Shown piece after piece: positions 1 to 64,000 of a stretch of DNA of 64,000 nucleotides; the first letter of the stretch is position 1; each line of letters opens with the position of its first letter. Location of the stretch: the NCBI GenBank assembly GCA_013388455.1, contig JACAFF010000040.1, positions 65,990 through 129,989 of the forward strand, in the 5' to 3' direction. A program made the position numbers and the translations under genes. The notes under the pieces were generated by a model. It had not been told where the DNA came from and did not search any database. It was given only the letters and a program-made list of their open reading frames with translations. This stretch comes from Nitrospirota bacterium. Lineage in GTDB: Bacteria; Nitrospirota; Thermodesulfovibrionia; Thermodesulfovibrionales; SM23-35.

Positions 1-210
1 TTTTGTAATCAAAGAATTGATAAATTCCTCTTTATCCTGATAATATGGTGACCTGGTATCATAAAGTTTATTGAATTCATCATTTGAGATTATTCTTTCG
101 TTGATTTTTATTGCAGCGTCTTCTTTTGAAGCAGGTTTAACACTTAATTGATAGCCTATGATGACGGATAAAATGAGTGATATAATAATTATGTAATAAA
201 TATAACGCAT
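1..210 (-). CDS. Hypothetical membrane-anchored protein, N-terminal part only (gene runs off the window start)
   Basis: Minus-strand ATG at 210. Translation is MRYIYYIIIISLILSVIIGYQLSVKPASKEDAAIKINERIISNDEFNKLYDTRSPYYQDKEEF... with one N-terminal TM helix. Resemblance to SurA/PpiC-type chaperone N-termini is weak. Confidence 0.3.
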   Translation of the reverse strand, partial: MRYIYYIIIISLILSVIIGYQLSVKPASKEDAAIKINERIISNDEFNKLYDTRSPYYQDKEEFINSLITK

Positions 211-312
211 TTCATAACCTCCTTTGAAAAAGTATATCAGGGAGTCTGGAAAAAGTCATCTGGATATCTGGATATAATGCGTTGTATTAAAAAGCTTTTT
301 CTATATTTTTTC

Positions 313-340
313 TTGACAATTATTAAATTATATATATATT
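313..340 (+). promoter_or_regulatory. Putative sigma70-type promoter of the EPS operon
   Basis: TTGACA at 313-318, 16-nt AT-rich spacer, TATATT at 335-340, about 55 nt upstream of the start at 394. Motif match only. Confidence 0.3.
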
Positions 341-393
341 ATTTTAAGTAATTTATATGATATTTAGAAAAATGCTCAGGACCAACTAACTGA

Positions 394-2250
394 ATGAGCA
401 AAAAATACTTACTGTTACCAGTAATTATTTTTCTTCTCATACCACGTATTTTATATTCATTTGATTATTATGCCCTTGGCTGCAGACCTGCTGAAGAGGC
501 TAAAAAAAAGAAGCAAGCAATAACGGAAGAAACACCAGCACAAATCCCTCTGCAGCCAGCTGAAAAAGTTATACCCCCTACTCCTGATAAAACAAAAAAG
601 GTCTCTCGATGCGAAATCAAGAAATATAGACAAGCTGGTATTTTCAAGACAAGAAAGGAAGCTGAAAGGTATGCAGAAAAATTAAGAAAAAGCGGTTGCA
701 ATACGATTGTCCGAATTGGCTTCACAAAAAGTAAAAAAAAGATATACAGGGTTTACGCAAAAAAATCTGTTTCTAAAACGAAAATGGTAATTTCATCTGC
801 AAAACCACCTGTCGCAAAGGAAACCACAGTTTCTAATGTTCCTGTAAAAGAGGAAAGTCATCCCAGAGATATTGCCCCAACAGAAACAGTTTCGAAATAT
901 GTCAGTTCAGTAGAAACTCCCGAAAAGGAATCAGTTTCCATAGCAACGCTTCCTGCTGAACAGGAAAAGACCGTTCAACCGATTAAGCCAAAAGATGAAA
1001 CACAATATAAGACCGTAGCAGAGAAGAAACCTCTTGAAGAAATGCCCATTGGAAGGGAAAAACCTTCATGGGATATCTTTGGCAGAAGAAGCGGCTATTT
1101 ACATCCTTTTATTTCCATCACTGAATACTATACAGACAATGTCTTTAATACAAATGATGCTGAAGAAAACGATTTTGTGACCATAATTTCTCCAGGGATA
1201 TGGATATCAATACCTCATATTTATGACAAGTTACTAAAGATAGAGACCTCTAATATATCACCTGGTGGCTATACACTTAGTAGGTATAAACCAGAGTATT
1301 TCAGGCGTTATCAAACATATATTTTTTATAATGCGGATATCGAGGAATTTTCAGAGTTCACTGATGAAGACACTGTAAATCACAGGTTTGAGGGATTTTT
1401 TCAATATAATTTAAAGGGTGGTCTTTCTTTCGAGGTTGTTGATCAGTATTTAGATTCACACGATGTTAGAGGCACGGGTATTTCTCAGGAACTGGATACA
1501 TTCAAGACAAATCTATTCCATGGAATAGGGGTATATGATATAAGTGAAAGATTCAGGCTGCGATTTGATTATTCTCTTTTCTCTGTCAACTATGATGAAG
1601 AAAGAAATGATTTTAGAGATCGTAACGACAACTCCATCTATGGATATGTTTTCTATAAATTTCAACCTAAAACAGCACTATTTATAGAATATGAATATCT
1701 TGATATTGATTATAAAAAAGAACAGACGTCAAGCAGTATAGAACAACACTATTTTGCAGGTATCCAATGGGATGCAACTGCTAAATCAAAGGGAAGTATA
1801 AAGGTTGGATATGGTGTAAAAGAATTTTCGTTTGATAACGAAGAAGATAGTGACTTTATTCTTGAAATTCAGATTGATTACAAATTCACTCCCAAGACTT
1901 CCCTCCTTCTTCGGGCATTGAGAAGAACAACCGAAACGAATATTGCAACAACGGATTTTATTCTTTCTAATACATTTGAAGCTGAATATATTCAAAAGGT
2001 TACAGGAAAAATTACAGCTGATATAAAACTTGTTTATGAAAATGACAATTACAACGGGCTTTTGACTTTTGCAGGTGAAACAAAAGAAAGAGAAGATAAT
2101 TATTTTTCGGGAATGTTTTCAATTCAATATGATTTCAGGGAATGGCTGAAAACCGCTATCGGATTTATTCATACAAGAAGGGATTCAAATTTCTCTTCTT
2201 TCGATTATAAGACCAATTCAATTTTTTTCAGAATCACAGCTGCCTTATAA
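394..2250 (+). CDS. Putative outer-membrane beta-barrel protein of the EPS locus with N-terminal SPOR-like segment
   Basis: Signal-like N-terminus. SPOR-like stretch YRQAGIFKTRKEAERYAEKLRKSGCNTIVRIGF...IYRVYAKK. P/E/K/T-rich linker. C-terminal ~400 aa have alternating aromatic/polar beta-strand periodicity (YGYVFYKF, ALFIEYEY, SIFFRITAAL). First gene of the Wza/Wzc operon. Confidence 0.5.
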   Translation: MSKKYLLLPVIIFLLIPRILYSFDYYALGCRPAEEAKKKKQAITEETPAQIPLQPAEKVIPPTPDKTKKVSRCEIKKYRQAGIFKTRKEAERYAEKLRKSGCNTIVRIGFTKSKKKIYRVYAKKSVSKTKMVISSAKPPVAKETTVSNVPVKEESHPRDIAPTETVSKYVSSVETPEKESVSIATLPAEQEKTVQPIKPKDETQYKTVAEKKPLEEMPIGREKPSWDIFGRRSGYLHPFISITEYYTDNVFNTNDAEENDFVTIISPGIWISIPHIYDKLLKIETSNISPGGYTLSRYKPEYFRRYQTYIFYNADIEEFSEFTDEDTVNHRFEGFFQYNLKGGLSFEVVDQYLDSHDVRGTGISQELDTFKTNLFHGIGVYDISERFRLRFDYSLFSVNYDEERNDFRDRNDNSIYGYVFYKFQPKTALFIEYEYLDIDYKKEQTSSSIEQHYFAGIQWDATAKSKGSIKVGYGVKEFSFDNEEDSDFILEIQIDYKFTPKTSLLLRALRRTTETNIATTDFILSNTFEAEYIQKVTGKITADIKLVYENDNYNGLLTFAGETKEREDNYFSGMFSIQYDFREWLKTAIGFIHTRRDSNFSSFDYKTNSIFFRITAAL

Positions 2251-2345
2251 CCTAACAGCATCCGGGTTACCTTTCGTATATATAAATTTCAATTTGATTT
2301 TTTTTATTCTATAATATAAGTTGATGGTCACAATAGAGCGATAAG

Positions 2346-3146
2346 ATGAAAAAATATCACTTTGTGATAATCTTTATGGGTGTTCTCATTTTATCAAATC
2401 CCTTTCATTCGTATTGTCAGGATTATATTATAGGTGAAGGAGATGTCCTCAAAATAACCGTTTATGACCATGATGATCTGACAACTGTAACACGGGTAAG
2501 TGGTGAAGGAACAATTATATTTCCATTAATTGGTAAAATTGAGGTCAAAGGCTTAACTCTCATCCAGATAGCTGAAAAAATATCAAAACTTCTTGCAGAT
2601 GGATATATCATAAATCCACAGGTTAATATTTTTATCCAGGAATTCAGAAGTAAAAAGGCATTTATTATGGGAGAAGTCAACAAACCCGGGCTTTATGTCC
2701 TTCCTGGACAAACCACATTTCTTGCGCTACTATCTGAGGCAGGTGGATTGACAAAAGATGCGGGTGATAAGGCTATTATAAAAAGAAAAACAAATCCCGA
2801 CAGTTCAGCTGAAAATATTATCACAGTTGATCTAAAAATGCTTATAGAAAAAGGAGATACTTCGCTCGATATCCCCATCATGGACTCCGATAGTGTATAC
2901 ATTACAAAGGCCGGGGTTTTTTATGTGACAGGTGAGGTAAAAAAACCTGATGCATACAAGTTCGAGGAAGATACAACTGTTATAAAAGCAATAACTATGG
3001 CAGGTGGATTTACCGATAAAGCTTCAAAAAGTAGGGTGAAGATTATCCGAAAATCAGAAGGGAAGGAAAAGGTAATAGAAAAGGCGAGTATGGATGAACC
3101 TGTTTTACCCGATGACGTGATAGTAGTTCCAGAGAGTTTCTTTTAA
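2346..3146 (+). CDS. Polysaccharide export protein (Wza-like, Poly_export + SLBB)
   Basis: Signal peptide. YIIGEGDVLKITVYDHDDL...GEGTIIFPLIGKIEVKGLTLIQIAEKI...NPQVNIFI is the canonical Poly_export pattern, followed by an SLBB-like repeat. Confidence 0.85.
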   Translation: MKKYHFVIIFMGVLILSNPFHSYCQDYIIGEGDVLKITVYDHDDLTTVTRVSGEGTIIFPLIGKIEVKGLTLIQIAEKISKLLADGYIINPQVNIFIQEFRSKKAFIMGEVNKPGLYVLPGQTTFLALLSEAGGLTKDAGDKAIIKRKTNPDSSAENIITVDLKMLIEKGDTSLDIPIMDSDSVYITKAGVFYVTGEVKKPDAYKFEEDTTVIKAITMAGGFTDKASKSRVKIIRKSEGKEKVIEKASMDEPVLPDDVIVVPESFF

Positions 3147-3148
3147 TA

Positions 3149-5257
3149 ATGGAAGAAAAAGAGATTCATTTAAGAGATTATCTGAAAGTTATTTATAAGA
3201 GAAGGTATACTGTTTATACCTTTTTCATCATAGTATGTGTTGTTGTAATCATTGGTACTCTGTCATCTACTCCGCTTTATAAAGCAACTACAAAAGTTCT
3301 TATTGAAAAAGTTGAGCCTTATAATCTATCAATGATGTATCCATATTATATGCCTTATGATCCAGAGTTCTATGAAACCCAGTACCAATTAATAAAAAGT
3401 AAGTCTGTAGCTGAAAAAGTAGTCAAGATGCTTTCACTCGAAAATACTTATGAGAAGTATTTCAAGGATGCAAAGAAAATATTTTCTGATGATCAAAAAA
3501 CTTCAAGGACAGAAATTTTAACCAATATAATAAGCAGTGGAATCATTGTTACTCCTGTAAAGAACAGTAAGATAGTAAATATCAGCTTCCTGTCAACGAA
3601 TCCTGATTTTGCTGAAATTGTTGCTAATACAGTTGCACAGGCATATATTGATGAGATTCTCGAGATGCGGATGAATGCTTCTCGATACTCTCTGGAATGG
3701 ATGACCAAGAAGGCAGAGGAGGAAAAAATAAAGCTCGAAAAATCGGAGCAAGCTTTACAGGATTATATGAAGGCAAACAATATTGTTACCCTACAGGATA
3801 AGATTGCTATAACTCCTGAGAAACTTTCAGAATTTAATGCCCAATTAATCAAGGCAGAGACAAAAAGAAAAGAAATAGAATCGCTTTATTATAAAGTAAT
3901 GAATTTATCACCTGATTTAAAAGATGCTGAAACAATACCTGCAATCGCATCTGACAATACAATTCAGTCACTGCGCAGTCAGATTCTGAAGGCAGAACAG
4001 AATATTGAAGACCTTTCAAAAAAATATGGACAAAAGCATCCTTCCATGATACGGGCACAAGAAGAATTAAAAATACTTGAGCAAAAGAAGGAACAGGAGA
4101 TTAAAAGGGTCATAGGCACTATAAAAAATGAATACGAATTAGCCAGGGCAAACGAGGCAAATCTTCAAAGAATGCTTTCAAATACAAAAGCTGAAGCCCT
4201 TGATCTCAACGAAAAGTTTATAAGGTATGGAGTCCTGACAAGAGAGGTTGAGACAAACAGACAGCTCTATGATGCACTCATTAAAAGAATTAAAGAGCAG
4301 AGTGTTACCGAAGAGATACGAGATGTTAATGTGTGGGTTGTTGAAAAGGGAGAGAAACCTGTAACTCCTGTAAAACCGAGAAAAACTCTCAATATACTTT
4401 TAGGAATACTGGTAGGTCTTTTCGGTGGTGTTGGAATAGCATTCTTTTTTGAGTATCTTGATAATACCATCAAAACACCTGAAGATGTTGAAGCAAAATT
4501 GGGGGTCCCAGTTCTTGGCACAATCCCTCTCTTAGGAGAAAAAGATGATAATATTACAGACATAATCCTGAAAGAACCCCAATCAATTTATGCAGAGAGT
4601 TATAAAACTATCCGCACATCCATTTTTCTTTCGTCTTCTGATAAACCACCGCAAAATATACTGATCGTCAGCACAGGGCCAGAGGAAGGGAAGACCGTCA
4701 CATCTGTGAACCTTGCGGTAACTATTGCAAGGTCTGGACATTCTGTTTTACTCGTTGATGCTGATTTAAGAAAACCTCGCATCCATTCAATCTTTGGATT
4801 AAATAATTTAAGTGGATTGAGTACTTATCTTGCAGGAGCTACCCCTGACATAAATACTTTATACAAGAGACCTCTTTCAAATTTTTGTGTTATCTCTTCA
4901 GGTCCGATTCCGCCAAATCCTTCCGAACTCCTTGGTTCTAAAAGAATGCAAGATTTTATAAGAATTGTAAATACAGAATTCGAAGTCATCATCTGGGATT
5001 CACCACCTCTAATGACTGTCTCAGACACTCTTATTTTAAGCAGGATCACCGATGGAACTATAATTGTAGCAAGAGCTGGCAAGACAACCTACGATATTGT
5101 GAGAAAAGGGTTAAATTTACTTCAGGGAAGACGGGAAAATGATATTCACTCTCATGTGCTCGGGATTGTTATCAATGCATTTGATATTAAAAAGGCTGAT
5201 TATTATCATAAGCTTTATAACTACTACACATCAGATAAAAAAGAAATAAATGTATAA
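3149..5257 (+). CDS. Wzc-like polysaccharide co-polymerase (Wzz domain) fused to BY-type tyrosine autokinase
   Basis: N-terminal TM plus a long coiled-coil periplasmic domain and a second TM. Walker A STGPEEGKT, A' LLVDADLRKP, B VIIWDSPP. Tyr-rich tail ADYYHKLYNYYTS. Confidence 0.9.
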   Translation: MEEKEIHLRDYLKVIYKRRYTVYTFFIIVCVVVIIGTLSSTPLYKATTKVLIEKVEPYNLSMMYPYYMPYDPEFYETQYQLIKSKSVAEKVVKMLSLENTYEKYFKDAKKIFSDDQKTSRTEILTNIISSGIIVTPVKNSKIVNISFLSTNPDFAEIVANTVAQAYIDEILEMRMNASRYSLEWMTKKAEEEKIKLEKSEQALQDYMKANNIVTLQDKIAITPEKLSEFNAQLIKAETKRKEIESLYYKVMNLSPDLKDAETIPAIASDNTIQSLRSQILKAEQNIEDLSKKYGQKHPSMIRAQEELKILEQKKEQEIKRVIGTIKNEYELARANEANLQRMLSNTKAEALDLNEKFIRYGVLTREVETNRQLYDALIKRIKEQSVTEEIRDVNVWVVEKGEKPVTPVKPRKTLNILLGILVGLFGGVGIAFFFEYLDNTIKTPEDVEAKLGVPVLGTIPLLGEKDDNITDIILKEPQSIYAESYKTIRTSIFLSSSDKPPQNILIVSTGPEEGKTVTSVNLAVTIARSGHSVLLVDADLRKPRIHSIFGLNNLSGLSTYLAGATPDINTLYKRPLSNFCVISSGPIPPNPSELLGSKRMQDFIRIVNTEFEVIIWDSPPLMTVSDTLILSRITDGTIIVARAGKTTYDIVRKGLNLLQGRRENDIHSHVLGIVINAFDIKKADYYHKLYNYYTSDKKEINV

Positions 5258-5302
5258 TCAAAAACAAATGTCTATTAATAGATAAAAGATTCAGTTTATT
5301 TA

Positions 5303-7669
5303 ATGAATATAGATAGACTTGAATCAGTCATTTTTCATATCTATCTTTTCCTCATAATTTTTTCTCCCATTGCTTTTGGAACTGTAGAGCCCTGGTCATT
5401 GGGGATAATGGTTTCTTTAACCATCCTTGCACTGATTTTACATCTTTATAGATGTAAGATAGAAAATAACAGATTTCTCTATAGTATACCCGGCATAATA
5501 CCTTTGATAATATTTTTAGCCTATATTTTTTTTCAGGTTATACCTTTGCCTTCTGACATTATAAGATTCATCTCCCCTGAAACCTATAATATCTACAAAG
5601 ATACAGTCTTTGCATACAATCCTGACACATGGATCTCCTTTTCTATCAATAAAAAATCCACTTTAATGGAATTTTTCCGAATCTTATCATATGCATCTTT
5701 CTATATTCTCAGTATTCAGCTCCTTTCAAAAAAAGAAACATTAAGAAAAACAGTCTCTATAGTAATTATTTTTATCTCAGTGCTCTCTTTCTTTGCTATA
5801 CTTCAGCACCTTATTTCAAATGAAAAAATCTTTTGGTTCCGGAAATTGACACAGGGTGGAACTCCCTTTGGCCCATATGTAAACCGAAATCATTATGCAG
5901 GACTTATGGAAATGATATTTCCAATAGTTGTCAGCATGTTACTTTTTTATAAACCATATATACCTGAAAAATCATTTCGCGAGAAAATCAATGAGATATT
6001 CAGTTTGCAGAAAACAAACATATATATGCTATTAGGTTTTTCTTCGATCCTTATCGCTACATCCATTTTTTTGACTCTTTCAAGAAGTGGAATCGTAAGC
6101 CTCTGCTTGTCAATGATATTCTTTGGCTTATTATTTATTTCAAAGGGTGTTAGCAGACGGAGAGCAATTATAATAATCATCCTCTCCATTCTTATCATTC
6201 TTTCAGTTGGATGGTTCGGATGGGAACCGATATTCGAGAGATTCGAGAAGATTCGAAACCAGCAGGGTAATATAGCAGATCTCAGATTAAAAATCTGGGA
6301 AGATAGCAGAAACATTATAAGAGATTTCCCCATAACAGGAACAGGTTTAGGAAGCTTTATCTCTATTTATCAGAAATATCGAACAATACCAGGGGATAAA
6401 ATTGTTGATCATGCTCATAATGATTATGTAGAAATTTTTGCTGATGGGGGATTGATAGCAGTCTTATTATGTTTCTGGTTTCTTGTCATCATTTTCTATA
6501 AATCATATAGAGTTTTCCGGAGAAGACGTGAAGTCTACTCAATATACCTATTTATCGGTAGTATTTCAGGAATCATTGCCCTGCTGATGCATAGTGTTAC
6601 AGATTTTAATCTCTATATCGGGGCAAATGGGTTATACTTTTTCCTCCTGTGCAGCTTTGTTATATCAGCAGGTCATACCAGATTGAGAGAGGGATTTAAT
6701 AGCACATATCTGAAAAAAATAAGGATACCACCGAATTTCTTAATTATAGCATTGGGTGTTGTTCTCGTTGCGAGTTTTCTCTTTTATGCTGGAACAATTA
6801 TTGGAAAATATTATTTTTCATCAATAGAAAAAGAGAATTTACAAAATGAAAAATCAATTGAGAATCTCCAACAAATGAGCAAAAAAGCTTATAAAGCATC
6901 ATTTTTTGACCCTCTAAATAGTAGATATCATTATGCTATCGCTAATATAGAAAAACTTTTAAAAAATAATCCTGCTGCAATGCACCATTATAGCATCTCA
7001 GTAAAATTAAATCCTGTCAATGGTGAATTCCTGCAGAGATATGGACTTCTTCTCTCAGAAATCAATATGTCTGCTGCTGAAACACTTCTTCGTTCAGGAA
7101 TCAAGTATGAAGCTTATAATCCAGATAGGCAAAAAAGATACGCAGTATGGCTCCTGTCAACTGGACGAAAACAAGACGGAATGAAAATTATTAAAAAGGC
7201 CTTATCTATGGAACCAGAAAAAACGAGGGAATATATAACTCTTCTGATACTTCATGGACTAAATGATAATGAAATATTTAATATACTACCAGATAAAGTT
7301 GAACCGAATCTTATGTTTGCAGACTATCTTTATAAAACAGGCAAGCAAGATGCTGCTGAGAAAGCATATCTTCATTCCATCGAATTAATAAAAAAACAAG
7401 ACAATATTAAATCTTCATATTTCTATCCAGTTTATAACTACTATATAAAATCAGGACGTTATGAAGATGCTCTAAAAATCTTAAACATTGCGGTAGAAGA
7501 ACTGCCCCATGATATTCGGCTGAAGATAGCAAAAGGCGATGTATTAGAAAAGATCGGTCTCTTCGACAGAGCAATTGAAGAATATAAAAAGGCTTTAGAT
7601 ATTAGTCCTGAAAACAAGGAAGCCCAAAAAAAACTAAAAAATATTTTATCAAGGGAGCAAAAAAATTGA
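5303..7669 (+). CDS. O-antigen ligase/polymerase-like (Wzy_C) membrane protein with C-terminal TPR repeats
   Basis: About 10 TM helices, the HAHNDYVEIFADGGLIA motif typical of Wzy_C/O-antigen ligase family, and a C-terminal ~300 aa of TPR-like repeats. Confidence 0.75.
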   Translation: MNIDRLESVIFHIYLFLIIFSPIAFGTVEPWSLGIMVSLTILALILHLYRCKIENNRFLYSIPGIIPLIIFLAYIFFQVIPLPSDIIRFISPETYNIYKDTVFAYNPDTWISFSINKKSTLMEFFRILSYASFYILSIQLLSKKETLRKTVSIVIIFISVLSFFAILQHLISNEKIFWFRKLTQGGTPFGPYVNRNHYAGLMEMIFPIVVSMLLFYKPYIPEKSFREKINEIFSLQKTNIYMLLGFSSILIATSIFLTLSRSGIVSLCLSMIFFGLLFISKGVSRRRAIIIIILSILIILSVGWFGWEPIFERFEKIRNQQGNIADLRLKIWEDSRNIIRDFPITGTGLGSFISIYQKYRTIPGDKIVDHAHNDYVEIFADGGLIAVLLCFWFLVIIFYKSYRVFRRRREVYSIYLFIGSISGIIALLMHSVTDFNLYIGANGLYFFLLCSFVISAGHTRLREGFNSTYLKKIRIPPNFLIIALGVVLVASFLFYAGTIIGKYYFSSIEKENLQNEKSIENLQQMSKKAYKASFFDPLNSRYHYAIANIEKLLKNNPAAMHHYSISVKLNPVNGEFLQRYGLLLSEINMSAAETLLRSGIKYEAYNPDRQKRYAVWLLSTGRKQDGMKIIKKALSMEPEKTREYITLLILHGLNDNEIFNILPDKVEPNLMFADYLYKTGKQDAAEKAYLHSIELIKKQDNIKSSYFYPVYNYYIKSGRYEDALKILNIAVEELPHDIRLKIAKGDVLEKIGLFDRAIEEYKKALDISPENKEAQKKLKNILSREQKN

Positions 7670-7731
7670 AATTGTTTGTTCTTTTCATTTAAATTTATAA
7701 ATAATGAACCTCAATGGAGGAGTAAATTATC

Positions 7732-8343
7732 ATGGCTGAACTTGGAAAAATAGAAAAACCTTCTGCAGAGAGTTTCTTAAACAAGCGAAAACTTTATTGT
7801 GTTGCAAATATATATTCTATTGAAGATGCTCCTGATGAATTCAAAACATTAGTTAATAAATACTGGGATGAAGTTATTCAACAGATTGATAAAATGGAGT
7901 CAGCAGGAAAGATAAAAAAAATATTCTGTGAAATTATCTATCAAAATGGAGAAGAGGCACTGAATATACTTTCAAAGATTAATGAACGCATTCCGACGTT
8001 TATTAAAAAGAAACTTGAAGAAGGAAGTACCCTATTACCATTGGAAAAAAAAGAAATTTTTGGACCTTATACAGACTGGGGTAATTGCCTCAGGGTTGTG
8101 ATAACACATGAGGTATTCAAGCAGGTCTTTGAGTTTTATACTGAGTTCTCAGAGAAAAGACTTCAACATATTTTAAATGTTATAGATACAAACCTCTCAG
8201 AAACAGATGCAGGACTTCTCATTATGAAAGATGATGACAGGGCTAAACTTCAATTTCCAAAAGATATAGAGGTATTTTTAATAACACCCCCATCTTATGA
8301 TGATATCATAAGGTGGTTAAGAGATAGTTTCCTGAAGAAATAA
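7732..8343 (+). CDS. Hypothetical cytoplasmic protein (203 aa)
   Basis: Clean ORF with a GGAGG RBS just upstream. No motif I recognise. Confidence 0.5.
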   Translation: MAELGKIEKPSAESFLNKRKLYCVANIYSIEDAPDEFKTLVNKYWDEVIQQIDKMESAGKIKKIFCEIIYQNGEEALNILSKINERIPTFIKKKLEEGSTLLPLEKKEIFGPYTDWGNCLRVVITHEVFKQVFEFYTEFSEKRLQHILNVIDTNLSETDAGLLIMKDDDRAKLQFPKDIEVFLITPPSYDDIIRWLRDSFLKK

Positions 8344-8417
8344 TCTGCATTATTCTAATTGCATTTTTCGGGTTAAATACTATGTCCTATCTATAAAAAA
8401 TATTATGTAGGTGAAGA

Positions 8418-9185
8418 ATGAAGATTAGGGTTATTGGCTGTTCAGGTTCTGAGTTCCCGGGGCATAATACCCCTGCTTTTCTTCTTAACAGCGAGATTTT
8501 GCTTGATGCTGGAAGTTTTACGTCTGTTCTTAATGAAAGAGAACAGATGAAAATAAAGCATGTCTTTATTACACATGCTCACTTTGACCACATACGTGGT
8601 ATTCCTTTTTTTACTGATAACATAATCGTCGGTAAAAAGAAACGCAACATTACGATATACAGCATCCAGCCTGTCATCAAAATAATCAAAAGACATCTCT
8701 TTAACAGCGCTGTATGGCCTGATTTTACATTGATTCCTGATTCTGACAACGCGATTTTAAACTTCATGAAGATGAAAACAGGTAAATCTCTGGAGATTAA
8801 CAGTTATAAAATAACCCCCTACAAGGTTAAACATGCTGTTCCTGCAGTTGGATATCTTGTCGAAGATAGAAGAGGAAAATGTTTGTTTTATACTGGAGAT
8901 ACTGGACCAACAAGTGATACATGGCGCAAGCTTGGAACAAGGAAAATACATTGTCTTATCATAGATGTCTCCTTCCCTGATAGCATGCAGAAAATTGCAC
9001 TCACAACAGGACATCTTACTCCAAGCCTATTAAATAAAGAACTATTCAAATTCCGAAATAAACCAGAAAAGATATGCATCACCCATATAAAACCTCAATA
9101 TTACAGTGTCATAAAAAGAGAACTCGAAACCTTACGAATAAAAAATCTTAAAATCTTGCATGAAGGAGAAACTCTTATTTTATAG
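8418..9185 (+). CDS. MBL-fold metallo-hydrolase, class II 3',5'-cyclic-nucleotide phosphodiesterase-like
   Basis: HAHFDH (HxHxDH) metal motif. The N-terminus MKIRVIGCSGSE...AFLLN..ILLDAGS resembles the cAMP-PDE class II / MBL family. Confidence 0.6.
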   Translation: MKIRVIGCSGSEFPGHNTPAFLLNSEILLDAGSFTSVLNEREQMKIKHVFITHAHFDHIRGIPFFTDNIIVGKKKRNITIYSIQPVIKIIKRHLFNSAVWPDFTLIPDSDNAILNFMKMKTGKSLEINSYKITPYKVKHAVPAVGYLVEDRRGKCLFYTGDTGPTSDTWRKLGTRKIHCLIIDVSFPDSMQKIALTTGHLTPSLLNKELFKFRNKPEKICITHIKPQYYSVIKRELETLRIKNLKILHEGETLIL

Positions 9186-9193
9186 TGTTTATG

Positions 9194-9517
9194 TTACTCA
9201 GAAGTGTTTTCTTTTATTCTATCAATTAATTTCTTAATCAGCATTTTCTGTTGTTCATTCAGATCTATAAACATAATGCCCATCCCAATTCCTGGCTGAC
9301 AGTATTGAACTTTTGCTTTTACTGTTATATTCTGTTCCCCAAAGGGTATAGTAATTTCAATAACATTCCCTTTTTCAAAAATCTGCATTGCAGAAACATA
9401 CAGACCACCTTCACTAATATCCATGGTTGTACAATGCTTTGAGCCATCTATAATAATATCTTCATGGAAAGCATATCTTTTATATCTTCTGCGCTCTACT
9501 TCATTCTGGATAAGCAT
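9194..9517 (-). CDS. PilZ domain protein (c-di-GMP receptor)
   Basis: RRRYKR (RxxxR) and DISEGG (DxSxxG) motifs at canonical spacing; 107 aa. Confidence 0.8.
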   Translation of the reverse strand: MLIQNEVERRRYKRYAFHEDIIIDGSKHCTTMDISEGGLYVSAMQIFEKGNVIEITIPFGEQNITVKAKVQYCQPGIGMGIMFIDLNEQQKMLIKKLIDRIKENTSE

Positions 9518-9716
9518 AATTATCCCTTAAAAATATTTTGAATTCCGAATTGAGAATATTTATTTTTTGCATACAAAATAACAATATACGATTGTTTTAA
9601 CTTAATTAATTATACTTTCATTTTAAAATCTTTGCCATACTGAACTTGATTCAGAATCTCTATCGGCAATTTTGTGTTAATATTAAAAACAATTGCATTT
9701 TGTAGAAACATAGAGG

Positions 9717-10064
9717 ATGGTTTTGGGAATCAGACATCGAAAAATTAGAAAACCTAAACCCAAAAAGCCGGAGATTGACAAATCAGTTGCTGAGATTGTT
9801 CGTGAATTAAAAGCAGATTCATCTGCTTCCTTAAACTACAGGGAACAATCTCTGAAAATTCACGGGCTTGTCTGCGCAAAATGCGGAAGGGAATTCAATT
9901 TCAAAAACAGGCATCTCCTTACAGTGCATCATAAAGACGGTAACAGTCAGAACAATCCTGCCGACGGCTCCAACTGGGAAAATCTCTGTGTTTATTGCCA
10001 TGAAGACGAACACAGCAGAGGGCTCCTTGGGGATTATCTGACAGGAAAGAGCGAGGCACATTGA
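9717..10064 (+). CDS. yajD: YajD-family HNH nuclease
   Basis: 115 aa. YREQSLKIHGLVCAKCGREF...LTVHHKDGN..NNPADGSNWENLCVYCHEDEH closely matches E. coli YajD in length and motifs. Confidence 0.8.
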   Translation: MVLGIRHRKIRKPKPKKPEIDKSVAEIVRELKADSSASLNYREQSLKIHGLVCAKCGREFNFKNRHLLTVHHKDGNSQNNPADGSNWENLCVYCHEDEHSRGLLGDYLTGKSEAH

Positions 10065-10084
10065 ACAGAAGCAATAAATTTAAC

Positions 10085-11122
10085 TCACTCTTTTAGGTGC
10101 CTGTAAAATTCTTCTGGTTTGAGTTCCCTGAAATCTCCATTAAGGGCAAGGTGTTTCCTGATATCCATGCAAAGATGGCATTTTGAGAAATAGCCATCTT
10201 CTATTTCTTTGTAACCTGAAGACTTTGCGAATTCGAAAAGCCCTCTCATATTGTTATCCATCAGTAAACCGAGGACAGGATATTGTTCAGTATCTATCCC
10301 CTCTTGAAGCAGTTTGTCCAGTTCCCTGCAGTCCCCGAATGATATACCTCCGCAGAAACCAGGTATATAGTTGCCATAGTTATCGAAATGGTTGTGCCAA
10401 ACACGAAGAAATGGGGTTATACATTCCTGACTGAAAAAATGGTCGGCTGGATATTGAGTTGAATATTCTTTCAAAATATTTTTAAGTTTATAAGGTGCTC
10501 TTCCCATAATAAAAAATTCAACATCTCTGAGCAGGTCTTCCTTCTTCTCCAGTTTCTGATATTCCTCAAAGGGCACTCTGTCCTTTATGCCAAGATGGAG
10601 AAACCTTTTATAATATTCGAGCTGATAGACCATCGTATTACTTCCGAAGACATCAAGGCTTATACGTATCGTCCTTTTTGTCCTCTCAAAAGGGACGTAT
10701 TCGAGATAGAATGGGTTAACTGAAATCATAATGCCCCTTAAACCTTTTTTCTTCAGCAGCTTGAGCTTCTCTTTCGTGGTTGCATCGTCAACAGCCCAGA
10801 AACAGTTAGTCTCTACAAAAGTTGAAGGGATATTAAGCCTGTCAGCTATCTCCACTGCCTTACACAGCAAATCAAAATACAGAAACGGCTCACCACCTGT
10901 AAAGTGGAGACCGTCACTCAGACCAACCTTCTTCGGGCCAAAAACACTCGGCATTATCTTTCCTGAAAGCTGTTTGAGTATCTTTTCGAGGTCATCTTCA
11001 GAAATAGGGTCTGCTTTCCATTTTTGCGAGCAGGCGTATATGCAGTGCCTGCACTCTGCAGAACATTTATAGGAAAGAATCAGTCCGCCGGAAGTCGGTT
11101 TTGGTATCTTCTTTACTGGCAT
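10085..11122 (-). CDS. Radical SAM protein of unknown function
   Basis: CSAECRHC (Cx3Cx2C) near the N-terminus and a GGEPF-like SAM motif (FTGGEPFLY). Extra C-terminal cysteines (GFCGGISFGDC, KCHLC). Confidence 0.75.
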   Translation of the reverse strand: MPVKKIPKPTSGGLILSYKCSAECRHCIYACSQKWKADPISEDDLEKILKQLSGKIMPSVFGPKKVGLSDGLHFTGGEPFLYFDLLCKAVEIADRLNIPSTFVETNCFWAVDDATTKEKLKLLKKKGLRGIMISVNPFYLEYVPFERTKRTIRISLDVFGSNTMVYQLEYYKRFLHLGIKDRVPFEEYQKLEKKEDLLRDVEFFIMGRAPYKLKNILKEYSTQYPADHFFSQECITPFLRVWHNHFDNYGNYIPGFCGGISFGDCRELDKLLQEGIDTEQYPVLGLLMDNNMRGLFEFAKSSGYKEIEDGYFSKCHLCMDIRKHLALNGDFRELKPEEFYRHLKE

Positions 11123-11323
11123 GAAACTATTTTAGCCTCCAATTTGAAATTTTCCAACCCTTGCGCATATTTCCTGAAAGTTAAAATGCCATTTGCTCTG
11201 CTTAATTAACCTCTGCCTATCCAGTTTCTACAAGGAAAACACAAGGGGTAAGGTAAGATGAAAAAATTAGAAAACTATGGAAAAGTTAAGACACATATGC
11301 GACATTAAGGGGTGATTGTTTCT

Positions 11324-11530
11324 GGGGTCGCACCTTGACAAAAGACAAAGTGACCTTACGTAATCCCTTTTACTCAAAGATATAGATTGGAGAATATTTC
11401 AGTAATTTAAGTTATTCTGCAGTAGCAAAGATATATGAACGGTTTAAAAGAAGATTGAAAGAAGACACAAGATTAAGAAGAGAGGTAGAGAAAATAGAGA
11501 GACAATTGTTCTATGTCAAGGTGTGACCCC
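11324..11530. mobile_element. Inverted-repeat-bounded 207-bp unit containing the 3' (HTH) end of a Y1 transposase-like gene
   Basis: GGGGTCGCACCTTGACA (11324-11340) and TGTCAAGGTGTGACCCC (11514-11530) form a 17-bp inverted repeat with 1 mismatch. The interior encodes, with a frameshift, ...KVTLRNPFYSK / IGEYFSNLSYSAVAKIYERFKRRLKEDTRLRREVEKIERQLFYVKV*. Confidence 0.5.
11386..11526 (+). pseudogene. C-terminal DnaA_C-like HTH fragment of a COG1943/RayT-like transposase (remnant)
   Basis: The frame starting at 11386 translates to IGEYFSNLSYSAVAKIYERFKRRLKEDTRLRREVEKIERQLFYVKV*. There is an in-frame TAG immediately upstream and no start codon. Confidence 0.5.
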
Positions 11531-11894
11531 AAACAAAGCAGACCGAATTCTCACAGAACTCTTCGTGCCTAAATAATCTATAATTTTGCCTATTTCTTTT
11601 GATATTGTGGAATCATCTTTCAAATATCTGGTGATAACCGATGGGTCTTTTTGAAGATAAGATGCTATTTATTTACACTTATACCCAAATTCCCTTGCTG
11701 TAATAAATGCCCAACAGTCCTGTATCTCCTGTTGTAATACATTGTGTAAATCTGGTTTATACCCTGAAGAATTTTTGAGGGCTGATATATTTCTGAAAAT
11801 CATCATCCCCTTTGAATACCCTCTGGAGTTGATTCCCACGGGTGATGACATGATAAAATGCTCCTTCATACTCTATCCTTGGCTTCCTTGCCAT
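11516..11894 (-). pseudogene. Decayed IS200/IS605-like Y1 (RayT-type) transposase gene
   Basis: Minus-strand ATG at 11894 gives MARKPRIEYEGAFYHVITRGNQLQRVFKGDDDFQKY... followed by a stop. Other frames carry YYNRRYRTVGHLLQ (the xFNRRYxRxGHLFQGRY motif) and an HTH-like tail. The HUH region is missing and there are several frameshifts. Confidence 0.65.
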
Positions 11895-12318
11895 GCATCA
11901 AGATAGCATATCATCTGTTATCATCTATCAATTCGCAATAAACAAGTCTGACCCCATTCTTTTCACCTCCCAACCTCTATCACTTCCTGAGAGGGTTAAT
12001 TGAGGAAGCTATGACTGAATTTTTCGGTTGCTACTGAAAATATTATCTGTTTGTGTATTACTTCTTCAGGCCAAACGCTATGTCTTACACCTTACACCAT
12101 TTGTCTAAACCAACGGGATCAAAAACGTTAAAGAAAAGTTAAAATATGATATAATTTTTGAAAATAAGGTAAAAAGTGGAGCTATGTTTATATATTTCTG
12201 CATCAAATAAGAAACCATGAAACTTGCTATTTTCTGCGATATACCACCCAGAGAGAAATAATCGGTATTTTTAAAATGGGATATATATGGGAGAATCTTT
12301 AGAGCCTATTTCCAAAAA

Positions 12319-13365
12319 GTGGAATGGGATTTTTTGGTTTTGATTTTTAGGAGACCAATGCAACAGAGGGGATTCACTTTTACCAAGAAACCCTTTCTTT
12401 ACAAAGGATCGATAAATTCCTCCTTGGTAATCTATCCGATAAATGATAATGGACAGAGAACAGGTACAATGCTTTTTATTGACAACAAAACAATAAAATT
12501 TATAAAGAATGCTATTAAAGAAAAAGGCATAATTCAAATGGGTGCTTGTCGTGATAATCCGCCACCTAATTCACTTGGGAAAATGCTTCAGGGGATGGGT
12601 AAATCTCCTCAGTTTCTAAGTTATGTCTTGCCTCTTTTAGAACAAGAAGGTTTTTTAACCTCTTATAAGGAAGGAAAAGCTTTTTGGGTTAAAAAAACTG
12701 CTTCTAGAGAAATAAATTCTATAAATAAGACCCAGATAGATGGAAAAGGTGATATTGAAATTCCTGATAAAGACGAATTCATAAAGGGCTGTAATGCTTT
12801 TAAAAAGCGTGAGAAGCGTGATTCTATGTATAAAGTTGCCACATTCTTAGTTAAACATTTTTGGGGTAGTCCAAGAGATATGTCCGATGCATTAGGAATT
12901 TTATTATTTACATGGAACCACGCATTCTATAGATATGGCTTGTTTGACTATGACAAGCTCGAAAAGTGTATAAAGAATAACATCCCAAAACTTGAAGAGT
13001 TCAGAAATAGAAATATTTTTAATTTAAAGAGAGATGACGAAAGAGACATCAAAAACCTTTTCAATAACTTTCATAAAGCGTTACAAATAAGTGAAGGGAG
13101 ATTAAAAGGCAAATCAAGCCCGGTAGCAGTCTCAAAAGCTCTGCACCTATTAGCTCCTGACTTTTTGCCTCTTTGGGATAATAAAATAGCACAAGCCTAT
13201 GGATGTTACTATTCTGTAAACCCTGCTGAAGAATATGTTAGATTTTGTAGAATAGTAAAAGCTATTGCAGAACAAGTAAAAGATTTCATATCTCCAACTG
13301 ATAAGACTATTCTCAAGTTAATTGATGAATACAATTATTCAAAATACACTCAGGAATGGATTTAA
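12319..13365 (+). CDS. Uncharacterised protein coupled to hsdM (R-M-linked ORF)
   Basis: 348-aa ORF. A more likely start is ATG 12358 (AGGAG at 12349-12353), giving 335 aa. The 3' end overlaps the hsdM start by 10 nt. wHTH-like stretch SPQFLSYVLPLLEQEGFLTSY. C-terminal motif SPVAVSKALHLLAPDFLPLWDNKIAQAYG. No family recognised with certainty. Confidence 0.6.
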   Translation: MEWDFLVLIFRRPMQQRGFTFTKKPFLYKGSINSSLVIYPINDNGQRTGTMLFIDNKTIKFIKNAIKEKGIIQMGACRDNPPPNSLGKMLQGMGKSPQFLSYVLPLLEQEGFLTSYKEGKAFWVKKTASREINSINKTQIDGKGDIEIPDKDEFIKGCNAFKKREKRDSMYKVATFLVKHFWGSPRDMSDALGILLFTWNHAFYRYGLFDYDKLEKCIKNNIPKLEEFRNRNIFNLKRDDERDIKNLFNNFHKALQISEGRLKGKSSPVAVSKALHLLAPDFLPLWDNKIAQAYGCYYSVNPAEEYVRFCRIVKAIAEQVKDFISPTDKTILKLIDEYNYSKYTQEWI

Positions 13366-14897
13366 AGGTGAATAAAACTAACTTAGACGTAAGCACCCTT
13401 GAAAATTGGTTATGGGAGGCTGCTTGTAAAATAAGGGGTGAAATTGATGCTCCTAAGTATAAAGATTACATTCTACCTCTAATTTTCCTCAAACGCCTTT
13501 CGGATGTTTTTGAAGATGAGATAAACAACCTTAAAGATGAATACGGAAATCAACCCATAGCTGAAGAAATAGCTTCTGAAGACCACTCAATTGTCAGATT
13601 CTTTCTACCTGTAGATGCAAGATGGACGAACATATCAAAACAGACAACAAATATCGGTGAATACCTGACAAGTGCTGTCCGTTCTATTGCTAAGGAAAAT
13701 CCAAAACTTCAGGGTGTCGTTGACATAGTAGATTTTAATGCTACAGCAGCAGGGCAGAGAATTATCAGCGATGACAGACTAAAGGCTCTAATAGAAGTTT
13801 TAGGAAGATACAGGCTCGGTTTGAAGGATGTAGAGCCTGACATATTGGGAAGGGCTTATGAATATCTTTTGAGAAAATTTGCTGAAGGCTCTGGACAGAG
13901 TGCTGGAGAATTCTATACGCCCAGAGAAGTTGCAATATTAATGTCTTACATCTTAGACCCTGAACCAGGAGATGAAATTTATGACCCTTGTTGTGGCTCT
14001 GGAGGACTTCTTATCAAAAGTTATTTGCGCTTCAGAGGGAAATTTAAAAATAATTTCTCAGTTACACCTTTGAAATTTTATGGACAGGAAATATTACACA
14101 CCACTTATGCTATGGCAAAGATGAATGCTTTTATTCATGACATGGAAACAGATATCGCGCTCGGAGACACTATGAATAACCCAAAGTTCCTCAATTCTGA
14201 TGGTTCTCTCAAGAAGTTCGATAAGGTTACTGCCAATCCAATGTGGAATCAAGATTTTGCACAATCTACTTATGAAAAAGATGCATACAATCGTTTTATT
14301 TATGGGTATCCCCCTTCTTCAAGTGCAGACTGGGGATGGATTCAGCATATGTTTGCTTCTTTGAACGAGAAAGGGAAAATGGCAGTGGTCTTGGACACAG
14401 GAGCAGTTTCAAGGGGAAGTGGTAATCAGGGTGCAAATAGGGAAAGAGATATACGGAAAGCCTTTGTAGAAAAAGATTGGGTGGAAGCAGTTATCCTGAT
14501 GCCTGAGAACCTGTTCTATAACACCACAGCCCCAGGAATCATTTTAGTCATAAATAAGAAAAAGAAGAAAAAGGGTGAAATTATTCTTATCAATACCTCA
14601 AAGCTCTTTTCCAAAGGCAGACCCAAAAACTATCTGACTGATGAGAACATTCAGAAGGTTTATGAAGTTTATTCAGGGTGGAGGGATGAGGAAGGTATCA
14701 GCAAGGTTATCAAGAATGAAGAAGCAATAAAGAATGACTATAACCTCAGTCCTTCAAGATATGTTTCACAGAATGGTGGAGAGGAAGTTTTACCAGTAGA
14801 AGAAGCAATAGTTTTGTTAAAAGAGGCAGAGGAAGAAAGGGCAATCGCTGATAAGAAGTTAAAAGACATTTTAGAAAAGATGGGATTTGAAATATGA
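13356..14897 (+). CDS. hsdM: Type I restriction-modification system methyltransferase subunit
   Basis: HsdM_N-like N-terminus (LWEAACKIRG..D...YKDYILPLIFLKRLSD). SAM motif IYDPCCGSGGLL. Catalytic ANPMW (NPPF/W variant). Confidence 0.9.
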   Translation: MDLKVNKTNLDVSTLENWLWEAACKIRGEIDAPKYKDYILPLIFLKRLSDVFEDEINNLKDEYGNQPIAEEIASEDHSIVRFFLPVDARWTNISKQTTNIGEYLTSAVRSIAKENPKLQGVVDIVDFNATAAGQRIISDDRLKALIEVLGRYRLGLKDVEPDILGRAYEYLLRKFAEGSGQSAGEFYTPREVAILMSYILDPEPGDEIYDPCCGSGGLLIKSYLRFRGKFKNNFSVTPLKFYGQEILHTTYAMAKMNAFIHDMETDIALGDTMNNPKFLNSDGSLKKFDKVTANPMWNQDFAQSTYEKDAYNRFIYGYPPSSSADWGWIQHMFASLNEKGKMAVVLDTGAVSRGSGNQGANRERDIRKAFVEKDWVEAVILMPENLFYNTTAPGIILVINKKKKKKGEIILINTSKLFSKGRPKNYLTDENIQKVYEVYSGWRDEEGISKVIKNEEAIKNDYNLSPSRYVSQNGGEEVLPVEEAIVLLKEAEEERAIADKKLKDILEKMGFEI

Positions 14898-14967
14898 TTT
14901 CATTAATAGCTCCCCTCGTATTTTAGGAAGGGGTAGTAACCTGATGCATTATTTTATTTCTAAACAA

Positions 14968-15009
14968 CCACCCCTGACCCCTCCTTAATCAAGGAGGGGA
15001 GTTTGGAGA
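14968..15009. repeat. GC-rich nested-palindrome (REP-like) element, copy in the hsdM-hsdS spacer
   Basis: Inner palindrome CCCCTCCTT-AATC-AAGGAGGGG at 14978-14999 (9-bp arms) with degenerate outer arms (CCACCCCT ... AGTTTGGAG). A second weak hairpin CCCCT...AGGGG lies at 14912-14933. Confidence 0.6.
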
Positions 15010-15038
15010 AGGCTGACTCAAAATGAGAATGGGACGAA

Positions 15039-16364
15039 ATGAATAATTCAAACGGCTTCAGAATGACAGAGATAGGATTATTGCCGGAAGACTGGGAAGT
15101 GAAGAAACTGAATCAGTTGTTTGAAATACAGCAGGGTAAAGCATTATCGCCAAAACACAGAAGGGGTATATCACCGTATCCATTCTTAAGAACATCAAAT
15201 GTTTATTGGGGCAGGATAGATTTAACAAATTTAGATTACATGGATTTCTCTACAGAAGAAGTTGATAAAATGGCATTAAGGACTGATGATTTGCTTATTT
15301 GTGAAGGTGGTGATATAGGGAGAACAGCAATGTGGTCAGGTCAAATTAAAAAGTGCTGTTATCAAAATCATCTTCATCGCCTGAGACCTTTAAGAAAAAA
15401 TGAAGCATTCCCCAAGTTTTTTATGTATTGGATGCAAGCCTCTATGTTACTGCTTGGATTATATGTTGGTGCAGGAAATAAGACAACAATTCCAAATCTT
15501 TCAAGAGCGCGATTAGGAGAGTTTCAGCTACCATTACCTTTCTTCTCCGAACAACAAAAAATTGCCTCTGTTCTTTCAGCCGTACAGGAAGCAAAAGAGA
15601 AAACTGAAAATGTCATTAAAGCATTAAAGGAATTCAAGAAATCCATGATGAAGCATCTTTTCACCTATGGACCTGTGCCTTACCCCCCTTCATCCCCCCT
15701 TAATAAGGGGGGAATAGAGGGGGGTGTGCCTTTGAAAGAGACAGAGATCGGGATGATTCCTGAGCATTGGGAAGTGAGTATGCTTGGCAAATATTGCAAG
15801 GTCTTAACTGGTGGAACTCCAAAAACTAAAGTTAAGGAATATTGGCTTCCTGCTGAAATCCCATGGATGAAATCAGGTGAAATTCAGGGTAGTGTTATAA
15901 CTAAAATTGATACATATATATCAAAAAAAGGGTTAGAAAATTCAAATGCAAGGCTTCTACCTAAAAATACCGTTGTGATTGCCCTAGCAGGAAGGGGGAA
16001 AACAAGAGGTACAACGGCTATTCTAAAGACAGAATGTGCATGTAATCAGTCTGTAGCTTGTATGATCTCTAATGAACAACTCCACTATTATTATCTTCAT
16101 TACTATCTTTCTTTTATTTACGTTTATATAAGGAATCTTACTGGTGATAAAGACAGAAGTGGTTTGAACCTACAGATAATACAGAGAATACCTCTTATTC
16201 TTCCTCCTCTCACTGAGCAACATCAGATTGCCGAATCTTTATCAGCCATTGATAAAAAGATAGAAGCTGAAAATACCAAGAAGAATTCGTTAGAAGCTCT
16301 TTTTAAAACTTTGCTTTCTCTTTTAATGACAGGTAAAATTAGGGTCAAAGACCTTGATATATAA
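15039..16364 (+). CDS. hsdS: Type I R-M specificity subunit (two target-recognition domains)
   Basis: Two repeats of the TRD entry motif (IGLLPEDWEVKKL and IGMIPEHWEVSML). Conserved coiled-coil regions (SEQQKIASVLSAV..., TEQHQIAESLSAIDKKIE...LLSLLMTGKIRV). Confidence 0.85.
   Translation: MNNSNGFRMTEIGLLPEDWEVKKLNQLFEIQQGKALSPKHRRGISPYPFLRTSNVYWGRIDLTNLDYMDFSTEEVDKMALRTDDLLICEGGDIGRTAMWSGQIKKCCYQNHLHRLRPLRKNEAFPKFFMYWMQASMLLLGLYVGAGNKTTIPNLSRARLGEFQLPLPFFSEQQKIASVLSAVQEAKEKTENVIKALKEFKKSMMKHLFTYGPVPYPPSSPLNKGGIEGGVPLKETEIGMIPEHWEVSMLGKYCKVLTGGTPKTKVKEYWLPAEIPWMKSGEIQGSVITKIDTYISKKGLENSNARLLPKNTVVIALAGRGKTRGTTAILKTECACNQSVACMISNEQLHYYYLHYYLSFIYVYIRNLTGDKDRSGLNLQIIQRIPLILPPLTEQHQIAESLSAIDKKIEAENTKKNSLEALFKTLLSLLMTGKIRVKDLDI
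15674..15731. repeat. Nested-palindrome (REP/MITE-like) element inserted in frame in hsdS, flanked by direct repeat (T)GTGCCT
   Basis: Element 15681-15725 is TACCCCCCTTCATCCCCCCTTAATAAGGGGGGAATAGAGGGGGGT. Outer arms ACCCCCCT/AGGGGGGT; inner 10-bp arms TCCCCCCTTA/TAAGGGGGGA. GTGCCT occurs at 15675-15680 and again at 15726-15731. Element plus one repeat = 51 nt = 17 codons (YPPSSPLNKGGIEGGVP). Confidence 0.7.
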
Positions 16365-16388
16365 GGGTGAATTAAAAAGAGAAACTGA

Positions 16389-16697
16389 ATGCTATTTGTA
16401 GATTACGAAGGAAGGAACATAAGATTATCTGAGGAACGGTGGAAACATATTCAAGAAAGACATCCCGAAACAGTTGGCAAGGAAAAATTTATTGAAGAAA
16501 CAATTTCGATGCCTGATTTCATACAGGAGGGAAATAAAGGGGAATTGATAGCAATCAGAAAGTATAAAAAAACCCCAATTACTGAAAACAAGTATTTTGT
16601 TGTAGTATATAAATTACAAAAGACAGATGGTTTCCTCATTACATCATATTTCACAAGGAGACCGTCTTTCAGGAGGAAATTGATATGGAAAAAATAA
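16389..16697 (+). CDS. Small toxin-like protein (H-x2-RHPE motif; family uncertain)
   Basis: 102 aa: LSEERWKHIQERHPE...ISMPDFIQEG....IAIRKY....KYFVVVYK...GFLITSYFTRRP. Overlaps the next ORF by 13 nt. Lies between hsdS and hsdR. Confidence 0.5.
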   Translation: MLFVDYEGRNIRLSEERWKHIQERHPETVGKEKFIEETISMPDFIQEGNKGELIAIRKYKKTPITENKYFVVVYKLQKTDGFLITSYFTRRPSFRRKLIWKK

Positions 16698-16921
16698 AAC
16701 TTCCACAGGGTAAAACTGTAAACAGCTACTACGACGAGGAGGCAGATGTTCTTTATGTGTCCTTTGGAGAACCTAAGACAAGTGAAACTCTGGACACAGG
16801 AGAGGATTTGTTGATTCGCTTTGATCCTGTTACAGGGGAAATTACAGGGTTTACTATTCTCAATTTTTCAGAGTTCGGGCAGGAAATTGAAGAATTGGTC
16901 AGTGCAACTGCAACACGTTAG
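16685..16921 (+). CDS. DUF2283-family small protein (putative antitoxin partner)
   Basis: YYDEEADVLYVSFGEP...LIRFDPVTGEITGFTILNFSEF matches the DUF2283 pattern (YDxEADxLYI ... GxIxGIEIL). Confidence 0.65.
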   Translation: MEKIKLPQGKTVNSYYDEEADVLYVSFGEPKTSETLDTGEDLLIRFDPVTGEITGFTILNFSEFGQEIEELVSATATR

Positions 16922-16934
16922 AATACTTTAAACA

Positions 16935-19832
16935 ATGCCGTTAGGCAACGAAAGACAATCTGTTCAAAATCCCCTTATAAAATACACTGCCGAAATCAAC
17001 TGGACTTACATAACACCCGATGATGCTCTGAACTGGAGATGTGGAGAGACAGGGCTTGTCTTCAGAGATACCTTTATTACCCAACTACAAAAGCTCAACG
17101 CTTTCATGACCCAGAGCCTTTCTGAGGAACTGCTAAAGAAAATAGAAACACTCCCGTCAAACATTGAAGGCAACCTTTCAGCATGGGAATACCTCAAGGG
17201 GTTAAAGCAGGTCTTTGTCCCCGATGAAAAGAGAGAAAGAAATGTCAGGTTCATAGATACAGAAAATATATATAACAACACCTTTCATGTCACCGATGAA
17301 TTCAGCTTTACTAATGGCAGGAAGACAATACGGGCAGATATTGTGTTCCTAATCAATGGTATCCCAGTCTTTATTGCAGAAACAAAATCAGCTCATAAGA
17401 TTAATGGCATTGCAGAATCCCTTGACCAGATACGGAGGTACCACAATGAAGTCCCTGAGATTATGGCTATACTGCAGATATATGCCCTTACTCATCTAAT
17501 CCGTTATTACTATGGAGCGACTTGGAACACCATAAGAAAGGGTCTTTTCAACTGGAAGGAAGAACAGGAAGGAGACTTTGAAACTCTCGTAAAATCCTTC
17601 TTTGACAAAGAAAGGATAATCAGAATCCTAAATGACTTTATTCTGTTTACAAGGCAGGATGATGAACTTAAAAAGGTAGTTCTAAGACCTCATCAGATGA
17701 GGGCAGTGCAGAAGATTATTTCACGTGTTGAAGATAAAGCCAAAAAGAGAGGCTTAATATGGCATACGCAGGGGTCAGGGAAAACTTATACCATGATTGT
17801 AGCTGCCAAAGAGATAATCGAAAATCCACTGTTTGATAATCCCACCGTCATCATGCTTATAGACAGAAATGAACTTGAATCACAGTTATTTGGAAACCTT
17901 TCATCTGTTGGTTACACACAGAAAGAATTGGAAGAAATAGAGATACAAAGCAAAAGAGATTTACAGAAAGCCCTTCAGGAGGATAAAAGAGGTCTGATTG
18001 TATCAATGATACATAAGTTTGAGGGGATGCCAGAGAATATTAATACGAGAGATAATATTTTTGTCCTTGTTGATGAAGCCCATAGAACTACTGGAGGAAA
18101 ATTAGGTAATTACCTGATGGGAGCTTTGCCCAATGCTACCTATATCGGATTTACAGGAACACCAATTGATAAGACATCATATGGTAAAGGCACATTCATA
18201 ACATTTGGCATAGATGATCCACCAAAGGGCTACCTTGATAAATATGGTATAGCTGAATCAATAGAGGACAACACCACCGTTCCCCTTCACTATACCCTTG
18301 CACCTAACGAGCTTCAGGTGGATAAGGAAGTCCTCAACAGGGAATTCCTCGAGCTTGCCGATGCAGAGGGAATAAGTGACATTGAGGAATTGAATAAAGT
18401 CCTCGAAAGGGCTGTTAATCTGAAAAACATGCTCAAGAAAGAAGAACGCATGGAGAAGATAGCCAAATACGTTTCAGACCATTTCAAAGAATATGTAGAG
18501 CCAATGGGATATAAGGCTTTTCTTGTTGCTGTGGATAGAGAAGCCTGCACTATATATAAACGTATGCTCGATAAACATCTCCCAGTTGAATACTCAAAAG
18601 TTATAATCAGTCCAGGTTTTAATGACCCTGTTGAATTATCAAGGTTTCATCTAACTGAAGAAGAGGAGAAGAGAATAAGGGTCGCATTTAGAAAACCTGA
18701 TGAACTACCCAAAATACTTATCGTAACGGAGAAACTTTTAACAGGCTTTGATGCTCCAATTCTTTACTGCATGTATCTGGATAAACCTATGCGTGACCAT
18801 GTGCTCTTACAGGCAATAGCACGGGTAAATAGACCCTATGAGGATGGGGAAAGCAGAAAGAAACCTTCTGGATTTATCCTTGACTTTGTAGGAATATTCG
18901 ATAATCTCGAAAAAGCCCTTGCATTTGACTCGTCAGACATTAAAGGAATTGTTCATGACATTGAGATTTTAAAGACAAGGTTTGCCGAACTAATGGAACA
19001 GGCAAAGAGTAATTATCTGCGCCTTATCAAAGATAAATCACAAGATAAAGCAGTTGAGGTAGTTCTCAATCATTTTATGGATGAAGAAACAAGGCATGAG
19101 TTTTATACTTTTTTTAAGGAAATAGCAGATATCTATGAGATACTATCTCCTGATGCCTTTTTGAGACCTTACATAAATGATTATGAAACATTAACGAGGT
19201 TCTACAGAATATTGAAAGAGGCATATGATCCAGGTATTTCTATCGACAGGGACTTCTTAAGGAAAACAGTAAAGCTCGTTCAGGAACATACTGAGAGTGG
19301 AGCAATAAAACCAGCCCTTGAGATCTATGAGATTAATGAGGAAACCTTAAAGAAGATTGAAGAAAGCAAGGCATCAGATACAGAGAAAATATTTAATCTT
19401 ATAAAAAGTATCACAAAGACTATCCAAGAGAATGTTGATACTTCACCATATCTTATATCTATTGGTGAAAGGGCGGAAGAAATTGCAAGGCTTTTCAAAG
19501 AGAGACAGCTCACAACGCAGAAAACTCTGGAAGAACTTAAAAAGATTATAGAGGAGATTAATTCAGCAAAAAAAGAACAAATAGATAAGAATATGCCTGT
19601 TGAGGTCTTTGCTACTATGTGGCTGTTCAAAAAAGAGGGTGTCGTCAATGCTGAAGAAAATGCGATACAGATGAAAAAGGCTTTTGAGCAATACCCTCAT
19701 TGGAAAACAAGCGAGGCTCATCAGAGAGAGATTACTAAACAGTTTTATAAAATCTTGGTCAAAGCAGGTATAAAGAATTGCGTTGATATTGTTAAAAAGG
19801 TAATGCGGATATTGACAGGGAGGACAAGATGA
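16935..19832 (+). CDS. hsdR: Type I restriction enzyme R subunit (helicase-nuclease)
   Basis: 965 aa. N-terminal nuclease region (ADIVFLINGIPVFIAETK), Walker A HTQGSGKT, DEAH box VDEAHRT, helicase C motifs (TGFDAP, QAIARVNR). Confidence 0.9.
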   Translation: MPLGNERQSVQNPLIKYTAEINWTYITPDDALNWRCGETGLVFRDTFITQLQKLNAFMTQSLSEELLKKIETLPSNIEGNLSAWEYLKGLKQVFVPDEKRERNVRFIDTENIYNNTFHVTDEFSFTNGRKTIRADIVFLINGIPVFIAETKSAHKINGIAESLDQIRRYHNEVPEIMAILQIYALTHLIRYYYGATWNTIRKGLFNWKEEQEGDFETLVKSFFDKERIIRILNDFILFTRQDDELKKVVLRPHQMRAVQKIISRVEDKAKKRGLIWHTQGSGKTYTMIVAAKEIIENPLFDNPTVIMLIDRNELESQLFGNLSSVGYTQKELEEIEIQSKRDLQKALQEDKRGLIVSMIHKFEGMPENINTRDNIFVLVDEAHRTTGGKLGNYLMGALPNATYIGFTGTPIDKTSYGKGTFITFGIDDPPKGYLDKYGIAESIEDNTTVPLHYTLAPNELQVDKEVLNREFLELADAEGISDIEELNKVLERAVNLKNMLKKEERMEKIAKYVSDHFKEYVEPMGYKAFLVAVDREACTIYKRMLDKHLPVEYSKVIISPGFNDPVELSRFHLTEEEEKRIRVAFRKPDELPKILIVTEKLLTGFDAPILYCMYLDKPMRDHVLLQAIARVNRPYEDGESRKKPSGFILDFVGIFDNLEKALAFDSSDIKGIVHDIEILKTRFAELMEQAKSNYLRLIKDKSQDKAVEVVLNHFMDEETRHEFYTFFKEIADIYEILSPDAFLRPYINDYETLTRFYRILKEAYDPGISIDRDFLRKTVKLVQEHTESGAIKPALEIYEINEETLKKIEESKASDTEKIFNLIKSITKTIQENVDTSPYLISIGERAEEIARLFKERQLTTQKTLEELKKIIEEINSAKKEQIDKNMPVEVFATMWLFKKEGVVNAEENAIQMKKAFEQYPHWKTSEAHQREITKQFYKILVKAGIKNCVDIVKKVMRILTGRTR

Positions 19833-20089
19833 TTACCCCTAATGAATTGAAACAGGAAGTTCTGCAATGGTCTCAACGTATAGGGGTTAAGCCTGTTGAG
19901 ATACATATTCGTAAAATGAAAAACAAATGGGCAAGTTGCTCAATCAGGGGAAGAATTACCTTGAACTCCGATATTCTGAAGCTGACAAAAAAACGCCTCG
20001 ATGAAGTCATAGTCCATGAGCTCCTTCATCTAAAATATCCAAATCACGGGAAGATGTTTAAGGCATTGATAAGGAGTTATCTGAAGTGA
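19829..20089 (+). CDS. Short YgjP/DUF45-like (M48-type) zinc metallopeptidase
   Basis: WASCS..GRITLNSDIL....LDEVIVHELLHLKYPNHGKMF carries the HExxH motif. ATGA overlap with the hsdR stop. At 86 aa it lacks the N-terminal half of full-length YgjP. Confidence 0.65.
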   Translation: MITPNELKQEVLQWSQRIGVKPVEIHIRKMKNKWASCSIRGRITLNSDILKLTKKRLDEVIVHELLHLKYPNHGKMFKALIRSYLK

Positions 20090-20234
20090 TTGTTTAATCC
20101 AATAGCAATGGATGTCATTGTGACCGGATCAGTTAACATTATCTTTTATCTTCTCTTATACAAACCTATAATCTGAGTTTGTTCAATGATATGACCTTTC
20201 ATTGCCTTCTCAAGGTCAGAAGTACCCGCTTCGG

Positions 20235-20503
20235 CTAACCAACCAATTTGTCAAACTCCTCAACAGTTATCGCAGGGAATGTTGTGAAGGAAATGCCAGT
20301 GGATTTAGTAAGGTCAACTGATACCTTCATTACTTCGGAAATCCCTGGAAAATCAACTATAAAAGCTAAGTCATAAATTCCTATTAGGGAATACATCGAG
20401 TTTACCTTTCCTCCGTTTTTCTCAATGAGACTGACTACCTTTTTTGTTCGTGTTGGAGTAATCCCCTATCTTGTTCATTTCTCCCAAAGAGGACGGAAGA
20501 CAT
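20235..20503 (-). pseudogene. GYD-domain protein gene with one frameshift
   Basis: The minus strand reads MSSVLFGRNEQDRG / (frame shift, TAG) / ITPTRTKKVVSLIEKNGGKVNSMYSLIGIYDLAFIVDFPGISEVMKVSVDLTKSTGISFTTFPAITVEEFDKLVG*. It matches the GYD family pattern (GGK..s.Y...G.YD). Confidence 0.55.
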
Positions 20504-20577
20504 AATTCCTTTAAAGTTACGATTTAATGACGATGGAAGATGGTCTGCTGAACAATCAATGTAAGTGCTTGTTTATA

Positions 20578-20652
20578 TGGTAGGCGCGAAGGGGATTGAA
20601 CCCTTGGCCTCTTCCGCGTCAAGGAAGCGCTCTCCCACTGAGCTACGCGCCT
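20578..20652 (-). tRNA. tRNA-Val (anticodon GAC), CCA encoded
   Basis: The reverse complement folds as AGGCGCG-TA-GCTC-AGTGGGA-GAGC-G-CTTCC-TTGACGC-GGAAG-AGGCC-AAGGG-TTCAATC-CCCTT-CGCGCCT-A-CCA. Full cloverleaf with T-loop GTTCAATC. Confidence 0.95.
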
Positions 20653-20668
20653 ATTATAGAGTAATTAA

Positions 20669-20697
20669 AATAACATTTTTAGACTCAAGTCTGTCAA
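20669..20697 (-). promoter_or_regulatory. Possible promoter for tRNA-Val
   Basis: On the minus strand: TTGACA (20697-20692), 17-nt spacer, GTTATT (20674-20669). The -10 is weak; motif match only. Confidence 0.25.
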
Positions 20698-20756
20698 CCT
20701 CTAAAATTCCGGAAAAATTTGACTAAATTTTATCAATTTTTTATATTCTATACACC

Positions 20757-21605
20757 ATGGCACAGAGCATGACAGGTTTCGGTAGTGCTTTAAATGAAGA
20801 TTTTCTGGTAGAAATTCGTTCATTAAATCACAGGTTTATTGATATATCTATAAAAATGCCCCCTTCGATGAATGAACATGAAATTATTCTCAGAAATATC
20901 ATTAAAGAACGGTTTAAAAGAGGCAGATTTGATGTCTCTATAACATTCGCTAACAATAAGACTCCAGTTCTCAAAATAAACAAAGAGCTGGCAAAAGAAA
21001 TCTATAATGCCTACAGAGAATTACAGAAAGAATTTTCAATAGGAGGAGAAATCGGTATAGAGATACTCACAAATTACAAAGATATAATTATGGAAGAAAT
21101 ACAAGAATATAAAACAGAAAATCTTTTAACAGCTTTTCAAGAAGCTCTTTCGGATATCGAAACTATGAGAAAACGTGAAGGTGATCTTCTACACGATGAA
21201 ATGAAGAAAAGGGTCAAATTGTTAATGAAAATGAACGATGATGTTAAAAAAATAGCTGATACTGAAGTTGTGAAATGGAAAGATAAATTTACTGATAGAT
21301 TGAAGCTTATAATTGATGAGAGAATGATTGACCATGAAAGGATCATCCAGGAAGCTGCAATAATGGCTGATAAGTTGGATATTTCAGAAGAATTAAACAG
21401 AATTGAAAATCATTTAAAGCAATTTCTTGAGGTAATGAATAATGATAACAGCATTGGGAAAAAACTCGAGTTTATTTTACAGGAAATAAGCAGAGAAGTG
21501 AATACAATAGGTTATAAATCAGGAGATTATGCCATTTCCACTCTTGTTATTGAAATGAAAGCAGAAGTTGAAAAAATCAGAGAACAAGTTCAAAATATTC
21601 AATGA
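20757..21605 (+). CDS. yicC: YicC-family stress-induced protein
   Basis: N-terminal MTGFG and a C-terminal DUF1732-like region (EELNRIENHL..., REVNTIGYKS). Conserved yicC-DUF370-gmk-rpoZ synteny. Confidence 0.85.
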   Translation: MAQSMTGFGSALNEDFLVEIRSLNHRFIDISIKMPPSMNEHEIILRNIIKERFKRGRFDVSITFANNKTPVLKINKELAKEIYNAYRELQKEFSIGGEIGIEILTNYKDIIMEEIQEYKTENLLTAFQEALSDIETMRKREGDLLHDEMKKRVKLLMKMNDDVKKIADTEVVKWKDKFTDRLKLIIDERMIDHERIIQEAAIMADKLDISEELNRIENHLKQFLEVMNNDNSIGKKLEFILQEISREVNTIGYKSGDYAISTLVIEMKAEVEKIREQVQNIQ

Positions 21606-21618
21606 GAGGTAAAAAAAT

Positions 21619-21903
21619 ATGAAAAAGGGCGATCTAAGTCCAGTACTCGTAAATATAGGTTTTGGTAATGTAGTTTCTGCCTCAAAGGTTGTAGCAATTG
21701 TTACACCAGGCTCTGCACCTATGAAAAGACTCCGTGAAGAAGCAAAAAAAAGTGGGAGATTGATCGATGCAACAGAAGGACGGCGGACTCGTTCAATAAT
21801 AATTACAGATAGTAATCATGTGATATTGTCCGCTATTCAGGCAGAGACAATCACACAGAGGTTTTACGAAGGGAGAGAATCTTTTGCAGCAGAAGAAGAG
21901 TAA
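21619..21903 (+). CDS. DUF370 (RemA/YlzA-like) protein
   Basis: [26 protein letters not shown]...[32 protein letters not shown] is the DUF370 signature. Confidence 0.85.
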
Positions 21904-22516
21904 AGGCAGTCTCTTCATTGTCTCTGCACCCTCTGGAGCAGGCAAAACAACCCTCTGCAAAAAAATTATCTCACGACTACCTAATCTGAAATTTTCTGTT
22001 TCCTATACAACACGCCAACCGCGCCCTGGAGAAATAAATGACAAAGATTACACTTTTATTTCCAGGAAAGAATTCAGAAGTATGATTGAGAGGGATGAAT
22101 TTTTAGAATGGGCTGAGGTTCATGGAGAACTTTATGGAACTTTCAAGAAAAGAATTCAAGATTCACTTTTATCAGGCAATGACGTGATTCTCGATATTGA
22201 TACTCAAGGAGCTATGAAGTTAAAGAAAAAAATTAAAGAAGCTGTTTTCATCTTTATACTACCTCCTTCTCTTGATGTATTGAATGAGCGACTTGAAAAA
22301 AGGATGACTGATTCACCAAAAGCATTAAAGAAACGGCTTGAAAGAGCAATTTATGAAATAAAGACATATTCTAAATATGATTATGTTATAATTAATGATA
22401 TCTTTAAAGATGCAATAAGACAGTTAGAAGCAATAATCATTGCACAAAGAGCGAAAAGTGAAATGATTAATTCTCAGTGGATAAAAGAAAATTTCTTAAA
22501 TCAGGGGGCAAAATAA
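21884..22516 (+). CDS. gmk: Guanylate kinase
   Basis: P-loop [10 protein letters not shown], plus [16 protein letters not shown] and [12 protein letters not shown]. Confidence 0.95.
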
Positions 22517-22517
22517 A

Positions 22518-22916
22518 ATGGATATAATTTCACTTCCAATAGAATATGACAATAAAAAACTGGATGGAAGGTTTAGGATTATAGCAATAGCATCACAGAG
22601 AGCAAAGGAACTTGCTGTTGGTGCCAAACCAAGAGTCAGAACAAAAGCAAGAAAAATTACTACTATCGCACTTGAAGAAACAATTAATAATACCATTGAA
22701 TTTTTAACTGGCCTCGAAGCAAAAAAGGCAAGAGAAGAGGCAAAGAAATTTGACTACAGAAAACTTCTCGAAGAAAAAAAGAAAGAGATTACGACTGAAG
22801 ATCTTTCAGAATTTGAAAAAGATCTAAAGGTTTATCTCCATGAGAAGGAATCAATGGATAAAAAAGCAATTGAGGGACTCTTCGCTGAAAAACGAGAGGA
22901 AGGTGCTGAAGAATAA
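22518..22916 (+). CDS. rpoZ: DNA-directed RNA polymerase subunit omega (long K/E-rich C-terminal tail)
   Basis: N-terminal FRIIAIASQRAKEL omega motif. Position after gmk. Confidence 0.8.
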   Translation: MDIISLPIEYDNKKLDGRFRIIAIASQRAKELAVGAKPRVRTKARKITTIALEETINNTIEFLTGLEAKKAREEAKKFDYRKLLEEKKKEITTEDLSEFEKDLKVYLHEKESMDKKAIEGLFAEKREEGAEE

Positions 22917-24075
22917 ATCCATACTTCTTGGAGTTACCGGTGGAATTGCTGCATATAAGTCTGTTGATTTAATTAGAAGACTTAAAGAGAAAGGCGCTAA
23001 TGTAACTGTCATAATGACAGAAGCCGCCAAAAAGTTTATAACTCCTTTGACTCTCGAAGTTGTTTCACAGAATAAAGTGTATTCAGAACTTTTCACAGAT
23101 CCCCTTTCCCATGTTTCTCTGTCTGCCAATACAGACGTAATGGTTATTGCACCTGCAACAGCAAATATTATTGGCAAGCTTGCGAGGGGTATCGCAGACG
23201 ATCTATTAAGCACATCTTTTCTTTCATTCAAGGGCAAAATAATTATCGCTCCTTCAATGAACTGGAGGATGTATGAAAATCCAGCAGTTCAGGAAAACCT
23301 GAACATTATTTTATCCCACGGCATTATACAGGTTGGACCTGAAAAAGGTGCCCTTGCTTGTGGAGAAGAAGGCATGGGTAGAATGGCTGATACTTCTGAG
23401 ATTATCGAACATATTGAGGCATCACTTACAGATCAGGATCTATCAGGTAAAAAATTTCTTATTACTGCCGGTCCAACCAGAGAGTACATTGACCCTATAC
23501 GGTTTATCTCAAATAGGTCTTCTGGAAAGATGGGATATGCTCTGGCAAAAGCTGCTTTACAGAGAGGTGCTAAGGTAACATTAATAAGCGGCCCTTCTTC
23601 ATTACCTTATCCAAAAGGGGTTAAATTTATTAATGTTGAAACATCTGAAGAAATGCTAAAAGCTGTCAGGCTGGAGTGCAATTCATCAAGTGTATTTATT
23701 ATGGCAGCAGCTGTATCTGATTTCAAACCTACGGAAACAGCAGGTGAAAAAATAGAAAAATCTCAGGCACTAACTCTGAGACTCATACAGGCACCGGATA
23801 TTATTACCGAGATAGGCAAAAAAAATAAAAGGCCATTTATTATAGGTTTTGCAGCAGAAACAGGGAAAAAAATTTCAAGAGCTCGTGAAAAACTAAAGAG
23901 AAAGAATATGGATATGATTATATTTAATGATGTCACAGAGGCAGGTTCAGGGTTTGAGGTTGATACAAATAAGGTTGTAATTATTGATACAAAAAAAGAG
24001 ATGGAACTACCAATCATGAGCAAAGATTCTGTTGCACATGCAATCTTAGACAGACTGATTGAATTAAGAACTTGA
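22840..24075 (+). CDS. coaBC: Bifunctional phosphopantothenoylcysteine decarboxylase / synthetase
   Basis: ILLGVTGGIAAYK flavoprotein motif, PAMN-like SMNWRM, CoaB half (ITAGPTREYIDPIRFISNRSSGKMG). The true start is probably GTG 22902, just before the rpoZ stop, rather than 22840. Confidence 0.9.
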   Translation: MRRNQWIKKQLRDSSLKNERKVLKNKSILLGVTGGIAAYKSVDLIRRLKEKGANVTVIMTEAAKKFITPLTLEVVSQNKVYSELFTDPLSHVSLSANTDVMVIAPATANIIGKLARGIADDLLSTSFLSFKGKIIIAPSMNWRMYENPAVQENLNIILSHGIIQVGPEKGALACGEEGMGRMADTSEIIEHIEASLTDQDLSGKKFLITAGPTREYIDPIRFISNRSSGKMGYALAKAALQRGAKVTLISGPSSLPYPKGVKFINVETSEEMLKAVRLECNSSSVFIMAAAVSDFKPTETAGEKIEKSQALTLRLIQAPDIITEIGKKNKRPFIIGFAAETGKKISRAREKLKRKNMDMIIFNDVTEAGSGFEVDTNKVVIIDTKKEMELPIMSKDSVAHAILDRLIELRT

Positions 24076-24111
24076 CTTTTTTTTAAATTTCGTTGAAAAT
24101 TTGGGCATAGT

Positions 24112-25242
24112 ATGGCAATTGAAGATATTGAAAGATTAAAAGAAAAAATTGAGAAAGACCCGAATTCAAAGTTATTTGTTCCATTAGCTGAAGAATATAA
24201 GAAAGCCGGTATGCTCGAAGAAGCAATTGATGTACTTACCAAAGGTCTTGAAAGACAACCTAACTATCTGAGTGCTCGTGTTTCTCTTGGAAAGATATAT
24301 ATGGAAAAAGGTATGTTAAATGAATCACGAACTGAATTCGAGAAAGTTATTAATGCAATTCCTGATAATTTATATGCTCATAAGAAACTCGCTGAGATTT
24401 ATACTAATCTTGGTGATAAAGACAAAGCAGAAAGAGAACTTTTCGTAGTTTTAAAACTTAATCCAACAGATGAATGGGCTTTATCATGCCTCTCTGCACT
24501 TAAAGAAAAACCTTCACCACCTCAGGAACAAAGAGGGGAAAAAGTATCGACCACCGAACAAGTGTCAGAATCTCTTGAAATAAAAGAGCCTCCAGATATC
24601 TCCTTCTCCGAAGAAGAGCTTGAATTAGGAGAATTTCGTGCCCAACCAGAGGAAATTCCTGAAAAAGAAGAACCAATAGCAGAAAGTCCTACTATTGAAA
24701 AAGAACATGATGAAGAAACTGATTTATGGGAACTTCCTGATGAAGAAATCACTGAAATAAAAGAAGAAGAGACTGAAGAAAAACCGATTGAAATACCAAT
24801 TAGTGAAACACCTGAAGAGATATCAGAGGTATCAGAAGTATCAGAGTTAGAAGAGCCATCTATCGAAGTTTTTAAAGATGAAGAAAAAGAATTAGAAGTG
24901 AGTGCGGTCGAAATCGAAGATATTCCTGAAGAATCAATATCTTTAGAGGGATTATTAGAGGAATCAGAGATTATAGAAGAAACAGAAGCAAAAACATCGC
25001 CTGAGATTAGCATAAATGATGCTGATCCTTATATCCTTAAAGGGCAATATTCAGAGGCTATGAATATATACAAAAAACTCCTTTCTGATAATCCTGAAAA
25101 TAGACATGTTATGCAAAGGATTGAAGAGTTGAGAACACTTTTAAAGCTGCTTGGTAAAGATAGGGAGGTTTTGATTGAGAAACTCGATGATTTTCTCGAA
25201 GGTATAAAAAAGAGACGCAATGAGTTTTTTAGAAGTTCTTAA
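24112..25242 (+). CDS. TPR-repeat protein with ~160-aa acidic low-complexity linker
   Basis: N-terminal TPRs (AEEYKKAGMLEEAIDVLTKGLERQPNY..., AHKKLAEIYTNLGDKDKA), an E/S/P/I-rich acidic core, and a C-terminal TPR-like helix pair. Confidence 0.7.
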   Translation: MAIEDIERLKEKIEKDPNSKLFVPLAEEYKKAGMLEEAIDVLTKGLERQPNYLSARVSLGKIYMEKGMLNESRTEFEKVINAIPDNLYAHKKLAEIYTNLGDKDKAERELFVVLKLNPTDEWALSCLSALKEKPSPPQEQRGEKVSTTEQVSESLEIKEPPDISFSEEELELGEFRAQPEEIPEKEEPIAESPTIEKEHDEETDLWELPDEEITEIKEEETEEKPIEIPISETPEEISEVSEVSELEEPSIEVFKDEEKELEVSAVEIEDIPEESISLEGLLEESEIIEETEAKTSPEISINDADPYILKGQYSEAMNIYKKLLSDNPENRHVMQRIEELRTLLKLLGKDREVLIEKLDDFLEGIKKRRNEFFRSS

Positions 25243-25576
25243 AGAAACTGTCGACAAAGTTGACGGTGCTGTCTCAGCAATTATTATTGGAACAGATGGC
25301 ATATCTGTTCAGGAATATACGAATGAAAAACTGATAGACCTTACAGACCTTAGTGCCGAGGCTTCACAGATGATAAAGGACATTCATATCGCTTCAGAAA
25401 ACCTTGGCCTTGGTGAAGCGAAGGAATTTTCTATTATATCGGATAGATGCGGAATCATCTTGAGAAAGATTAATGAAAACTATTACCTCGCTCTCGTAAT
25501 TAAACCTGAGGGGAATTACGGCAAAGGGAGATTCATTTTGAAGACCACTATCCCCCGGCTGGAAAGAGAATTCTAA
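25220..25576 (+). CDS. Roadblock/LC7 (MglB-like) domain protein
   Basis: VDGAVSAIIIGTDGISV...  ...EFSIISDRCGIILRKINENYYLALVI is the Roadblock/LC7 pattern. Overlaps the TPR gene by 23 nt. Confidence 0.7.
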   Translation: MSFLEVLKETVDKVDGAVSAIIIGTDGISVQEYTNEKLIDLTDLSAEASQMIKDIHIASENLGLGEAKEFSIISDRCGIILRKINENYYLALVIKPEGNYGKGRFILKTTIPRLEREF

Positions 25577-25627
25577 AAAGTTTCTTCTTCATCAATAAAC
25601 CCAAATAATTTATTCATTGAACATACA

Positions 25628-25667
25628 CCCTTCTTTATTTCCACCCTTGCCAAGGGGGAACGAAGGG
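25628..25667. repeat. GC-rich nested-palindrome (REP-like) element between convergent genes
   Basis: CCCTTC-TTTAT-TTCCACCCTTG-C-CAAGGGGGAA-C-GAAGGG. Outer 6-bp arms; inner 10-bp stem with one bulge. Could also act as a bidirectional terminator. Confidence 0.6.
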
Positions 25668-25711
25668 AGTCTGGCAATGAAGCAGAGTATGCCTTTACTC
25701 CAATACGCTTC

Positions 25712-26068
25712 TTAGTTTATTGGGAATATACCACGGTCAACCTTAAAAACAGATTTTAGCAACTGGAATATTTCCTTTTTATTATCAGGTCGTTTGACCA
25801 TTATTCTGGCATCTTTCATTACAAAGGTAAGATAAAACCCAAAATTGACTTTCTCAATTTCCTGAAATTCTCTTTCAATCGTGCCCCTCTCATCCCGAAA
25901 TACTAAGCGAATCTTACGAACATCAAAATCAAGCGTCACCTCGTTGGCAAAACGCTTTTTAAACATCAGAATCACACCATAGAACGGCAGGACAAAAACA
26001 AGCGCATTGAAGATGGCGTCCACCATTGATAACTTCGCTATAAGAACTTCGAGCAAACTGAATAACAA
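25712..26068 (-). CDS. Hypothetical membrane protein (possible bacterial PH-like domain)
   Basis: TTG start in the ORF track. Hydrophobic N-terminus followed by a soluble ~70 aa. The hydrophobic segment continues upstream of the called start (see findings). Confidence 0.45.
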   Translation of the reverse strand: MLFSLLEVLIAKLSMVDAIFNALVFVLPFYGVILMFKKRFANEVTLDFDVRKIRLVFRDERGTIEREFQEIEKVNFGFYLTFVMKDARIMVKRPDNKKEIFQLLKSVFKVDRGIFPIN

Positions 26069-26431
26069 CAGGAATGCAAATGCAATCCCGTGAAATAATT
26101 AAAGAAGATACGCTCTTCAGCCGGCATATAAAAGGTATAGGTATTTTTTGTCATAAGCTGTCAGTAAAGATGATCATCTCCAGTGTAAAGCCGTGAAGCA
26201 GTTCATTGGAGTTTTTATCAATCATATCGCAGTTTGACAAATATCGCTACTTTCACTACTTTATAATATACTATATCTCCAAATTAAATATAATTTTCCC
26301 CTTACAGTATTATATCCAGGCTACTTGTTTTCACTAAATAAATCAGAATTCCCATTGCTAATCTTTGTTTTACTTTCAGCTTGACATGGATAATCATTCA
26401 TGAGTTATGATTTATTGCAGGATATGGAGCG

Positions 26432-26875
26432 ATGAAAAAAGAAATTAAGGTATTAGTTATCCACGGCCCGAATTTAAATCTTCTCGGCAGAAGAGAAAAG
26501 AATATTTACGGTACCAAATCTCTTAAAGCTATTAACAAGGATATCGAATCACTTGCCGGTGAACTCGGTATCAATGTCAAAACAGTTCAGTTTAACAGTG
26601 AAGGAGAAATACTGAACGCCATCCAGAAAGACGATTATGATCTTTTGATAATAAACCCTGCTGCATATACCCATACCAGTTTAGCTATAAGGGATGCTAT
26701 TGCAGCAGTCGAAAAACCTGCCATCGAAGTTCATATCTCAAACATTCATAAGCGCGAAGAATTCAGGAGAAAGTCTTTCATCTCAGAGGTTGCAGTCGGC
26801 CAGATAAGCGGCTTCGGCCATGAAAGCTATTTACTCGCTCTAAGAGCTGCAAAAAGCATCCTGTCTGGCAGATGA
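26432..26875 (+). CDS. aroQ: Type II 3-dehydroquinate dehydratase
   Basis: VLVIHGPNLNLLGRRE..IYG and INPAAYTHTSLAIRDA motifs. Confidence 0.95.
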   Translation: MKKEIKVLVIHGPNLNLLGRREKNIYGTKSLKAINKDIESLAGELGINVKTVQFNSEGEILNAIQKDDYDLLIINPAAYTHTSLAIRDAIAAVEKPAIEVHISNIHKREEFRRKSFISEVAVGQISGFGHESYLLALRAAKSILSGR

Positions 26876-26902
26876 AAATCTTTTCAATCTCTTTTCTATC
26901 TT

Positions 26903-27985
26903 ATGAGCAGGTCTATCATGAATTTCTATATAGAAAGACTGCATAATCTAAGAGAACTACTCGGGAATAAAGCTGAAGGTTTTCTTGTCACAAACATTAT
27001 AAATGTCAGATATCTGACTGGATTTTCTGGCTCTTCAGGATTTGTTTTTATTACTAAGAAAGCAAACGTATTTATCACGGATTTCAGATATAAAGAGCAA
27101 TCATTAAAAGAAATCGTTGGGTGGGATATCGTAATTGAAAAAGGGGACAGAATACAAACAATTCAAAGGCTTCTAAAACAGCTTAATATTAAAAATCTCG
27201 GATTTGAATCTTCAGTTACATTTGAGTTTTATAAAAATTTATTAAAAATAGGAACAATACTAAAACCACTGAAAGGACTGGTCGAAAAATTACGCACTAC
27301 AAAAGATAAGAATGAAATAGCCTCTATACGTAAAGCTTTGAAACGAGCAGAAATTGCTTTTCTTGAAATCAAACCATATATAAGACAGGGGATAAAAGAA
27401 AAATCAATAGCTTTACGGCTTGAAGAAAGACTTAAAAAAATAGGCTGTAGCAGAATCCCGTTCGAGATAATTGTTGCCTCAGGCAGGAATTCATCTATGC
27501 CCCATGCGAAACCTTCTGAAAAAAAATTACAACCCGGGGATCTGGTCATAATAGACTGGGGTGGAGAGGCGGATGGTTACTTTTCTGATATAACAAGAAC
27601 CTTTCTTATAAAAGGAAAGAATCTTCAAAGGAAAAAAGAGATTTATAAAATCGTGTTAGATGCAAATAAAAAAGCACTTTTTCATGTTTCACCAGACAAA
27701 TATTGCTCAGAGATAGACAATAAAGCAAGAGAGGTTATTAAAAAGGCCGGCTATGGAGAATTTTTCGGACATGGAACCGGTCATGGACTTGGCCTACAAA
27801 TACACGAATTACCACGTATAAGCTGGAACACTAAAGAAAAGATTAAAAAAAATATGATCTTTACCATAGAACCGGGAATCTATATCCCAGATTTTGGTGG
27901 TGTAAGGATTGAAGATATGGTATTGGTAGGTGAAAAACATTCTGTTGTTTTGACATCACTTCCAAAAAGATTGGAAATCATTTAA
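26903..27985 (+). CDS. Xaa-Pro aminopeptidase / M24 family peptidase
   Basis: Creatinase_N-like N-terminus. M24 metal ligands DWGG..DGYFSDITRT, HGTGHGLGLQIHE, EPGIY, RIED. Confidence 0.9.
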   Translation: MSRSIMNFYIERLHNLRELLGNKAEGFLVTNIINVRYLTGFSGSSGFVFITKKANVFITDFRYKEQSLKEIVGWDIVIEKGDRIQTIQRLLKQLNIKNLGFESSVTFEFYKNLLKIGTILKPLKGLVEKLRTTKDKNEIASIRKALKRAEIAFLEIKPYIRQGIKEKSIALRLEERLKKIGCSRIPFEIIVASGRNSSMPHAKPSEKKLQPGDLVIIDWGGEADGYFSDITRTFLIKGKNLQRKKEIYKIVLDANKKALFHVSPDKYCSEIDNKAREVIKKAGYGEFFGHGTGHGLGLQIHELPRISWNTKEKIKKNMIFTIEPGIYIPDFGGVRIEDMVLVGEKHSVVLTSLPKRLEII

Positions 27986-29515
27986 CCCTGCATACGGAGT
28001 TTTTGCTGCACAATCTCGGTGACACTCCTGAAATCTATCTTTCCACTTCCCATTCTGGGCAGATCTTCAAGCACAATAAATTGTTTAGGAAGTGCAATAT
28101 TTGGTAAATGTTCAGACATCTTTTTCAAAATCTTTTTTTCGTCTATCTTTTTGGTAACAGCAGCAACTATTCTAACACCCTTAAGTGCATCAGGAACCTC
28201 AACCACTGAACAGAAAACACCCTCAGGAAGATTTTTTTCGAGCATATCCTCCATATCCTCTACCTTAACAAGTGAAACCATCTCACCTCCAATCTTGACA
28301 AAACGCTTTAATCTGCCTGCATGCCAGAGATATCCATCTTTATCAAAAAAAACCCATATCACCTGTATCGTACCATCCATGACGAATACGCATTGAGGTT
28401 TCCTCAAAATCATTCAGATAACCTTTCATTACAAGGTCACCTTTCACCATTATACGACCGACCTCTCCTACTCTACATTCTTTACCTGTTTCGTAATTTT
28501 CAATATATACATTCACATCAGGCAATACAATTCCAACACTGCCAGGCCTATTTCTTTCCGGAGTATTTACGGATATAACAGGTGATGTCTCGGTTGTACC
28601 GTAGCCCTCATAGAGAACAATTCCATGCCTTTCGTGAAACTCTTTTCTGAGAACATCAGGACATTTATCTGCACCACTTACAATAAGACGTAAACTTTTG
28701 AAATCACCCGGTTCTGATTTTCTGAGATAACCCCAGAGAAAACTTGGAGTACCGACCATTACAGTAGGCCGTTCTTCTCTTAATATGGCACAGATCATTT
28801 TGTAGTCAAGAGGATTTGCATATGCAACGATTGTCATACCAAAATAGAGCGGTGTCCATAGGTTTACAGTCAGGCCAAATACATGGAAATATGGCAGATT
28901 AGCAAGCATAATATCACTATCATACATTTTCAGCACATTACTAAAGCTCTTTATGTTTGATGATATATTCCTGTGAGTAAGCTGAACTGCCTTTGGCTCT
29001 TTTTCGCTTCCACTTGTAAAGAGTATTACGATGTTATCATCTTCATTTCCACTATGAATCATCTTGAGTAAAATTGGAATTGGCATTTTTGATTTTATAG
29101 CAGCTTTCAGCTTTTCACTTTTAGTAACTCCTTCCATAATATCTTCAATAAATATCATCCCATCGAGCACAGGGCAGTTAATCTTTTCGAGAAGGGCTTT
29201 GGAGGTAATAATTGTCTTGAAATTACATTTCCTTTGTGCATATACAGCATTGTTTGCAGCTCCAGTAGAATAATTGATCATCACCGGCGTTTTCCCACTC
29301 ATCAAAGTCCCGAGAATAGATAAGGCACAGCCGACAGAAGTAGGAATCATAATTCCCAAGAAACCCTCAGGATATTTCTTAAATTTTTCTGAAAGAATCA
29401 GAGAGGCAATTAGAGCCTTTGAATAGGTAACTCTTTTGTCAGAAGTTCTATCAATAAATGCAATTTTATTCTGATATCTCTTTGCAATCTTCACAAAGTG
29501 TTGGTGTAAAAGCAT
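27982..29515 (-). pseudogene. Adenylate-forming acyl-CoA/acyl-ACP ligase (AMP-binding), split by a frameshift at an A8/T8 tract
   Basis: ORF 28343-29515 ends ...WYDTGDMGFF*. ORF 27982-28413 continues in another frame as FFDKDGYLWHAGRLKRFVKIGGEMVSL.... Removing one base of the run at 28345-28352 restores the canonical W.DTGD......DG.l...GR.K motif. Other motifs: TSGSEKEPKAV, YGTTETS. Confidence 0.8.
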
Positions 29516-29548
29516 ATTAACCTGAAAAATGCAATTAAAATAAATATC

Positions 29549-30916
29549 TTAGAACATCAGATTCAACTGGATGCTCACTATATCAACATGCGCTTCGTAT
29601 GATCCTTTCAACCCTCCTCGTAACATATCTTCGTCAACAGGGTCTTTATCTATCTCAGGGTCATTCACAAACAAGTGAGCATATCCGATATCAAAACCGA
29701 ACATTTTCGATAGCTTATAACCAACACCAAGTGCAGCCCATATGCGGTCACTGTCTGGAATACGCGGCGTCCTGTATTGTTTACTTTTAACAGCCGAAGT
29801 ATCATATGCAGTACCTGCCCTGATTGCAAGATCCCTGATCGGCAAATATGTTACACCAACCGAATAACGGTAATTATCCTGCCAATTCTCAACTGTTACA
29901 TCATTGTCTTGATAAGGATTGTCAGGATTTACAACCAGTTCATCAAAAAGGCTCCAGTTTGTCCATGTGAAATCTGCCATTATCATCCATTGGGAATTAA
30001 ATTGATGGAAAGCACTTATAGAAAAACTATCAGGCAGAGTAATAGTGGCTTCTGCCTCACCATCTTTGAAAATAGGAGCTGGAGTAAGTCCTGCAGGGAC
30101 ATCTTTATAATCAGTATCACCACGCAAAGTGTGTTCAACCCTTGAGCGATAGGCTGCACCGAAGCGAGTCTTTTTAGATAATTCAAAGAGAAGTCCCAGA
30201 TTATATGTCATCCCCCAACTATCACCTTCAAGGCTTACAAATCCATCTGATGACTGAGGAGTAAGTCCAAGTGCTCTTGCAGGAATACCAAGTGGCACGA
30301 AAGCACCAATCGCATCAAGAGTCCCGAAATCAATGGCCTTAGAAAGCCTGGCTTTTAAATATTGAGCACTGAAACCAGCTCCAACACTCAATTGATCAGT
30401 TATCTTATAAGCAATTGATGGATTCATATTAACCGTTATTACCTTTGATTCGAGTGCGTGATAGCGTCCTACCCACCCCTCATCATAGTTTGTAGAAAGC
30501 CCAAAAGGAGAATTGATACCAATTCCCATGGAAAGTCGTTCACTGAATTTCTTGCTGTAATAAAGATTGGGAAGCATTACAGTAACACCACCATTGCCAC
30601 CATCGTCACCAACAAGAGGAGCTCCTGTTATATGAGTTGACCCTTCATTATGAAATTTTGCAGTTGGACTAATTATATGGATACCTAAAATCATCTCCTG
30701 GCCGTCAAGTCGGGTTAAACCTGCAGGGTTATAAAAAATCGTTGTTGCATCTTCTGCAGCCGCAGCACCTCCTGCATAGGCATTACCAAGTCCGCTCACA
30801 CTCTGTTCAACAAGAGCAAACCCTGCACCCAGTGCAGTACTGGATGAGATAAAGATAATAATTCCAATCAGAAATAGAAGATTTCTCGAATGAATATAAA
30901 ATTGTTTTTTCTTCAT
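29549..30916 (-). CDS. fadL: Long-chain fatty acid / hydrophobic compound outer-membrane transporter (FadL/TodX family)
   Basis: Signal peptide. GFALVEQSVSGLGNAYAGGAA N-terminal hatch motif. Beta-barrel periodicity with C-terminal ...IQLNLMF. Confidence 0.85.
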   Translation of the reverse strand: MKKKQFYIHSRNLLFLIGIIIFISSSTALGAGFALVEQSVSGLGNAYAGGAAAAEDATTIFYNPAGLTRLDGQEMILGIHIISPTAKFHNEGSTHITGAPLVGDDGGNGGVTVMLPNLYYSKKFSERLSMGIGINSPFGLSTNYDEGWVGRYHALESKVITVNMNPSIAYKITDQLSVGAGFSAQYLKARLSKAIDFGTLDAIGAFVPLGIPARALGLTPQSSDGFVSLEGDSWGMTYNLGLLFELSKKTRFGAAYRSRVEHTLRGDTDYKDVPAGLTPAPIFKDGEAEATITLPDSFSISAFHQFNSQWMIMADFTWTNWSLFDELVVNPDNPYQDNDVTVENWQDNYRYSVGVTYLPIRDLAIRAGTAYDTSAVKSKQYRTPRIPDSDRIWAALGVGYKLSKMFGFDIGYAHLFVNDPEIDKDPVDEDMLRGGLKGSYEAHVDIVSIQLNLMF

Positions 30917-31066
30917 TAACCCCTCCCTTTTTTAATAATTTTAAATGGGTAACAATACATATCTTAAGAATCAATGTCAAGAAAAAAATACTACATAAGA
31001 TGGAAAAAATTTCAGAAAATGCTAAAATATTACACTTTATAAATGGAATAAACGGAGGTTATTATT

Positions 31067-31630
31067 TTGATATCTACAAGTGACTTTAAGAGGGGAATAA
31101 AAGTTGAATATAAAGGCGATCCCTATGAAATAATTGACTTTCAACATGTAAAAATGGGTAGAGGTGGTGCTATAGTCAGGACAAAATTAAGGAATCTAAA
31201 GACAGGCGCGGTTCTTGAAGAGACTTTCCGTTCAGGTGAGAAAATGGAGAAACCAGGGCTTGAGGAAAAATCTATGCAATATTTATACTCTCAGGATAAC
31301 ATATACTATTTCATGGATTCGGAGACTTTTGAACAGATTCCCTTGATGGAAGAACAATTAGGCGATGCAAAAAAATTTCTCAAAGAGAATATGGAAGTTA
31401 AAATCCTATACCATAAAAATACGCCAATAAGTGTCGAGATACCAACTTTTGTTGAGCTCATCGTTAAAAAAACAGACCCAGCTGGCTTTAAAGGAGATAC
31501 CACTTCAGGAGGAGGAAAACCTGCAATGCTCGAGACAGGGACGATTGTAAAAGTCCCTTTTCATATAAATGAGGGCGATACAATAAAAATTGATACAAGG
31601 ACATCAGAGTACATAGAAAGGGTTAAATAA
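31067..31630 (+). CDS. efp: Elongation factor P
   Basis: TTG start after [50 protein letters not shown] is canonical EF-P. Confidence 0.95.
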
Positions 31631-32070
31631 TGGAACTTGAGGAACTAAAAGATTTACTCGAATTACTCAAGGAAACAGATATTACAGAACTTCAGATTGA
31701 AAAAAATGGCACAAAGATAAAAATCAAAAGGGAAAAAATATTATCTTCTATAGAGATACCTCTTCATAAACCTACGGGACCAGTAACACAGGAAAAAGTC
31801 ATTGAAGAGAAAGAAGATGAAACACAAAGGCTTGTAACCGTTACTTCTCCAATAGTCGGAACATTTTACAGATCTCCTTCACCTGAAGCAGATCCTTTTG
31901 TTGAAGTAGGAACCAGAGTCAATAAAGGCCAGGTGCTATGCATAATTGAAGCGATGAAACTCATGAATGAAATTGAGAGTGATGTTGACGGAATCATTGT
32001 TAAGATACTCGTTGAAAATGGACAACCTGTTGAATATGGTGAACCATTATTCCTTATAGAGCCGGTTTAA
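31630..32070 (+). CDS. accB: Acetyl-CoA carboxylase biotin carboxyl carrier protein
   Basis: Biotinyl-lysine motif [10 protein letters not shown]. Followed by accC. Confidence 0.95.
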
Positions 32071-32155
32071 TCGATAATAAAAGGAGATTCAATACTTCTT
32101 CCTTTTTTCCAAAAGGAGGTGGGGAGATTAATAAAAAAATGAAGGTGGTATTCAA

Positions 32156-33520
32156 TTGAAACTCTTTAAAAAAATTCTCATTGCAAATCGTGGTGAGATT
32201 GCTATAAGAATTATCCGAGCATGCAAGGAACTCGGTATAAAAACAGTTGCTATATACTCTGAAATAGATAGAGAGTCTCTCCATGTTAGACTTGCTGATG
32301 AATCTGTTTGTATCGGTCCTGCCAATGCAAGTCAGAGTTATCTAAATATTCCTGCTATACTGAGTGCTGCTGAAATTACTGATGCTGACGCAATCCATCC
32401 AGGATATGGTTTTCTTTCTGAAAACTACCATTTTGCAGAAGCATGTATAACATCAGGTATAACTTTCATAGGGCCAACGCCTGAGAATATAAGGCTTGGA
32501 GGGGATAAAGCTAAGGCCAGACAGACAATGAAAAGAAAAGGAGTTCCTGTTGTTTCAGGCAGCGACGGACCAGTAATCAATGAAGAAATAGCTATAAAAG
32601 TAGCAAAAAAAATAGGATTTCCGATAGTGCTGAAGGCATCTGCTGGTGGCGGCGGACATGGCATGAAGATCGTAAAAGAAGAAAAGGATCTCGAGCAGTT
32701 ATTTTATATGGCACAGAGAGAGGCTTTAACAGCATTTGGCAATAGTGAGATTTATATAGAAGAATTCATTCCAGAAATGAGACACATTGAAGTACAGATC
32801 ATGACAGATAATAAAGGTAATACTATACATCTTAATGAAAGAGACTGTTCAATACAGAGAAGACATCAGAAACTTATCGAGGAATCCCCTTCTCCAATTT
32901 CAACTACTGAAAAATTTAAAAAAAGAATTGGTGAATTGGGCGTTAAAGCAGCAAGGGCTATTAAATACAGGAATGTTGGCACAGTAGAATTTATTGTTGA
33001 CCAGAAAGGTAACATTTACTTCATAGAGATTAACACACGTATTCAGGTAGAACACCCTGTTACAGAGGAAGTCACTGGTATCGATATAATAAAAGAACAG
33101 ATAAAGCTTGCAGCTGGATTACCGCTTGAATTCAAGCAAAGCCAGATAAGACAGTTTGGGCATGCTATCGAGTGCAGAATAAATGCGGAAGACCCTGAAC
33201 GGTTTATCCCATCTCCTGGCAAGATAACATTTCTTGCAATACCAAGCGGTCCCGGTATTAGAGTCGACACAGCTATTTATACAGGTTATGTGGTGCCCGC
33301 ACATTATGACTCATTAATTGCTAAATTAATTGCTCATGGGAAGGATCGTTCAGAAGCAATAGCTAAAATGAAACGGGCACTTGATGAATTCATCATAGAA
33401 GGCGTTAAAACAACCATACCGTTTCATAAAAAGGTTCTGGAGAATCCTGATTTCCTCAGTGGAAATTATAATACAAACTTTTTAGAAAAAATAAATCACA
33501 ACAGCCAAGTGAACAAATAG
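32156..33520 (+). CDS. accC: Acetyl-CoA carboxylase biotin carboxylase subunit
   Basis: [34 protein letters not shown], and [14 protein letters not shown] motifs. Confidence 0.95.
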
Positions 33521-33521
33521 T

Positions 33522-34136
33522 ATGTTTTTAGATGGTCTGTGTTTTATCACTAATCGTAAAAATAATAATCTAACATGTGAAGAAATGGTAAAGCGTGCAC
33601 TTAATGCCGGAGTAAGATGGATACAATACAGAGAAAAAGAAAAAACAAGACGTGAGATTTATAACATATCAGTCAGACTAAGAAAGATTACACAGGCCTT
33701 TAATGCTGTATTTATCGTTAATGATCATACTGATATAGCATATGCTGTTAATGCAGACGGAGTACATCTGGGGCAGGAGGACCTTCCTCTTATAGAAGCA
33801 CGCAAAATCATTGGCGATAAAAAGATAATCGGTATATCTACTCATACTTTTAAAGAAGCATTAGATGCTGAGAATGGAGGGGCTGATTATATAGGATTCG
33901 GTCCTATTTTTCACACAACAACAAAAGAAGCTGGCATTCCGAAAGGCACCGAAATTCTTCAAGAACTAAAAAGCAAGATAAAGATACCAGTAGTTGCAAT
34001 CGGAGGGATAACCCTTGAAAACATCCAATCAGTAATTAAAACAGGTGTTGATGCAGTTGCTGTTTCATCCGCAATTATAAGCGGTGATATTGAAAATAAT
34101 GTAAAAGCTTTTTATGAATATATTACTGCCAATTGA
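33522..34136 (+). CDS. thiE: Thiamine-phosphate synthase
   Basis: VNDHTDIAYAVNADGVHLGQEDLP, IGISTH, GADYIGFGPIF.T.TK, and VVAIGGI motifs. Confidence 0.9.
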   Translation: MFLDGLCFITNRKNNNLTCEEMVKRALNAGVRWIQYREKEKTRREIYNISVRLRKITQAFNAVFIVNDHTDIAYAVNADGVHLGQEDLPLIEARKIIGDKKIIGISTHTFKEALDAENGGADYIGFGPIFHTTTKEAGIPKGTEILQELKSKIKIPVVAIGGITLENIQSVIKTGVDAVAVSSAIISGDIENNVKAFYEYITAN

Positions 34137-35046
34137 CGGGAGTGATTACTCCAAAAGAGCATTAAAGTTCGCTGGTTTTTTCGTAGCATCATTGGGAAAA
34201 ACTATCGAAAGAATTGGCCTTTTGAGAGTTGTTACAGGACGTTACATGAAAAGTCATATCCCATTTTTTGACTTTCGTTCTGAAATATTGAAACAATCTG
34301 ACTCCTTCAAAAAATTTAAACAGAGGCATATCGACTTAAACATAAAACCCTCACTGGATGAAGGTGAAAAAATACTTAAAGAGGCTGGTATCTCAATCCA
34401 GGTTGAAAAATTTATTTCTGAAGGAGAACCATCAAACGAAATTATTCGTTTAGCAGAGGAAAAAGATTTTTCAATAATTATTATGGCCAGAAGGGGTATT
34501 TCGGAGCTTACAGGAATTATACTGGGAAGCGTTACCAATAAGGTTATACATCATGCGTCAAAACAAACTGTTTATATAGTTGGCCAAAAAATTCCACATG
34601 AGATAACTTGCCCTGTAAGGAAAATTCTTATTCCAGTTGATGGTTCACCTTATTCGATAAAAGGAGTTGAACACGGGGCATTTCTTGCTAAATCATTAAG
34701 CAAATTTATCGAAAATATTACTCTTCTGAGGGTTATCAATCTTGCTTTTTATGAAACAAAACTATTGGAAGGAGTCGATTTAGAAGAAGAGGCAAAAAAA
34801 ATACTTGATGAAGCTAAGCAGATATTGCTCAAAAATGATATCCATGAAGGAATTATTACTATAAAAATACGAGTAGGAAATCCTGCTGACGAGATTTTGA
34901 AGGAAGCTGATGAACACAACCATGATACCATTCTTTTAGGTCGCAAAGGACGTACTGCCTTCAAAGACTTTATTCTCGGAGGGGTTAGTTCAACTGTAAT
35001 GCAGCGATGTATTCATCAGACAGTCGTTATTATAAGCAGCACATAG
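34114..35046 (+). CDS. Tandem universal stress protein (2 x Usp domain)
   Basis: Two repeats of ILLPIDGS.YS..AL ... GSV(T/S)..V ... pattern. Confidence 0.8.
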   Translation: MNILLPIDGSDYSKRALKFAGFFVASLGKTIERIGLLRVVTGRYMKSHIPFFDFRSEILKQSDSFKKFKQRHIDLNIKPSLDEGEKILKEAGISIQVEKFISEGEPSNEIIRLAEEKDFSIIIMARRGISELTGIILGSVTNKVIHHASKQTVYIVGQKIPHEITCPVRKILIPVDGSPYSIKGVEHGAFLAKSLSKFIENITLLRVINLAFYETKLLEGVDLEEEAKKILDEAKQILLKNDIHEGIITIKIRVGNPADEILKEADEHNHDTILLGRKGRTAFKDFILGGVSSTVMQRCIHQTVVIISST

Positions 35047-35067
35047 GAAGGATATAACAAGAACTAA

Positions 35068-36702
35068 ATGAAAAATATATCGCCTCGTGACCAGTGGAAA
35101 ACAAAGATAGGTCTTGTCCTCGCTATGGCAGGAAATGCTATAGGGTTAGGAAATTTTCTGCGTTTTCCTGGAAAGGCAGCTGCAAATGGCGGTGGCGCAT
35201 TCATGATACCATATTTTATTGCCTTAATTATTATGGCTATTCCTATTATGTGGCTTGAATGGGCGCAAGGTCGTTTTGGAGGTATGAGAGGGCATGGGAC
35301 AACTCCTGGGATGTTCCATGTTATTTGGAAAAACCCAATAGCAAAATATCTCGGAGTACTTGGTATATTTATCCCAACAATTATTGTAATTTACTATACT
35401 TATATTGGCAGCTGGACACTGGGCTTCGGGATTTACATTCTTTTAAATGAATTCCCTAAGGTAGACCAGTCTGTTCTGAATAATGGATTGAGCACCCCAC
35501 AGATTGCAGAAACAATTCTTAGACCTTTTGATGAGTTCAGAATTTCATACACTGGAAAACCCTGTGGAGAATTTTTGCAAGTGCAATTTTTCACTTACTT
35601 TATATTTATTGCTGTTTTATTACTCAGCCTCTGGATTCTTGTCAGAGGTGTATCAAAAGGCATAGAGATATTAGCAAAAGTTGCTATGCCCATGCTATTT
35701 TTAATAGCAATAGTTCTTGTCATACGTGTTTTTACTCTCGGACACCCTGTGTCAGGAGAATTTGGACCAATGGATGGATTTTCTTTTCTGTGGGAACCGA
35801 AATGGTTTATCGAAAGAGATGGCAGACAAATATTCGTCTTGTTAGATCCTTACATTTGGTTAGAGGCTGCTGGACAGGTCTTTTTTACACTGAGTTTAGG
35901 GTTCGGGGCAATTCAATGTTATGCATCATATATAAGCAAGAATGATGATGTAGTCTTAACAGGCTTAGCTACCACATCAGCTAATGAATTTGCAGAAGTA
36001 ATCCTTGGTGGTTCTCTCACTATTCCTGCTGCTGCTGCCTTTTTTGGCGTTAGCTCAGCACAGATAATTGCCTCCCAAGGTTCTTTCTATCTCGGCTTTA
36101 CATCTATGCCTGCTATTTTTAGTTTTTTACCAGTAGGGAATGTCTTAGGCTCTTTATGGTTTATCCTTTTATTTTTAGCTGCATTAACATCAGTAGTTGC
36201 AATGGCACAACCAATGATGGCTTTTCTTGAAGACGAGATAAAACTAACACGTCGTCAAGCAGCTATACTTTTAGGTCTATTCTGGTTTTTAAGCAGTCAT
36301 ATCCCGATATTTCTCCGGGGAGGATGGCAGGTGATGGATTTCTGGGCTGGAACTTTCGGCCCTCCTCTTCTGGCGTTTGTTGAGGTCATCCTGATGATGT
36401 GGCTTTTCGGCGCAGATAAAACATGGAAAGAAATACATCGGGGAGCAGTTATGAAAGTTCCACGTTTTTTTTATTATACTGCAAAATATATCACGCCGGT
36501 CTTTTTAGGAATTATTTTTTCAACATGGATTTATCAGAATATTGCGTCTCCTTTCTTTAAAGGAAATACCTCACAAATAGCTCTTGAGGGAGTTGAAATG
36601 GGATGGGCAGTATGGGTTACCCGTCTTTTTTTGATTACAATCTTTATCGGATTGTGTTTTATTATCTTCCTTGTGTGGAGAAAAAGGGAGATTTTAGAAT
36701 GA
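35068..36702 (+). CDS. Sodium-dependent transporter, neurotransmitter:sodium symporter (NSS/SNF) family
   Basis: AMAGNAIGLGNFLRFP and GGGAF.IPY signature; about 11-12 TM helices. Confidence 0.9.
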   Translation: MKNISPRDQWKTKIGLVLAMAGNAIGLGNFLRFPGKAAANGGGAFMIPYFIALIIMAIPIMWLEWAQGRFGGMRGHGTTPGMFHVIWKNPIAKYLGVLGIFIPTIIVIYYTYIGSWTLGFGIYILLNEFPKVDQSVLNNGLSTPQIAETILRPFDEFRISYTGKPCGEFLQVQFFTYFIFIAVLLLSLWILVRGVSKGIEILAKVAMPMLFLIAIVLVIRVFTLGHPVSGEFGPMDGFSFLWEPKWFIERDGRQIFVLLDPYIWLEAAGQVFFTLSLGFGAIQCYASYISKNDDVVLTGLATTSANEFAEVILGGSLTIPAAAAFFGVSSAQIIASQGSFYLGFTSMPAIFSFLPVGNVLGSLWFILLFLAALTSVVAMAQPMMAFLEDEIKLTRRQAAILLGLFWFLSSHIPIFLRGGWQVMDFWAGTFGPPLLAFVEVILMMWLFGADKTWKEIHRGAVMKVPRFFYYTAKYITPVFLGIIFSTWIYQNIASPFFKGNTSQIALEGVEMGWAVWVTRLFLITIFIGLCFIIFLVWRKREILE

Positions 36703-36848
36703 CCTGGCAGGGATGGATTTTTATATGTCTTGCATGGGGTTCTGTGAGCATTATTTTTTTCTATTCGTTCTATCGCATATTATTCAATGACAGGAATCAA
36801 CATGAAAGAAAAAAGAGTGTCAGGGGAAAAGAGAGCATTGACAAATAA
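36699..36848 (+). CDS. Small (49 aa) membrane protein, candidate MetS-like NSS transporter small subunit
   Basis: ATG 36699 overlaps the transporter stop (ATGA). MTWQGWIFICLAWGSVSIIFFYSFYRIL forms a single TM followed by a basic tail. The ORF-track ORF 36603-36848 shares this frame but extends upstream into the transporter gene. Confidence 0.5.
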   Translation: MTWQGWIFICLAWGSVSIIFFYSFYRILFNDRNQHERKKSVRGKESIDK

Positions 36849-36871
36849 AAGTTGAATGAAGTTTTAGAATT

Positions 36872-37387
36872 ATGGACATTCTAAAAATTATTAAAGAAAG
36901 AAGAAGCATACGGGATTTTCATAAAAAGCAAATACCTGAAGAGTTGATTCAAAAGCTCATAGACGCATTGATATGGGCACCAAGCGCAGGCAATCTTCAG
37001 GCAAGAAGATTTTATTTTGTAAAAAATGAGAATATTAAAAAAAAGATAGCTGTAGCTGCTCTGAACCAGAACTTCATCGCTGAAGCACCTCTTGTTGTCA
37101 TTGGATGCACAGACAGCCGTATATCTTTTCGTTATGGTGAACGTGGAATTTATTTATATTCAATTCAGGATGTCGCATGTAGTATTATGAATATGATGCT
37201 CACAGCTCATGCAAATGGACTCGGCTCTACATGGGTTGGCGCATTCCGTGAAGAAGAGGTAAGCAAGATTCTGAAGATGCCCAATTACTTGAGGCCTGTT
37301 GCTATTGTGCCTGTCGGGTTTCCTTCAAAGATTCCATCTCCTCCTCCGAGAGTCTCAAAACACGAAGCAGTGGAGGTAATAGAATGA
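36872..37387 (+). CDS. Nitroreductase family protein
   Basis: ERRSIRDF, APSAGNLQ, and a C-terminal VP.G.P pattern. Confidence 0.85.
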   Translation: MDILKIIKERRSIRDFHKKQIPEELIQKLIDALIWAPSAGNLQARRFYFVKNENIKKKIAVAALNQNFIAEAPLVVIGCTDSRISFRYGERGIYLYSIQDVACSIMNMMLTAHANGLGSTWVGAFREEEVSKILKMPNYLRPVAIVPVGFPSKIPSPPPRVSKHEAVEVIE

Positions 37388-38463
37388 AAATAGCTGTTAA
37401 TACAGGCGGTGGTGATGCTCCTGGATTAAATGCAGTTATAAGAGGAATAGTTCTAACTGCACATAAAAAAGGATGGGAAGTCTATGGTATAAAATATGGG
37501 TATCAGGGGCTTATAGATACCAAACAGATTATCCGTCTCACACCAGAGTCTGTTTGGGATATTACAAACATAGGAGGCACGATTCTTGGAACAGCAAGTA
37601 AAGGTGACCCTTTCCACTATCCTGTCAAAACATCTGAAGGTAACTTAGTTGAAACTGACATTTCCGATACCATCTTAACAAATTTCAAAGCGCTCGGTTT
37701 TGATGCACTCATTGCGATTGGTGGAGATGGAAGTCTTCGCATTGCAAGCAGATTTCTACAAAAAGGCATGCCCATAATTGGTGTACCTAAAACTATTGAT
37801 AATGACATCAGTTCTACAGATGTTACATTCGGTTTCGATACGGCTGTTAACACTGCCACCGAAGCTATTGATAAACTCCATACAACAGCAAAATCACATG
37901 ATAGAGTAATGGTAGTAGAAGTAATGGGAAGATTTGTCGGGTGGATTGCACTTCATTCGGGAATAGCAGGTTCAGCAGATGTGATTTTAATTCCTGAAAT
38001 TCCTTTTGACATAGAAAAAGTCTGCAATAAAATTAGACAGCTTGCTTTGATTGGTCAGGATTATGCAATTGTAGTAGTTGCTGAAGGAGCAAAGCCTGTT
38101 GGTGGAGAAATAACTATTGTTGAAGGAGTCCAACCTGGTGAAGCTTTAAGACTTGGTGGCATTGGTAAAAGGGTATCAGAAGAAATAAAGAAAAAAACTG
38201 GAAAAGAAACAAGAGATATAGTTCTGGGTCATTTACAGAGAGGTGGTGCTCCTACAACTTTCGACAGACTTCTTTCCTTGAGACTCGGGGCAGCAGCTGT
38301 CAGACTTGCAGAAGCTGGCAAATTTGGGAATATGGTTGCACTTCAATCGACTAAAATTATAGATGTACCCATTGAAGAGGCAATTGGAAAGATGAAGTCT
38401 GTGCCTCTAAATTCTGATGTCATGCAGACAGCACGTTCTTTAGGAATAAGCTTCGGTGACTAA
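37384..38463 (+). CDS. pfkA: 6-phosphofructokinase (GGDGS type, so probably ATP-dependent)
   Basis: GGDAPGLNAVIRG, IGGDGSL, PKTIDNDI, MGR, and GHLQRGG motifs. Confidence 0.9.
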   Translation: MKIAVNTGGGDAPGLNAVIRGIVLTAHKKGWEVYGIKYGYQGLIDTKQIIRLTPESVWDITNIGGTILGTASKGDPFHYPVKTSEGNLVETDISDTILTNFKALGFDALIAIGGDGSLRIASRFLQKGMPIIGVPKTIDNDISSTDVTFGFDTAVNTATEAIDKLHTTAKSHDRVMVVEVMGRFVGWIALHSGIAGSADVILIPEIPFDIEKVCNKIRQLALIGQDYAIVVVAEGAKPVGGEITIVEGVQPGEALRLGGIGKRVSEEIKKKTGKETRDIVLGHLQRGGAPTTFDRLLSLRLGAAAVRLAEAGKFGNMVALQSTKIIDVPIEEAIGKMKSVPLNSDVMQTARSLGISFGD

Positions 38464-38490
38464 CTGGAACCTCATAATGTAATTGGTATT

Positions 38491-39618
38491 TTATCCTGAC
38501 AAATCTTGAGACAATGCTAAATGTATAGAGCGTATAAAATTGTCTATCAAAAAAGGATTAAATAATCCTTCATCTTTTGTTTTCATGACTACAAGCGCTT
38601 CCTTTATGTCTAAAGCTTTCCGATAGGACGTTTTTACAGTTAAATTATCAAAAGAATCTGAAATCGCTATCATCTGACTGCAAATATGTTGTTTTATATT
38701 ACTTGCTTTCAGTTTTGGGTATCCTCGCCCGTCATATCTGAGATGGTGCTCAAATGCAACTATAGGAGCAAGATGCGTAAGACCGTCTATCTTTGCAAGA
38801 TATTGAGCTCCATAAACTGGATGGAGTTTCATTACATCGTTTTCTTTTACCTCAAAAAAAGACTCTTTTTCAATAATCTCTCTGGGAATAAATAATTTTC
38901 CAACATCATGAAGAAGTGCAGCAAGTCCTATATCTTGATGAAGTTCTTCTTTAATCCCAAGTGTCTGAGCTTGAAACAGAGTAAGTATTGCAACATTTGT
39001 TGCATGGATATAATCTGAAGTGCTATGCGATTTTATAGGACTCAGTAGTTTCAGTATATTAATCTCTTTCTTCAACTTTATAATAAATTGAACTACTATT
39101 TCTTCAAATCCCACAACATGAAGCTTTTTAAAGGGTGAAATTCTTGAAAATTCATTCTTAATTTTCATAAGTTGTTCTGAGGTAAAAGAGGATGAGCTTT
39201 GCTCGGATAATAAATCTCTATCAAGTGAAACCCCACCAATATGAACGTCAACAACACCTACCTTTATATGTGGAGAGGATTGAGCTTCTTTCCCTGCAAC
39301 TGAAATATCAACAATAAATCTTTTCAACTCCTGAAATGTAATCCCTCTAAAGAATTCAATATGTGTAATCCCTTTTCTTTTAAGTCTTTTTAGCAGGTTT
39401 TTCCCATGAATTCCTGTTTCTCTGGCAGGACTATTATTGATGATAAGATCGTTTTCAATTATCATTATTTCAAAATGATCCGAACCTTTAAGAAATTCAT
39501 TTAGTATAGAAAAGGCTTTCTCGGTTAATTCAATTATAAAGTCATGATCTTTTGAGTAAAGGGCACAGTTTGATATAGCAGACATAAAAACTGATATGAA
39601 TTCTTTCAAACGCTTCAC
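38491..39618 (-). CDS. HD-GYP domain c-di-GMP phosphodiesterase
   Basis: HDVGK and HHLRYDGRGYP motifs. The N-terminal ~110 aa domain is similar to the N-terminus of the upstream 720-aa protein. Confidence 0.85.
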   Translation of the reverse strand: MKRLKEFISVFMSAISNCALYSKDHDFIIELTEKAFSILNEFLKGSDHFEIMIIENDLIINNSPARETGIHGKNLLKRLKRKGITHIEFFRGITFQELKRFIVDISVAGKEAQSSPHIKVGVVDVHIGGVSLDRDLLSEQSSSSFTSEQLMKIKNEFSRISPFKKLHVVGFEEIVVQFIIKLKKEINILKLLSPIKSHSTSDYIHATNVAILTLFQAQTLGIKEELHQDIGLAALLHDVGKLFIPREIIEKESFFEVKENDVMKLHPVYGAQYLAKIDGLTHLAPIVAFEHHLRYDGRGYPKLKASNIKQHICSQMIAISDSFDNLTVKTSYRKALDIKEALVVMKTKDEGLFNPFLIDNFIRSIHLALSQDLSG

Positions 39619-41781
39619 TTATCCTTCCTTTTCTTTAAATAACCTTGAGGACTCTTCTCTTATTAAATCGTTTTTAGATTTTAAGCCGGCTTCAACTAAA
39701 TCTTTTACTAAATGATAAGGATAATTTTTAAGTGTCTTATATATCTCTTCTTTCAGATGTTCCATCATTTTCCCAAATAAGATACTTTTGCCTGAAAGCA
39801 AGTCCCGTAAAGTATTCAGTGCCTGGATATCACCTATATCCCCAAGAGCTTTGACAATCAATTTTTTTCGAAGAATATCTTCTCCGATCATATCTTTCTT
39901 TTTGAGCAATTGAATTAAATCGCTAACAACTTCCTTTATTCTAAAAGCGCCCGATAGAGCAACAGCCTGTTCAAAGAGGTCATTTGATTTTGTGTATAAT
40001 AATTTTTTTATTAATTCTTTGGCATAGGTATCTCCTGCATTCAATAAATATTTAATGGCTGGAATGCTTACCTTAAGATTATCGTGAAGGCTGAGCGGTC
40101 TTATTGAATCAATTGCTTCTTTGCAATCAATCTCATTGAGAATATAAATCATGTTTCTTTTTACAAACCACCTGTCATCTTCAAGTCGGCGTATTGCTTC
40201 AGGAATCACTTTATTGCCGAATTGCTTAATCAGCTCCATCAAAAAACGTCTGATAATAAGTGATTCTTCCTCAGCAAGTGCATCCATCAAATAAGGTATA
40301 ATTTTTTTATCGTAATAATCGCATATCATCGATACTTCTTTTCTCTGTTGTCTTCCTAAAATCCTGAAAGAATCAATCAATATTTTAATAAATTCAGGAG
40401 AATGGTAATACTGAATAACCTCTGAATTTATTGAAACAAATCTGTATAAAGCTTTATTCAATTCTATTGCTTTGAGTATTTCGAAAAACTGACCAAACTG
40501 GCCAATCCACAATAATTGTTCAGTCTGTTCTTTAAGGATATTCATGAATGACTGATATTCTTGTTCTGAAACTGTTTCTGAATACATCATCTCAAGAATA
40601 AGCTGGATAAATCTCTTCTCTATAAGGTCTTCATTAAATTCATTTCCGAATTCAATTAGATGTAGCGACTTTAATACAGAGGCATCGTATTTTAAAAGTG
40701 ACTGGATCTCTTGAAGATCATTCATGCTAAGAGATATTCCTGTCTCTTTATCGTGTGTCTCATCGCTAAAAAACTCTTCATAATTTGAGAGTAAAAATTC
40801 ATCATCTCTCAACTCGTCTTCATCGATATATATCGTATCAGATTTATTCTCAACGCTGGTTGACAATGATAATTTTTTGATAAGTTCCATAAGAGGTTCT
40901 GGCACCGTGACCCGCTGTTCATTAACAACATTAAGAAAATCCTCAATTTCTTCAATCGATATATTCTTCATTGTTTGATAAGTTGACTCAGTATCTTTCG
41001 AAAAGGTTTTCACTGCAGATGAGAGAAACTGCTTTTTAAGATCAGGCCTTAGATTATTTACTAATTCTAATAATCTCTTCAGATTATTACTTGAAAAAAT
41101 ATGTTCAGGGGAACTTCTTATGTAAGTTGCTATTACCTTATCATATGCTTCTTCTTTCAGATTTCGAACTGCAGTTTTGTTTAATATCTTTGCAAGTAAT
41201 TCGGGGGGTATTTCTCTTAATTCATCAGATACTTTTTCATTCTGTAGCTTACCTTCGAGCAAGCCATATATGTAACGTTCCCATAGAGATACATTATTAG
41301 ATTGTTGAACTATTTTTTGATCAGTTTTCAAAAATTTACTATAATCTGTAACACCAATTTCGATATGATTAAGTTTATATTTTTGATAAACTCCCTCTAA
41401 ATTATTAACATTCAGGTTGTCTGTCTTTTCTGTGAGAAAACTATGAAAGTTGTAAAGTTCATCTTTTGTGATACCATTTTTAAATGTTATATATGCGATA
41501 TTCATTTTGCTGAGTGAAAGAGCAAATTCTCTATAAACAGGATTTTTTCTGTCGAGATGATATTCATCTAAAATAATTGTATCTTTTGCAATGGCAAATG
41601 TAATCCTTGGTCTAATTTCAAAAAGCTGATTAAGGAATTTGAATGCACGATTTATTGCTCTTTCTACTGATGGGTGACCTTTTGGATAGATTCCCACGCT
41701 TCGTCGTGAAATATTAAGCTCAATTATGGCATAACTCAGAAGCTTTGCATCAAGTGGTATCTTATCAAAATCTTTAGTCAT
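39619..41781 (-). CDS. Large uncharacterised protein with C-terminal HEAT/PBS-lyase-like repeats
   Basis: 720 aa. C-terminal repeats (IPYLMDALAEEE, AIRRLEDDRWFVKRNMIYILNEI, KALGDIGDIQALNTL). The stop codon abuts the HD-GYP start. Confidence 0.6.
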   Translation of the reverse strand: MTKDFDKIPLDAKLLSYAIIELNISRRSVGIYPKGHPSVERAINRAFKFLNQLFEIRPRITFAIAKDTIILDEYHLDRKNPVYREFALSLSKMNIAYITFKNGITKDELYNFHSFLTEKTDNLNVNNLEGVYQKYKLNHIEIGVTDYSKFLKTDQKIVQQSNNVSLWERYIYGLLEGKLQNEKVSDELREIPPELLAKILNKTAVRNLKEEAYDKVIATYIRSSPEHIFSSNNLKRLLELVNNLRPDLKKQFLSSAVKTFSKDTESTYQTMKNISIEEIEDFLNVVNEQRVTVPEPLMELIKKLSLSTSVENKSDTIYIDEDELRDDEFLLSNYEEFFSDETHDKETGISLSMNDLQEIQSLLKYDASVLKSLHLIEFGNEFNEDLIEKRFIQLILEMMYSETVSEQEYQSFMNILKEQTEQLLWIGQFGQFFEILKAIELNKALYRFVSINSEVIQYYHSPEFIKILIDSFRILGRQQRKEVSMICDYYDKKIIPYLMDALAEEESLIIRRFLMELIKQFGNKVIPEAIRRLEDDRWFVKRNMIYILNEIDCKEAIDSIRPLSLHDNLKVSIPAIKYLLNAGDTYAKELIKKLLYTKSNDLFEQAVALSGAFRIKEVVSDLIQLLKKKDMIGEDILRKKLIVKALGDIGDIQALNTLRDLLSGKSILFGKMMEHLKEEIYKTLKNYPYHLVKDLVEAGLKSKNDLIREESSRLFKEKEG

Positions 41782-41835
41782 AATCTTTAATTTTTTAGTA
41801 AAAGAATATCTTAATCATTCAATTTTATTATCTTT

Positions 41836-43038
41836 TTACGGAGCTTTATATACCATAACACGGTTTTTGCCTTTAGATTTTGCCTCATAAAGCGCCAAAT
41901 CGGCACAATTGATAACTTTATTGATTGTGTCTCCATCTTCCGGAAATGTTGCTACTCCTCCACTGATTGATACAAAACCGAGAGGTTGTTTTTCAAAGTA
42001 ATTAAAAGTATAATGAGATATTTGTTCTCTAAGTCGGTCTGCATATATGTAGGCATCTTCTTTTGCTATGCCGGGCAGCATGACTATAAATTCTTCTCCT
42101 CCATATCGAGCTACAATTGAATTTTTTCTACTCGAACTGCGTATAAGTTTACTAATTTCTATAAGAAGTTTGTCGCCTGCATCATGACCATTTGTGTCAT
42201 TATAATGCTTAAAATTATCTATATCTAATAAAAATAATGATATTACAGTCCCATCATGACTTGATTTTTCTACATAATGCTGTGCCATCTGGAAAAAATA
42301 ATTACGGTTATTCAACCCTGTTAATGGGTCTGTATTTGCCTTATGTTGTGCGTCATTGAGAAGTATTTGGTTAAATAGTGCCACCCCTGATATATCTGCA
42401 ATCATCTTCAACAGTTCACTTTCATTTCCAATCGGGTTCTCTATTTCTCCAATACCGATAACACCAAGGAGTCTGTCTTTAAAGATAATCGGGACTGCCA
42501 TCCAGAACTGTGTTTTTGCATTTCTATCACTCTGTTTTTGAGGATACATCCTGCTGAAATCCTCTCTCATCATTATAAACCGGTGTTTTGCAACAGCACC
42601 TATGAGATCTTCCCCCAGCGCATACGAATCTATTTCCTGTTGCGGCATACCATTCATATAAACTCTGTTAAGCTTATTACTCAATGCATCAAATAGATAC
42701 ACTCCAATTTTATCAGTAAGAACAATATTTTTTACCATTTCGATAATAGATACAATTATCTCCTGTAATATCAACGTTGTATTTAGACGCTGAATAATAT
42801 ACGGTATCTTAAACATGAAAGACAGATAACGGCTATTAAGTTCGACTAATTTATTTATTTTTAAATTAAGATTTATAATTTGACGATCTCGATCAATGAT
42901 TTCCCTCATATATGAATTATCCTGATTTTTCATATTCTTTTCCTGTTTACCGTTCACATGCAAAGATCTTCTCAAAAAATATATAGAAATACTTATTATA
43001 ACGATTATTAATCCTATTATCAGATAACTTATAGGCAC
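41836..43038 (-). CDS. Membrane-anchored GAF-GGDEF diguanylate cyclase
   Basis: N-terminal TM, coiled coil, GAF-like region, then GGDEF domain (DPLTGLNNR, YGGEEF). The position of the RxxD I-site reads RKNS. Confidence 0.85.
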   Translation of the reverse strand: MPISYLIIGLIIVIISISIYFLRRSLHVNGKQEKNMKNQDNSYMREIIDRDRQIINLNLKINKLVELNSRYLSFMFKIPYIIQRLNTTLILQEIIVSIIEMVKNIVLTDKIGVYLFDALSNKLNRVYMNGMPQQEIDSYALGEDLIGAVAKHRFIMMREDFSRMYPQKQSDRNAKTQFWMAVPIIFKDRLLGVIGIGEIENPIGNESELLKMIADISGVALFNQILLNDAQHKANTDPLTGLNNRNYFFQMAQHYVEKSSHDGTVISLFLLDIDNFKHYNDTNGHDAGDKLLIEISKLIRSSSRKNSIVARYGGEEFIVMLPGIAKEDAYIYADRLREQISHYTFNYFEKQPLGFVSISGGVATFPEDGDTINKVINCADLALYEAKSKGKNRVMVYKAP

Positions 43039-43094
43039 CCTGAACCCCTCAACTCTTTTTTATATATCTTAATTTTAGTATTGAAGCATATAAT

Positions 43095-43120
43095 TAAAAA
43101 ATCAATCCTACTTTCGTAGG
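43095..43120 (-). terminator. Possible intrinsic terminator after rluD
   Basis: Minus strand: CCTAC-GAAA-GTAGG hairpin followed by ATTGATTTTTT. The stem is short (5 bp). Confidence 0.3.
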
Positions 43121-43159
43121 GTTTAAGAATAGAAAACTAAGAATTTCCAAATTAAAAAA

Positions 43160-44137
43160 TTACCTTTCTTCTTCAGTGAGTTCCCTCAATTCTAAAATCT
43201 TTTCCTTCATATCCTCAGGCATTGGGCTTGTATATTCAATATAGAGGCCATTTATTGGATGAGTAAAACCAAGTGTTTCTGCATGCAGCATCTGTCTCGG
43301 GAATTTAATTTTTACAACCCTTTTCCCATTAACCTTTGCCTCAACCTCGATCTTTTTACCGTAAATCCTATCTCCAAGCACAGGATGTCCAATAGAAGCA
43401 AAATGTACTCGAATTTGATGTGTGCGACCTGTGCCAAGTCTTGCTTCAAGTAGTGTTGCGATATTAAACCTTCTAATAACCTTCCAGCGTGTGACAGCTT
43501 CCTTGCCTATCTTCACACGGGTTGACATTTTTTTTCTGTCATATTTAGACCGTCCTATAATGGATGTAATTTCACCATGATCTTTTTCAAGGTTTCCATG
43601 CACAAGTACGATATACCTTCTATTAATTGTCCTGTGTCTAAATTGTTCAACGAGTTTGTAATAGGCTTCGTCACTCAACGCAACGACCATGATTCCGGAA
43701 GTGTCTTTATCAAGCCTATGCACAACCCCTGGCCTTAAAGGGCTACCGACAGTTGCAAGTTTCCTTCTATGGTATGCAAGAGCATTCATAAGCGTTCCAT
43801 GGCTATGTCCAGCACCAGGATACACAATCATCCCGGCAGCTTTATTAATCACAATTAAATGATCATCTTCATACAGGATATCAAGTGTTTTTGGCTCAGG
43901 GACAAGTCCTTCGGGTTCTTCATGAGGCATAGTGATTGCAATCTCATCTCCCACCCTGACTTTGAGGTTCTGACTTGCAGAGCGCTCATTAACAAGGATA
44001 TTCCCGATCTTTATAAGCTTCTGTATTTGAGAGCGGGTAATCCCTGTCTTTTTTGCGAGGAAGGTATCAATCCGCTCACCACTCTCTGACAATTTCACAA
44101 TGATATTATTAAATGACATAAATAATATGCCTCTCAT
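43160..44137 (-). CDS. rluD: RluA/RluD-family 23S rRNA pseudouridine synthase
   Basis: S4 domain (RIDTFLAK..G.TRSQIQKLI), catalytic HRLDKDTSG, and GRTHQIRVH. The start is possibly ATG 44119. Confidence 0.9.
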   Translation of the reverse strand: MRGILFMSFNNIIVKLSESGERIDTFLAKKTGITRSQIQKLIKIGNILVNERSASQNLKVRVGDEIAITMPHEEPEGLVPEPKTLDILYEDDHLIVINKAAGMIVYPGAGHSHGTLMNALAYHRRKLATVGSPLRPGVVHRLDKDTSGIMVVALSDEAYYKLVEQFRHRTINRRYIVLVHGNLEKDHGEITSIIGRSKYDRKKMSTRVKIGKEAVTRWKVIRRFNIATLLEARLGTGRTHQIRVHFASIGHPVLGDRIYGKKIEVEAKVNGKRVVKIKFPRQMLHAETLGFTHPINGLYIEYTSPMPEDMKEKILELRELTEEER

Positions 44138-44185
44138 TCAGCCGAATAAAATAATTTATTACTTCATCTCGCAGGTTGATAATGT

Positions 44186-44608
44186 TCATTTAAAAGGATT
44201 TTTTATTACAACTCCCTGGATTGTCTGACCATCGGCAAGATCTTCCGAAAAAATAGCTTTTGCCCCACTTCCTATTGCAGAAGCGATGATTAGAGAGTCC
44301 CAGAATGAGTATTTGTATCTCTCCTGTATTTCTGTCGCCCTTATCATTATGTCCACATCGATCAAGACTACATCCCATCTGGAAAGTCTTTTGATTGTTT
44401 CCCGTACAACCGCCACTTTCAAAGGCCTTGGTATTTTCTTTGTCAGTGTAATGAAAAACTCCTGTAAAACCTGAGTGCTTATAATCCCAAGCCCCGAGTG
44501 CCACAGGTCTTTCATAAGACTCACAGCAATCTTATGCTTTTTATCTGCATCTTTGTCATATGCATACACAATTACATTTGTGTCTACAAACACTTTATCG
44601 TCATTCAT
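44186..44608 (-). CDS. vapC: PIN-domain toxin
   Basis: MNDDKVFVDTNVIVYAYD... with conserved acidic residues. ATG 44608 overlaps the antitoxin stop (ATGAATGA). The ORF track extends it to 44641. Confidence 0.8.
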   Translation of the reverse strand: MNDDKVFVDTNVIVYAYDKDADKKHKIAVSLMKDLWHSGLGIISTQVLQEFFITLTKKIPRPLKVAVVRETIKRLSRWDVVLIDVDIMIRATEIQERYKYSFWDSLIIASAIGSGAKAIFSEDLADGQTIQGVVIKNPFK

Positions 44609-44840
44609 GCAATTCCTCTCGCGAGCAGGGCATATGGCCACCTGTACCCAGATTAAAGCCTTTTTCCATAAGTCTTATTTCCTGTTCCATAGCTTCCTTA
44701 TACCCTGTATCCTTTTTGATCTTTTCCTCAAGGGATTCCCTTATCAGGGCACTTAACGATTTATCTTTCTTCATAGCCAGCATCTTAGCCTTTTTCAGCA
44801 TCGCTTTGGGAAGTGACAATGTTACATTCTGACGTTCCAT
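44601..44840 (-). CDS. vapB: Ribbon-helix-helix antitoxin
   Basis: MERQNVTLSLPKAMLKKAKMLAMKKDKSLSALIRESLEE is an RHH (CopG/Arc-like) pattern. Immediately upstream of the PIN gene. Confidence 0.75.
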   Translation of the reverse strand: MERQNVTLSLPKAMLKKAKMLAMKKDKSLSALIRESLEEKIKKDTGYKEAMEQEIRLMEKGFNLGTGGHMPCSREELHE

Positions 44841-45113
44841 ACAAACCTCCTCTTATTTATCACATAATTATGTGTATCACATATTAATGTGATATGTCAA
44901 ATGCACCATGGACATGTCAAAATAATTATTTAACTTATTTGCTCCAAGATGCAGAAAAAACTCCAAGAAAACCATTACTGCATTAACCATTTATAACTTA
45001 ATGTCCGAACGTTTAATTAAGCCAGAATGAATATATTGATTGATGATGAAAAATTTTATATACTGTGCAAACAGCATTATGGTTTGTTCGTAATCTTTAC
45101 AAAAGGAGCATTT

Positions 45114-45665
45114 ATGGAAAAATTTTTTCTTGATAAAACCAATACCGCATTAGTCATTATTGATATTCAGGAAAGACTGGCTTCTGTTATGAAAGTAAAA
45201 GAAACAGTTATACAAAACTGTCTTCATCTTATTGAACTTTCAAAGACATATGGTATCCCAATTATCCTCACAGAACAGTATCCAAAGGGACTCGGTCAGA
45301 CTGTTGAAGAAATACGGAAAGCATTACCAGAATATAGACCTTTAGAAAAAATGACCTTCACCTGTTGCGAAGAACAGTCATTTTTGGATGAAATTGAGAA
45401 ACTCAATAAAAGAACAATAATAATTGCAGGGATGGAAGCCCACGTCTGTGTCCTCCAGACATGCATATCACTACTAAAGAACGGATATAACGTTCATGTT
45501 GTAAAAGATGCAGTCAGTTCAAGGACTAAAGAAAACTGGAAAGCAGGCATTGAATTTATGCGGGATGCCGGTGCTGTTATAACATGCACTGAAATTGTTC
45601 TGTTTCAGATATTGAAAATAGCAGGCACAGAAGAGTTCAAAGCAATATCAAGACGGATTAAGTAG
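45114..45665 (+). CDS. Isochorismatase-family cysteine hydrolase
   Basis: ALVIIDIQ, PIILTEQYP, and GMEAHVCV motifs. Start at ATG 45114 after AAAGGAG. The ORF-track start 45027 adds 29 unlikely residues. Confidence 0.85.
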   Translation: MEKFFLDKTNTALVIIDIQERLASVMKVKETVIQNCLHLIELSKTYGIPIILTEQYPKGLGQTVEEIRKALPEYRPLEKMTFTCCEEQSFLDEIEKLNKRTIIIAGMEAHVCVLQTCISLLKNGYNVHVVKDAVSSRTKENWKAGIEFMRDAGAVITCTEIVLFQILKIAGTEEFKAISRRIK

Positions 45666-45666
45666 C

Positions 45667-46042
45667 CTATCTTATAAATTTTTTCTTTGATAATAATTTT
45701 ATCACCTTTTCAGCTGGCAAAGGCTTAGATATGATATTCCCCTGAACTTCATCGCACTCAAGAGATCGAATAATTTTAAATTGTTCCTTTTTATCGATGC
45801 CTTCTGCTGTTACCCTCATGTTCAAAGTATGTGCCATAGCTACAATTGTTCTGGCAATAACCTCTTCGGCATTATTAAAGGAAACTGAAGAAATAAATGG
45901 CTCTATAATCTTCAATTTGTTCATTTGTTAATTCAATCTCAAGCAGCTTCGGATCAAGTTTTATATCTTCAAGAACTCTACTCACTGTATGAACAATATC
46001 CTGTTCATGAATCTGAATACTCAAATAAAAGCTTCTTTTCAT
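45667..46042 (-). pseudogene. Remnant of an EAL-domain (c-di-GMP phosphodiesterase) gene
   Basis: Two frames: MKRSFYLSIQIHEQDIV...DIKLDPKLLEIELTNEQIEDY... and NKLKIIEPFISSV...IARTIVAMAHTLNMRVTAEGIDKKEQF..LECDEVQGNIISKPLP. The DDFGTGYSS block and the N-terminal part are missing. Confidence 0.65.
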
Positions 46043-46139
46043 AACTTCTTCATATTACCTTCAATATTTCTTCATATTTTTTCATTAGAGTATAAAAAAG
46101 AAATTATTCATAAATCTTACATATCAGAAAGGAAAAGAA

Positions 46140-47606
46140 ATGGCAAAAAAAAGTAGATTTTTCAATATCAAAACAATTTTTCTAATCATGAGTATTATTA
46201 CAATAATGAGCCCTATTTCTGACTTCACTTTTAACTCATATGTTCATGCAACAGAGACAGGAATACCTTCTAAAACCATAGATATCCTCTCGAAGACAAA
46301 TGAGGCAATAGCAGCTATTGCTGCTGTTGTTAAGCCTTCTGTTGTAAATATATCATCAACAAAAATCATTAGAAGTAAAAGTAACAACTCTTTATTTCCT
46401 GATGATCCGCTATTCAGAAAATTTTTTGATGATAGTTTCAGATTTTTTGAGAGACCAAGACAATTCAAACAGTCATCACTCGGTTCAGGTGTAATTGTTG
46501 ACCAAAGTGGGTATATTCTTACAAATAATCATGTAATTAAAGATGCTGAAGAAATAAAGATCAAATTATTTGATAAAAGAGAATTCACAGGCAAGGTCAT
46601 CGGGACAGACCCTAAAACAGATCTCGCAGTCATCAAGATTGATGCAACTGATTTGCCGGCAATTAAGTTCGGAAACTCTGATAACCTTAAAGTCGGTGAA
46701 ACTGTTCTCGCTATCGGAAATCCATTCGGCCTGAACGAAACAGTAACATCCGGGATTATAAGTGCAATAGGCAGGGCCAACGTAGGAATCGCTGATTATG
46801 AAGATTTCATTCAGACAGACGCGCCTATTAATCCGGGCAATTCTGGTGGAGCTCTTGTCAATATAAAAGGTGAGTTGGTTGGAATCAATACAGCAATTTT
46901 CAGCACAACAGGAGGATATCAGGGGATTGGGTTCGCAATTCCCAGCAACATGGCAAAAGCAGTCATGCAAGATCTAATTCAAAAAGGAAAAGTTGTAAGA
47001 GGATGGCTCGGCGTTACTATACAATCGTTAACTCCGGATTTATCAGAACAATTCGGGATTAAAGATGAAAAAGGTGTTCTTGTAGGAGATGTGATTGAAA
47101 ACAGCCCAGCAAAACAGGCAGGGATAGAAAGAGGAGATGTAATTATTGGGTTTAACGGTAAAAAAGTTGATGATGTAACACAGCTCAAAAATCTTGTGGC
47201 AAATACTCAACCTGGCAAGAAAGTGGCGGTTGAACTGATTCGAGAAGGAAATAGGAAGACATTGATGGTAACAATTTCTGAACTCCCGTCAGAAATTACA
47301 ACAGTAAAAGAATCTTATGATAATCTATTGAAAAATGTCTCTGTTCAGGAACTCTCTCCCAAGTTAAAAAAGCGTCTGAATATACCGGAAAGAATCAACG
47401 GAGTAATAATCACAGATATAGAAGACGATAGTCCAGCAAAAGGTCATTTAGAAAGAGGTGATATAATAATTGAAATAAACAAGGTTCCTATAAACAGTTT
47501 GAAAGATTACGAATCAGTTGTCTCGAAAATTCAAGCTAACGAAGAAATCCTTATTCTTATATCCAGACAGAACTCGACTTTCTTCGTATTGCTATCTGAA
47601 AGATAA
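46140..47606 (+). CDS. htrA: DegP/HtrA-family periplasmic serine protease with two PDZ domains
   Basis: Signal peptide. Catalytic H (TNNHV), D (DLAVIKI), S (GNSGGALVN). Two PDZ regions. Confidence 0.9.
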   Translation: MAKKSRFFNIKTIFLIMSIITIMSPISDFTFNSYVHATETGIPSKTIDILSKTNEAIAAIAAVVKPSVVNISSTKIIRSKSNNSLFPDDPLFRKFFDDSFRFFERPRQFKQSSLGSGVIVDQSGYILTNNHVIKDAEEIKIKLFDKREFTGKVIGTDPKTDLAVIKIDATDLPAIKFGNSDNLKVGETVLAIGNPFGLNETVTSGIISAIGRANVGIADYEDFIQTDAPINPGNSGGALVNIKGELVGINTAIFSTTGGYQGIGFAIPSNMAKAVMQDLIQKGKVVRGWLGVTIQSLTPDLSEQFGIKDEKGVLVGDVIENSPAKQAGIERGDVIIGFNGKKVDDVTQLKNLVANTQPGKKVAVELIREGNRKTLMVTISELPSEITTVKESYDNLLKNVSVQELSPKLKKRLNIPERINGVIITDIEDDSPAKGHLERGDIIIEINKVPINSLKDYESVVSKIQANEEILILISRQNSTFFVLLSER

Positions 47607-47671
47607 CATGAATAACAGATATGACAGAAACATCAGATAGTTTGTCATAAATCGAAAGGTGGTGGCAAAAA

Positions 47672-47839
47672 ATGAAAGCCAGAAAATGTATAAAATGCGA
47701 TAATTCAACACATCAGGAAGATGGTGTATGCGTTATTTGCAGATTAGGGATCAAACAAGTCTACAGCGACTTGATCGACCTTTTAAAAAAGGATAAGAAT
47801 TTCAATTTTCGCAGATTGAAAATTGCAAAAATTGGTTAA
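47672..47839 (+). CDS. Small zinc-ribbon protein (55 aa), not in the ORF track
   Basis: ATG 47672 lies after AAAGGTGGTGG. MKARKCIKCDNSTHQEDGVCVICRLG... has CxxC-x10-CxxC. Short, so only tentative. Confidence 0.35.
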   Translation: MKARKCIKCDNSTHQEDGVCVICRLGIKQVYSDLIDLLKKDKNFNFRRLKIAKIG

Positions 47840-47863
47840 GTAATATGTATTTTTGGTATTTAG

Positions 47864-49297
47864 TTAGAAGAGCCCTTTGATTGCTTCTTTGGCAAAATTT
47901 AAAAGATATGAGGGGAATACTCCAATAAATAACACTGCAACAGTTGTTATTCCAATAACAATTCCAGTGCCTGGAGATTTTGTAAGTGTTACTTCCATCT
48001 TTGGATCACGCATATACATGAACATTACTATTCTGAGATAGAAGAATGCAGATATAGCACTGAAAATAACAGCAATTACAACAAGCCACGTATAACCTGC
48101 GTTGATGGCAGCAAGAAACACATAGAGTTTACCAATAAAGCCTGCTGTTGGAGGTATACCAGTTAGGGAAAACATAAATATAAGCATAAGGGCTGCTGCC
48201 AGTGGATGATGTTTTGCCAGTCCTTCATAATCATGAATATTTTCACCCCTGAAACCCTCGCTTCTCAACATGATAATCACAGAAAACGCGCCAATATTCA
48301 TAAAAGCATAAATCATTAAATAGTTCATCATACTTGCAATGCCTTCATTGTTTGCTGATATTACGCCGAGCAGCGCATATCCCGCATGGGCAATTGAAGA
48401 GTATGCAAGCATCCTCTTTATATTTGTCTGTGAAAGAGCAACAATATTTCCAATACCCATAGTTAGAATTGATAAAATAGCGAGTATTGTTGTCCAGTCC
48501 AATTTAACAGATGCAAAAGCTATCATAAAGACCCTACCAAGAACAGCAAAACCAGCGGCCTTTGGCCCAACCGACATAAATGCAGTTATTGATGTAGGTG
48601 CTCCTTCATAAACATCTGGGGCCCACATATGGAAAGGAGCAGCTGCTATCTTGAAACCGAATGCGACTGTAAGCATAAGCACAGACAGCAACAGAGCTGA
48701 GTTACTACTGAGACCTTCTTTCTCACTGATAAAAGCTGCTATCGCACTGATATCAGTAGTGCCTGTTAATCCGTAAATGATTGATATGCCATACAGCAGG
48801 AAGGCTGATGAAAATGCTCCAAGGAGGAAATACTTCAATGCTGCTTCACTTGAACGTGCTTCATGCCTTATAAAACCAGCCAGCACATATGTGCTTAGAG
48901 CCATAAGCTCAAGGCCAAGATATAGCACAATAAGGTCAGCAGCAGAAGCCATTATCATCATGCCTATAGTCGAAAATAAAATAAGACTGTAATATTCTCC
49001 ATAATTTACTTTTTCGATTATGATATATTTCATTGAGATTAAGACCGACAGAATCACATTGATAAAGAAAATAAATTTAAAGAACATACTATATCCATCA
49101 GCAATATACATTCCTCCAAAGGTAGCACCGGATGAACCAACGAGTGACAATGCTATAAGTGCAACTCCTGCAATACTGACTAATGCAACAATTTCCTTTC
49201 TCTTTATGAGAAGATCAATAAGCAGTATAATCAGAGCAAAAGCAGTCATGAGAATTTCAGGCATTACAGGACCAAGATTGGGAAGAGGAAAGTTCAT
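47864..49297 (-). CDS. nuoN: NADH-quinone oxidoreductase subunit N
   Basis: Proton-antiporter-like, about 14 TM helices. Last gene of the nuo operon. Confidence 0.9.
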   Translation of the reverse strand: MNFPLPNLGPVMPEILMTAFALIILLIDLLIKRKEIVALVSIAGVALIALSLVGSSGATFGGMYIADGYSMFFKFIFFINVILSVLISMKYIIIEKVNYGEYYSLILFSTIGMMIMASAADLIVLYLGLELMALSTYVLAGFIRHEARSSEAALKYFLLGAFSSAFLLYGISIIYGLTGTTDISAIAAFISEKEGLSSNSALLLSVLMLTVAFGFKIAAAPFHMWAPDVYEGAPTSITAFMSVGPKAAGFAVLGRVFMIAFASVKLDWTTILAILSILTMGIGNIVALSQTNIKRMLAYSSIAHAGYALLGVISANNEGIASMMNYLMIYAFMNIGAFSVIIMLRSEGFRGENIHDYEGLAKHHPLAAALMLIFMFSLTGIPPTAGFIGKLYVFLAAINAGYTWLVVIAVIFSAISAFFYLRIVMFMYMRDPKMEVTLTKSPGTGIVIGITTVAVLFIGVFPSYLLNFAKEAIKGLF

Positions 49298-50835
49298 CTG
49301 ATTACTACCTCCATAATAGTTTTTGCTATATTTGCTTCTTGAGTAGTTGCTAAACTGAGCCTTTCTAAAAGATGTTCAACTGAAACATGCATAAAACTAA
49401 GAAAAGAGTTCGGATATAAACCAATCCAGAATACGAGAAATATCAATGGCACAAGTGTTAATGTTTCTCTTACATCCATATCAGGTAATCCAATTACTTT
49501 TGGATTCGTTGCCATAAAGAAAACCTTTTGATAAAGCCAGAGCATGTACCCAGCACCAATAATAACCCCTGTAGCAGCAAGAACACCGACTAACTTATTT
49601 GCAGTAAATCCACCGAGTAGGATAAGAAATTCGCCAATAAATCCATTGGTCAGTGGAAATCCGATTGATGCAAGTGTAAATACCATAAAAAATGCTGCAT
49701 ATATAGGCATATGCGTCGATAGTCCACCATAGTCTGCAATCTGCCTTGAATGCGTCCTATCGTAAACCACACCAACACTCAAAAAGAGTGCACCTGTTAC
49801 AACACCATGATTAAGCATCTGTAAAATACCACCTTCAAGTCCCTGGCTATTTAAGGCAAAAATACCAAGTGTTACAAATCCCATATGACTTACAGAACTA
49901 TATGCAATCAGTCTCTTAAGATCTGTCTGACCGAGGCAGATGACACCTCCGTAAATTATTGCAATGATAGAAAGTGTTAACATAATAGGTGTCATTGCTA
50001 CCGATGCATCAGGGAAAAGATGAAGCGAGAACCTAAGAAAACCATATGCTCCCATCTTGATTAGAATAGCTGCAAGAATGACACTTCCTGCTGTAGGCGC
50101 TTCAGTATGAGCATCAGGCAACCATGTATGCACTGGCCACATTGGAACCTTTACCGCAAAAGCTGCAAAGAACGCCCAGAAAAGCCAAACCTGCATTGTG
50201 TATGGATATGATTTTGTAGCCAGTTCAAGAATGTCAAACGTCCTCCCTGCATAAAGATAGAGAACGATAATTCCGACAAGCATCAGAACACTTCCGACTA
50301 ATGTATAAAGGAAAAACTTTATAGCAGCATATATCCTGTTCGGACCTCCCCAGACTCCGATGATAAGGAACATCGGGATGAGCATTGCTTCCCAGAAAAT
50401 ATAAAACAGGAAAAAATCCAGTGAACAAAAAACACCTATCATCGCTGCTGTCGTTAAGAGGATTGATATGTAAAATTCTTTAACTTTTGTCTTTATTGAA
50501 TACCAGGATATCATCACACAAAGGATAGCTGAAAGAGCAGAAAGAAGAACAAATAAAACACTAATACCATCTACTCCGAGATAATAATTGATATTCCAGT
50601 TAGGTATCCAACTATGTTTCTCCACAAACTGCATCTTATAGGTTGACTTGTCAAAATCTGTAAAAAGTGGAATCGCAAAAAGAAATGTTGCTAAAGCTGT
50701 AATCAAAGCAATCCATTTTGTAAAGGTCTCCCATGATCTTTTAAGAATAAGCAAAAAAAGAGCACCCAAAACAGGTACAAATATCACGGTACTTAGAACC
50801 GGATAACTCAATTTATTCATAATTACCTGTTCCAT
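49294..50835 (-). CDS. nuoM: NADH-quinone oxidoreductase subunit M
   Basis: Mrp/antiporter-like with WLPDAHTEAPTAGSV motif. Position between nuoL and nuoN. Confidence 0.9.
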   Translation of the reverse strand: MEQVIMNKLSYPVLSTVIFVPVLGALFLLILKRSWETFTKWIALITALATFLFAIPLFTDFDKSTYKMQFVEKHSWIPNWNINYYLGVDGISVLFVLLSALSAILCVMISWYSIKTKVKEFYISILLTTAAMIGVFCSLDFFLFYIFWEAMLIPMFLIIGVWGGPNRIYAAIKFFLYTLVGSVLMLVGIIVLYLYAGRTFDILELATKSYPYTMQVWLFWAFFAAFAVKVPMWPVHTWLPDAHTEAPTAGSVILAAILIKMGAYGFLRFSLHLFPDASVAMTPIMLTLSIIAIIYGGVICLGQTDLKRLIAYSSVSHMGFVTLGIFALNSQGLEGGILQMLNHGVVTGALFLSVGVVYDRTHSRQIADYGGLSTHMPIYAAFFMVFTLASIGFPLTNGFIGEFLILLGGFTANKLVGVLAATGVIIGAGYMLWLYQKVFFMATNPKVIGLPDMDVRETLTLVPLIFLVFWIGLYPNSFLSFMHVSVEHLLERLSLATTQEANIAKTIMEVVIR

Positions 50836-50869
50836 CTCACTCCCTTATAAATTTTATAATGTGTCATGT

Positions 50870-52789
50870 CTATAACCATATGAGTGCAATCAAAATAATC
50901 ACAACCGCACCAGCAGCCATCATAATTCCATAATGATGGGTCAGTCCTGTCTGGATTCTCCTTAATTTTCCGCTGAAAATGCCTATCAATTTTGGAACAC
51001 CATTGACAACTCCCTCAATGATCTTTGCATCAGTGAAGCCTACAAGCACCCTTCTTGCTATAAAAATTGTGGGACGCACAATTATTAGATTATAAAGTTC
51101 ATCAACGTAATATTTGTTAAACAGAATGTTGTAAATTATATTGAAATTCTTAGCAAGAATGAGAGGTATCTGTGTCTTTTTAAGATAAAAGATAAAAGCA
51201 ATTACAATACCAGTAACAGCTATAGTTGTTGAAGTACCCATAATCCTGAATTCTTCAGCATGTGTGCCGTGAAACTCTGGATGACCCACTACAGGCTCAA
51301 GAAAATGGGCAAAATGTGCACCGCCTCCGAGGACAGGAGGAATTCCAATCCATCCACCTGCGACAGCACCAACAGCCAGTAATATCAGGGGAACTGTCAT
51401 AACTGCAGGTGACTCGTGTAAATGATGTTCTTCATGGTGAGTCCCGCGGAACTTACTATGGAAAGTAAGGAATATCATCCTGAAAGAGTAAAAAGGAGTA
51501 AAGAAAGCAACACATGTCATCAGGACCCATACAAATTTACTAACATCTGTATGAGCAGCATATGCTGACCATACTATTTCATCCTTGCTGAAGAAACCTG
51601 CCAGTCCAGGTATTCCACCAGCGCTTAGCGCAGCAACGAACATCACAGCGTATGTAATTGGCATGTATTTTTTGAGACCACCCATCCTTTGAACATCATT
51701 GTGATGAACAGCATGTATAACACTCCCTGCACCCAGAAAGAGAAGCGCTTTGAAAAATGCATGAGTATAAAGATGGAATACACCTGCTGCGTATGCACCG
51801 ACGCCGCAAGCAACAAACATCATACCAAGATGGCTTAATGTTGAATATGCAATAATTCTCTTAATATCATTCTGGACACAGGCTATTGTAGCTGCAAATA
51901 CTGATGTAATTCCACCTACAATAGCAACTACATTCATAGCTGTTATGGAAAGACTGAAAATAGAATTACACCTTGCCACCATGAAAACTCCAGCAGTAAC
52001 CATGGTTGCTGCATGGATAAGAGCGCTGACAGGGGTAGGACCCTCCATGGCATCAGGCAACCACACATGGAGTGGAATCTGTGCGGATTTACCAACAGCA
52101 CCACAGAAAAGCAGCAATGCAATTAATGTTATTAAATCTACCTCAAGTCCGAGGAAGTTCACTGTATGACCTATATAATTTTTTACACTTGAGAACACAG
52201 GCTCATAGTGGATTGTACCAAACGTTAAGAATACCATGAATATACCAAGAGCAAATCCAAAATCACCGAACCTATTGACAATAAATGCCTTTTTCCCTGC
52301 ATCTGCTGCTGCTTTCTTTTCATACCAGAAACCAATCAAAAAATATGAGCAGAGACCAACACCCTCCCATCCGACATAAAGCTGAAGGAAGTTATTCGAA
52401 GTTACAAGCATCAGCATAAAGAAAACAAAAAGACTCAAATAAGCAAAGAACCTGTAATATCCCTTGTCCCCGTGCATATATCCAATTGAATATATATGTA
52501 TAAGAGAACCTACACATGTCACTACAATAAGCATCACAGCAGTAAGGGGATCAATAAGGAAACCGATTGATACCTTGAAATTGCCTGAAACTATCCATGT
52601 ATATAAATCTTCATTAAATACTTTTCCGTTGATGACATCGAAAAGAGCGAATACAGACAGGACAAAAGAGCCTATGATGGCAAGACAGGAAGGCCAATGC
52701 GCCTTATCCCTCATAACTTCTTTGCCGAGCAAGATATTAATTATAAAAGCTAATAATGGTAGAAAAGGTATTAAAACATAAGCTCCCAT
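50870..52789 (-). CDS. nuoL: NADH-quinone oxidoreductase subunit L
   Basis: 639 aa, WLPDAMEGPTPVSALIHAATMV motif, and a C-terminal lateral-helix extension. Confidence 0.9.
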   Translation of the reverse strand: MGAYVLIPFLPLLAFIINILLGKEVMRDKAHWPSCLAIIGSFVLSVFALFDVINGKVFNEDLYTWIVSGNFKVSIGFLIDPLTAVMLIVVTCVGSLIHIYSIGYMHGDKGYYRFFAYLSLFVFFMLMLVTSNNFLQLYVGWEGVGLCSYFLIGFWYEKKAAADAGKKAFIVNRFGDFGFALGIFMVFLTFGTIHYEPVFSSVKNYIGHTVNFLGLEVDLITLIALLLFCGAVGKSAQIPLHVWLPDAMEGPTPVSALIHAATMVTAGVFMVARCNSIFSLSITAMNVVAIVGGITSVFAATIACVQNDIKRIIAYSTLSHLGMMFVACGVGAYAAGVFHLYTHAFFKALLFLGAGSVIHAVHHNDVQRMGGLKKYMPITYAVMFVAALSAGGIPGLAGFFSKDEIVWSAYAAHTDVSKFVWVLMTCVAFFTPFYSFRMIFLTFHSKFRGTHHEEHHLHESPAVMTVPLILLAVGAVAGGWIGIPPVLGGGAHFAHFLEPVVGHPEFHGTHAEEFRIMGTSTTIAVTGIVIAFIFYLKKTQIPLILAKNFNIIYNILFNKYYVDELYNLIIVRPTIFIARRVLVGFTDAKIIEGVVNGVPKLIGIFSGKLRRIQTGLTHHYGIMMAAGAVVIILIALIWL

Positions 52790-52838
52790 ATACTCAATCC
52801 TTATACTTCATAATAATATTGAAAGTCCTTAATTTTTA

Positions 52839-53141
52839 TCATCCCTGCATCTCTTTTACTTCATCAACATGTGCAGTCGCCTTATTCCTGAACAAAGCTA
52901 TTACTATAGCTAAACCTATGGCTGCCTCAGCAGCTGCCACTGCAATAATAAAGAAAGCAAGTATTTGTCCCCTCAAATCCTGCAAATAATGGCTGATTGC
53001 GATAAGGTTAATATTGACAGCATTTAGCATCAATTCTATAGACATAAACATCAAAATTATATTCTTTCTCGTAAGGAACCCAAATACACCAATCGTAAAG
53101 ACCGCTGTACTAAGGAACATATACCAGCTTAATGGAACCAT
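52839..53141 (-). CDS. nuoK: NADH-quinone oxidoreductase subunit K
   Basis: 100 aa, 3 TM helices, AAAEAAIGLAI motif. Confidence 0.9.
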   Translation of the reverse strand: MVPLSWYMFLSTAVFTIGVFGFLTRKNIILMFMSIELMLNAVNINLIAISHYLQDLRGQILAFFIIAVAAAEAAIGLAIVIALFRNKATAHVDEVKEMQG

Positions 53142-53144
53142 TTA

Positions 53145-53657
53145 TTAACTTTTAAGCCTCCTTTTTGCAAGCACTATAGCGCCTATAATAGCAATTAAAA
53201 GTATTACTGATACTACTTCAAAAGGATAAAGATACTTGGTATATAATAATTTCCCCAAAACCTTAACATGTGATTCCTGTTGTATCATTTCGATCGTATA
53301 TTTACCAGGTGGAGCAGCTACAAATGACCTCAACGATAAAATAATCATAACAAATAGTGCTAAAGCAAATGTAAAACCTGCTGTCCATGCACCAATGAAT
53401 CTTCCAATTTTAAGCTCTTCAGTTATATTTAATAAGAGAACAACAAAAAGGAAAAGAACAAGTATCCCACCAGCATAAACTATTACCTGTATAGCTGCCA
53501 TAAATTCAGCATTTAAAAATAAATAGATACTGGCTATATGGAAAAACAGCAGGAGCATCCATAGAACACTATGCACAGGGTTTTTCCGAGTTATAACAAG
53601 AATTGATAATATAACGATTGCAGAAGCAAAGTATGCAAAAAATAATACTGGAATCAT
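53145..53657 (-). CDS. nuoJ: NADH-quinone oxidoreductase subunit J
   Basis: 170 aa, 5 TM helices. NPVHSVLWML and QVIVYAGGILVLFLFV motifs. Confidence 0.9.
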   Translation of the reverse strand: MIPVLFFAYFASAIVILSILVITRKNPVHSVLWMLLLFFHIASIYLFLNAEFMAAIQVIVYAGGILVLFLFVVLLLNITEELKIGRFIGAWTAGFTFALALFVMIILSLRSFVAAPPGKYTIEMIQQESHVKVLGKLLYTKYLYPFEVVSVILLIAIIGAIVLAKRRLKS

Positions 53658-54187
53658 GAGCTTTTTCCTTTGAAAGTTGCCTGTCCTGGAGGCATTTCAA
53701 AATCCTCAGATAGAGGCCTCCAGAACTTTCTGAAATATTCCTCGCCTTTTTTGCCCGGCATGTATTTATCCCAGTTAGCCAGAAGTTTCTCCTTTGTCAT
53801 ATATAAATCTTCTTTTTTATATACAGAATATTCATAATTTTCTGTGAGGGATATTGCACCATAAGGACATGCTTCAACACAGAATCCACAAAAAATACAT
53901 CTCAAAATATCTATCTCATACCTTGTTACTTTTCCCTTCTCTCTATAAATTTGAATACATTGAGAAGGGCACATGGTAGCGCAGAGACCACAACCCACGC
54001 ATTTTGCCTGACCAGTCTGAGGATGTTTAACAAGAGCATGCTGTCCTCTGAATCCTGGAGCGATTTGTCTCCGTTCCTTTGGATACTGGATAGTGACTGC
54101 ATGAGAGAACAACCTGCTTAGTGTTAAAGCCATTCCCTTAAGTATTTCGTAAAATGTGATCTTCTTCACGAACTGTTTAACAGTCAC
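53654..54187 (-). CDS. nuoI: NADH-quinone oxidoreductase subunit I (2 x [4Fe-4S])
   Basis: CVGCGLCATMCP and CIFCGFCVEACP motifs. Confidence 0.9.
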   Translation of the reverse strand: MTVKQFVKKITFYEILKGMALTLSRLFSHAVTIQYPKERRQIAPGFRGQHALVKHPQTGQAKCVGCGLCATMCPSQCIQIYREKGKVTRYEIDILRCIFCGFCVEACPYGAISLTENYEYSVYKKEDLYMTKEKLLANWDKYMPGKKGEEYFRKFWRPLSEDFEMPPGQATFKGKSS

Positions 54188-54199
54188 ACTTTTCTCCTT

Positions 54200-55222
54200 T
54201 TATAAAATAAGCTTTACTAACCCTGTAACAACTATATTAGCCAATGCCACGGGAATCAATATTTTCCATCCTATAGCCATTAGCTGATCATACCTGTATC
54301 TTGGCACAGTCGCTCTTATCCAATAATAGAAGAATATAAATGCATAAACTTTAATCAAAAACCAGACTATTCCTGGCACATGCGATAGAAATGGTAAAAT
54401 TTTAATAATATACCATGGTAACGTCCATCCCCCGAGGAAACATACTGCACATAGAGAAGACATAATAAACATTGCAATATACTCGCCAAGGAAGAAAAGG
54501 GCAAAACGGAAACCACTATATTCAACAAAATAACCTGCAACAAGTTCACTTTCTGCTTCTGGCAAGTCAAAAGGAGTTCTATTTGTTTCGGCAACTGCTG
54601 CAATCACAAAGATTATAAAAGCAACAAATTGAGGGATCACATACATGCCAAATATTGAATTTTGCTGTGCCTTTACTATCTCATTCAAATTAAGAGAACC
54701 TGCCATAATCATCACTCCGACAAGGCTCAATCCCATTGCTATTTCGTAACTCAGAACTTGTGCAGATGAACGCAAACCACCTATAAAAGCATATTTAGAG
54801 TTTGATGCCCATCCTGATATAAATATCCCATATACACCAATTCCTGCTATAGCGAAAATGAAGAGTAATCCTACGTTGATATCAGCAATAAAGAAATTCT
54901 GAGAAAAGGGTATAACAGAGAGATTTACCATAGCAGAAGCCATAAATATAACCGGGGCAAGATAAAATACAGCCTTGTCCGAATTTGCAGGAAGTATGTC
55001 TTCCTTAAAGAATAATTTTACTCCGTCAGCAATAGGCTGAAGAAGTCCATGAGGACCAACACGCATAGGGCCGAGCCTTACCTGCATGTGCCCAATTACT
55101 TTTCGTTCAAAATATGTTGCATATGCTACATGGAGAAGGGTTACTCCAAGAACAACTGCAATTTTGACAATAATAATAAGAACTTCAATACCGAATTTGA
55201 TCAATGTATCAGTTGTTATCAT
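54200..55222 (-). CDS. nuoH: NADH-quinone oxidoreductase subunit H
   Basis: RKVIGHMQVRLGPMRVGP.GLLQPIADG.KL signature; 8 TM helices. Confidence 0.95.
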   Translation of the reverse strand: MITTDTLIKFGIEVLIIIVKIAVVLGVTLLHVAYATYFERKVIGHMQVRLGPMRVGPHGLLQPIADGVKLFFKEDILPANSDKAVFYLAPVIFMASAMVNLSVIPFSQNFFIADINVGLLFIFAIAGIGVYGIFISGWASNSKYAFIGGLRSSAQVLSYEIAMGLSLVGVMIMAGSLNLNEIVKAQQNSIFGMYVIPQFVAFIIFVIAAVAETNRTPFDLPEAESELVAGYFVEYSGFRFALFFLGEYIAMFIMSSLCAVCFLGGWTLPWYIIKILPFLSHVPGIVWFLIKVYAFIFFYYWIRATVPRYRYDQLMAIGWKILIPVALANIVVTGLVKLIL

Positions 55223-56700
55223 TATCTATCACACTCTCCAAGAACTATATCAATTGTTCCTATATTTGCTATAACATCTGCAACCAGATGTCCTACACAG
55301 AGTCTCGGTAAAACACCTGCATGGACAAACGATGGTGCTCTTACTCTCATTCTGTAAGGTTTTCCTGATCCATCACTAACAAAATAAAAACCCAATTCGC
55401 CCTTCGGCACTTCGGTTGCTACATATACGTCTCCCTCTGGCACCCTTGGACCTTTCTTAATATAATTAAAATGCTCTGCAAGTAATTCAGTAGCCTTTTT
55501 AATCTCTTCTGGAACTGGTTGACTTGATAGCTCGGCAAGTTTTTCATCGCTAAGGCCCTTTCCACCTGGAATAATCTTTAATGCCTTGAACTTACATGTC
55601 ACATAACAGTTCATGCAGCTCAAACATAACTCCTGATTTATCTTATGCGGTTTTTTCTTTTCACCAGTAATTGCCTTAGCAGGGCAAGCTCTGAGGCACA
55701 TCCCACATCCCTTGCATACCTTTTCTTCAATAAAAAATGCATGCTGCTTGTTTGGATTAGTAACTGGCATCATTGCGTCTTTTGGCTGAAGGACAAACTT
55801 TGGAGCATCTGCCATTATAGGACCTGGAGGTAATTTATCGAGGCATTGTCTGATGATCATATTCGATTGTCTCATTTCAAGCATCCTGCAACGGTATCTA
55901 TCATATGTATCACCAGCAGTACCAATAGGGACTTCAAATTCAATCTTATCGTATGCGTCATACGGAGCAAATTTTCTCACATCATAAGCTACTCCCGATC
56001 CTCTCAATGTTGGACCAGTCAGTCCCCAGTTTACTGCTTCCTCTGCCGATATAACTCCTATCCCAACTGTTCTCTTAAGCCATATCCTATTCTGGTCAAT
56101 CAGGGTTTCATATTCCAGAATCCTTGACGGAAACTCTTCTGTAAATTTATACAGGCTATCTATAAATTCCTTTGAAATATCATTCCTAACTCCGCCGATT
56201 CTCGGATAAGTAACTGTAAGTCTTGCGCCGCAAATCTTCTCAAAGAGCTCAAGTATCCATTCCCTTTCTCTGAAGCAATACAAAAATACAGTCATTGCCC
56301 CGATATCGAGAGCATGAGTAGCAAGCCAGAGGAGATGGTTCGATATCCTGGACATCTCTCCAACGATGGTCCTGATGAATTTAGCCCTTTCAGGTGCCTC
56401 AATTCCAAACAGCTTTTCTACTGCTACACAATATCCGATATTGTTTGACATTGCCGAAACATAATCCATCCTGTCTGTCAATGGAAGCGCCTGAAAATAA
56501 CTCAGACTTTCTCCAAGTTTCTCGATACCACGATGTAGATAACCAACATAGGGGGTTACTTTTACAATTGTCTCGCCATCTATTTCAAGAACAAGCCTCA
56601 AAACTCCATGAGTAGCAGGGTGCTGAGGCCCCATATTTACATTCAGTTCACGAGTCTCAAATATCTTTTCAGCCTGTTCCACTTTATCCTTCCCACTCAA
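55222..56700 (-). CDS. nuoD: NADH-quinone oxidoreductase subunit D carrying an internal ~90-aa ferredoxin-like (8-Cys) insertion
   Basis: The flanks are canonical NuoD ([15 protein letters not shown] ... [25 protein letters not shown] ... [10 protein letters not shown]). Residues ~311-402 contain [12 protein letters not shown] and [11 protein letters not shown]. 492 aa total. Confidence 0.9.
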
Positions 56701-57274
56701 ACTCTTTTAATTCTTTTGCTTTATTTAGAACCTCAACAAAACCAGGCCACTCTTTCTCAGGGGCAGGTCCCTTCAGCGGATAATCTTTTCTCAAAGGATG
56801 CCCTTCCCAATCTTCAGGCAATAAAATTCTACGCAAATCTGGATGCCCTGAAAAAACGATACCGAACATATCATAACATTCTCTTTCATGCCAGTTAGCA
56901 CCTGCCCAGATTGGAACAACAGATCTAATCTTAGGGTCATTATCAGGAACCTGTGCTTTCACACGAATCCGATGACGATATCTTGTTGAAAGAAGGTTAT
57001 AGACAACTTCGAATCTGTTCTCTTTTTTCCCCTGGTAATCAACTGCGGTAAGGTCTTGAAGATGGTCAAAAGACAGATGAGGCTCATCATGAAGATATCT
57101 ACAAATATCAAATGCCTTACCCCGCTTTATAATTATTGAGACCTGATCTCTAAAATTAGTTACTTCAATAACTTCATCAGGAAACTTCTGTTTTATTTCT
57201 TCAGCGATCTCTGCAGGATCTAATCCCTTATCTGTTAATGATATTTTCCGTAATACTACCGCCATGGGCTCCAC
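56684..57274 (-). CDS. nuoC: NADH-quinone oxidoreductase subunit C
   Basis: LTAVDY...FEVVYNLLS...R.RVK...  ..[28 protein letters not shown] signature. Confidence 0.9.
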
Positions 57275-57777
57275 CTTGCCTTTTCATTTCTTATTTTTTC
57301 CTGAAGCATCATCATTGCCTCAAGCAATGTCTCAGGTCTTGGAGGACAACCAGGCACATATACATCAACTGGGAGAAAAGAATCACAACCCTGGACAGTA
57401 CTATAAGTTCTAAAAATACCGCCTGTGCAAGCACAACTGCCCATTGCTACAACATATCTTGGTTCTGGGATCTGGTCGTATACTCTTCTTACAACAGGTG
57501 CCATTTTCTTTGTTACTGTCCCTGCTACGATAATACAATCAGCCTGTCGAGGAGAACCTCTGAATATAATGCCAAACCTATCGAAATCGTAATGTGATGC
57601 GCCCACGGCCATCATCTCGATGGCACAACAAGCAAGTCCAAATGTCGTAGGCCAGATAGAAGATAACCTCCCCCAATTTATGAGCTTATCAAATGTTGTA
57701 ATAATAAGATTAGGAGGTAATACTTTTACATCTTTCTCAACTTCAACCAGGCCAATTGTAGATGTGTCTAATATCAT
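57256..57777 (-). CDS. nuoB: NADH-quinone oxidoreductase subunit B
   Basis: [18 protein letters not shown], and PGCPPRPE (N2 cluster ligands). Confidence 0.95.
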
Positions 57778-57796
57778 ACGTTACCTCTCAGTTTAA

Positions 57797-58168
57797 TTAA
57801 TCCCATTGAAATGCTTCTTTTCTCCAGGCATAAATATAACCGATTAAAAGGATAACGATAAATATGACCATTTCGATAAAAGCAAATATCCCTATCATAT
57901 CAAAAACAATAGCCCAAGGATAGATAAATATTGCCTCAACATCGAAGATAACGAAAAGCATAGCTATTATGTAAAATCTAATTGAAAACCTATACCTCGG
58001 TTCTCCAACAGGCGTAATACCTGATTCATATGGCATAAGCTTTTCAAAATAAGGTTTTTTCAATCTGAAGATATAACCAATGATGAGGGCGCCCAAGCCA
58101 AAAGCAGACGCTATAATAATGAAAATAAGTATCGGCAAATATTCTGATGGTATATACGTTCCAGGCAT
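57797..58168 (-). CDS. nuoA: NADH-quinone oxidoreductase subunit A
   Basis: 123 aa, 3 TM helices, YESGI.P.G......F...FY..A.LFVIFDVE motif. Confidence 0.9.
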   Translation of the reverse strand: MPGTYIPSEYLPILIFIIIASAFGLGALIIGYIFRLKKPYFEKLMPYESGITPVGEPRYRFSIRFYIIAMLFVIFDVEAIFIYPWAIVFDMIGIFAFIEMVIFIVILLIGYIYAWRKEAFQWD

Positions 58169-58276
58169 AAGCGGTTATGTTATACTTAAAAGCATAGTCT
58201 CTTGTCAAGTTAAAAATTTAATTATTTTTTATCAGATAATAAAACAAAAAAACTATCACATTAATAAGGAGAGGAC

Positions 58277-61417
<3,141 letters not shown>

Positions 61418-61482
61418 TTAAAAACAAACTCAGAATATTTCAGAGCAATGAGCTATACTTAAAATATCTTACATACAATAAC

Positions 61483-61692
61483 ATGGAGGTATACATGAAT
61501 CAGTTTATAAAAAGTATCATCCTTATTTTAATAATTTTATGTTTTGGGTGTACTACTGTTGTTATTAAAGAAAAACCTCCTGAATCCAAAGGTAAGGTGG
61601 CTGTATGTCATAAAGGTAAAACAATCTATGTTGATGAAGCAGCAGTTAAAGCTCATCTCGGGCATGGGGATTATCTGGGAGAATGCAGGTAA
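61483..61692 (+). CDS. Small secreted/lipoprotein-like protein with Cys/His-rich C-terminal motif
   Basis: Hydrophobic leader ending CFGC (non-canonical lipobox). C-terminal VCHKGKTIYVDEAAVKAHLGHGDYLGEC. The start is possibly ATG 61495. Confidence 0.45.
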   Translation: MEVYMNQFIKSIILILIILCFGCTTVVIKEKPPESKGKVAVCHKGKTIYVDEAAVKAHLGHGDYLGECR

Positions 61693-61752
61693 AATAACGT
61701 TCCGAATGACATCTCCTTATCGCTGGATTTGCGTAATTGATAAATAAATACG

Positions 61753-62208
61753 ATGTTTGATGAAAAGGATATTTATTTTATGAGAATTGCGCTCGATGAA
61801 GCAGAATCTGCTTTTCGTGCAGGCGAAGTACCTGTTGGCGCTGTTCTTGTTAAAAAGGGAAGTATTATTTCTAAAGCTCATAATCGTCGGGAAAGCATTA
61901 ATGATCCTACAGGTCATGCAGAGATGCTGGCGATAAGGTTGGGAGCCCACAAACTTGATACCTGGAGATTGACAGAAACAACTCTATATGTGACAAAAGA
62001 ACCCTGTATTATGTGTGCAGGAGCAATGGTGAATGCACGGCTTGGCAGACTTGTCTTCGGATGTAAGGATGAGAAAAGTGGAGCAGTCATAAGCCTTTAT
62101 AACCTCCTTTCGGATAAACGTCTCAATCATCAGGTTAAAGTATTATCAGGAATTTTAGAAGATAGTTGTGCTGAAATCCTAAAAAGATTTTTCCAGCAAC
62201 GAAGATAG
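61753..62208 (+). CDS. tadA: tRNA adenosine(34) deaminase
   Basis: HAEM and PCIMCAGA zinc motifs; 151 aa. Confidence 0.9.
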   Translation: MFDEKDIYFMRIALDEAESAFRAGEVPVGAVLVKKGSIISKAHNRRESINDPTGHAEMLAIRLGAHKLDTWRLTETTLYVTKEPCIMCAGAMVNARLGRLVFGCKDEKSGAVISLYNLLSDKRLNHQVKVLSGILEDSCAEILKRFFQQRR

Positions 62209-62291
62209 TCTTTACCTTGTTATGGATACAGGCCTTTTTGGATTGATACCTTCCTTTCATTTAAACTATTTAATATTTACTGTTGTTAACG

Positions 62292-62384
62292 GAGGGGTGC
62301 CAGAGTGGTTGAATGGGACGGTCTCGAAAATCGTTTCTCCCGTAGCCCGGGGGACGAGGGTTCGAATCCCTCCCCCTCCGCCAT
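62292..62384 (+). tRNA. tRNA-Ser (anticodon CGA), long variable arm, CCA encoded
   Basis: GGAGGGG-TG-CCAG...; anticodon arm ACGGT-CTCGAAA-ATCGT; long variable arm; T arm GAGGG-TTCGAAT-CCCTC; acceptor CCCCTCC-G-CCA. Confidence 0.9.
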
Positions 62385-62396
62385 AAAGGATATTCT

Positions 62397-62819
62397 CTAT
62401 TTCGGCACCCATACTTTCCCCTTATCAATAATATGCTCCACTATCCATCCTCTTTTTTGTAGTTCTCGAGCAATCCATCTTCTATGACACTTCCAGGGGA
62501 ACTTCTCTGCACAGATAATGACAGAGTTTTTCTGTTCTGCAATAGATTCAAGAAGTTCAATACCTTTAATAAATTCATCAGTGATGATGTAAGAAACATA
62601 GCCTCCCTTTCTGAATCCCCCCAGTTCTTTGCCGAGATAGTGATAATCTATGCCTTGCTGTATTAAAAGATTTTCAAGATTTTCCTTGATATATATTGTT
62701 ATTCTACTTCTCGGAAAACTGCGGACGTCTATTAATGACTGAATACTGTAAGCAAGGAGAATCTCTATGAAATCTTCTTCAGTCCTCCTGTCAGTTCCGA
62801 GAGTGTAAATTTTTTTCAT
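62397..62819 (-). CDS. DUF488-family protein
   Basis: KIYTLGTDRRTEEDFIEIL....IQSLIDVRSFPRSR ... YHYLGKELGGFR ... CAEKFPWKCHR matches the DUF488 pattern. Confidence 0.75.
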   Translation of the reverse strand: MKKIYTLGTDRRTEEDFIEILLAYSIQSLIDVRSFPRSRITIYIKENLENLLIQQGIDYHYLGKELGGFRKGGYVSYIITDEFIKGIELLESIAEQKNSVIICAEKFPWKCHRRWIARELQKRGWIVEHIIDKGKVWVPK

Positions 62820-62895
62820 AATTAAACTGAAAGATGCAATTATAATAATACACCCAAATAATGTAGATTTTGCTCGAAAATTTCTTTAACTCGAT

Positions 62896-62945
62896 ATACC
62901 CCCTTAGTTCCCCATTGCCAAGGAGAGAATTAAAGGGGGGTGTAT
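62896..62945. repeat. GC-rich nested-palindrome (REP-like) element, degenerate copy
   Basis: ATACCCCCTTAG-TTCCCCATTGCCAAGGAGAGAA-TTAAAGGGGGGTGTAT. Outer arms are complementary with an indel. The core TTGCCAAGG is shared with the copy at 25628-25667. Confidence 0.5.
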
Positions 62946-63073
62946 GTTCAATGAATAAAAATTTAGACTTGATTATATATACTATCTGAGAGAAAATTTT
63001 ATAAAGAAAAATATTACAATAAAAATGGCATAACAATTGCTAATAAAATATAATTATAAAGAAAGGAAAGGTT

Positions 63074-64000
63074 ATGTCAAAGGCCACCATATTATTAGTG
63101 GAAGACAACAAAATGCAGGCAGACATTACAAAGGATTATCTAAGTTCTAACGGATATGAGGTAATATGGGTTCAAGACGGAAAATCGGCTATCAAAATCG
63201 CAAAAGTCCAAAAAATCGATGTTATACTTCTTGATTTAATTTTACCAGATCTTGACGGCAATGAAGTAGCACGGTGGTTGAAAGTGAATAATGATACAAA
63301 AGGCATTCCAATAATTGCCTTGACTGTCAAGAAATCCATACAGGAGAAGGTATTAGGGCTGGAATCAGGAGCTGATGATTACCTTTCAAAACCATACAGT
63401 GAACTGGAGCTGAATGCAAGGATATACTCCTGCATGAGAACAAAGGCTTTGCAAGATAAACTTAAAGAGAAAAACCGACAATTGGAACAAGTATTGGCAA
63501 AAGTTGAAATGCTTGCAATTACTGATTCATTAACAGAAATTTATAATAGAAGATATTTTGAAACCACGATTGAGAGAGAATTTATAATGTCAAAAAGATA
63601 TAATACTCCTCTCTCTTGCTTGATGATTGATATTGACTATTTCAAAAAAATAAACGACGAATTCGGACATAGAATCGGGGATATAGTGCTTAAACAGGTA
63701 GCAATGTTAATAAAAAATTGCATAAGACAAGCAGACACTGTTGCGAGATGGGGGGGAGAAGAATTTATTATTCTACTTCCTAATACAAAAAAAGAAAATA
63801 CCCATGAAATTACCTCAAGAATACTTAAATCTGTATCAGTTCATAAATTCCCTGAAATTGGCAGGCCGATAACTGTAAGCATAGGAGTTGCTGGGATTCC
63901 TGATCCAGAAATAGATAACCCTGAAAAATTAATAAACATTTCAGATTCAGCTCTATATCAGGCAAAAGCTAAAGGTCGTAATAGGGTTGCAGTTTTATAA
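63074..64000 (+). CDS. Response regulator receiver + GGDEF diguanylate cyclase (PleD/WspR-like)
   Basis: REC domain (ILLVEDN, DVILLDLILPDLDG, KP), then GGDEF (DSLTEIYNRR, WGGEEF) with an intact I-site RQAD five residues upstream. Confidence 0.9.
   Translation: MSKATILLVEDNKMQADITKDYLSSNGYEVIWVQDGKSAIKIAKVQKIDVILLDLILPDLDGNEVARWLKVNNDTKGIPIIALTVKKSIQEKVLGLESGADDYLSKPYSELELNARIYSCMRTKALQDKLKEKNRQLEQVLAKVEMLAITDSLTEIYNRRYFETTIEREFIMSKRYNTPLSCLMIDIDYFKKINDEFGHRIGDIVLKQVAMLIKNCIRQADTVARWGGEEFIILLPNTKKENTHEITSRILKSVSVHKFPEIGRPITVSIGVAGIPDPEIDNPEKLINISDSALYQAKAKGRNRVAVL

Follow-up and report, generated by a model that had tools for sequence, protein, structure and literature searches.

The window analysed, a 64,000-nt stretch of DNA from a hot-spring Nitrospirota bacterium, contains a complete type I restriction-modification (R-M) operon, in which hsdS lies between hsdM and hsdR (Table 1). 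The host is of the Thermodesulfovibrionales type, its NuoL being 80–84% identical to proteins of named MAGs. The open reading frame of interest is the specificity subunit, HsdS: Pfam found PF01420 twice in its 441 aa, PADLOC called Specificity_I at 1.5e-111, together with MTase_I and REase_I, and the solved homologue 1YF2, which has a short linker at the junction of the central helix and TRD2, matched it with E=6e-64. At this junction hsdS carries a segment of 45 nt, TACCCCCCTTCATCCCCCCTTAATAAGGGGGGAATAGAGGGGGGT, with a G+C content of 58%, versus about 36–39% in the surroundings. The translation across it reads ...LFTYGPVPYPPSSPLNKGGIEGGVPLKETEIG..., and the frame is open throughout. The initial annotation had described a nested palindrome of this length, with outer arms of 8 bp and inner arms of 10 bp, which sits in frame in hsdS without destroying the gene, and both points were confirmed.

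Table 1. Coordinates of the genes and repeat features in the 64-kb window.
Feature	Position	Strand	Remarks
hsdM (type I methyltransferase)	13356..14897	+	Upstream of hsdS; Pfam, PADLOC
Related GC-rich hairpin ACCACCCCTGA-CCCCTCCTTAATCAAGGAGGGG-AG, weak family relative	14967..15003	+	In the 141-nt hsdM-hsdS spacer; perfect 9-bp stem; nhmmer E=0.036
hsdS, intact, 441 aa	15039..16364	+	TRD1, central helix 169-210, linker 211-231, TRD2, C-terminal helix 391-430
GTGCCT, Val213-Pro214, native conserved codons	15675..15680	+	In empty alleles L123 and X5; VP conserved in homologues
Copy of the double-hairpin repeat, form A orientation, short-loop subtype	15681..15725	+	45 nt; translated as Y215-G229 (YPPSSPLNKGGIEGG) of HsdS
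Outer left arm ACCCCCCT	15682..15689	+	Pairs with 15718-15725; agrees with the family consensus outer arm
Inner 21-nt hairpin TCCCCCCTTA-A-TAAGGGGGGA	15693..15713	+	10-bp arms 15693-15702 and 15704-15713 around A15703; core common to all family members; in cyanobacteria also alone or half-flanked
Outer right arm AGGGGGGT	15718..15725	+	8-bp outer stem with 15682-15689
GTGCCT, Val230-Pro231, native conserved codons	15726..15731	+	Precede LKETEIG, start of TRD2; in the AF2 model, TRD2 strand at E232-235
hsdR (type I restriction subunit)	16935..19832	+	Downstream of hsdS; Pfam, PADLOC
Second degenerate intergenic copy	25624..25671	-	Same subfamily as 62897..62943; same ATGTTCAATGAATAAA tail
Degenerate intergenic copy TACCCCCTTAGTTCCCCATTGCCAAGGAGAGAATTAAAGGGGGGTGT, then ATGTTCAATGAATAAA	62897..62943	+	nhmmer E=0.013; about 65 nt in common with the 25.6-kb copy

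The 45-nt element is more than a chance arrangement of bases. Runs of six C and six G within 30 nt occurred once in 64 kb, at the element itself, and in none of 100 shuffles. The expected count of the 19-mer core was 0.01, and the fold z-score of the element was −3.5 as DNA and −3.2 as RNA. An assembly artefact was ruled out by several independent assemblies of the gene, the identical hsdS having been assembled independently in three runs, and by an allele of a different study (X7, record 13), which has diverged by about 3% yet keeps the element in frame at the same place. Local de novo formation of the palindrome was also rejected, because the same 44 nt (15682-15725) were found in other contigs. 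The right boundary of the element is ambiguous, since the GT at 15726-15727, directly 3' of the outer right arm, agrees with the ...GGGGGGTGT end of the short-loop subfamily (L072).

Copies of the element proved to be widely dispersed. In the hot-spring metagenomes that also yielded this hsdS, 6–8 further contigs per run contained positions 15682-15725 exactly, in unrelated flanks, and a wetland run yielded 42 matching contigs with a summed depth of about 1380. The core hairpin was present in at least 120 GTDB loci (128 copies) from more than 10 phyla, mainly in Nitrospirota and Thermodesulfobacteriota/'Deltaproteobacteria' MAGs, as well as in 21 IMG/VR contigs, and a near-identical double hairpin lies within a gene on the Nostoc punctiforme plasmid pNPUN01. 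Some 50-mers were identical between different species, and the flanks of the copies were mostly unrelated among themselves. The family consensus is about 50 nt long, TAACCCCCCT-TCA-TCCCCCCTTAA-NN-TAAGGGGGGA-ATAG-AGGGGGGTTA, and the units measure about 48–51 nt (45 nt in the window copy). In each, C6/G6 pairing forms the outer stem and C6TTA/TAAG6 pairing the inner one; a small internal loop, asymmetric in shape, lies between the two, and the centre of the hairpin loop is free. At its ends the consensus reads TAAC...GTTA or ACAC...GTGT. The terminal TA...TA is self-complementary, and the ends of the ACAC...GTGT subfamily are inverted, not direct. Judged by its sequence (E=3.7e-16 in nhmmer against a profile built from 42 members), the window element belongs to this family of double-hairpin repeats as one copy among many. 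The inner hairpin does lie inside the outer one, as first described, but such nesting is the standard unit of the family and no sign of a local double insertion. Un-nested single hairpins of the outer type, which would establish an origin by nested insertion, gave no convincing case among loci that were chosen by the inner hairpin and are in this respect biased.

Within the 64-kb window, the other nhmmer matches were three relatives, all of them weak or degenerate (Table 1); an intact second copy is absent. No published description of the unit came to light, whether the literature was searched by DNA string, encoded peptide or topic.

Comparison with other hsdS alleles revealed what the element has displaced. 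At its position, all 119 HsdS homologues have a linker of about 6 aa, versus 15 aa here, which marks the segment as foreign to this protein family; the VP...VP frame around the linker is conserved across the 119. Two empty alleles were found, GTGCCT-GCTGAAGATGCTGAGAAA-GTGCCT (L123) and GTGCCT-ATTAAAGAAGCTGAAAGA-GTGCCT (a reconstructed contig, X5), each with an 18-nt native linker and with flanks nearly identical to those of the filled allele. Because these empty alleles already show GTGCCT on both sides of 18 nt, the event amounts to a replacement of 18 nt by 45 nt rather than a plain insertion, with a net change of +27 nt, or +9 aa. The element is thus neither a chance sequence nor an ancestral part of HsdS.

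These alleles bear directly on the mode of insertion. The initial annotation took the GTGCCT pair for a target-site duplication and the segment for a miniature mobile element that had landed in a coding region. A classical MITE-type insertion with a 6–7-bp duplication, which would have lengthened a once shorter linker by 17 codons, would agree with the literal direct repeat that flanks the 45 nt and with the sum of 45+6=51 nt, or 17 codons. It is nevertheless contradicted by the alleles: both GTGCCT copies are present in the empty ones, and they are two conserved Val-Pro codon pairs older than the event. Conceptual excision to TYGPVPLKETEIG, proposed as a normal linker, would leave one that falls below the shortest linker among the 119 homologues. 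Furthermore, many copies were indeed found in unrelated contexts, yet 6-bp flanking repeats, of the kind that an IS-derived MITE would leave as a target-site duplication, were absent at the 45 other full copies. What stands of the mobile-element proposal is a copy of a dispersed repeat in an intact gene; the duplication, and with it the gain of 51 nt, does not.

The consequences for the protein were assessed on an AlphaFold2 model (pLDDT 92.8, pTM 0.88). The 15 residues encoded by the element were placed in a coil (211-231) that follows the central helix H169-210, with pLDDT values of 58–73, falling below 50 at residues 222-225. The two long helices that set the spacer, H169-210 (42 residues) and H391-430 (40 residues), were intact. 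Since the insert is predicted to lie in coil and both helices are preserved, a changed TRD spacing and recognition spacer, as had been suggested, is unlikely; most likely the enzyme's specificity and spacer have been retained. We infer that the element is neutral for the function of the enzyme.

Could the hairpin nevertheless be of use to hsdS, as a pause site, an attenuator, an mRNA stabiliser, a site of recombination at which TRDs are shuffled, or a selected extension of the linker that retunes specificity? As RNA, the hairpin has a very high stability (−37 kcal/mol), the element has been kept in the diverged X7 allele, and two further alleles (L124 and L125) carry other hairpin repeats in the same linker, which implies that the site is either tolerated or favoured. 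Against a function, however, the same unit is scattered over unrelated genes and intergenic DNA, empty alleles are common, and the insert is predicted to be disordered and outside the helices that determine TRD spacing. No intrinsic terminator (GC-rich hairpin plus T-run) and no promoter signal were detected at 15681-15725, and Rfam gave no match at the gathering threshold, a canonical copy searched at a permissive threshold giving chance miRNA-like hits only. Covariation was lacking as well: in the outer stem, 3 compensatory changes were counted versus 31 disruptive ones, as expected of a repeat in decay rather than of an RNA whose structure is conserved. We therefore regard a functional hairpin as improbable.

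Residence inside genes is not peculiar to hsdS. Among Nitrospirota copies, 17 of 28 were in frame inside genes, about as often as random positions are (65%), whereas none of 40 copies in Desulfobacterota-type MAGs was intragenic (Fisher p = 5e-9). Overall, long open frames held 32 of the 110 assessable copies. Six host genes were verified by Pfam domain matches that span the element, and the affected proteins include HsdS, a formate-dehydrogenase-like oxidoreductase, NifEN-like proteins, a P-type ATPase and NadB. Near-identical peptides are encoded in a CHAT-domain protein of Nostoc punctiforme (DPPSSPLTKGGKEGGN) and at another locus, L105 (ITPLHPPLNKGGIEGV). Every intragenic copy examined was stop-free and frame-keeping, and the subfamilies that reside in genes have more open phases. 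The window copy itself has one open phase out of six, namely the one that hsdS uses.

These figures also speak to the way in which the element is read. The 50-nt gap of T4 gene 60 is bypassed by ribosomes, and in hsdS matched GTG CCT codons flank a stable hairpin of about that size. If the element were removed from the RNA, or if ribosomes hopped from the first GTG-CCT to the second in the manner of T4 gene 60 or the mitochondrial 'byp' elements, copies could settle in genes as freely as the Nitrospirota ones do. Such a lack of translation is scarcely credible, however, as the matched codons also flank the native linker of the empty alleles, the take-off codon is not followed by a stop, and the 45 nt are in frame and stop-free. 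The open frames of the intragenic copies examined, and the additional open phases of the gene-resident subfamilies, would be needless under bypassing. The mRNA is instead expected, from its open frame, to be translated straight through the element. The metatranscriptome runs belonging to the same study, which are very small, contained nothing of the gene.

How the copies move was sought in their surroundings. No simple insertion signature was seen at either of two filled and empty site pairs: in hsdS, 45 nt stand in place of 18 nt, and at an fdhA site (L078 versus L126) 35 nt of heptamers stand opposite 50 nt, so that the element substitutes for other sequence. At fdhA the two lengths, 50 nt and 35 nt, both leave a remainder of 2 on division by 3, which would allow for a 2-nt TA target. 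Tandem heptamer repeats were observed at loci such as L078, L096, L116, L126 and L127. An all-against-all clustering of 1231 ORFs, from about 1 Mb around the 128 copies, returned no recurrent transposase, only generic families. The palindromic ends, the absence of a demonstrable duplication and the lack of a linked transposase point to mobilisation of the hairpin in trans, in the manner of REP or SDR elements.

It is likely that a copy of this widespread, non-coding and non-autonomous double-hairpin repeat took over the HsdS linker and is read through as a loop. In the proposed course of events, a copy would have taken up the surface linker that joins the central coiled-coil helix to TRD2, displacing the native 6-aa segment (x-x-E/D-A-E-K/R), in an ancestor of the present hsdS allele or in an allele with which it later recombined. 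The order of the steps may have been insertion followed by trimming, or replacement or recombination in a single step. The copy would have survived because the short-loop variant has no stop in the hsdS frame, its length keeps the frame, and its Pro/Ser/Gly-rich translation would form a tolerated, flexible loop.

Whether the copy moved in this genome at all is a separate matter. In the samples X1/X2/X3 the coverage of near-identical copies was about 5.5/10/15.5, versus 7.9/8.1/7.3, a difference which indicates that those copies belong to another genome. The window copy may consequently have arrived with horizontally exchanged hsdS DNA and not by transposition here. It is an almost evenly balanced question whether an hsdS segment (conserved region and linker) already bearing the element was acquired from a repeat-rich relative, by homologous recombination or by horizontal transfer of the R-M locus. 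The hsdS alleles are mosaic, with only the conserved regions in common, the intact copies of the same samples have a different coverage pattern, and the other family members in the window are degenerate. Moreover, among perfect GC-rich hairpins with stems of 8 bp or more, the 64 kb contain, besides the element, just the one in the hsdM-hsdS spacer, and a tRNA-Val gene adjoins the locus. On the other hand, the G+C content of the R-M region is just slightly above that of its neighbours, and the original colonisation is left unexplained. As such an acquisition would only shift the colonisation to another genome, it is compatible with the takeover of the linker set out above.

The element is a genuine case of selfish DNA, of a kind already known, though its supposed insertion footprint is none. 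The closest known kinds are the SDR elements of cyanobacteria and the palindromic elements of Rickettsia (RPEs). The small dispersed repeats SDR1-8 of Nostoc punctiforme and its relatives, reportedly described by Elhai et al. in 2008, are said to be hairpin units of 21–27 nt that are often self-nested, often stand by heptamer tandem repeats and are present or absent at orthologous sites; we know of no report that resolves the mechanism of their mobilisation. By this description the likeness is close: a very small hairpin unit (here the inner unit of 21–23 nt) is nested in a like hairpin, heptamer tandem repeats lie beside copies, both coding and non-coding DNA are occupied, filled and empty orthologous sites occur in hsdS and fdhA, and a double hairpin nearly identical to the present one is borne by pNPUN01. 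The present unit differs in that the 50-nt double hairpin itself propagates, and in its spread across more than 10 phyla, whereas SDRs are reported to be confined to Nostocaceae (PMC5861425).

RPEs (Ogata et al. 2000) resemble the present unit as palindromic selfish repeats that lie in frame in coding genes without destroying the protein; according to a later source, they occur inside unrelated housekeeping genes, are translated as extra surface segments, measure about 100–150 bp and are restricted to Rickettsia (PMC10969869). In contrast, the present unit is about 50 nt long, unrelated in sequence, crosses phyla and is intragenic in some lineages only, in Nitrospirota and not in Desulfobacterota-type MAGs. 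REP and REPIN sequences are short imperfect palindromes mobilised by RAYT (TnpA-REP) transposases (PMC3116915, PMC6006769, PMC3733652), with a conserved 5' GTAG or CGTC tetranucleotide (PMC3733652, PMC6006769). They share with the present family a short, dispersed, many-copy palindrome with no transposase of its own and no target duplication, in which the hairpin is likely the recognised form. The tetranucleotide tag is absent from the present unit, however, and the neighbourhood of the copies in 120 loci showed no RAYT gene. The Desulfobacterota-type copies are extragenic, the Nitrospirota ones are not, and copies from different phyla are nearly identical, whereas a REP sequence is as a rule confined to one species. 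Fungal mitochondria harbour GC clusters and double-hairpin elements, which are GC-rich, spread in AT-rich genomes and can lie in frame in coding regions, some being bypassed in translation. These are organellar and unrelated in sequence, and the hsdS element shows no sign of bypassing.

For this gene the element probably has little effect, as the R-M system looks intact and the specificity is probably unchanged. The filled, empty and differently filled hsdS alleles offer a clean, datable example of tiny hairpin repeats remodelling protein loops in uncultivated thermophilic Nitrospirota. In practice, such repeats break up short-read assemblies and give rise to spurious 'PPL.KGG' peptide similarities between unrelated proteins. 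The case also exposes a repeat family with near-identical copies across phylum boundaries, whose intragenic frequency differs sharply between lineages. It is conceivable, if on balance rather doubtful, that the 50-nt family spreads horizontally across phyla, possibly borne by viruses, and that its Nitrospirota subfamilies have become 'translatable', with fewer stops in their frames, and enter the surface loops of housekeeping proteins with about the freedom that they have at random DNA positions. If so, it would amount to a phylum-wide counterpart of the RPEs and a general source of loop variation, linked to the SDR elements of Nostoc.

The element in hsdS is real, as the initial annotation had it: 45 nt long, with nested arms, and in frame in an ORF identified as HsdS by two PF01420 matches (Pfam) and a Specificity_I match (PADLOC). 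In a window of ~36% G+C, it is the sole instance in 64 kb of C6...G6 within 30 nt, a pattern seen in 0 of 100 shuffles, and a folding comparison placed the stability of its hairpin far above that of shuffled sequence. An assembly artefact was ruled out, since contigs from independent runs are identical and the element is also present in a diverged allele that a separate study assembled. The runs holding the locus at high share were all hot-spring metagenomes, and NuoL from the window shared 80–84% identity with proteins bearing the name Nitrospirae, Nitrospirota or Thermodesulfovibrionales.

Features of the hsdS locus, the window and the HsdS model (window coordinates unless residues are given)
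Feature	Position	Strand	Remarks
45-nt element	15681-15725	+	TACCCCCCTTCATCCCCCCTTAATAAGGGGGGAATAGAGGGGGGT
Outer arms	15682-15689; 15718-15725		ACCCCCCT; AGGGGGGT
Inner arms	15693-15702; 15704-15713		TCCCCCCTTA; TAAGGGGGGA
GTGCCT flanking element	15675-15680 (left); 15726-15731 (right)
hsdS ORF	15039-16364		element in frame; translation through it ...LFTYGPVPYPPSSPLNKGGIEGGVPLKETEIG...
hsdM	13356-14897		one side of hsdS
hsdR	16935-19832		other side of hsdS
hsdM-hsdS spacer	14898-15038		141 nt
Hairpin CCCCTCCTTAATCAAGGAGGGG	14967-15003		in hsdM-hsdS spacer; perfect 9-bp GC-rich stem; weak family relative, nhmmer E=0.036
Second hairpin, CTCCCCT...AGGGGTAG	14911-14936		in hsdM-hsdS spacer; imperfect
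Degenerate intergenic double-hairpin copy	62897-62943 (with tail to 62959)	+
Degenerate intergenic double-hairpin copy	25624-25671 (with tail from 25608)	-
HsdS central helix	residues 169-210		AlphaFold2
HsdS coil	residues 211-231		AlphaFold2
HsdS TRD2	from residue 232		AlphaFold2
HsdS C-terminal helix	residues 391-430		AlphaFold2
Two small overlapping ORFs	16389-16921		between hsdS and hsdR
348-aa ORF	12319-13365		10-nt overlap with hsdM start
YgjP-like ORF	19829-20089		directly after hsdR
tRNA-Val	20578-20652	opposite	after YgjP-like ORF

The flanking GTGCCT had been taken for a target-site duplication, and the insertion for a gain of 17 codons. All 119 HsdS homologues aligned (119/119) read LFTYGPV-P-x-x-E-A-E-K/R-V-P-L-K-E-T-E-I-G, with a linker of six residues versus 15 in the window HsdS and VP conserved on both sides, so that the longer segment is indeed not ancestral. 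A scan of JGI metagenomes with the left flank yielded three alleles. The first (L123) is empty and reads GTGCCT GCTGAAGATGCTGAGAAA GTGCCTTTGAAAGAG, that is VP AEDAEK VPLKE; in the other two (L124 and L125), the same linker is filled by different GC-rich hairpin repeats, ~100 nt in all. A contig reconstructed from metagenome run X5 likewise reads GTGCCT ATTAAAGAAGCTGAAAGA GTGCCT, and has four SNPs in common with the element-bearing allele of run X7. Because GTGCCT is present twice in these empty alleles (L123, X5) and VP is conserved in the homologues, both copies are native Val-Pro codons and not a duplication. Moreover, no 6-bp flanking repeats were found at other copies of the family. Judged from the alleles, the event put 45 nt in place of 18 nt, adding 9 aa instead of 17. 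On its right side the element ends in ...GGGGGGTGT, as does the short-loop subfamily (L072), so its right boundary may fall two bases into the second GTGCCT.

In L124 (483-584) and L125, the linker holds a different composite palindrome: two 33-nt inverted modules of +11 codons each, which flank an apparent native HEEGKV linker. Each consists of a CCCCTCT...AGAGGGG hairpin and an GGGGTGTGT/ACACACCCC arm.

A search of the genome for further copies of the element had been proposed. Such copies were found in unrelated contigs: when other contigs of the same metagenomes were aligned to hsdS, 6–8 more per run matched 15682-15725 exactly and nothing beside it, nearly all with two additional bases, variable in identity, in the centre of the loop. 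In a wetland run there were 42 such contigs, with a summed depth of ~1380. Within the window, a profile built from 42 family copies (nhmmer) detected three weak relatives alone, one hairpin in the hsdM-hsdS spacer and two degenerate intergenic copies. The latter have ~65 nt in common, including an identical 16-nt tail, GTGTATGTTCAATGAATAAA, and seem to form a diverged subfamily that resides in this genome.

An exact-pattern search for the inner hairpin, run on a single genome from each GTDB species, gave at least 120 loci, those listed containing 128 copies. Among the matches listed, 28 loci were from Nitrospirota, 43 from 'Deltaproteobacteria' plus Thermodesulfobacteriota and 20 from Cyanobacteria, the rest being from Nitrospinota, Latescibacterota, CPR, Planctomycetota, Chloroflexota and others. 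The full unit is ~50 nt, TAACCCCCCT-TCA-TCCCCCCTTAA-NN-TAAGGGGGGA-ATAG-AGGGGGGTTA or its reverse complement; 50-mers are identical between different species, and flanks are mostly unrelated to one another. A copy in a CHAT-domain protein gene of the Nostoc punctiforme plasmid pNPUN01 encodes DPPSSPLTKGGKEGGN, nearly the same peptide as in the window HsdS. An Rfam search returned no family matching the unit. Outer-stem variants were disruptive in 31 cases versus compensatory in 3, a pattern that reads as a decaying selfish repeat and not as a conserved RNA. The family core was also present on 21 IMG/VR contigs, many in composite multi-hairpin forms. On these predicted viral contigs (L129-L149, e.g. 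L144 4767-4852), an outer stem TAACCCCCCTCAA...GGGGTTA surrounds two adjacent inner hairpins that differ from each other. This Y-shaped composite suggests modular assembly of repeats, and such contigs are a possible vehicle for cross-phylum spread.

Among the matches listed, 110 copies were not close to a locus end, and 32 of these lay in frames that ran on without a stop for 150 nt or more in either direction. Pfam domain matches span the element in genes for a molybdopterin oxidoreductase, a NifEN-like protein, a P-type ATPase, L-aspartate oxidase, a polysaccharide deacetylase and MurB, and orthologues from different MAGs carry it at the same site. In Nitrospirota, 17 of 28 copies were in open frames (65% for random positions in the same loci), versus 0 of 40 in 'Delta' plus Thermodesulfobacteriota (random positions ~60%), a significant difference among the matches listed (L003-L122; Fisher p = 5e-9). 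Part of this contrast stems from the elements themselves: Nitrospirota copies usually have 2–3 of 6 phases stop-free, those of the other group usually one. The window copy has exactly one of six, the hsdS frame.

Copies in Thermodesulfobacteriota and 'Deltaproteobacteria' MAGs often lie within larger repeated blocks, e.g. with left flank TTCGTGTGGGTAGCATCCCCCTCTGA. MurB-, MurC-like and NifEN-like genes (L014, a Candidatus Uhrbacteria MAG; L045; L032) contain a second repeat family, also in frame, that encodes ...PPLKVRGGRGSY...; SecA of L014 has a related insert, ...SSPPLVGGVRGGGVT.... Nitrospirota ORFs hold more recurring repeat peptides, e.g. WIPAFARMT (L032) and SGLSGIFPKKD (L051).

A second site was inspected in a formate-dehydrogenase-like gene, where ~120 homologues have a hypervariable loop rich in PPL.KGG.GG-type peptides and heptamer repeats. 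Loci L078 and L127 carry a 50-nt unit there, and L126 (87% identical) has 35 nt of GGAGTCR heptamers in its place. Each length is 2 mod 3, as a 2-nt (TA) target would allow, without proving one. The loop follows PLIRIAPK in these Nitrospirota oxidoreductases (L078 4150-4260, L126, L127, proteins P0241-P0360) and is made of CCAAACT and GGAGTCR heptamers in tandem, together with several families of hairpin repeat. In databases, most entries of these proteins end early near one residue, where L078 reads ...HCARLCHAP, most likely from a putative selenocysteine TGA read as a stop.

At both sites studied, the element replaces other sequence. No target duplication could be demonstrated, and no recurrent transposase was found among the ORFs around family copies. 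Together, the data support a non-autonomous hairpin repeat reaching new sites; a copy that falls in a surface loop, with no stop codon and no shift of frame, would then be translated and tolerated. The core of the initial reading holds, namely that a small element of mobile type is tolerated in frame; its proposed footprint, insertion size and functional effect do not. Because intact copies in the same samples differ from the hsdS locus in coverage profile and hsdS alleles are mosaics, the copy may have come into this genome as part of recombined hsdS DNA.

A changed TRD spacing had also been proposed. In a confident AlphaFold2 model of HsdS (76-sequence alignment, pLDDT 92.8, pTM 0.88), the element lies in a coil, its residues 215–229 having pLDDT 58–73, and below 50 at NKGG. 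The structure of the M. jannaschii subunit (1YF2) shows a short linker where the central helix joins TRD2. In type I systems, the length of the conserved helices sets spacer length, as known from the EcoR124I/II repeats. Since these helices are untouched in the model, a spacer change in HsdS recognition is unlikely.

Of the two ORFs between hsdS and hsdR, one (102 aa) has a PBECR2-type (Barnase/EndoU/RelE-like) nuclease domain and the other (78 aa) is a DUF2283 protein. They look like a toxin-antitoxin-like pair within the operon; PADLOC matched neither. The 348-aa ORF had no Pfam or PADLOC match and may be an accessory gene of the R-M locus. The ORF after hsdR has YgjP-like and weak SprT-like Pfam matches, and the locus may be an island adjoining the tRNA gene.

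REP/RAYT membership fails, as the family lacks the GTAG/CGTC tag and the element is not extragenic; MITE membership fails for want of a target-site duplication, and no parent IS was found in the sequence around the copies. The closest known kinds are Nostoc small dispersed repeats and Rickettsia RPEs. The former are tiny, self-nesting hairpins in a heptamer context, features that the element family has in common with them. The latter resemble the element in being selfish palindromes in frame (PMC10969869). The significance of the finding comes mostly from this family-level pattern, and less from the hsdS locus.

Follow-up and report, generated by a model that had tools for sequence, protein, structure and literature searches.

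A predicted dicluster ferredoxin domain nested in NuoD of Nitrospirota complex I operons that are devoid of nuoEFG

Results

In the 64-kb stretch of Nitrospirota DNA analysed here (the window; coordinates refer to the minus strand unless stated otherwise), the complex I 49-kDa/NuoD subunit is encoded by an open reading frame at 55222–56700 bearing a nested insertion, which is predicted to form a bacterial-type ferredoxin domain with two [4Fe-4S] clusters. When read from TTG 56700, this ORF comprises 492 aa, the length given for NuoD in the initial annotation. While the ORF as such was confirmed, the probable true start is GTG 56682, six codons downstream, resulting in a protein of 486 aa; public records of this NuoD begin at the latter position, and the NCBI entry NWF76809.1 (486 aa) is 100% identical. 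Both flanks of the insertion had been considered canonical NuoD, in line with N- and C-terminal sequences found as quoted and with the profiles TIGR01962 (NCBIfam NuoD, 548.9 bits versus a cut-off of 459.35) and PF00346 (Complex1_49kDa, E = 6e-114), both scoring above cut-off and each in two matched stretches. Likewise, 49-kDa/Nqo4/NuoCD chains from the PDB align to aa 15–310 and 398–492 (phmmer, E about 1e-130), and the fold matches the NuoD/49-kDa family at a TMt of 0.7–0.77. Fer4-type profiles are found between the split NuoD matches, corroborating the nested architecture that had been proposed. The quinone-site residues H31, Y80 and D132 are invariant among 121 sequences and correspond at a constant offset of 8 to NdhH H23, Y72 and D124, which are equivalent to H38, Y87 and D139 of Thermus Nqo4 (PMC6992706). 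As far as can be judged from sequence, the quinone site is intact, and the product should be a functional NuoD, the subunit providing the quinone site in a complex I-like proton pump.

Alignment to 49 close insertion-less NuoD sequences, of which more than 90% are gapped in this region, assigns 90 residues (aa 312–401, 55498–55767) to the insertion; its location had been recognized correctly, but the borders proposed before (55495–55770, aa ~311–402) were slightly too wide. Also the former placement of the block just before a helix of the C-terminal NuoD part agrees with the alignment, which puts a remodelled helix and loop at aa 402–417. Three parts can be distinguished. The N-terminal linker (aa 312–323, 55732–55767) shows the clade consensus P-I-T-H-P, with P312, T314, H315 and P316 kept in 62 to 71 of 72 sequences and a pN/pS of 0.30. 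It is followed by the ferredoxin-like core (aa 324–378, 55567–55731; net charge +7, AF2 pLDDT 80–91), which is predicted to bind the two clusters via a first cysteine motif CxxCxxCxxxCP at aa 329–340 (C329, C332, C335, C339 and P340; 55681–55716) and a second one, CxxCxxCxxxC, at aa 359–369 (C359, C362, C365 and C369; 55594–55626), the latter continuing with K-F-K as in BfuB domains. The acidic C-terminal linker (aa 379–401, 55498–55566) has a predicted helix at aa 385–392 and a second one from aa 398, continuing into the NuoD helix. Both linkers are conserved across the 72 sequences, and the eight-cysteine dicluster signature already seen in the initial annotation turned out to be invariant, all eight cysteines as well as P340 being present in 72 of 72 insertion-bearing sequences. 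At aa 322–373, PF00037 (Fer4) scores 38.0 bits versus a gathering threshold of 21.1 and PF12838 (Fer4_7) 29.1 versus 27; PF12837 (35.4 versus 25) and PF13237 (28.1 versus 25.5) are above threshold as well, while PF14697 stays below on the insert (31.3 versus 35). Hence, the insert scores as a bacterial-type 2x[4Fe-4S] ferredoxin domain with predicted cluster binding. The AF2 model of full-length NuoD is poor (pLDDT 68.5, pTM 0.60) and too weak for placing the domain on NuoD.

The insertion is carried by 22 species-level genomes, MAGs throughout, and by about 70 protein clusters (90% identity), all from Thermodesulfovibrionales-type Nitrospirota. Among 1.84 billion representatives, insertion-bearing NuoD proteins are confined to one cluster at 50% identity. 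A homology search with a 68-aa core retrieved only six short fragments. The other over-long NuoD proteins inspected among the 150 best representatives (P0195, P0221, P0240, P0231, P0156 and P0166) are frameshifted, read-through or low-complexity variants devoid of an Fe-S insertion. The same junctions recur in 22 independent genome assemblies; they are in frame in 20 intact independent loci and in about 70 clusters from NCBI, JGI, ENA and Logan assemblies. Composition is uniform across the junctions, the GC content of the block (0.41–0.42) being equal to that of the flanks. With pN/pS values of 0.17–0.20 (core 0.17) versus 0.09 for the NuoD body, at saturated synonymous sites, the insert is evidently under purifying selection (pN/pS about 0.2).

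Regarding the origin of the insert, its middle part alone matches the C-terminal dicluster domains of HydB, NfnB and HoxF in the PDB (e.g., 7p5h_B, phmmer E = 1.6e-12), and the top seven Foldseek/PDB matches of the core are BfuB C-terminal domains (rmsd 1.0–1.4 Å). Compared with the C-terminal domains of BfuB from Nitrospirota, identity reaches 62–71%, and common features are the two cysteine motifs, an EKKKPHKI segment and the C-K-F-K end of motif 2. All 20 loci encoding the ferredoxin domain only are NuoF-like proteins of 620–650 aa. By homology, the donor is identified as the B3/B4 dicluster domain at the C-terminus of BfuB, a NuoF-like protein of the HydB/NfnB type, from the same order. 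Clusters B3 and B4 of Bfu enzymes reside in this domain, which meets the C-terminal domain of BfuC at a protein–protein interface and passes bifurcated low-potential electrons on by reducing ferredoxin, bound beside it within 13 Å (PMC12018979). The insert is recognizable as a homologue of this BfuB domain, but the host protein itself is clearly no BfuB, as it is a NuoD in which HMM scans found neither Complex1_51K nor NADH_4Fe-4S, i.e., no FMN/NADH_4Fe-4S module. BfuB subunits are common in the order and their genes often adjoin nuo; in relatives, the donor BfuB gene is found in a cluster with nfnAB beside nuo. A cut-and-paste transfer in which an adjacent BfuB gene supplied the domain and was then lost is not demonstrable, since the C-terminal linker shows only weak likeness to the tails of a BfuB subgroup (33–36% at best) and two insertion loci (L001 and L004) keep a different Bfu-like cluster.

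In the window, nuoD belongs to an 11-gene operon (nuoABCDHIJKLMN, 47864–58168), and the same gene order is found at 20 loci. The absence of nuoE, nuoF and nuoG from this operon had been noticed before and extends to the complete 64-kb window, where no homologue of NuoE, NuoF or NuoG is encoded. NuoI is encoded at 53654–54187 and bears two CxxCxxCxxxCP motifs at aa 63–74 and 97–108 (clusters N6a and N6b). The earlier description of a separate, normal NuoI holds for the separate gene and the two motifs but not for the hairpin between them, which is shortened in the insertion clade. A fusion with NuoI, already dismissed in the initial annotation, is ruled out, as is one with NuoG, by the separate and intact NuoI and by the insert being closest to BfuB. 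Divergently to the nuo operon, nfnA-like and nfnB/gltD-like genes of the NfnAB/SudAB type are located at 58277–60551 on the plus strand. Of the 22 insertion loci, at least 12 have nfnAB divergent to nuoA, as has the window. This arrangement is not specific for the insertion, and NfnAB is ruled out as a strictly insertion-linked partner, as nfnAB also adjoin the insertion-less operons L030 and L034 while being absent from the 10 kb upstream of two insertion loci, one with pntAB (L007) and one with restriction-modification genes and lpxK (L009) at this place. At the loci compared, strict co-occurrence with the insertion was not observed for any gene.

In the neighbour-joining tree of NuoD, with 14-subunit operons as outgroups, the insertion-less 11-subunit operons L030, L031 and L044 are basal to the insertion clade. 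This topology indicates that nuoEFG were lost first and that the domain was gained later and only once. Since 11-subunit enzymes lacking the domain persist in these sister lineages, the domain is dispensable for the existence of such enzymes. Few clade-diagnostic substitutions are present in NuoA to NuoK; both of those in NuoI affect the tip of the hairpin between the cysteine motifs (aa 75–96, 53900–53965), which is homologous to the NdhI hairpin bearing K86, K89 and K91, while two of five in NuoD are in the helix following the insertion. The hairpin has 22 aa and a net charge of +1 to +3 in 18 of 18 insertion operons, versus 26–27 aa and 0 to −4 in 29 of 29 other operons. According to this comparison, the tip (REKGK in the window, aa 82–86, 53930–53944), which is basic and five residues shorter in every insertion operon, has lost these residues and changed from acidic to basic in the insertion clade. 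Similarly, the remodelled NuoD helix and loop (aa 402–417, 55450–55497) include a [KR][KR]GP loop in 21 of 21 insertion sequences (here KKGP), corresponding to T-K-G-P in others, by which comparison the loop has gained a second basic residue in the insertion clade. Only in this clade are hairpin tip and loop both basic. The loop aligns with the K314/K315 region of Thermosynechococcus elongatus NdhH. In NDH-1, the NdhI hairpin (K86/K89/K91) and the C-terminal NdhH loop (K315/K321) make up the binding site for ferredoxin (PMC7021789, PMC6992706), with contacts 9.6 Å from N6a (PMC7021789). The insertion point is about 14–18 residues, i.e., one helix or roughly 20 Å, away from the loop aligned to these contacts, and it is plausible that the inserted domain is positioned near N6a. 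Domain, hairpin and loop are all basic and may not pack together.

Discussion

In the initial annotation, the additional Fe-S domain had been suggested as a possible other way in for electrons, or as a site for docking. Such a putative function gains indirect support from a donor domain that reduces ferredoxin, from the gain of the domain after loss of nuoEFG and from the remodelling of contacts corresponding to those for ferredoxin in NDH-1. We somewhat favour a graft that serves, close to N6a, as a built-in low-potential relay or as a docking module, for which we infer both geometry and redox function. Accordingly worded as a model, a complete 2x[4Fe-4S] domain would have been spliced into a surface loop of NuoD just before its last long helix and would sit atop the truncated peripheral arm beside N6a of NuoI, a site equivalent to the dock for soluble ferredoxin in cyanobacterial NDH-1 and to the position of NuoG in full complex I. 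There, it might act as a positively charged docking platform and thus as the entry port after loss of the NADH-oxidizing head. The two extra clusters would accept electrons from reduced ferredoxin or from a different low-potential partner and hand them on via N6a, N6b and N2, with menaquinone as acceptor and proton pumping as the outcome; operating backwards, the same wire could also make reduced ferredoxin. Weighing against this model are the gap of one helix between insertion point and contact loop, the persistence of sister enzymes devoid of the domain, the basic charge common to domain, hairpin and loop, and the precedent of off-pathway clusters such as N7 (PMC8357420). A more far-reaching version appears improbable, namely that the lineage is rebuilding the input head of complex I from spare parts, with the Fe-S wire extended by two clusters and a socket for an Nfn- or Bfu-type partner or with a tethered, possibly mobile "captive ferredoxin". 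If true, this enzyme would represent a living intermediate in modular complex I evolution and direct evidence for feeding of NuoEFG-less Nuo complexes from the ferredoxin pool.

Instead of conducting electrons, the borrowed Fe-S domain might simply cap the NuoD/NuoI surface exposed by the loss of NuoEFG and stabilize the arm, with clusters off-pathway or required for folding. In favour of such a cap, the off-pathway cluster N7 of NuoG is an accepted complex I precedent, and lineage-specific extensions in E. coli mainly enlarge inter-subunit contacts (PMC8357420); the conserved linkers are suggestive of a fixed packing, too. A structural patch is nevertheless unlikely in view of eight invariant cysteines, a strongly constrained core and a donor facing ferredoxin at low potential. 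Moreover, a pure cap would have no need for the co-occurring changes, by which the NDH-1-type ferredoxin patch has increased in basicity, and the insertion-less 11-subunit relatives persist uncapped.

Rather unlikely is also a role as protein-partner adaptor, by which the domain would plug the pump directly into a dehydrogenase module, e.g., the adjacent NfnAB-like genes' product or a NuoE/NuoF/FdhA complex of the Bfu type, rebuilding an input from NAD(P)H or formate. The frequent nfnAB neighbourhood, the clustering of the relatives' donor gene with nfnAB next to nuo and the position of the Bfu B3/B4 domain at a protein–protein interface with BfuC are in line with such an adaptor, whereas the occurrence of nfnAB beside insertion-less operons, their absence at L007 and L009 and the lack of a strictly co-occurring gene at the loci compared argue against it. 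Decidedly unlikely is an operation in the opposite direction, with ferredoxin reduced at the expense of proton motive force and menaquinol, by a reverse electron flow serving CO2 fixation or further processes that require a low potential, and with the clusters as exit port, although autotrophs do occur in Nitrospirota. The homologous Bfu domain does reduce ferredoxin, and complex I chemistry is reversible (PMC8357420). The window, however, is silent on direction, and carbon-fixation genes were not seen nearby in it; sequence cannot separate this reading from the preferred one of a resident relay or docking module. Finally, the probability of an artefact, i.e., of nuoD and an unrelated ferredoxin gene having been joined by chimeric assembly or erroneous ORF calling, is negligible: a related contig (L034) looks mosaic with a breakpoint at the insertion site, for which reason it is also ruled out as a case of secondary loss, and nuoD is frameshifted in two long-read MAG loci (L019 and L022), but identical in-frame junctions in 20 intact loci, about 70 clusters and four assembly sources rule out a chimera, and the uniform composition and purifying selection likewise speak against an artefact.

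To our knowledge, the electron source of the many complex I-like enzymes of bacteria and archaea that are devoid of NuoEFG is a long-standing question, and structural evidence exists solely for photosynthetic NDH-1. The 11-subunit Nuo- and Fpo-like complexes of sulfate reducers, Chlorobi and Methanothrix have been proposed to oxidize ferredoxin. Complexes of this kind from anaerobes share with the enzyme described here the subunit set and the question of the electron donor (PMC3144371, PMC4453560), but their NuoD is of the usual kind, about 400 aa long and without extra clusters; the sister operons L030, L031 and L044 represent this plain type. Cyanobacterial and chloroplast NDH-1 also has the 11 conserved Nuo-type subunits but no NuoEFG, and N6a of the NuoI homologue is the entry point for electrons (PMC7021789, PMC6992706). 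The hairpin and loop involved are homologous to the elements changed to basic in the insertion clade. In contrast, NDH-1 employs a free [2Fe-2S] ferredoxin, assisted by the extra subunits NdhS, NdhV and NdhO, and not a covalently attached 2x[4Fe-4S] domain within the NdhH homologue; genes resembling those for NdhS, NdhV and NdhO were not noticed in the 11-gene operon. Additional Fe-S sites or peptides in core subunits are known from N7 of NuoG and from complex I subunit extensions (PMC8357420); N7, however, is an ancient remnant within the N-module and distant from the main chain, whereas the domain described here would be a recent gain of the Q-module next to the entry end. Architecture also varies among connecting-module subunits in the NuoCD and NuoBCD fusions (PMC4453560), but these are end-to-end fusions of complex I subunits, unlike a foreign redox domain nested in NuoD. 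BfuB (HydB of HydABC, NfnB of NfnABC and StnB) provides the best match to the insert in both sequence and fold, yet carries the domain at the C-terminus of a flavoprotein, while in the present case it is nested in NuoD of a membrane proton pump without flavin module.

With a ferredoxin-exchange domain in NuoD and a remodelled NuoI/NuoD patch, evolution itself might mark the entry site. We know of no earlier case of a redox-cofactor domain nested in the 49-kDa subunit, which is highly conserved and otherwise free of cofactors, and literature searches did not find a prior description of a ferredoxin domain nested in NuoD; in databases, the insertion-bearing protein is labelled plain NuoD. Within one order, 14-subunit, 11-subunit and 11-subunit-plus-domain operons coexist at 83–93% NuoD identity, a set usable for studying loss, replacement and wiring of respiratory input modules.

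Nested ferredoxin-like domain in NuoD

The 11 genes of the nuo operon are encoded on the minus strand in the order nuoA, B, C, D, H, I, J, K, L, M and N, with nuoA at 57797-58168, nuoI at 53654-54187 and nuoN at 47864-49297. As the initial annotation had stated, nuoEFG are absent from the operon; they are likewise missing from the whole 64-kb window. The nuoD ORF (55222-56700, minus strand) comprises 492 aa from a TTG start, and residues are numbered accordingly throughout. NWF76809.1 ('MAG: Nitrospirae bacterium') is 100% identical but starts six codons later, as do the homologues, and has 486 aa. This is probably the true length of NuoD, since the NCBI entry and homologues begin at GTG 56682 directly after the nuoC stop, while the TTG at 56700 of the mechanical ORF results in a 17-nt overlap with nuoC. 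The quinone-site residues H31, Y80 and D132 are invariant and thus intact.

Both TIGR01962 (548.9 bits, far over the cut-off of 459) and PF00346 (E = 6e-114) match NuoD in two pieces, and several 4Fe-4S models match aa 322-373 with scores over their gathering thresholds, confirming the initial reading of a NuoD with an embedded dicluster block. Alignment with 49 close insertion-less NuoD sequences places the extra block at aa 312-401 (nt 55498-55767), essentially the interval originally assigned. In phmmer searches against the PDB, aa 15-310 and 398-492 align with 49-kDa, Nqo4 and NuoCD chains, and the middle part alone retrieves the C-terminal dicluster domains of HydB, NfnB and HoxF-type subunits. 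GC content is uniform across both insertion junctions.

Conservation and distribution

A full-length search yielded about 70 distinct 90%-identity clusters of the same architecture (79-90% identical, 486-505 aa), which are annotated at source merely as 'NADH-quinone oxidoreductase subunit D', database names not flagging the insertion. When scanning one genome per GTDB species, it was found at 22 loci, all from MAGs labeled Nitrospirae, Nitrospirota or Thermodesulfovibrionales, except for one Nitrospinota. All eight cysteines of the originally noted signature are kept in 72 sequences, which also show little or no variation at the proline following motif 1, in the GEKK..PH segment and through much of both linkers. 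Among 21 codon-aligned genes, with synonymous sites saturated (pS about 0.75), pN/pS is 0.09 in the NuoD body, compared with 0.17 in the ferredoxin core and 0.20 over the insert as a whole. The domain is maintained and functional; given these clusters, loci, conserved cysteines and the pN/pS of the insert, an assembly chimera is rejected and any artefact is practically out of the question. Insertion-bearing NuoD is also rare: with HMMER over all 1.84 billion 50%-identity representatives, only P0121 (88% identical) matched across the insertion in a single stretch. Other over-long NuoD matches inspected were frameshift or read-through products.

Relationship to BfuB

In the first search, each non-NuoD match to the insert was a NuoF-like protein fragment with PF10589 and a C-terminal dicluster domain. 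All loci of the genome scan matching only the ferredoxin part (20/20) encode 620-650-aa proteins with the architecture thioredoxin-like 2Fe-2S, FMN (Complex1_51K), NADH_4Fe-4S and 2x[4Fe-4S], i.e., the BfuB (HydB-type) subunits of Bfu-family electron-bifurcating enzymes. Over a 57-residue core, NuoD inserts share 62-71% identity with BfuB domains and 77% among themselves; both contain the EKKKPHKI segment, and in both motif 2 ends in the unusual C-K-F-K. An AlphaFold2 (AF2) model of aa 308-405 shows core pLDDT values of 80-91, and its seven best PDB matches are BfuB chains (rmsd 1.0-1.4 Å over 56-59 columns), namely NfnB of C. saccharolyticus, HydB of A. woodii and T. kivui, StnB and the B subunit of a bifurcating aldehyde oxidoreductase. 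The insert belongs to the bacterial dicluster ferredoxin superfamily and is homologous to the BfuB domain with clusters B3 and B4, and the host protein is a NuoD family member; lacking a flavin module, the whole protein is not a BfuB. The B3/B4 domain is the low-potential exit of Bfu enzymes, alongside which ferredoxin binds with its cluster ≤13 Å from B3/B4 (PMC12018979). The linker weakly resembles the C-terminal tails found in one BfuB subgroup (L023/L024, 33-36%), which may be only a hint at origin.

Many Thermodesulfovibrionales have such a BfuB gene within a few kb of nuoA, and therefore a donor was available. It belongs to a conserved cluster divergent to nuoA (L023 1428-14441; L063 4232-10258; also L026, L045 and others) encoding a sensor kinase (HAMP histidine kinase), two or three response regulators, a response-regulator::NuoE-like fusion, a 127-aa ORF without Pfam match, BfuB and a molybdopterin-type FdhA/NuoG-like subunit. 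Sometimes nfnAB is embedded (L023, L024, L026, L049, L050). One response regulator at L063 is fused to a GcvH-like domain, and L023 holds a second BfuB. Directly upstream of the insertion-bearing nuo operon at L004, a 1062-aa NuoF-like::GltD/NfnB-like fusion (3868-7056, minus strand), which is devoid of the C-terminal 2x[4Fe-4S] domain, adjoins NuoE-like, 860-aa NuoG/FdhA-like and NfnA-like genes; the arrangement at L001 looks similar.

Order of events

For a neighbor-joining NuoD tree of 59 loci, insertion columns were removed and each locus was labeled by the gene following nuoD. The outgroups are 14-subunit operons with nuoD followed by nuoE, three 11-subunit operons without insertion (L030, L031, L044) branch basal to the insertion clade, and within the latter nuoH directly follows nuoD in every operon with downstream sequence. 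The protein-database tree agrees, with a single shallow insertion clade nested among successively branching insertion-less sequences whose NuoD bodies are 87-93% identical. From these positions, nuoEFG were lost first and the ferredoxin domain was gained later, and only once. The apparent exception, L034 (JAOUJR010000021.1), has no insertion and nuoD followed by nuoE. However, its nuoD (locus about 9000-10300) is a mosaic, with 96% identity to insertion-bearing L008 over residues 16-311 and 91-93% identity to insertion-less NuoD in the part past the insertion site, which is followed by nuoE/nuoF. It was set aside as a product of natural recombination or of chimeric metagenome assembly, with the breakpoint exactly at the insertion site. 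A feature diagnostic of the insertion clade is a new NuoD cysteine outside the insert, V271C (DRYRCRM, window 55888-55890).

Position and possible function of the insert

The full-length AF2 model (pLDDT 68.5, pTM 0.60) is weak except in the insert, whose position therefore has to be argued indirectly. In NDH-1, ferredoxin sits on a basic patch of the NdhI hairpin (K86, K89, K91) and the NdhH C-terminal stretch (K315, K321), its cluster being 9.6 Å from N6a (PMC7021789; PMC6992706). According to NdhH and NdhI sequences recovered from PDB alignments, NdhH YIGKKLSPTFK corresponds to NuoD YIKKGPRV (K415, K416, R419), 14-18 residues past the insertion end and predicted by AF2 to be reached via one continuous helix (398-416), and the NdhI hairpin between the two Cys motifs corresponds to NuoI aa 75-96. 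Changes in both elements are confined to the insertion clade. The NuoI hairpin has 22 residues and a net charge of +1 to +3 in insertion operons (18/18) and 26-27 residues with 0 to -4 in the others (29/29), the tip changing from TSEGEEGTKIV to REKGK-V; the NuoD loop reads [KR][KR]GP in 21/21 insertion sequences and T-K-G-P in others. Just 14 changes across NuoA, B, C, D, H, I, J and K are clade-diagnostic, including two in NuoI, both at the hairpin tip, and five in NuoD, two of which fall within the helix that follows the insert. With a net charge of +7, the ferredoxin core is strongly basic as well, as are its BfuB relatives. Where complex I is complete, NuoEFG rests on a surface formed by NuoI and NuoCD (PMC8357420); in an 11-subunit enzyme, this surface is bare.

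The best reading of this comparison, confined to MAGs and of moderate confidence, is that the insert adds low-potential clusters and a docking surface feeding N6a. The domain would lie beside NuoI at the upper end of the arm, placing its two clusters ahead of N6a, and together with the basic NuoI hairpin and NuoD loop would give acidic ferredoxin a larger surface on which to dock. Electrons would then reach menaquinone via N6a, N6b and N2. That the insert is nothing more than a structural cap, its clusters lying off-pathway, seems rather unlikely. Doubtful, too, is an adaptor role for a partner enzyme, e.g., NfnAB or a Bfu module, which is weakened because nfnAB also adjoins insertion-less operons and is missing next to several insertion loci. 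Reverse use of the same wire for reducing ferredoxin, not distinguishable by sequence from the best reading, is considered improbable.

The closest counterparts of the enzyme encoded in the window are the ferredoxin-dependent NDH-1 and the plain Nuo complexes with 11 subunits in anaerobes; unlike in these, the Fe-S module, the proposed electron acceptor, is covalently inside the NdhH/NuoD homologue. Full-text literature searches and targeted reading brought up no description of a NuoD with such an insertion. The finding should surprise complex I specialists, since the 49-kDa subunit is, to our knowledge, otherwise cofactor-free and very conserved. The three closely related operon states represent a natural series by which the electron donor of NuoEFG-less complexes becomes testable.

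Other features of the window and of related loci

Divergent to nuoA with a 108-bp spacer, NfnA/SudB-like (DHODB Fe-S and NAD-binding domains) and NfnB/GltD-like (Fer4_20 and Pyr_redox_2) genes are located at 58277-60551 (plus strand); the listed ORFs overlap by 68 nt, the real nfnB start probably being near 59148. At L007, an insertion-bearing genome, the membrane transhydrogenase genes pntA/pntB (4803-7590, minus strand) replace nfnAB, with multihaem cytochrome c and cytochrome b561-type genes further upstream. The window also encodes an exopolysaccharide export and assembly block (394-7669, plus strand) with a beta-barrel porin-like protein, a Wza-like Poly_export/SLBB protein, a GNVR/ParA-type chain-length regulator kinase and a Wzy_C O-antigen-ligase-like protein with TPR repeats. 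A 348-aa ORF without Pfam match (12319-13365) precedes a complete type I restriction-modification system (hsdM, hsdS, hsdR; 13356-19832, plus strand). A putative 60-aa ORF (62305-62487) was rejected as tRNA-Ser(CGA) (62291-62383, plus strand) read as protein, and tRNA-Val(GAC) is found at 20578-20652 (minus strand).
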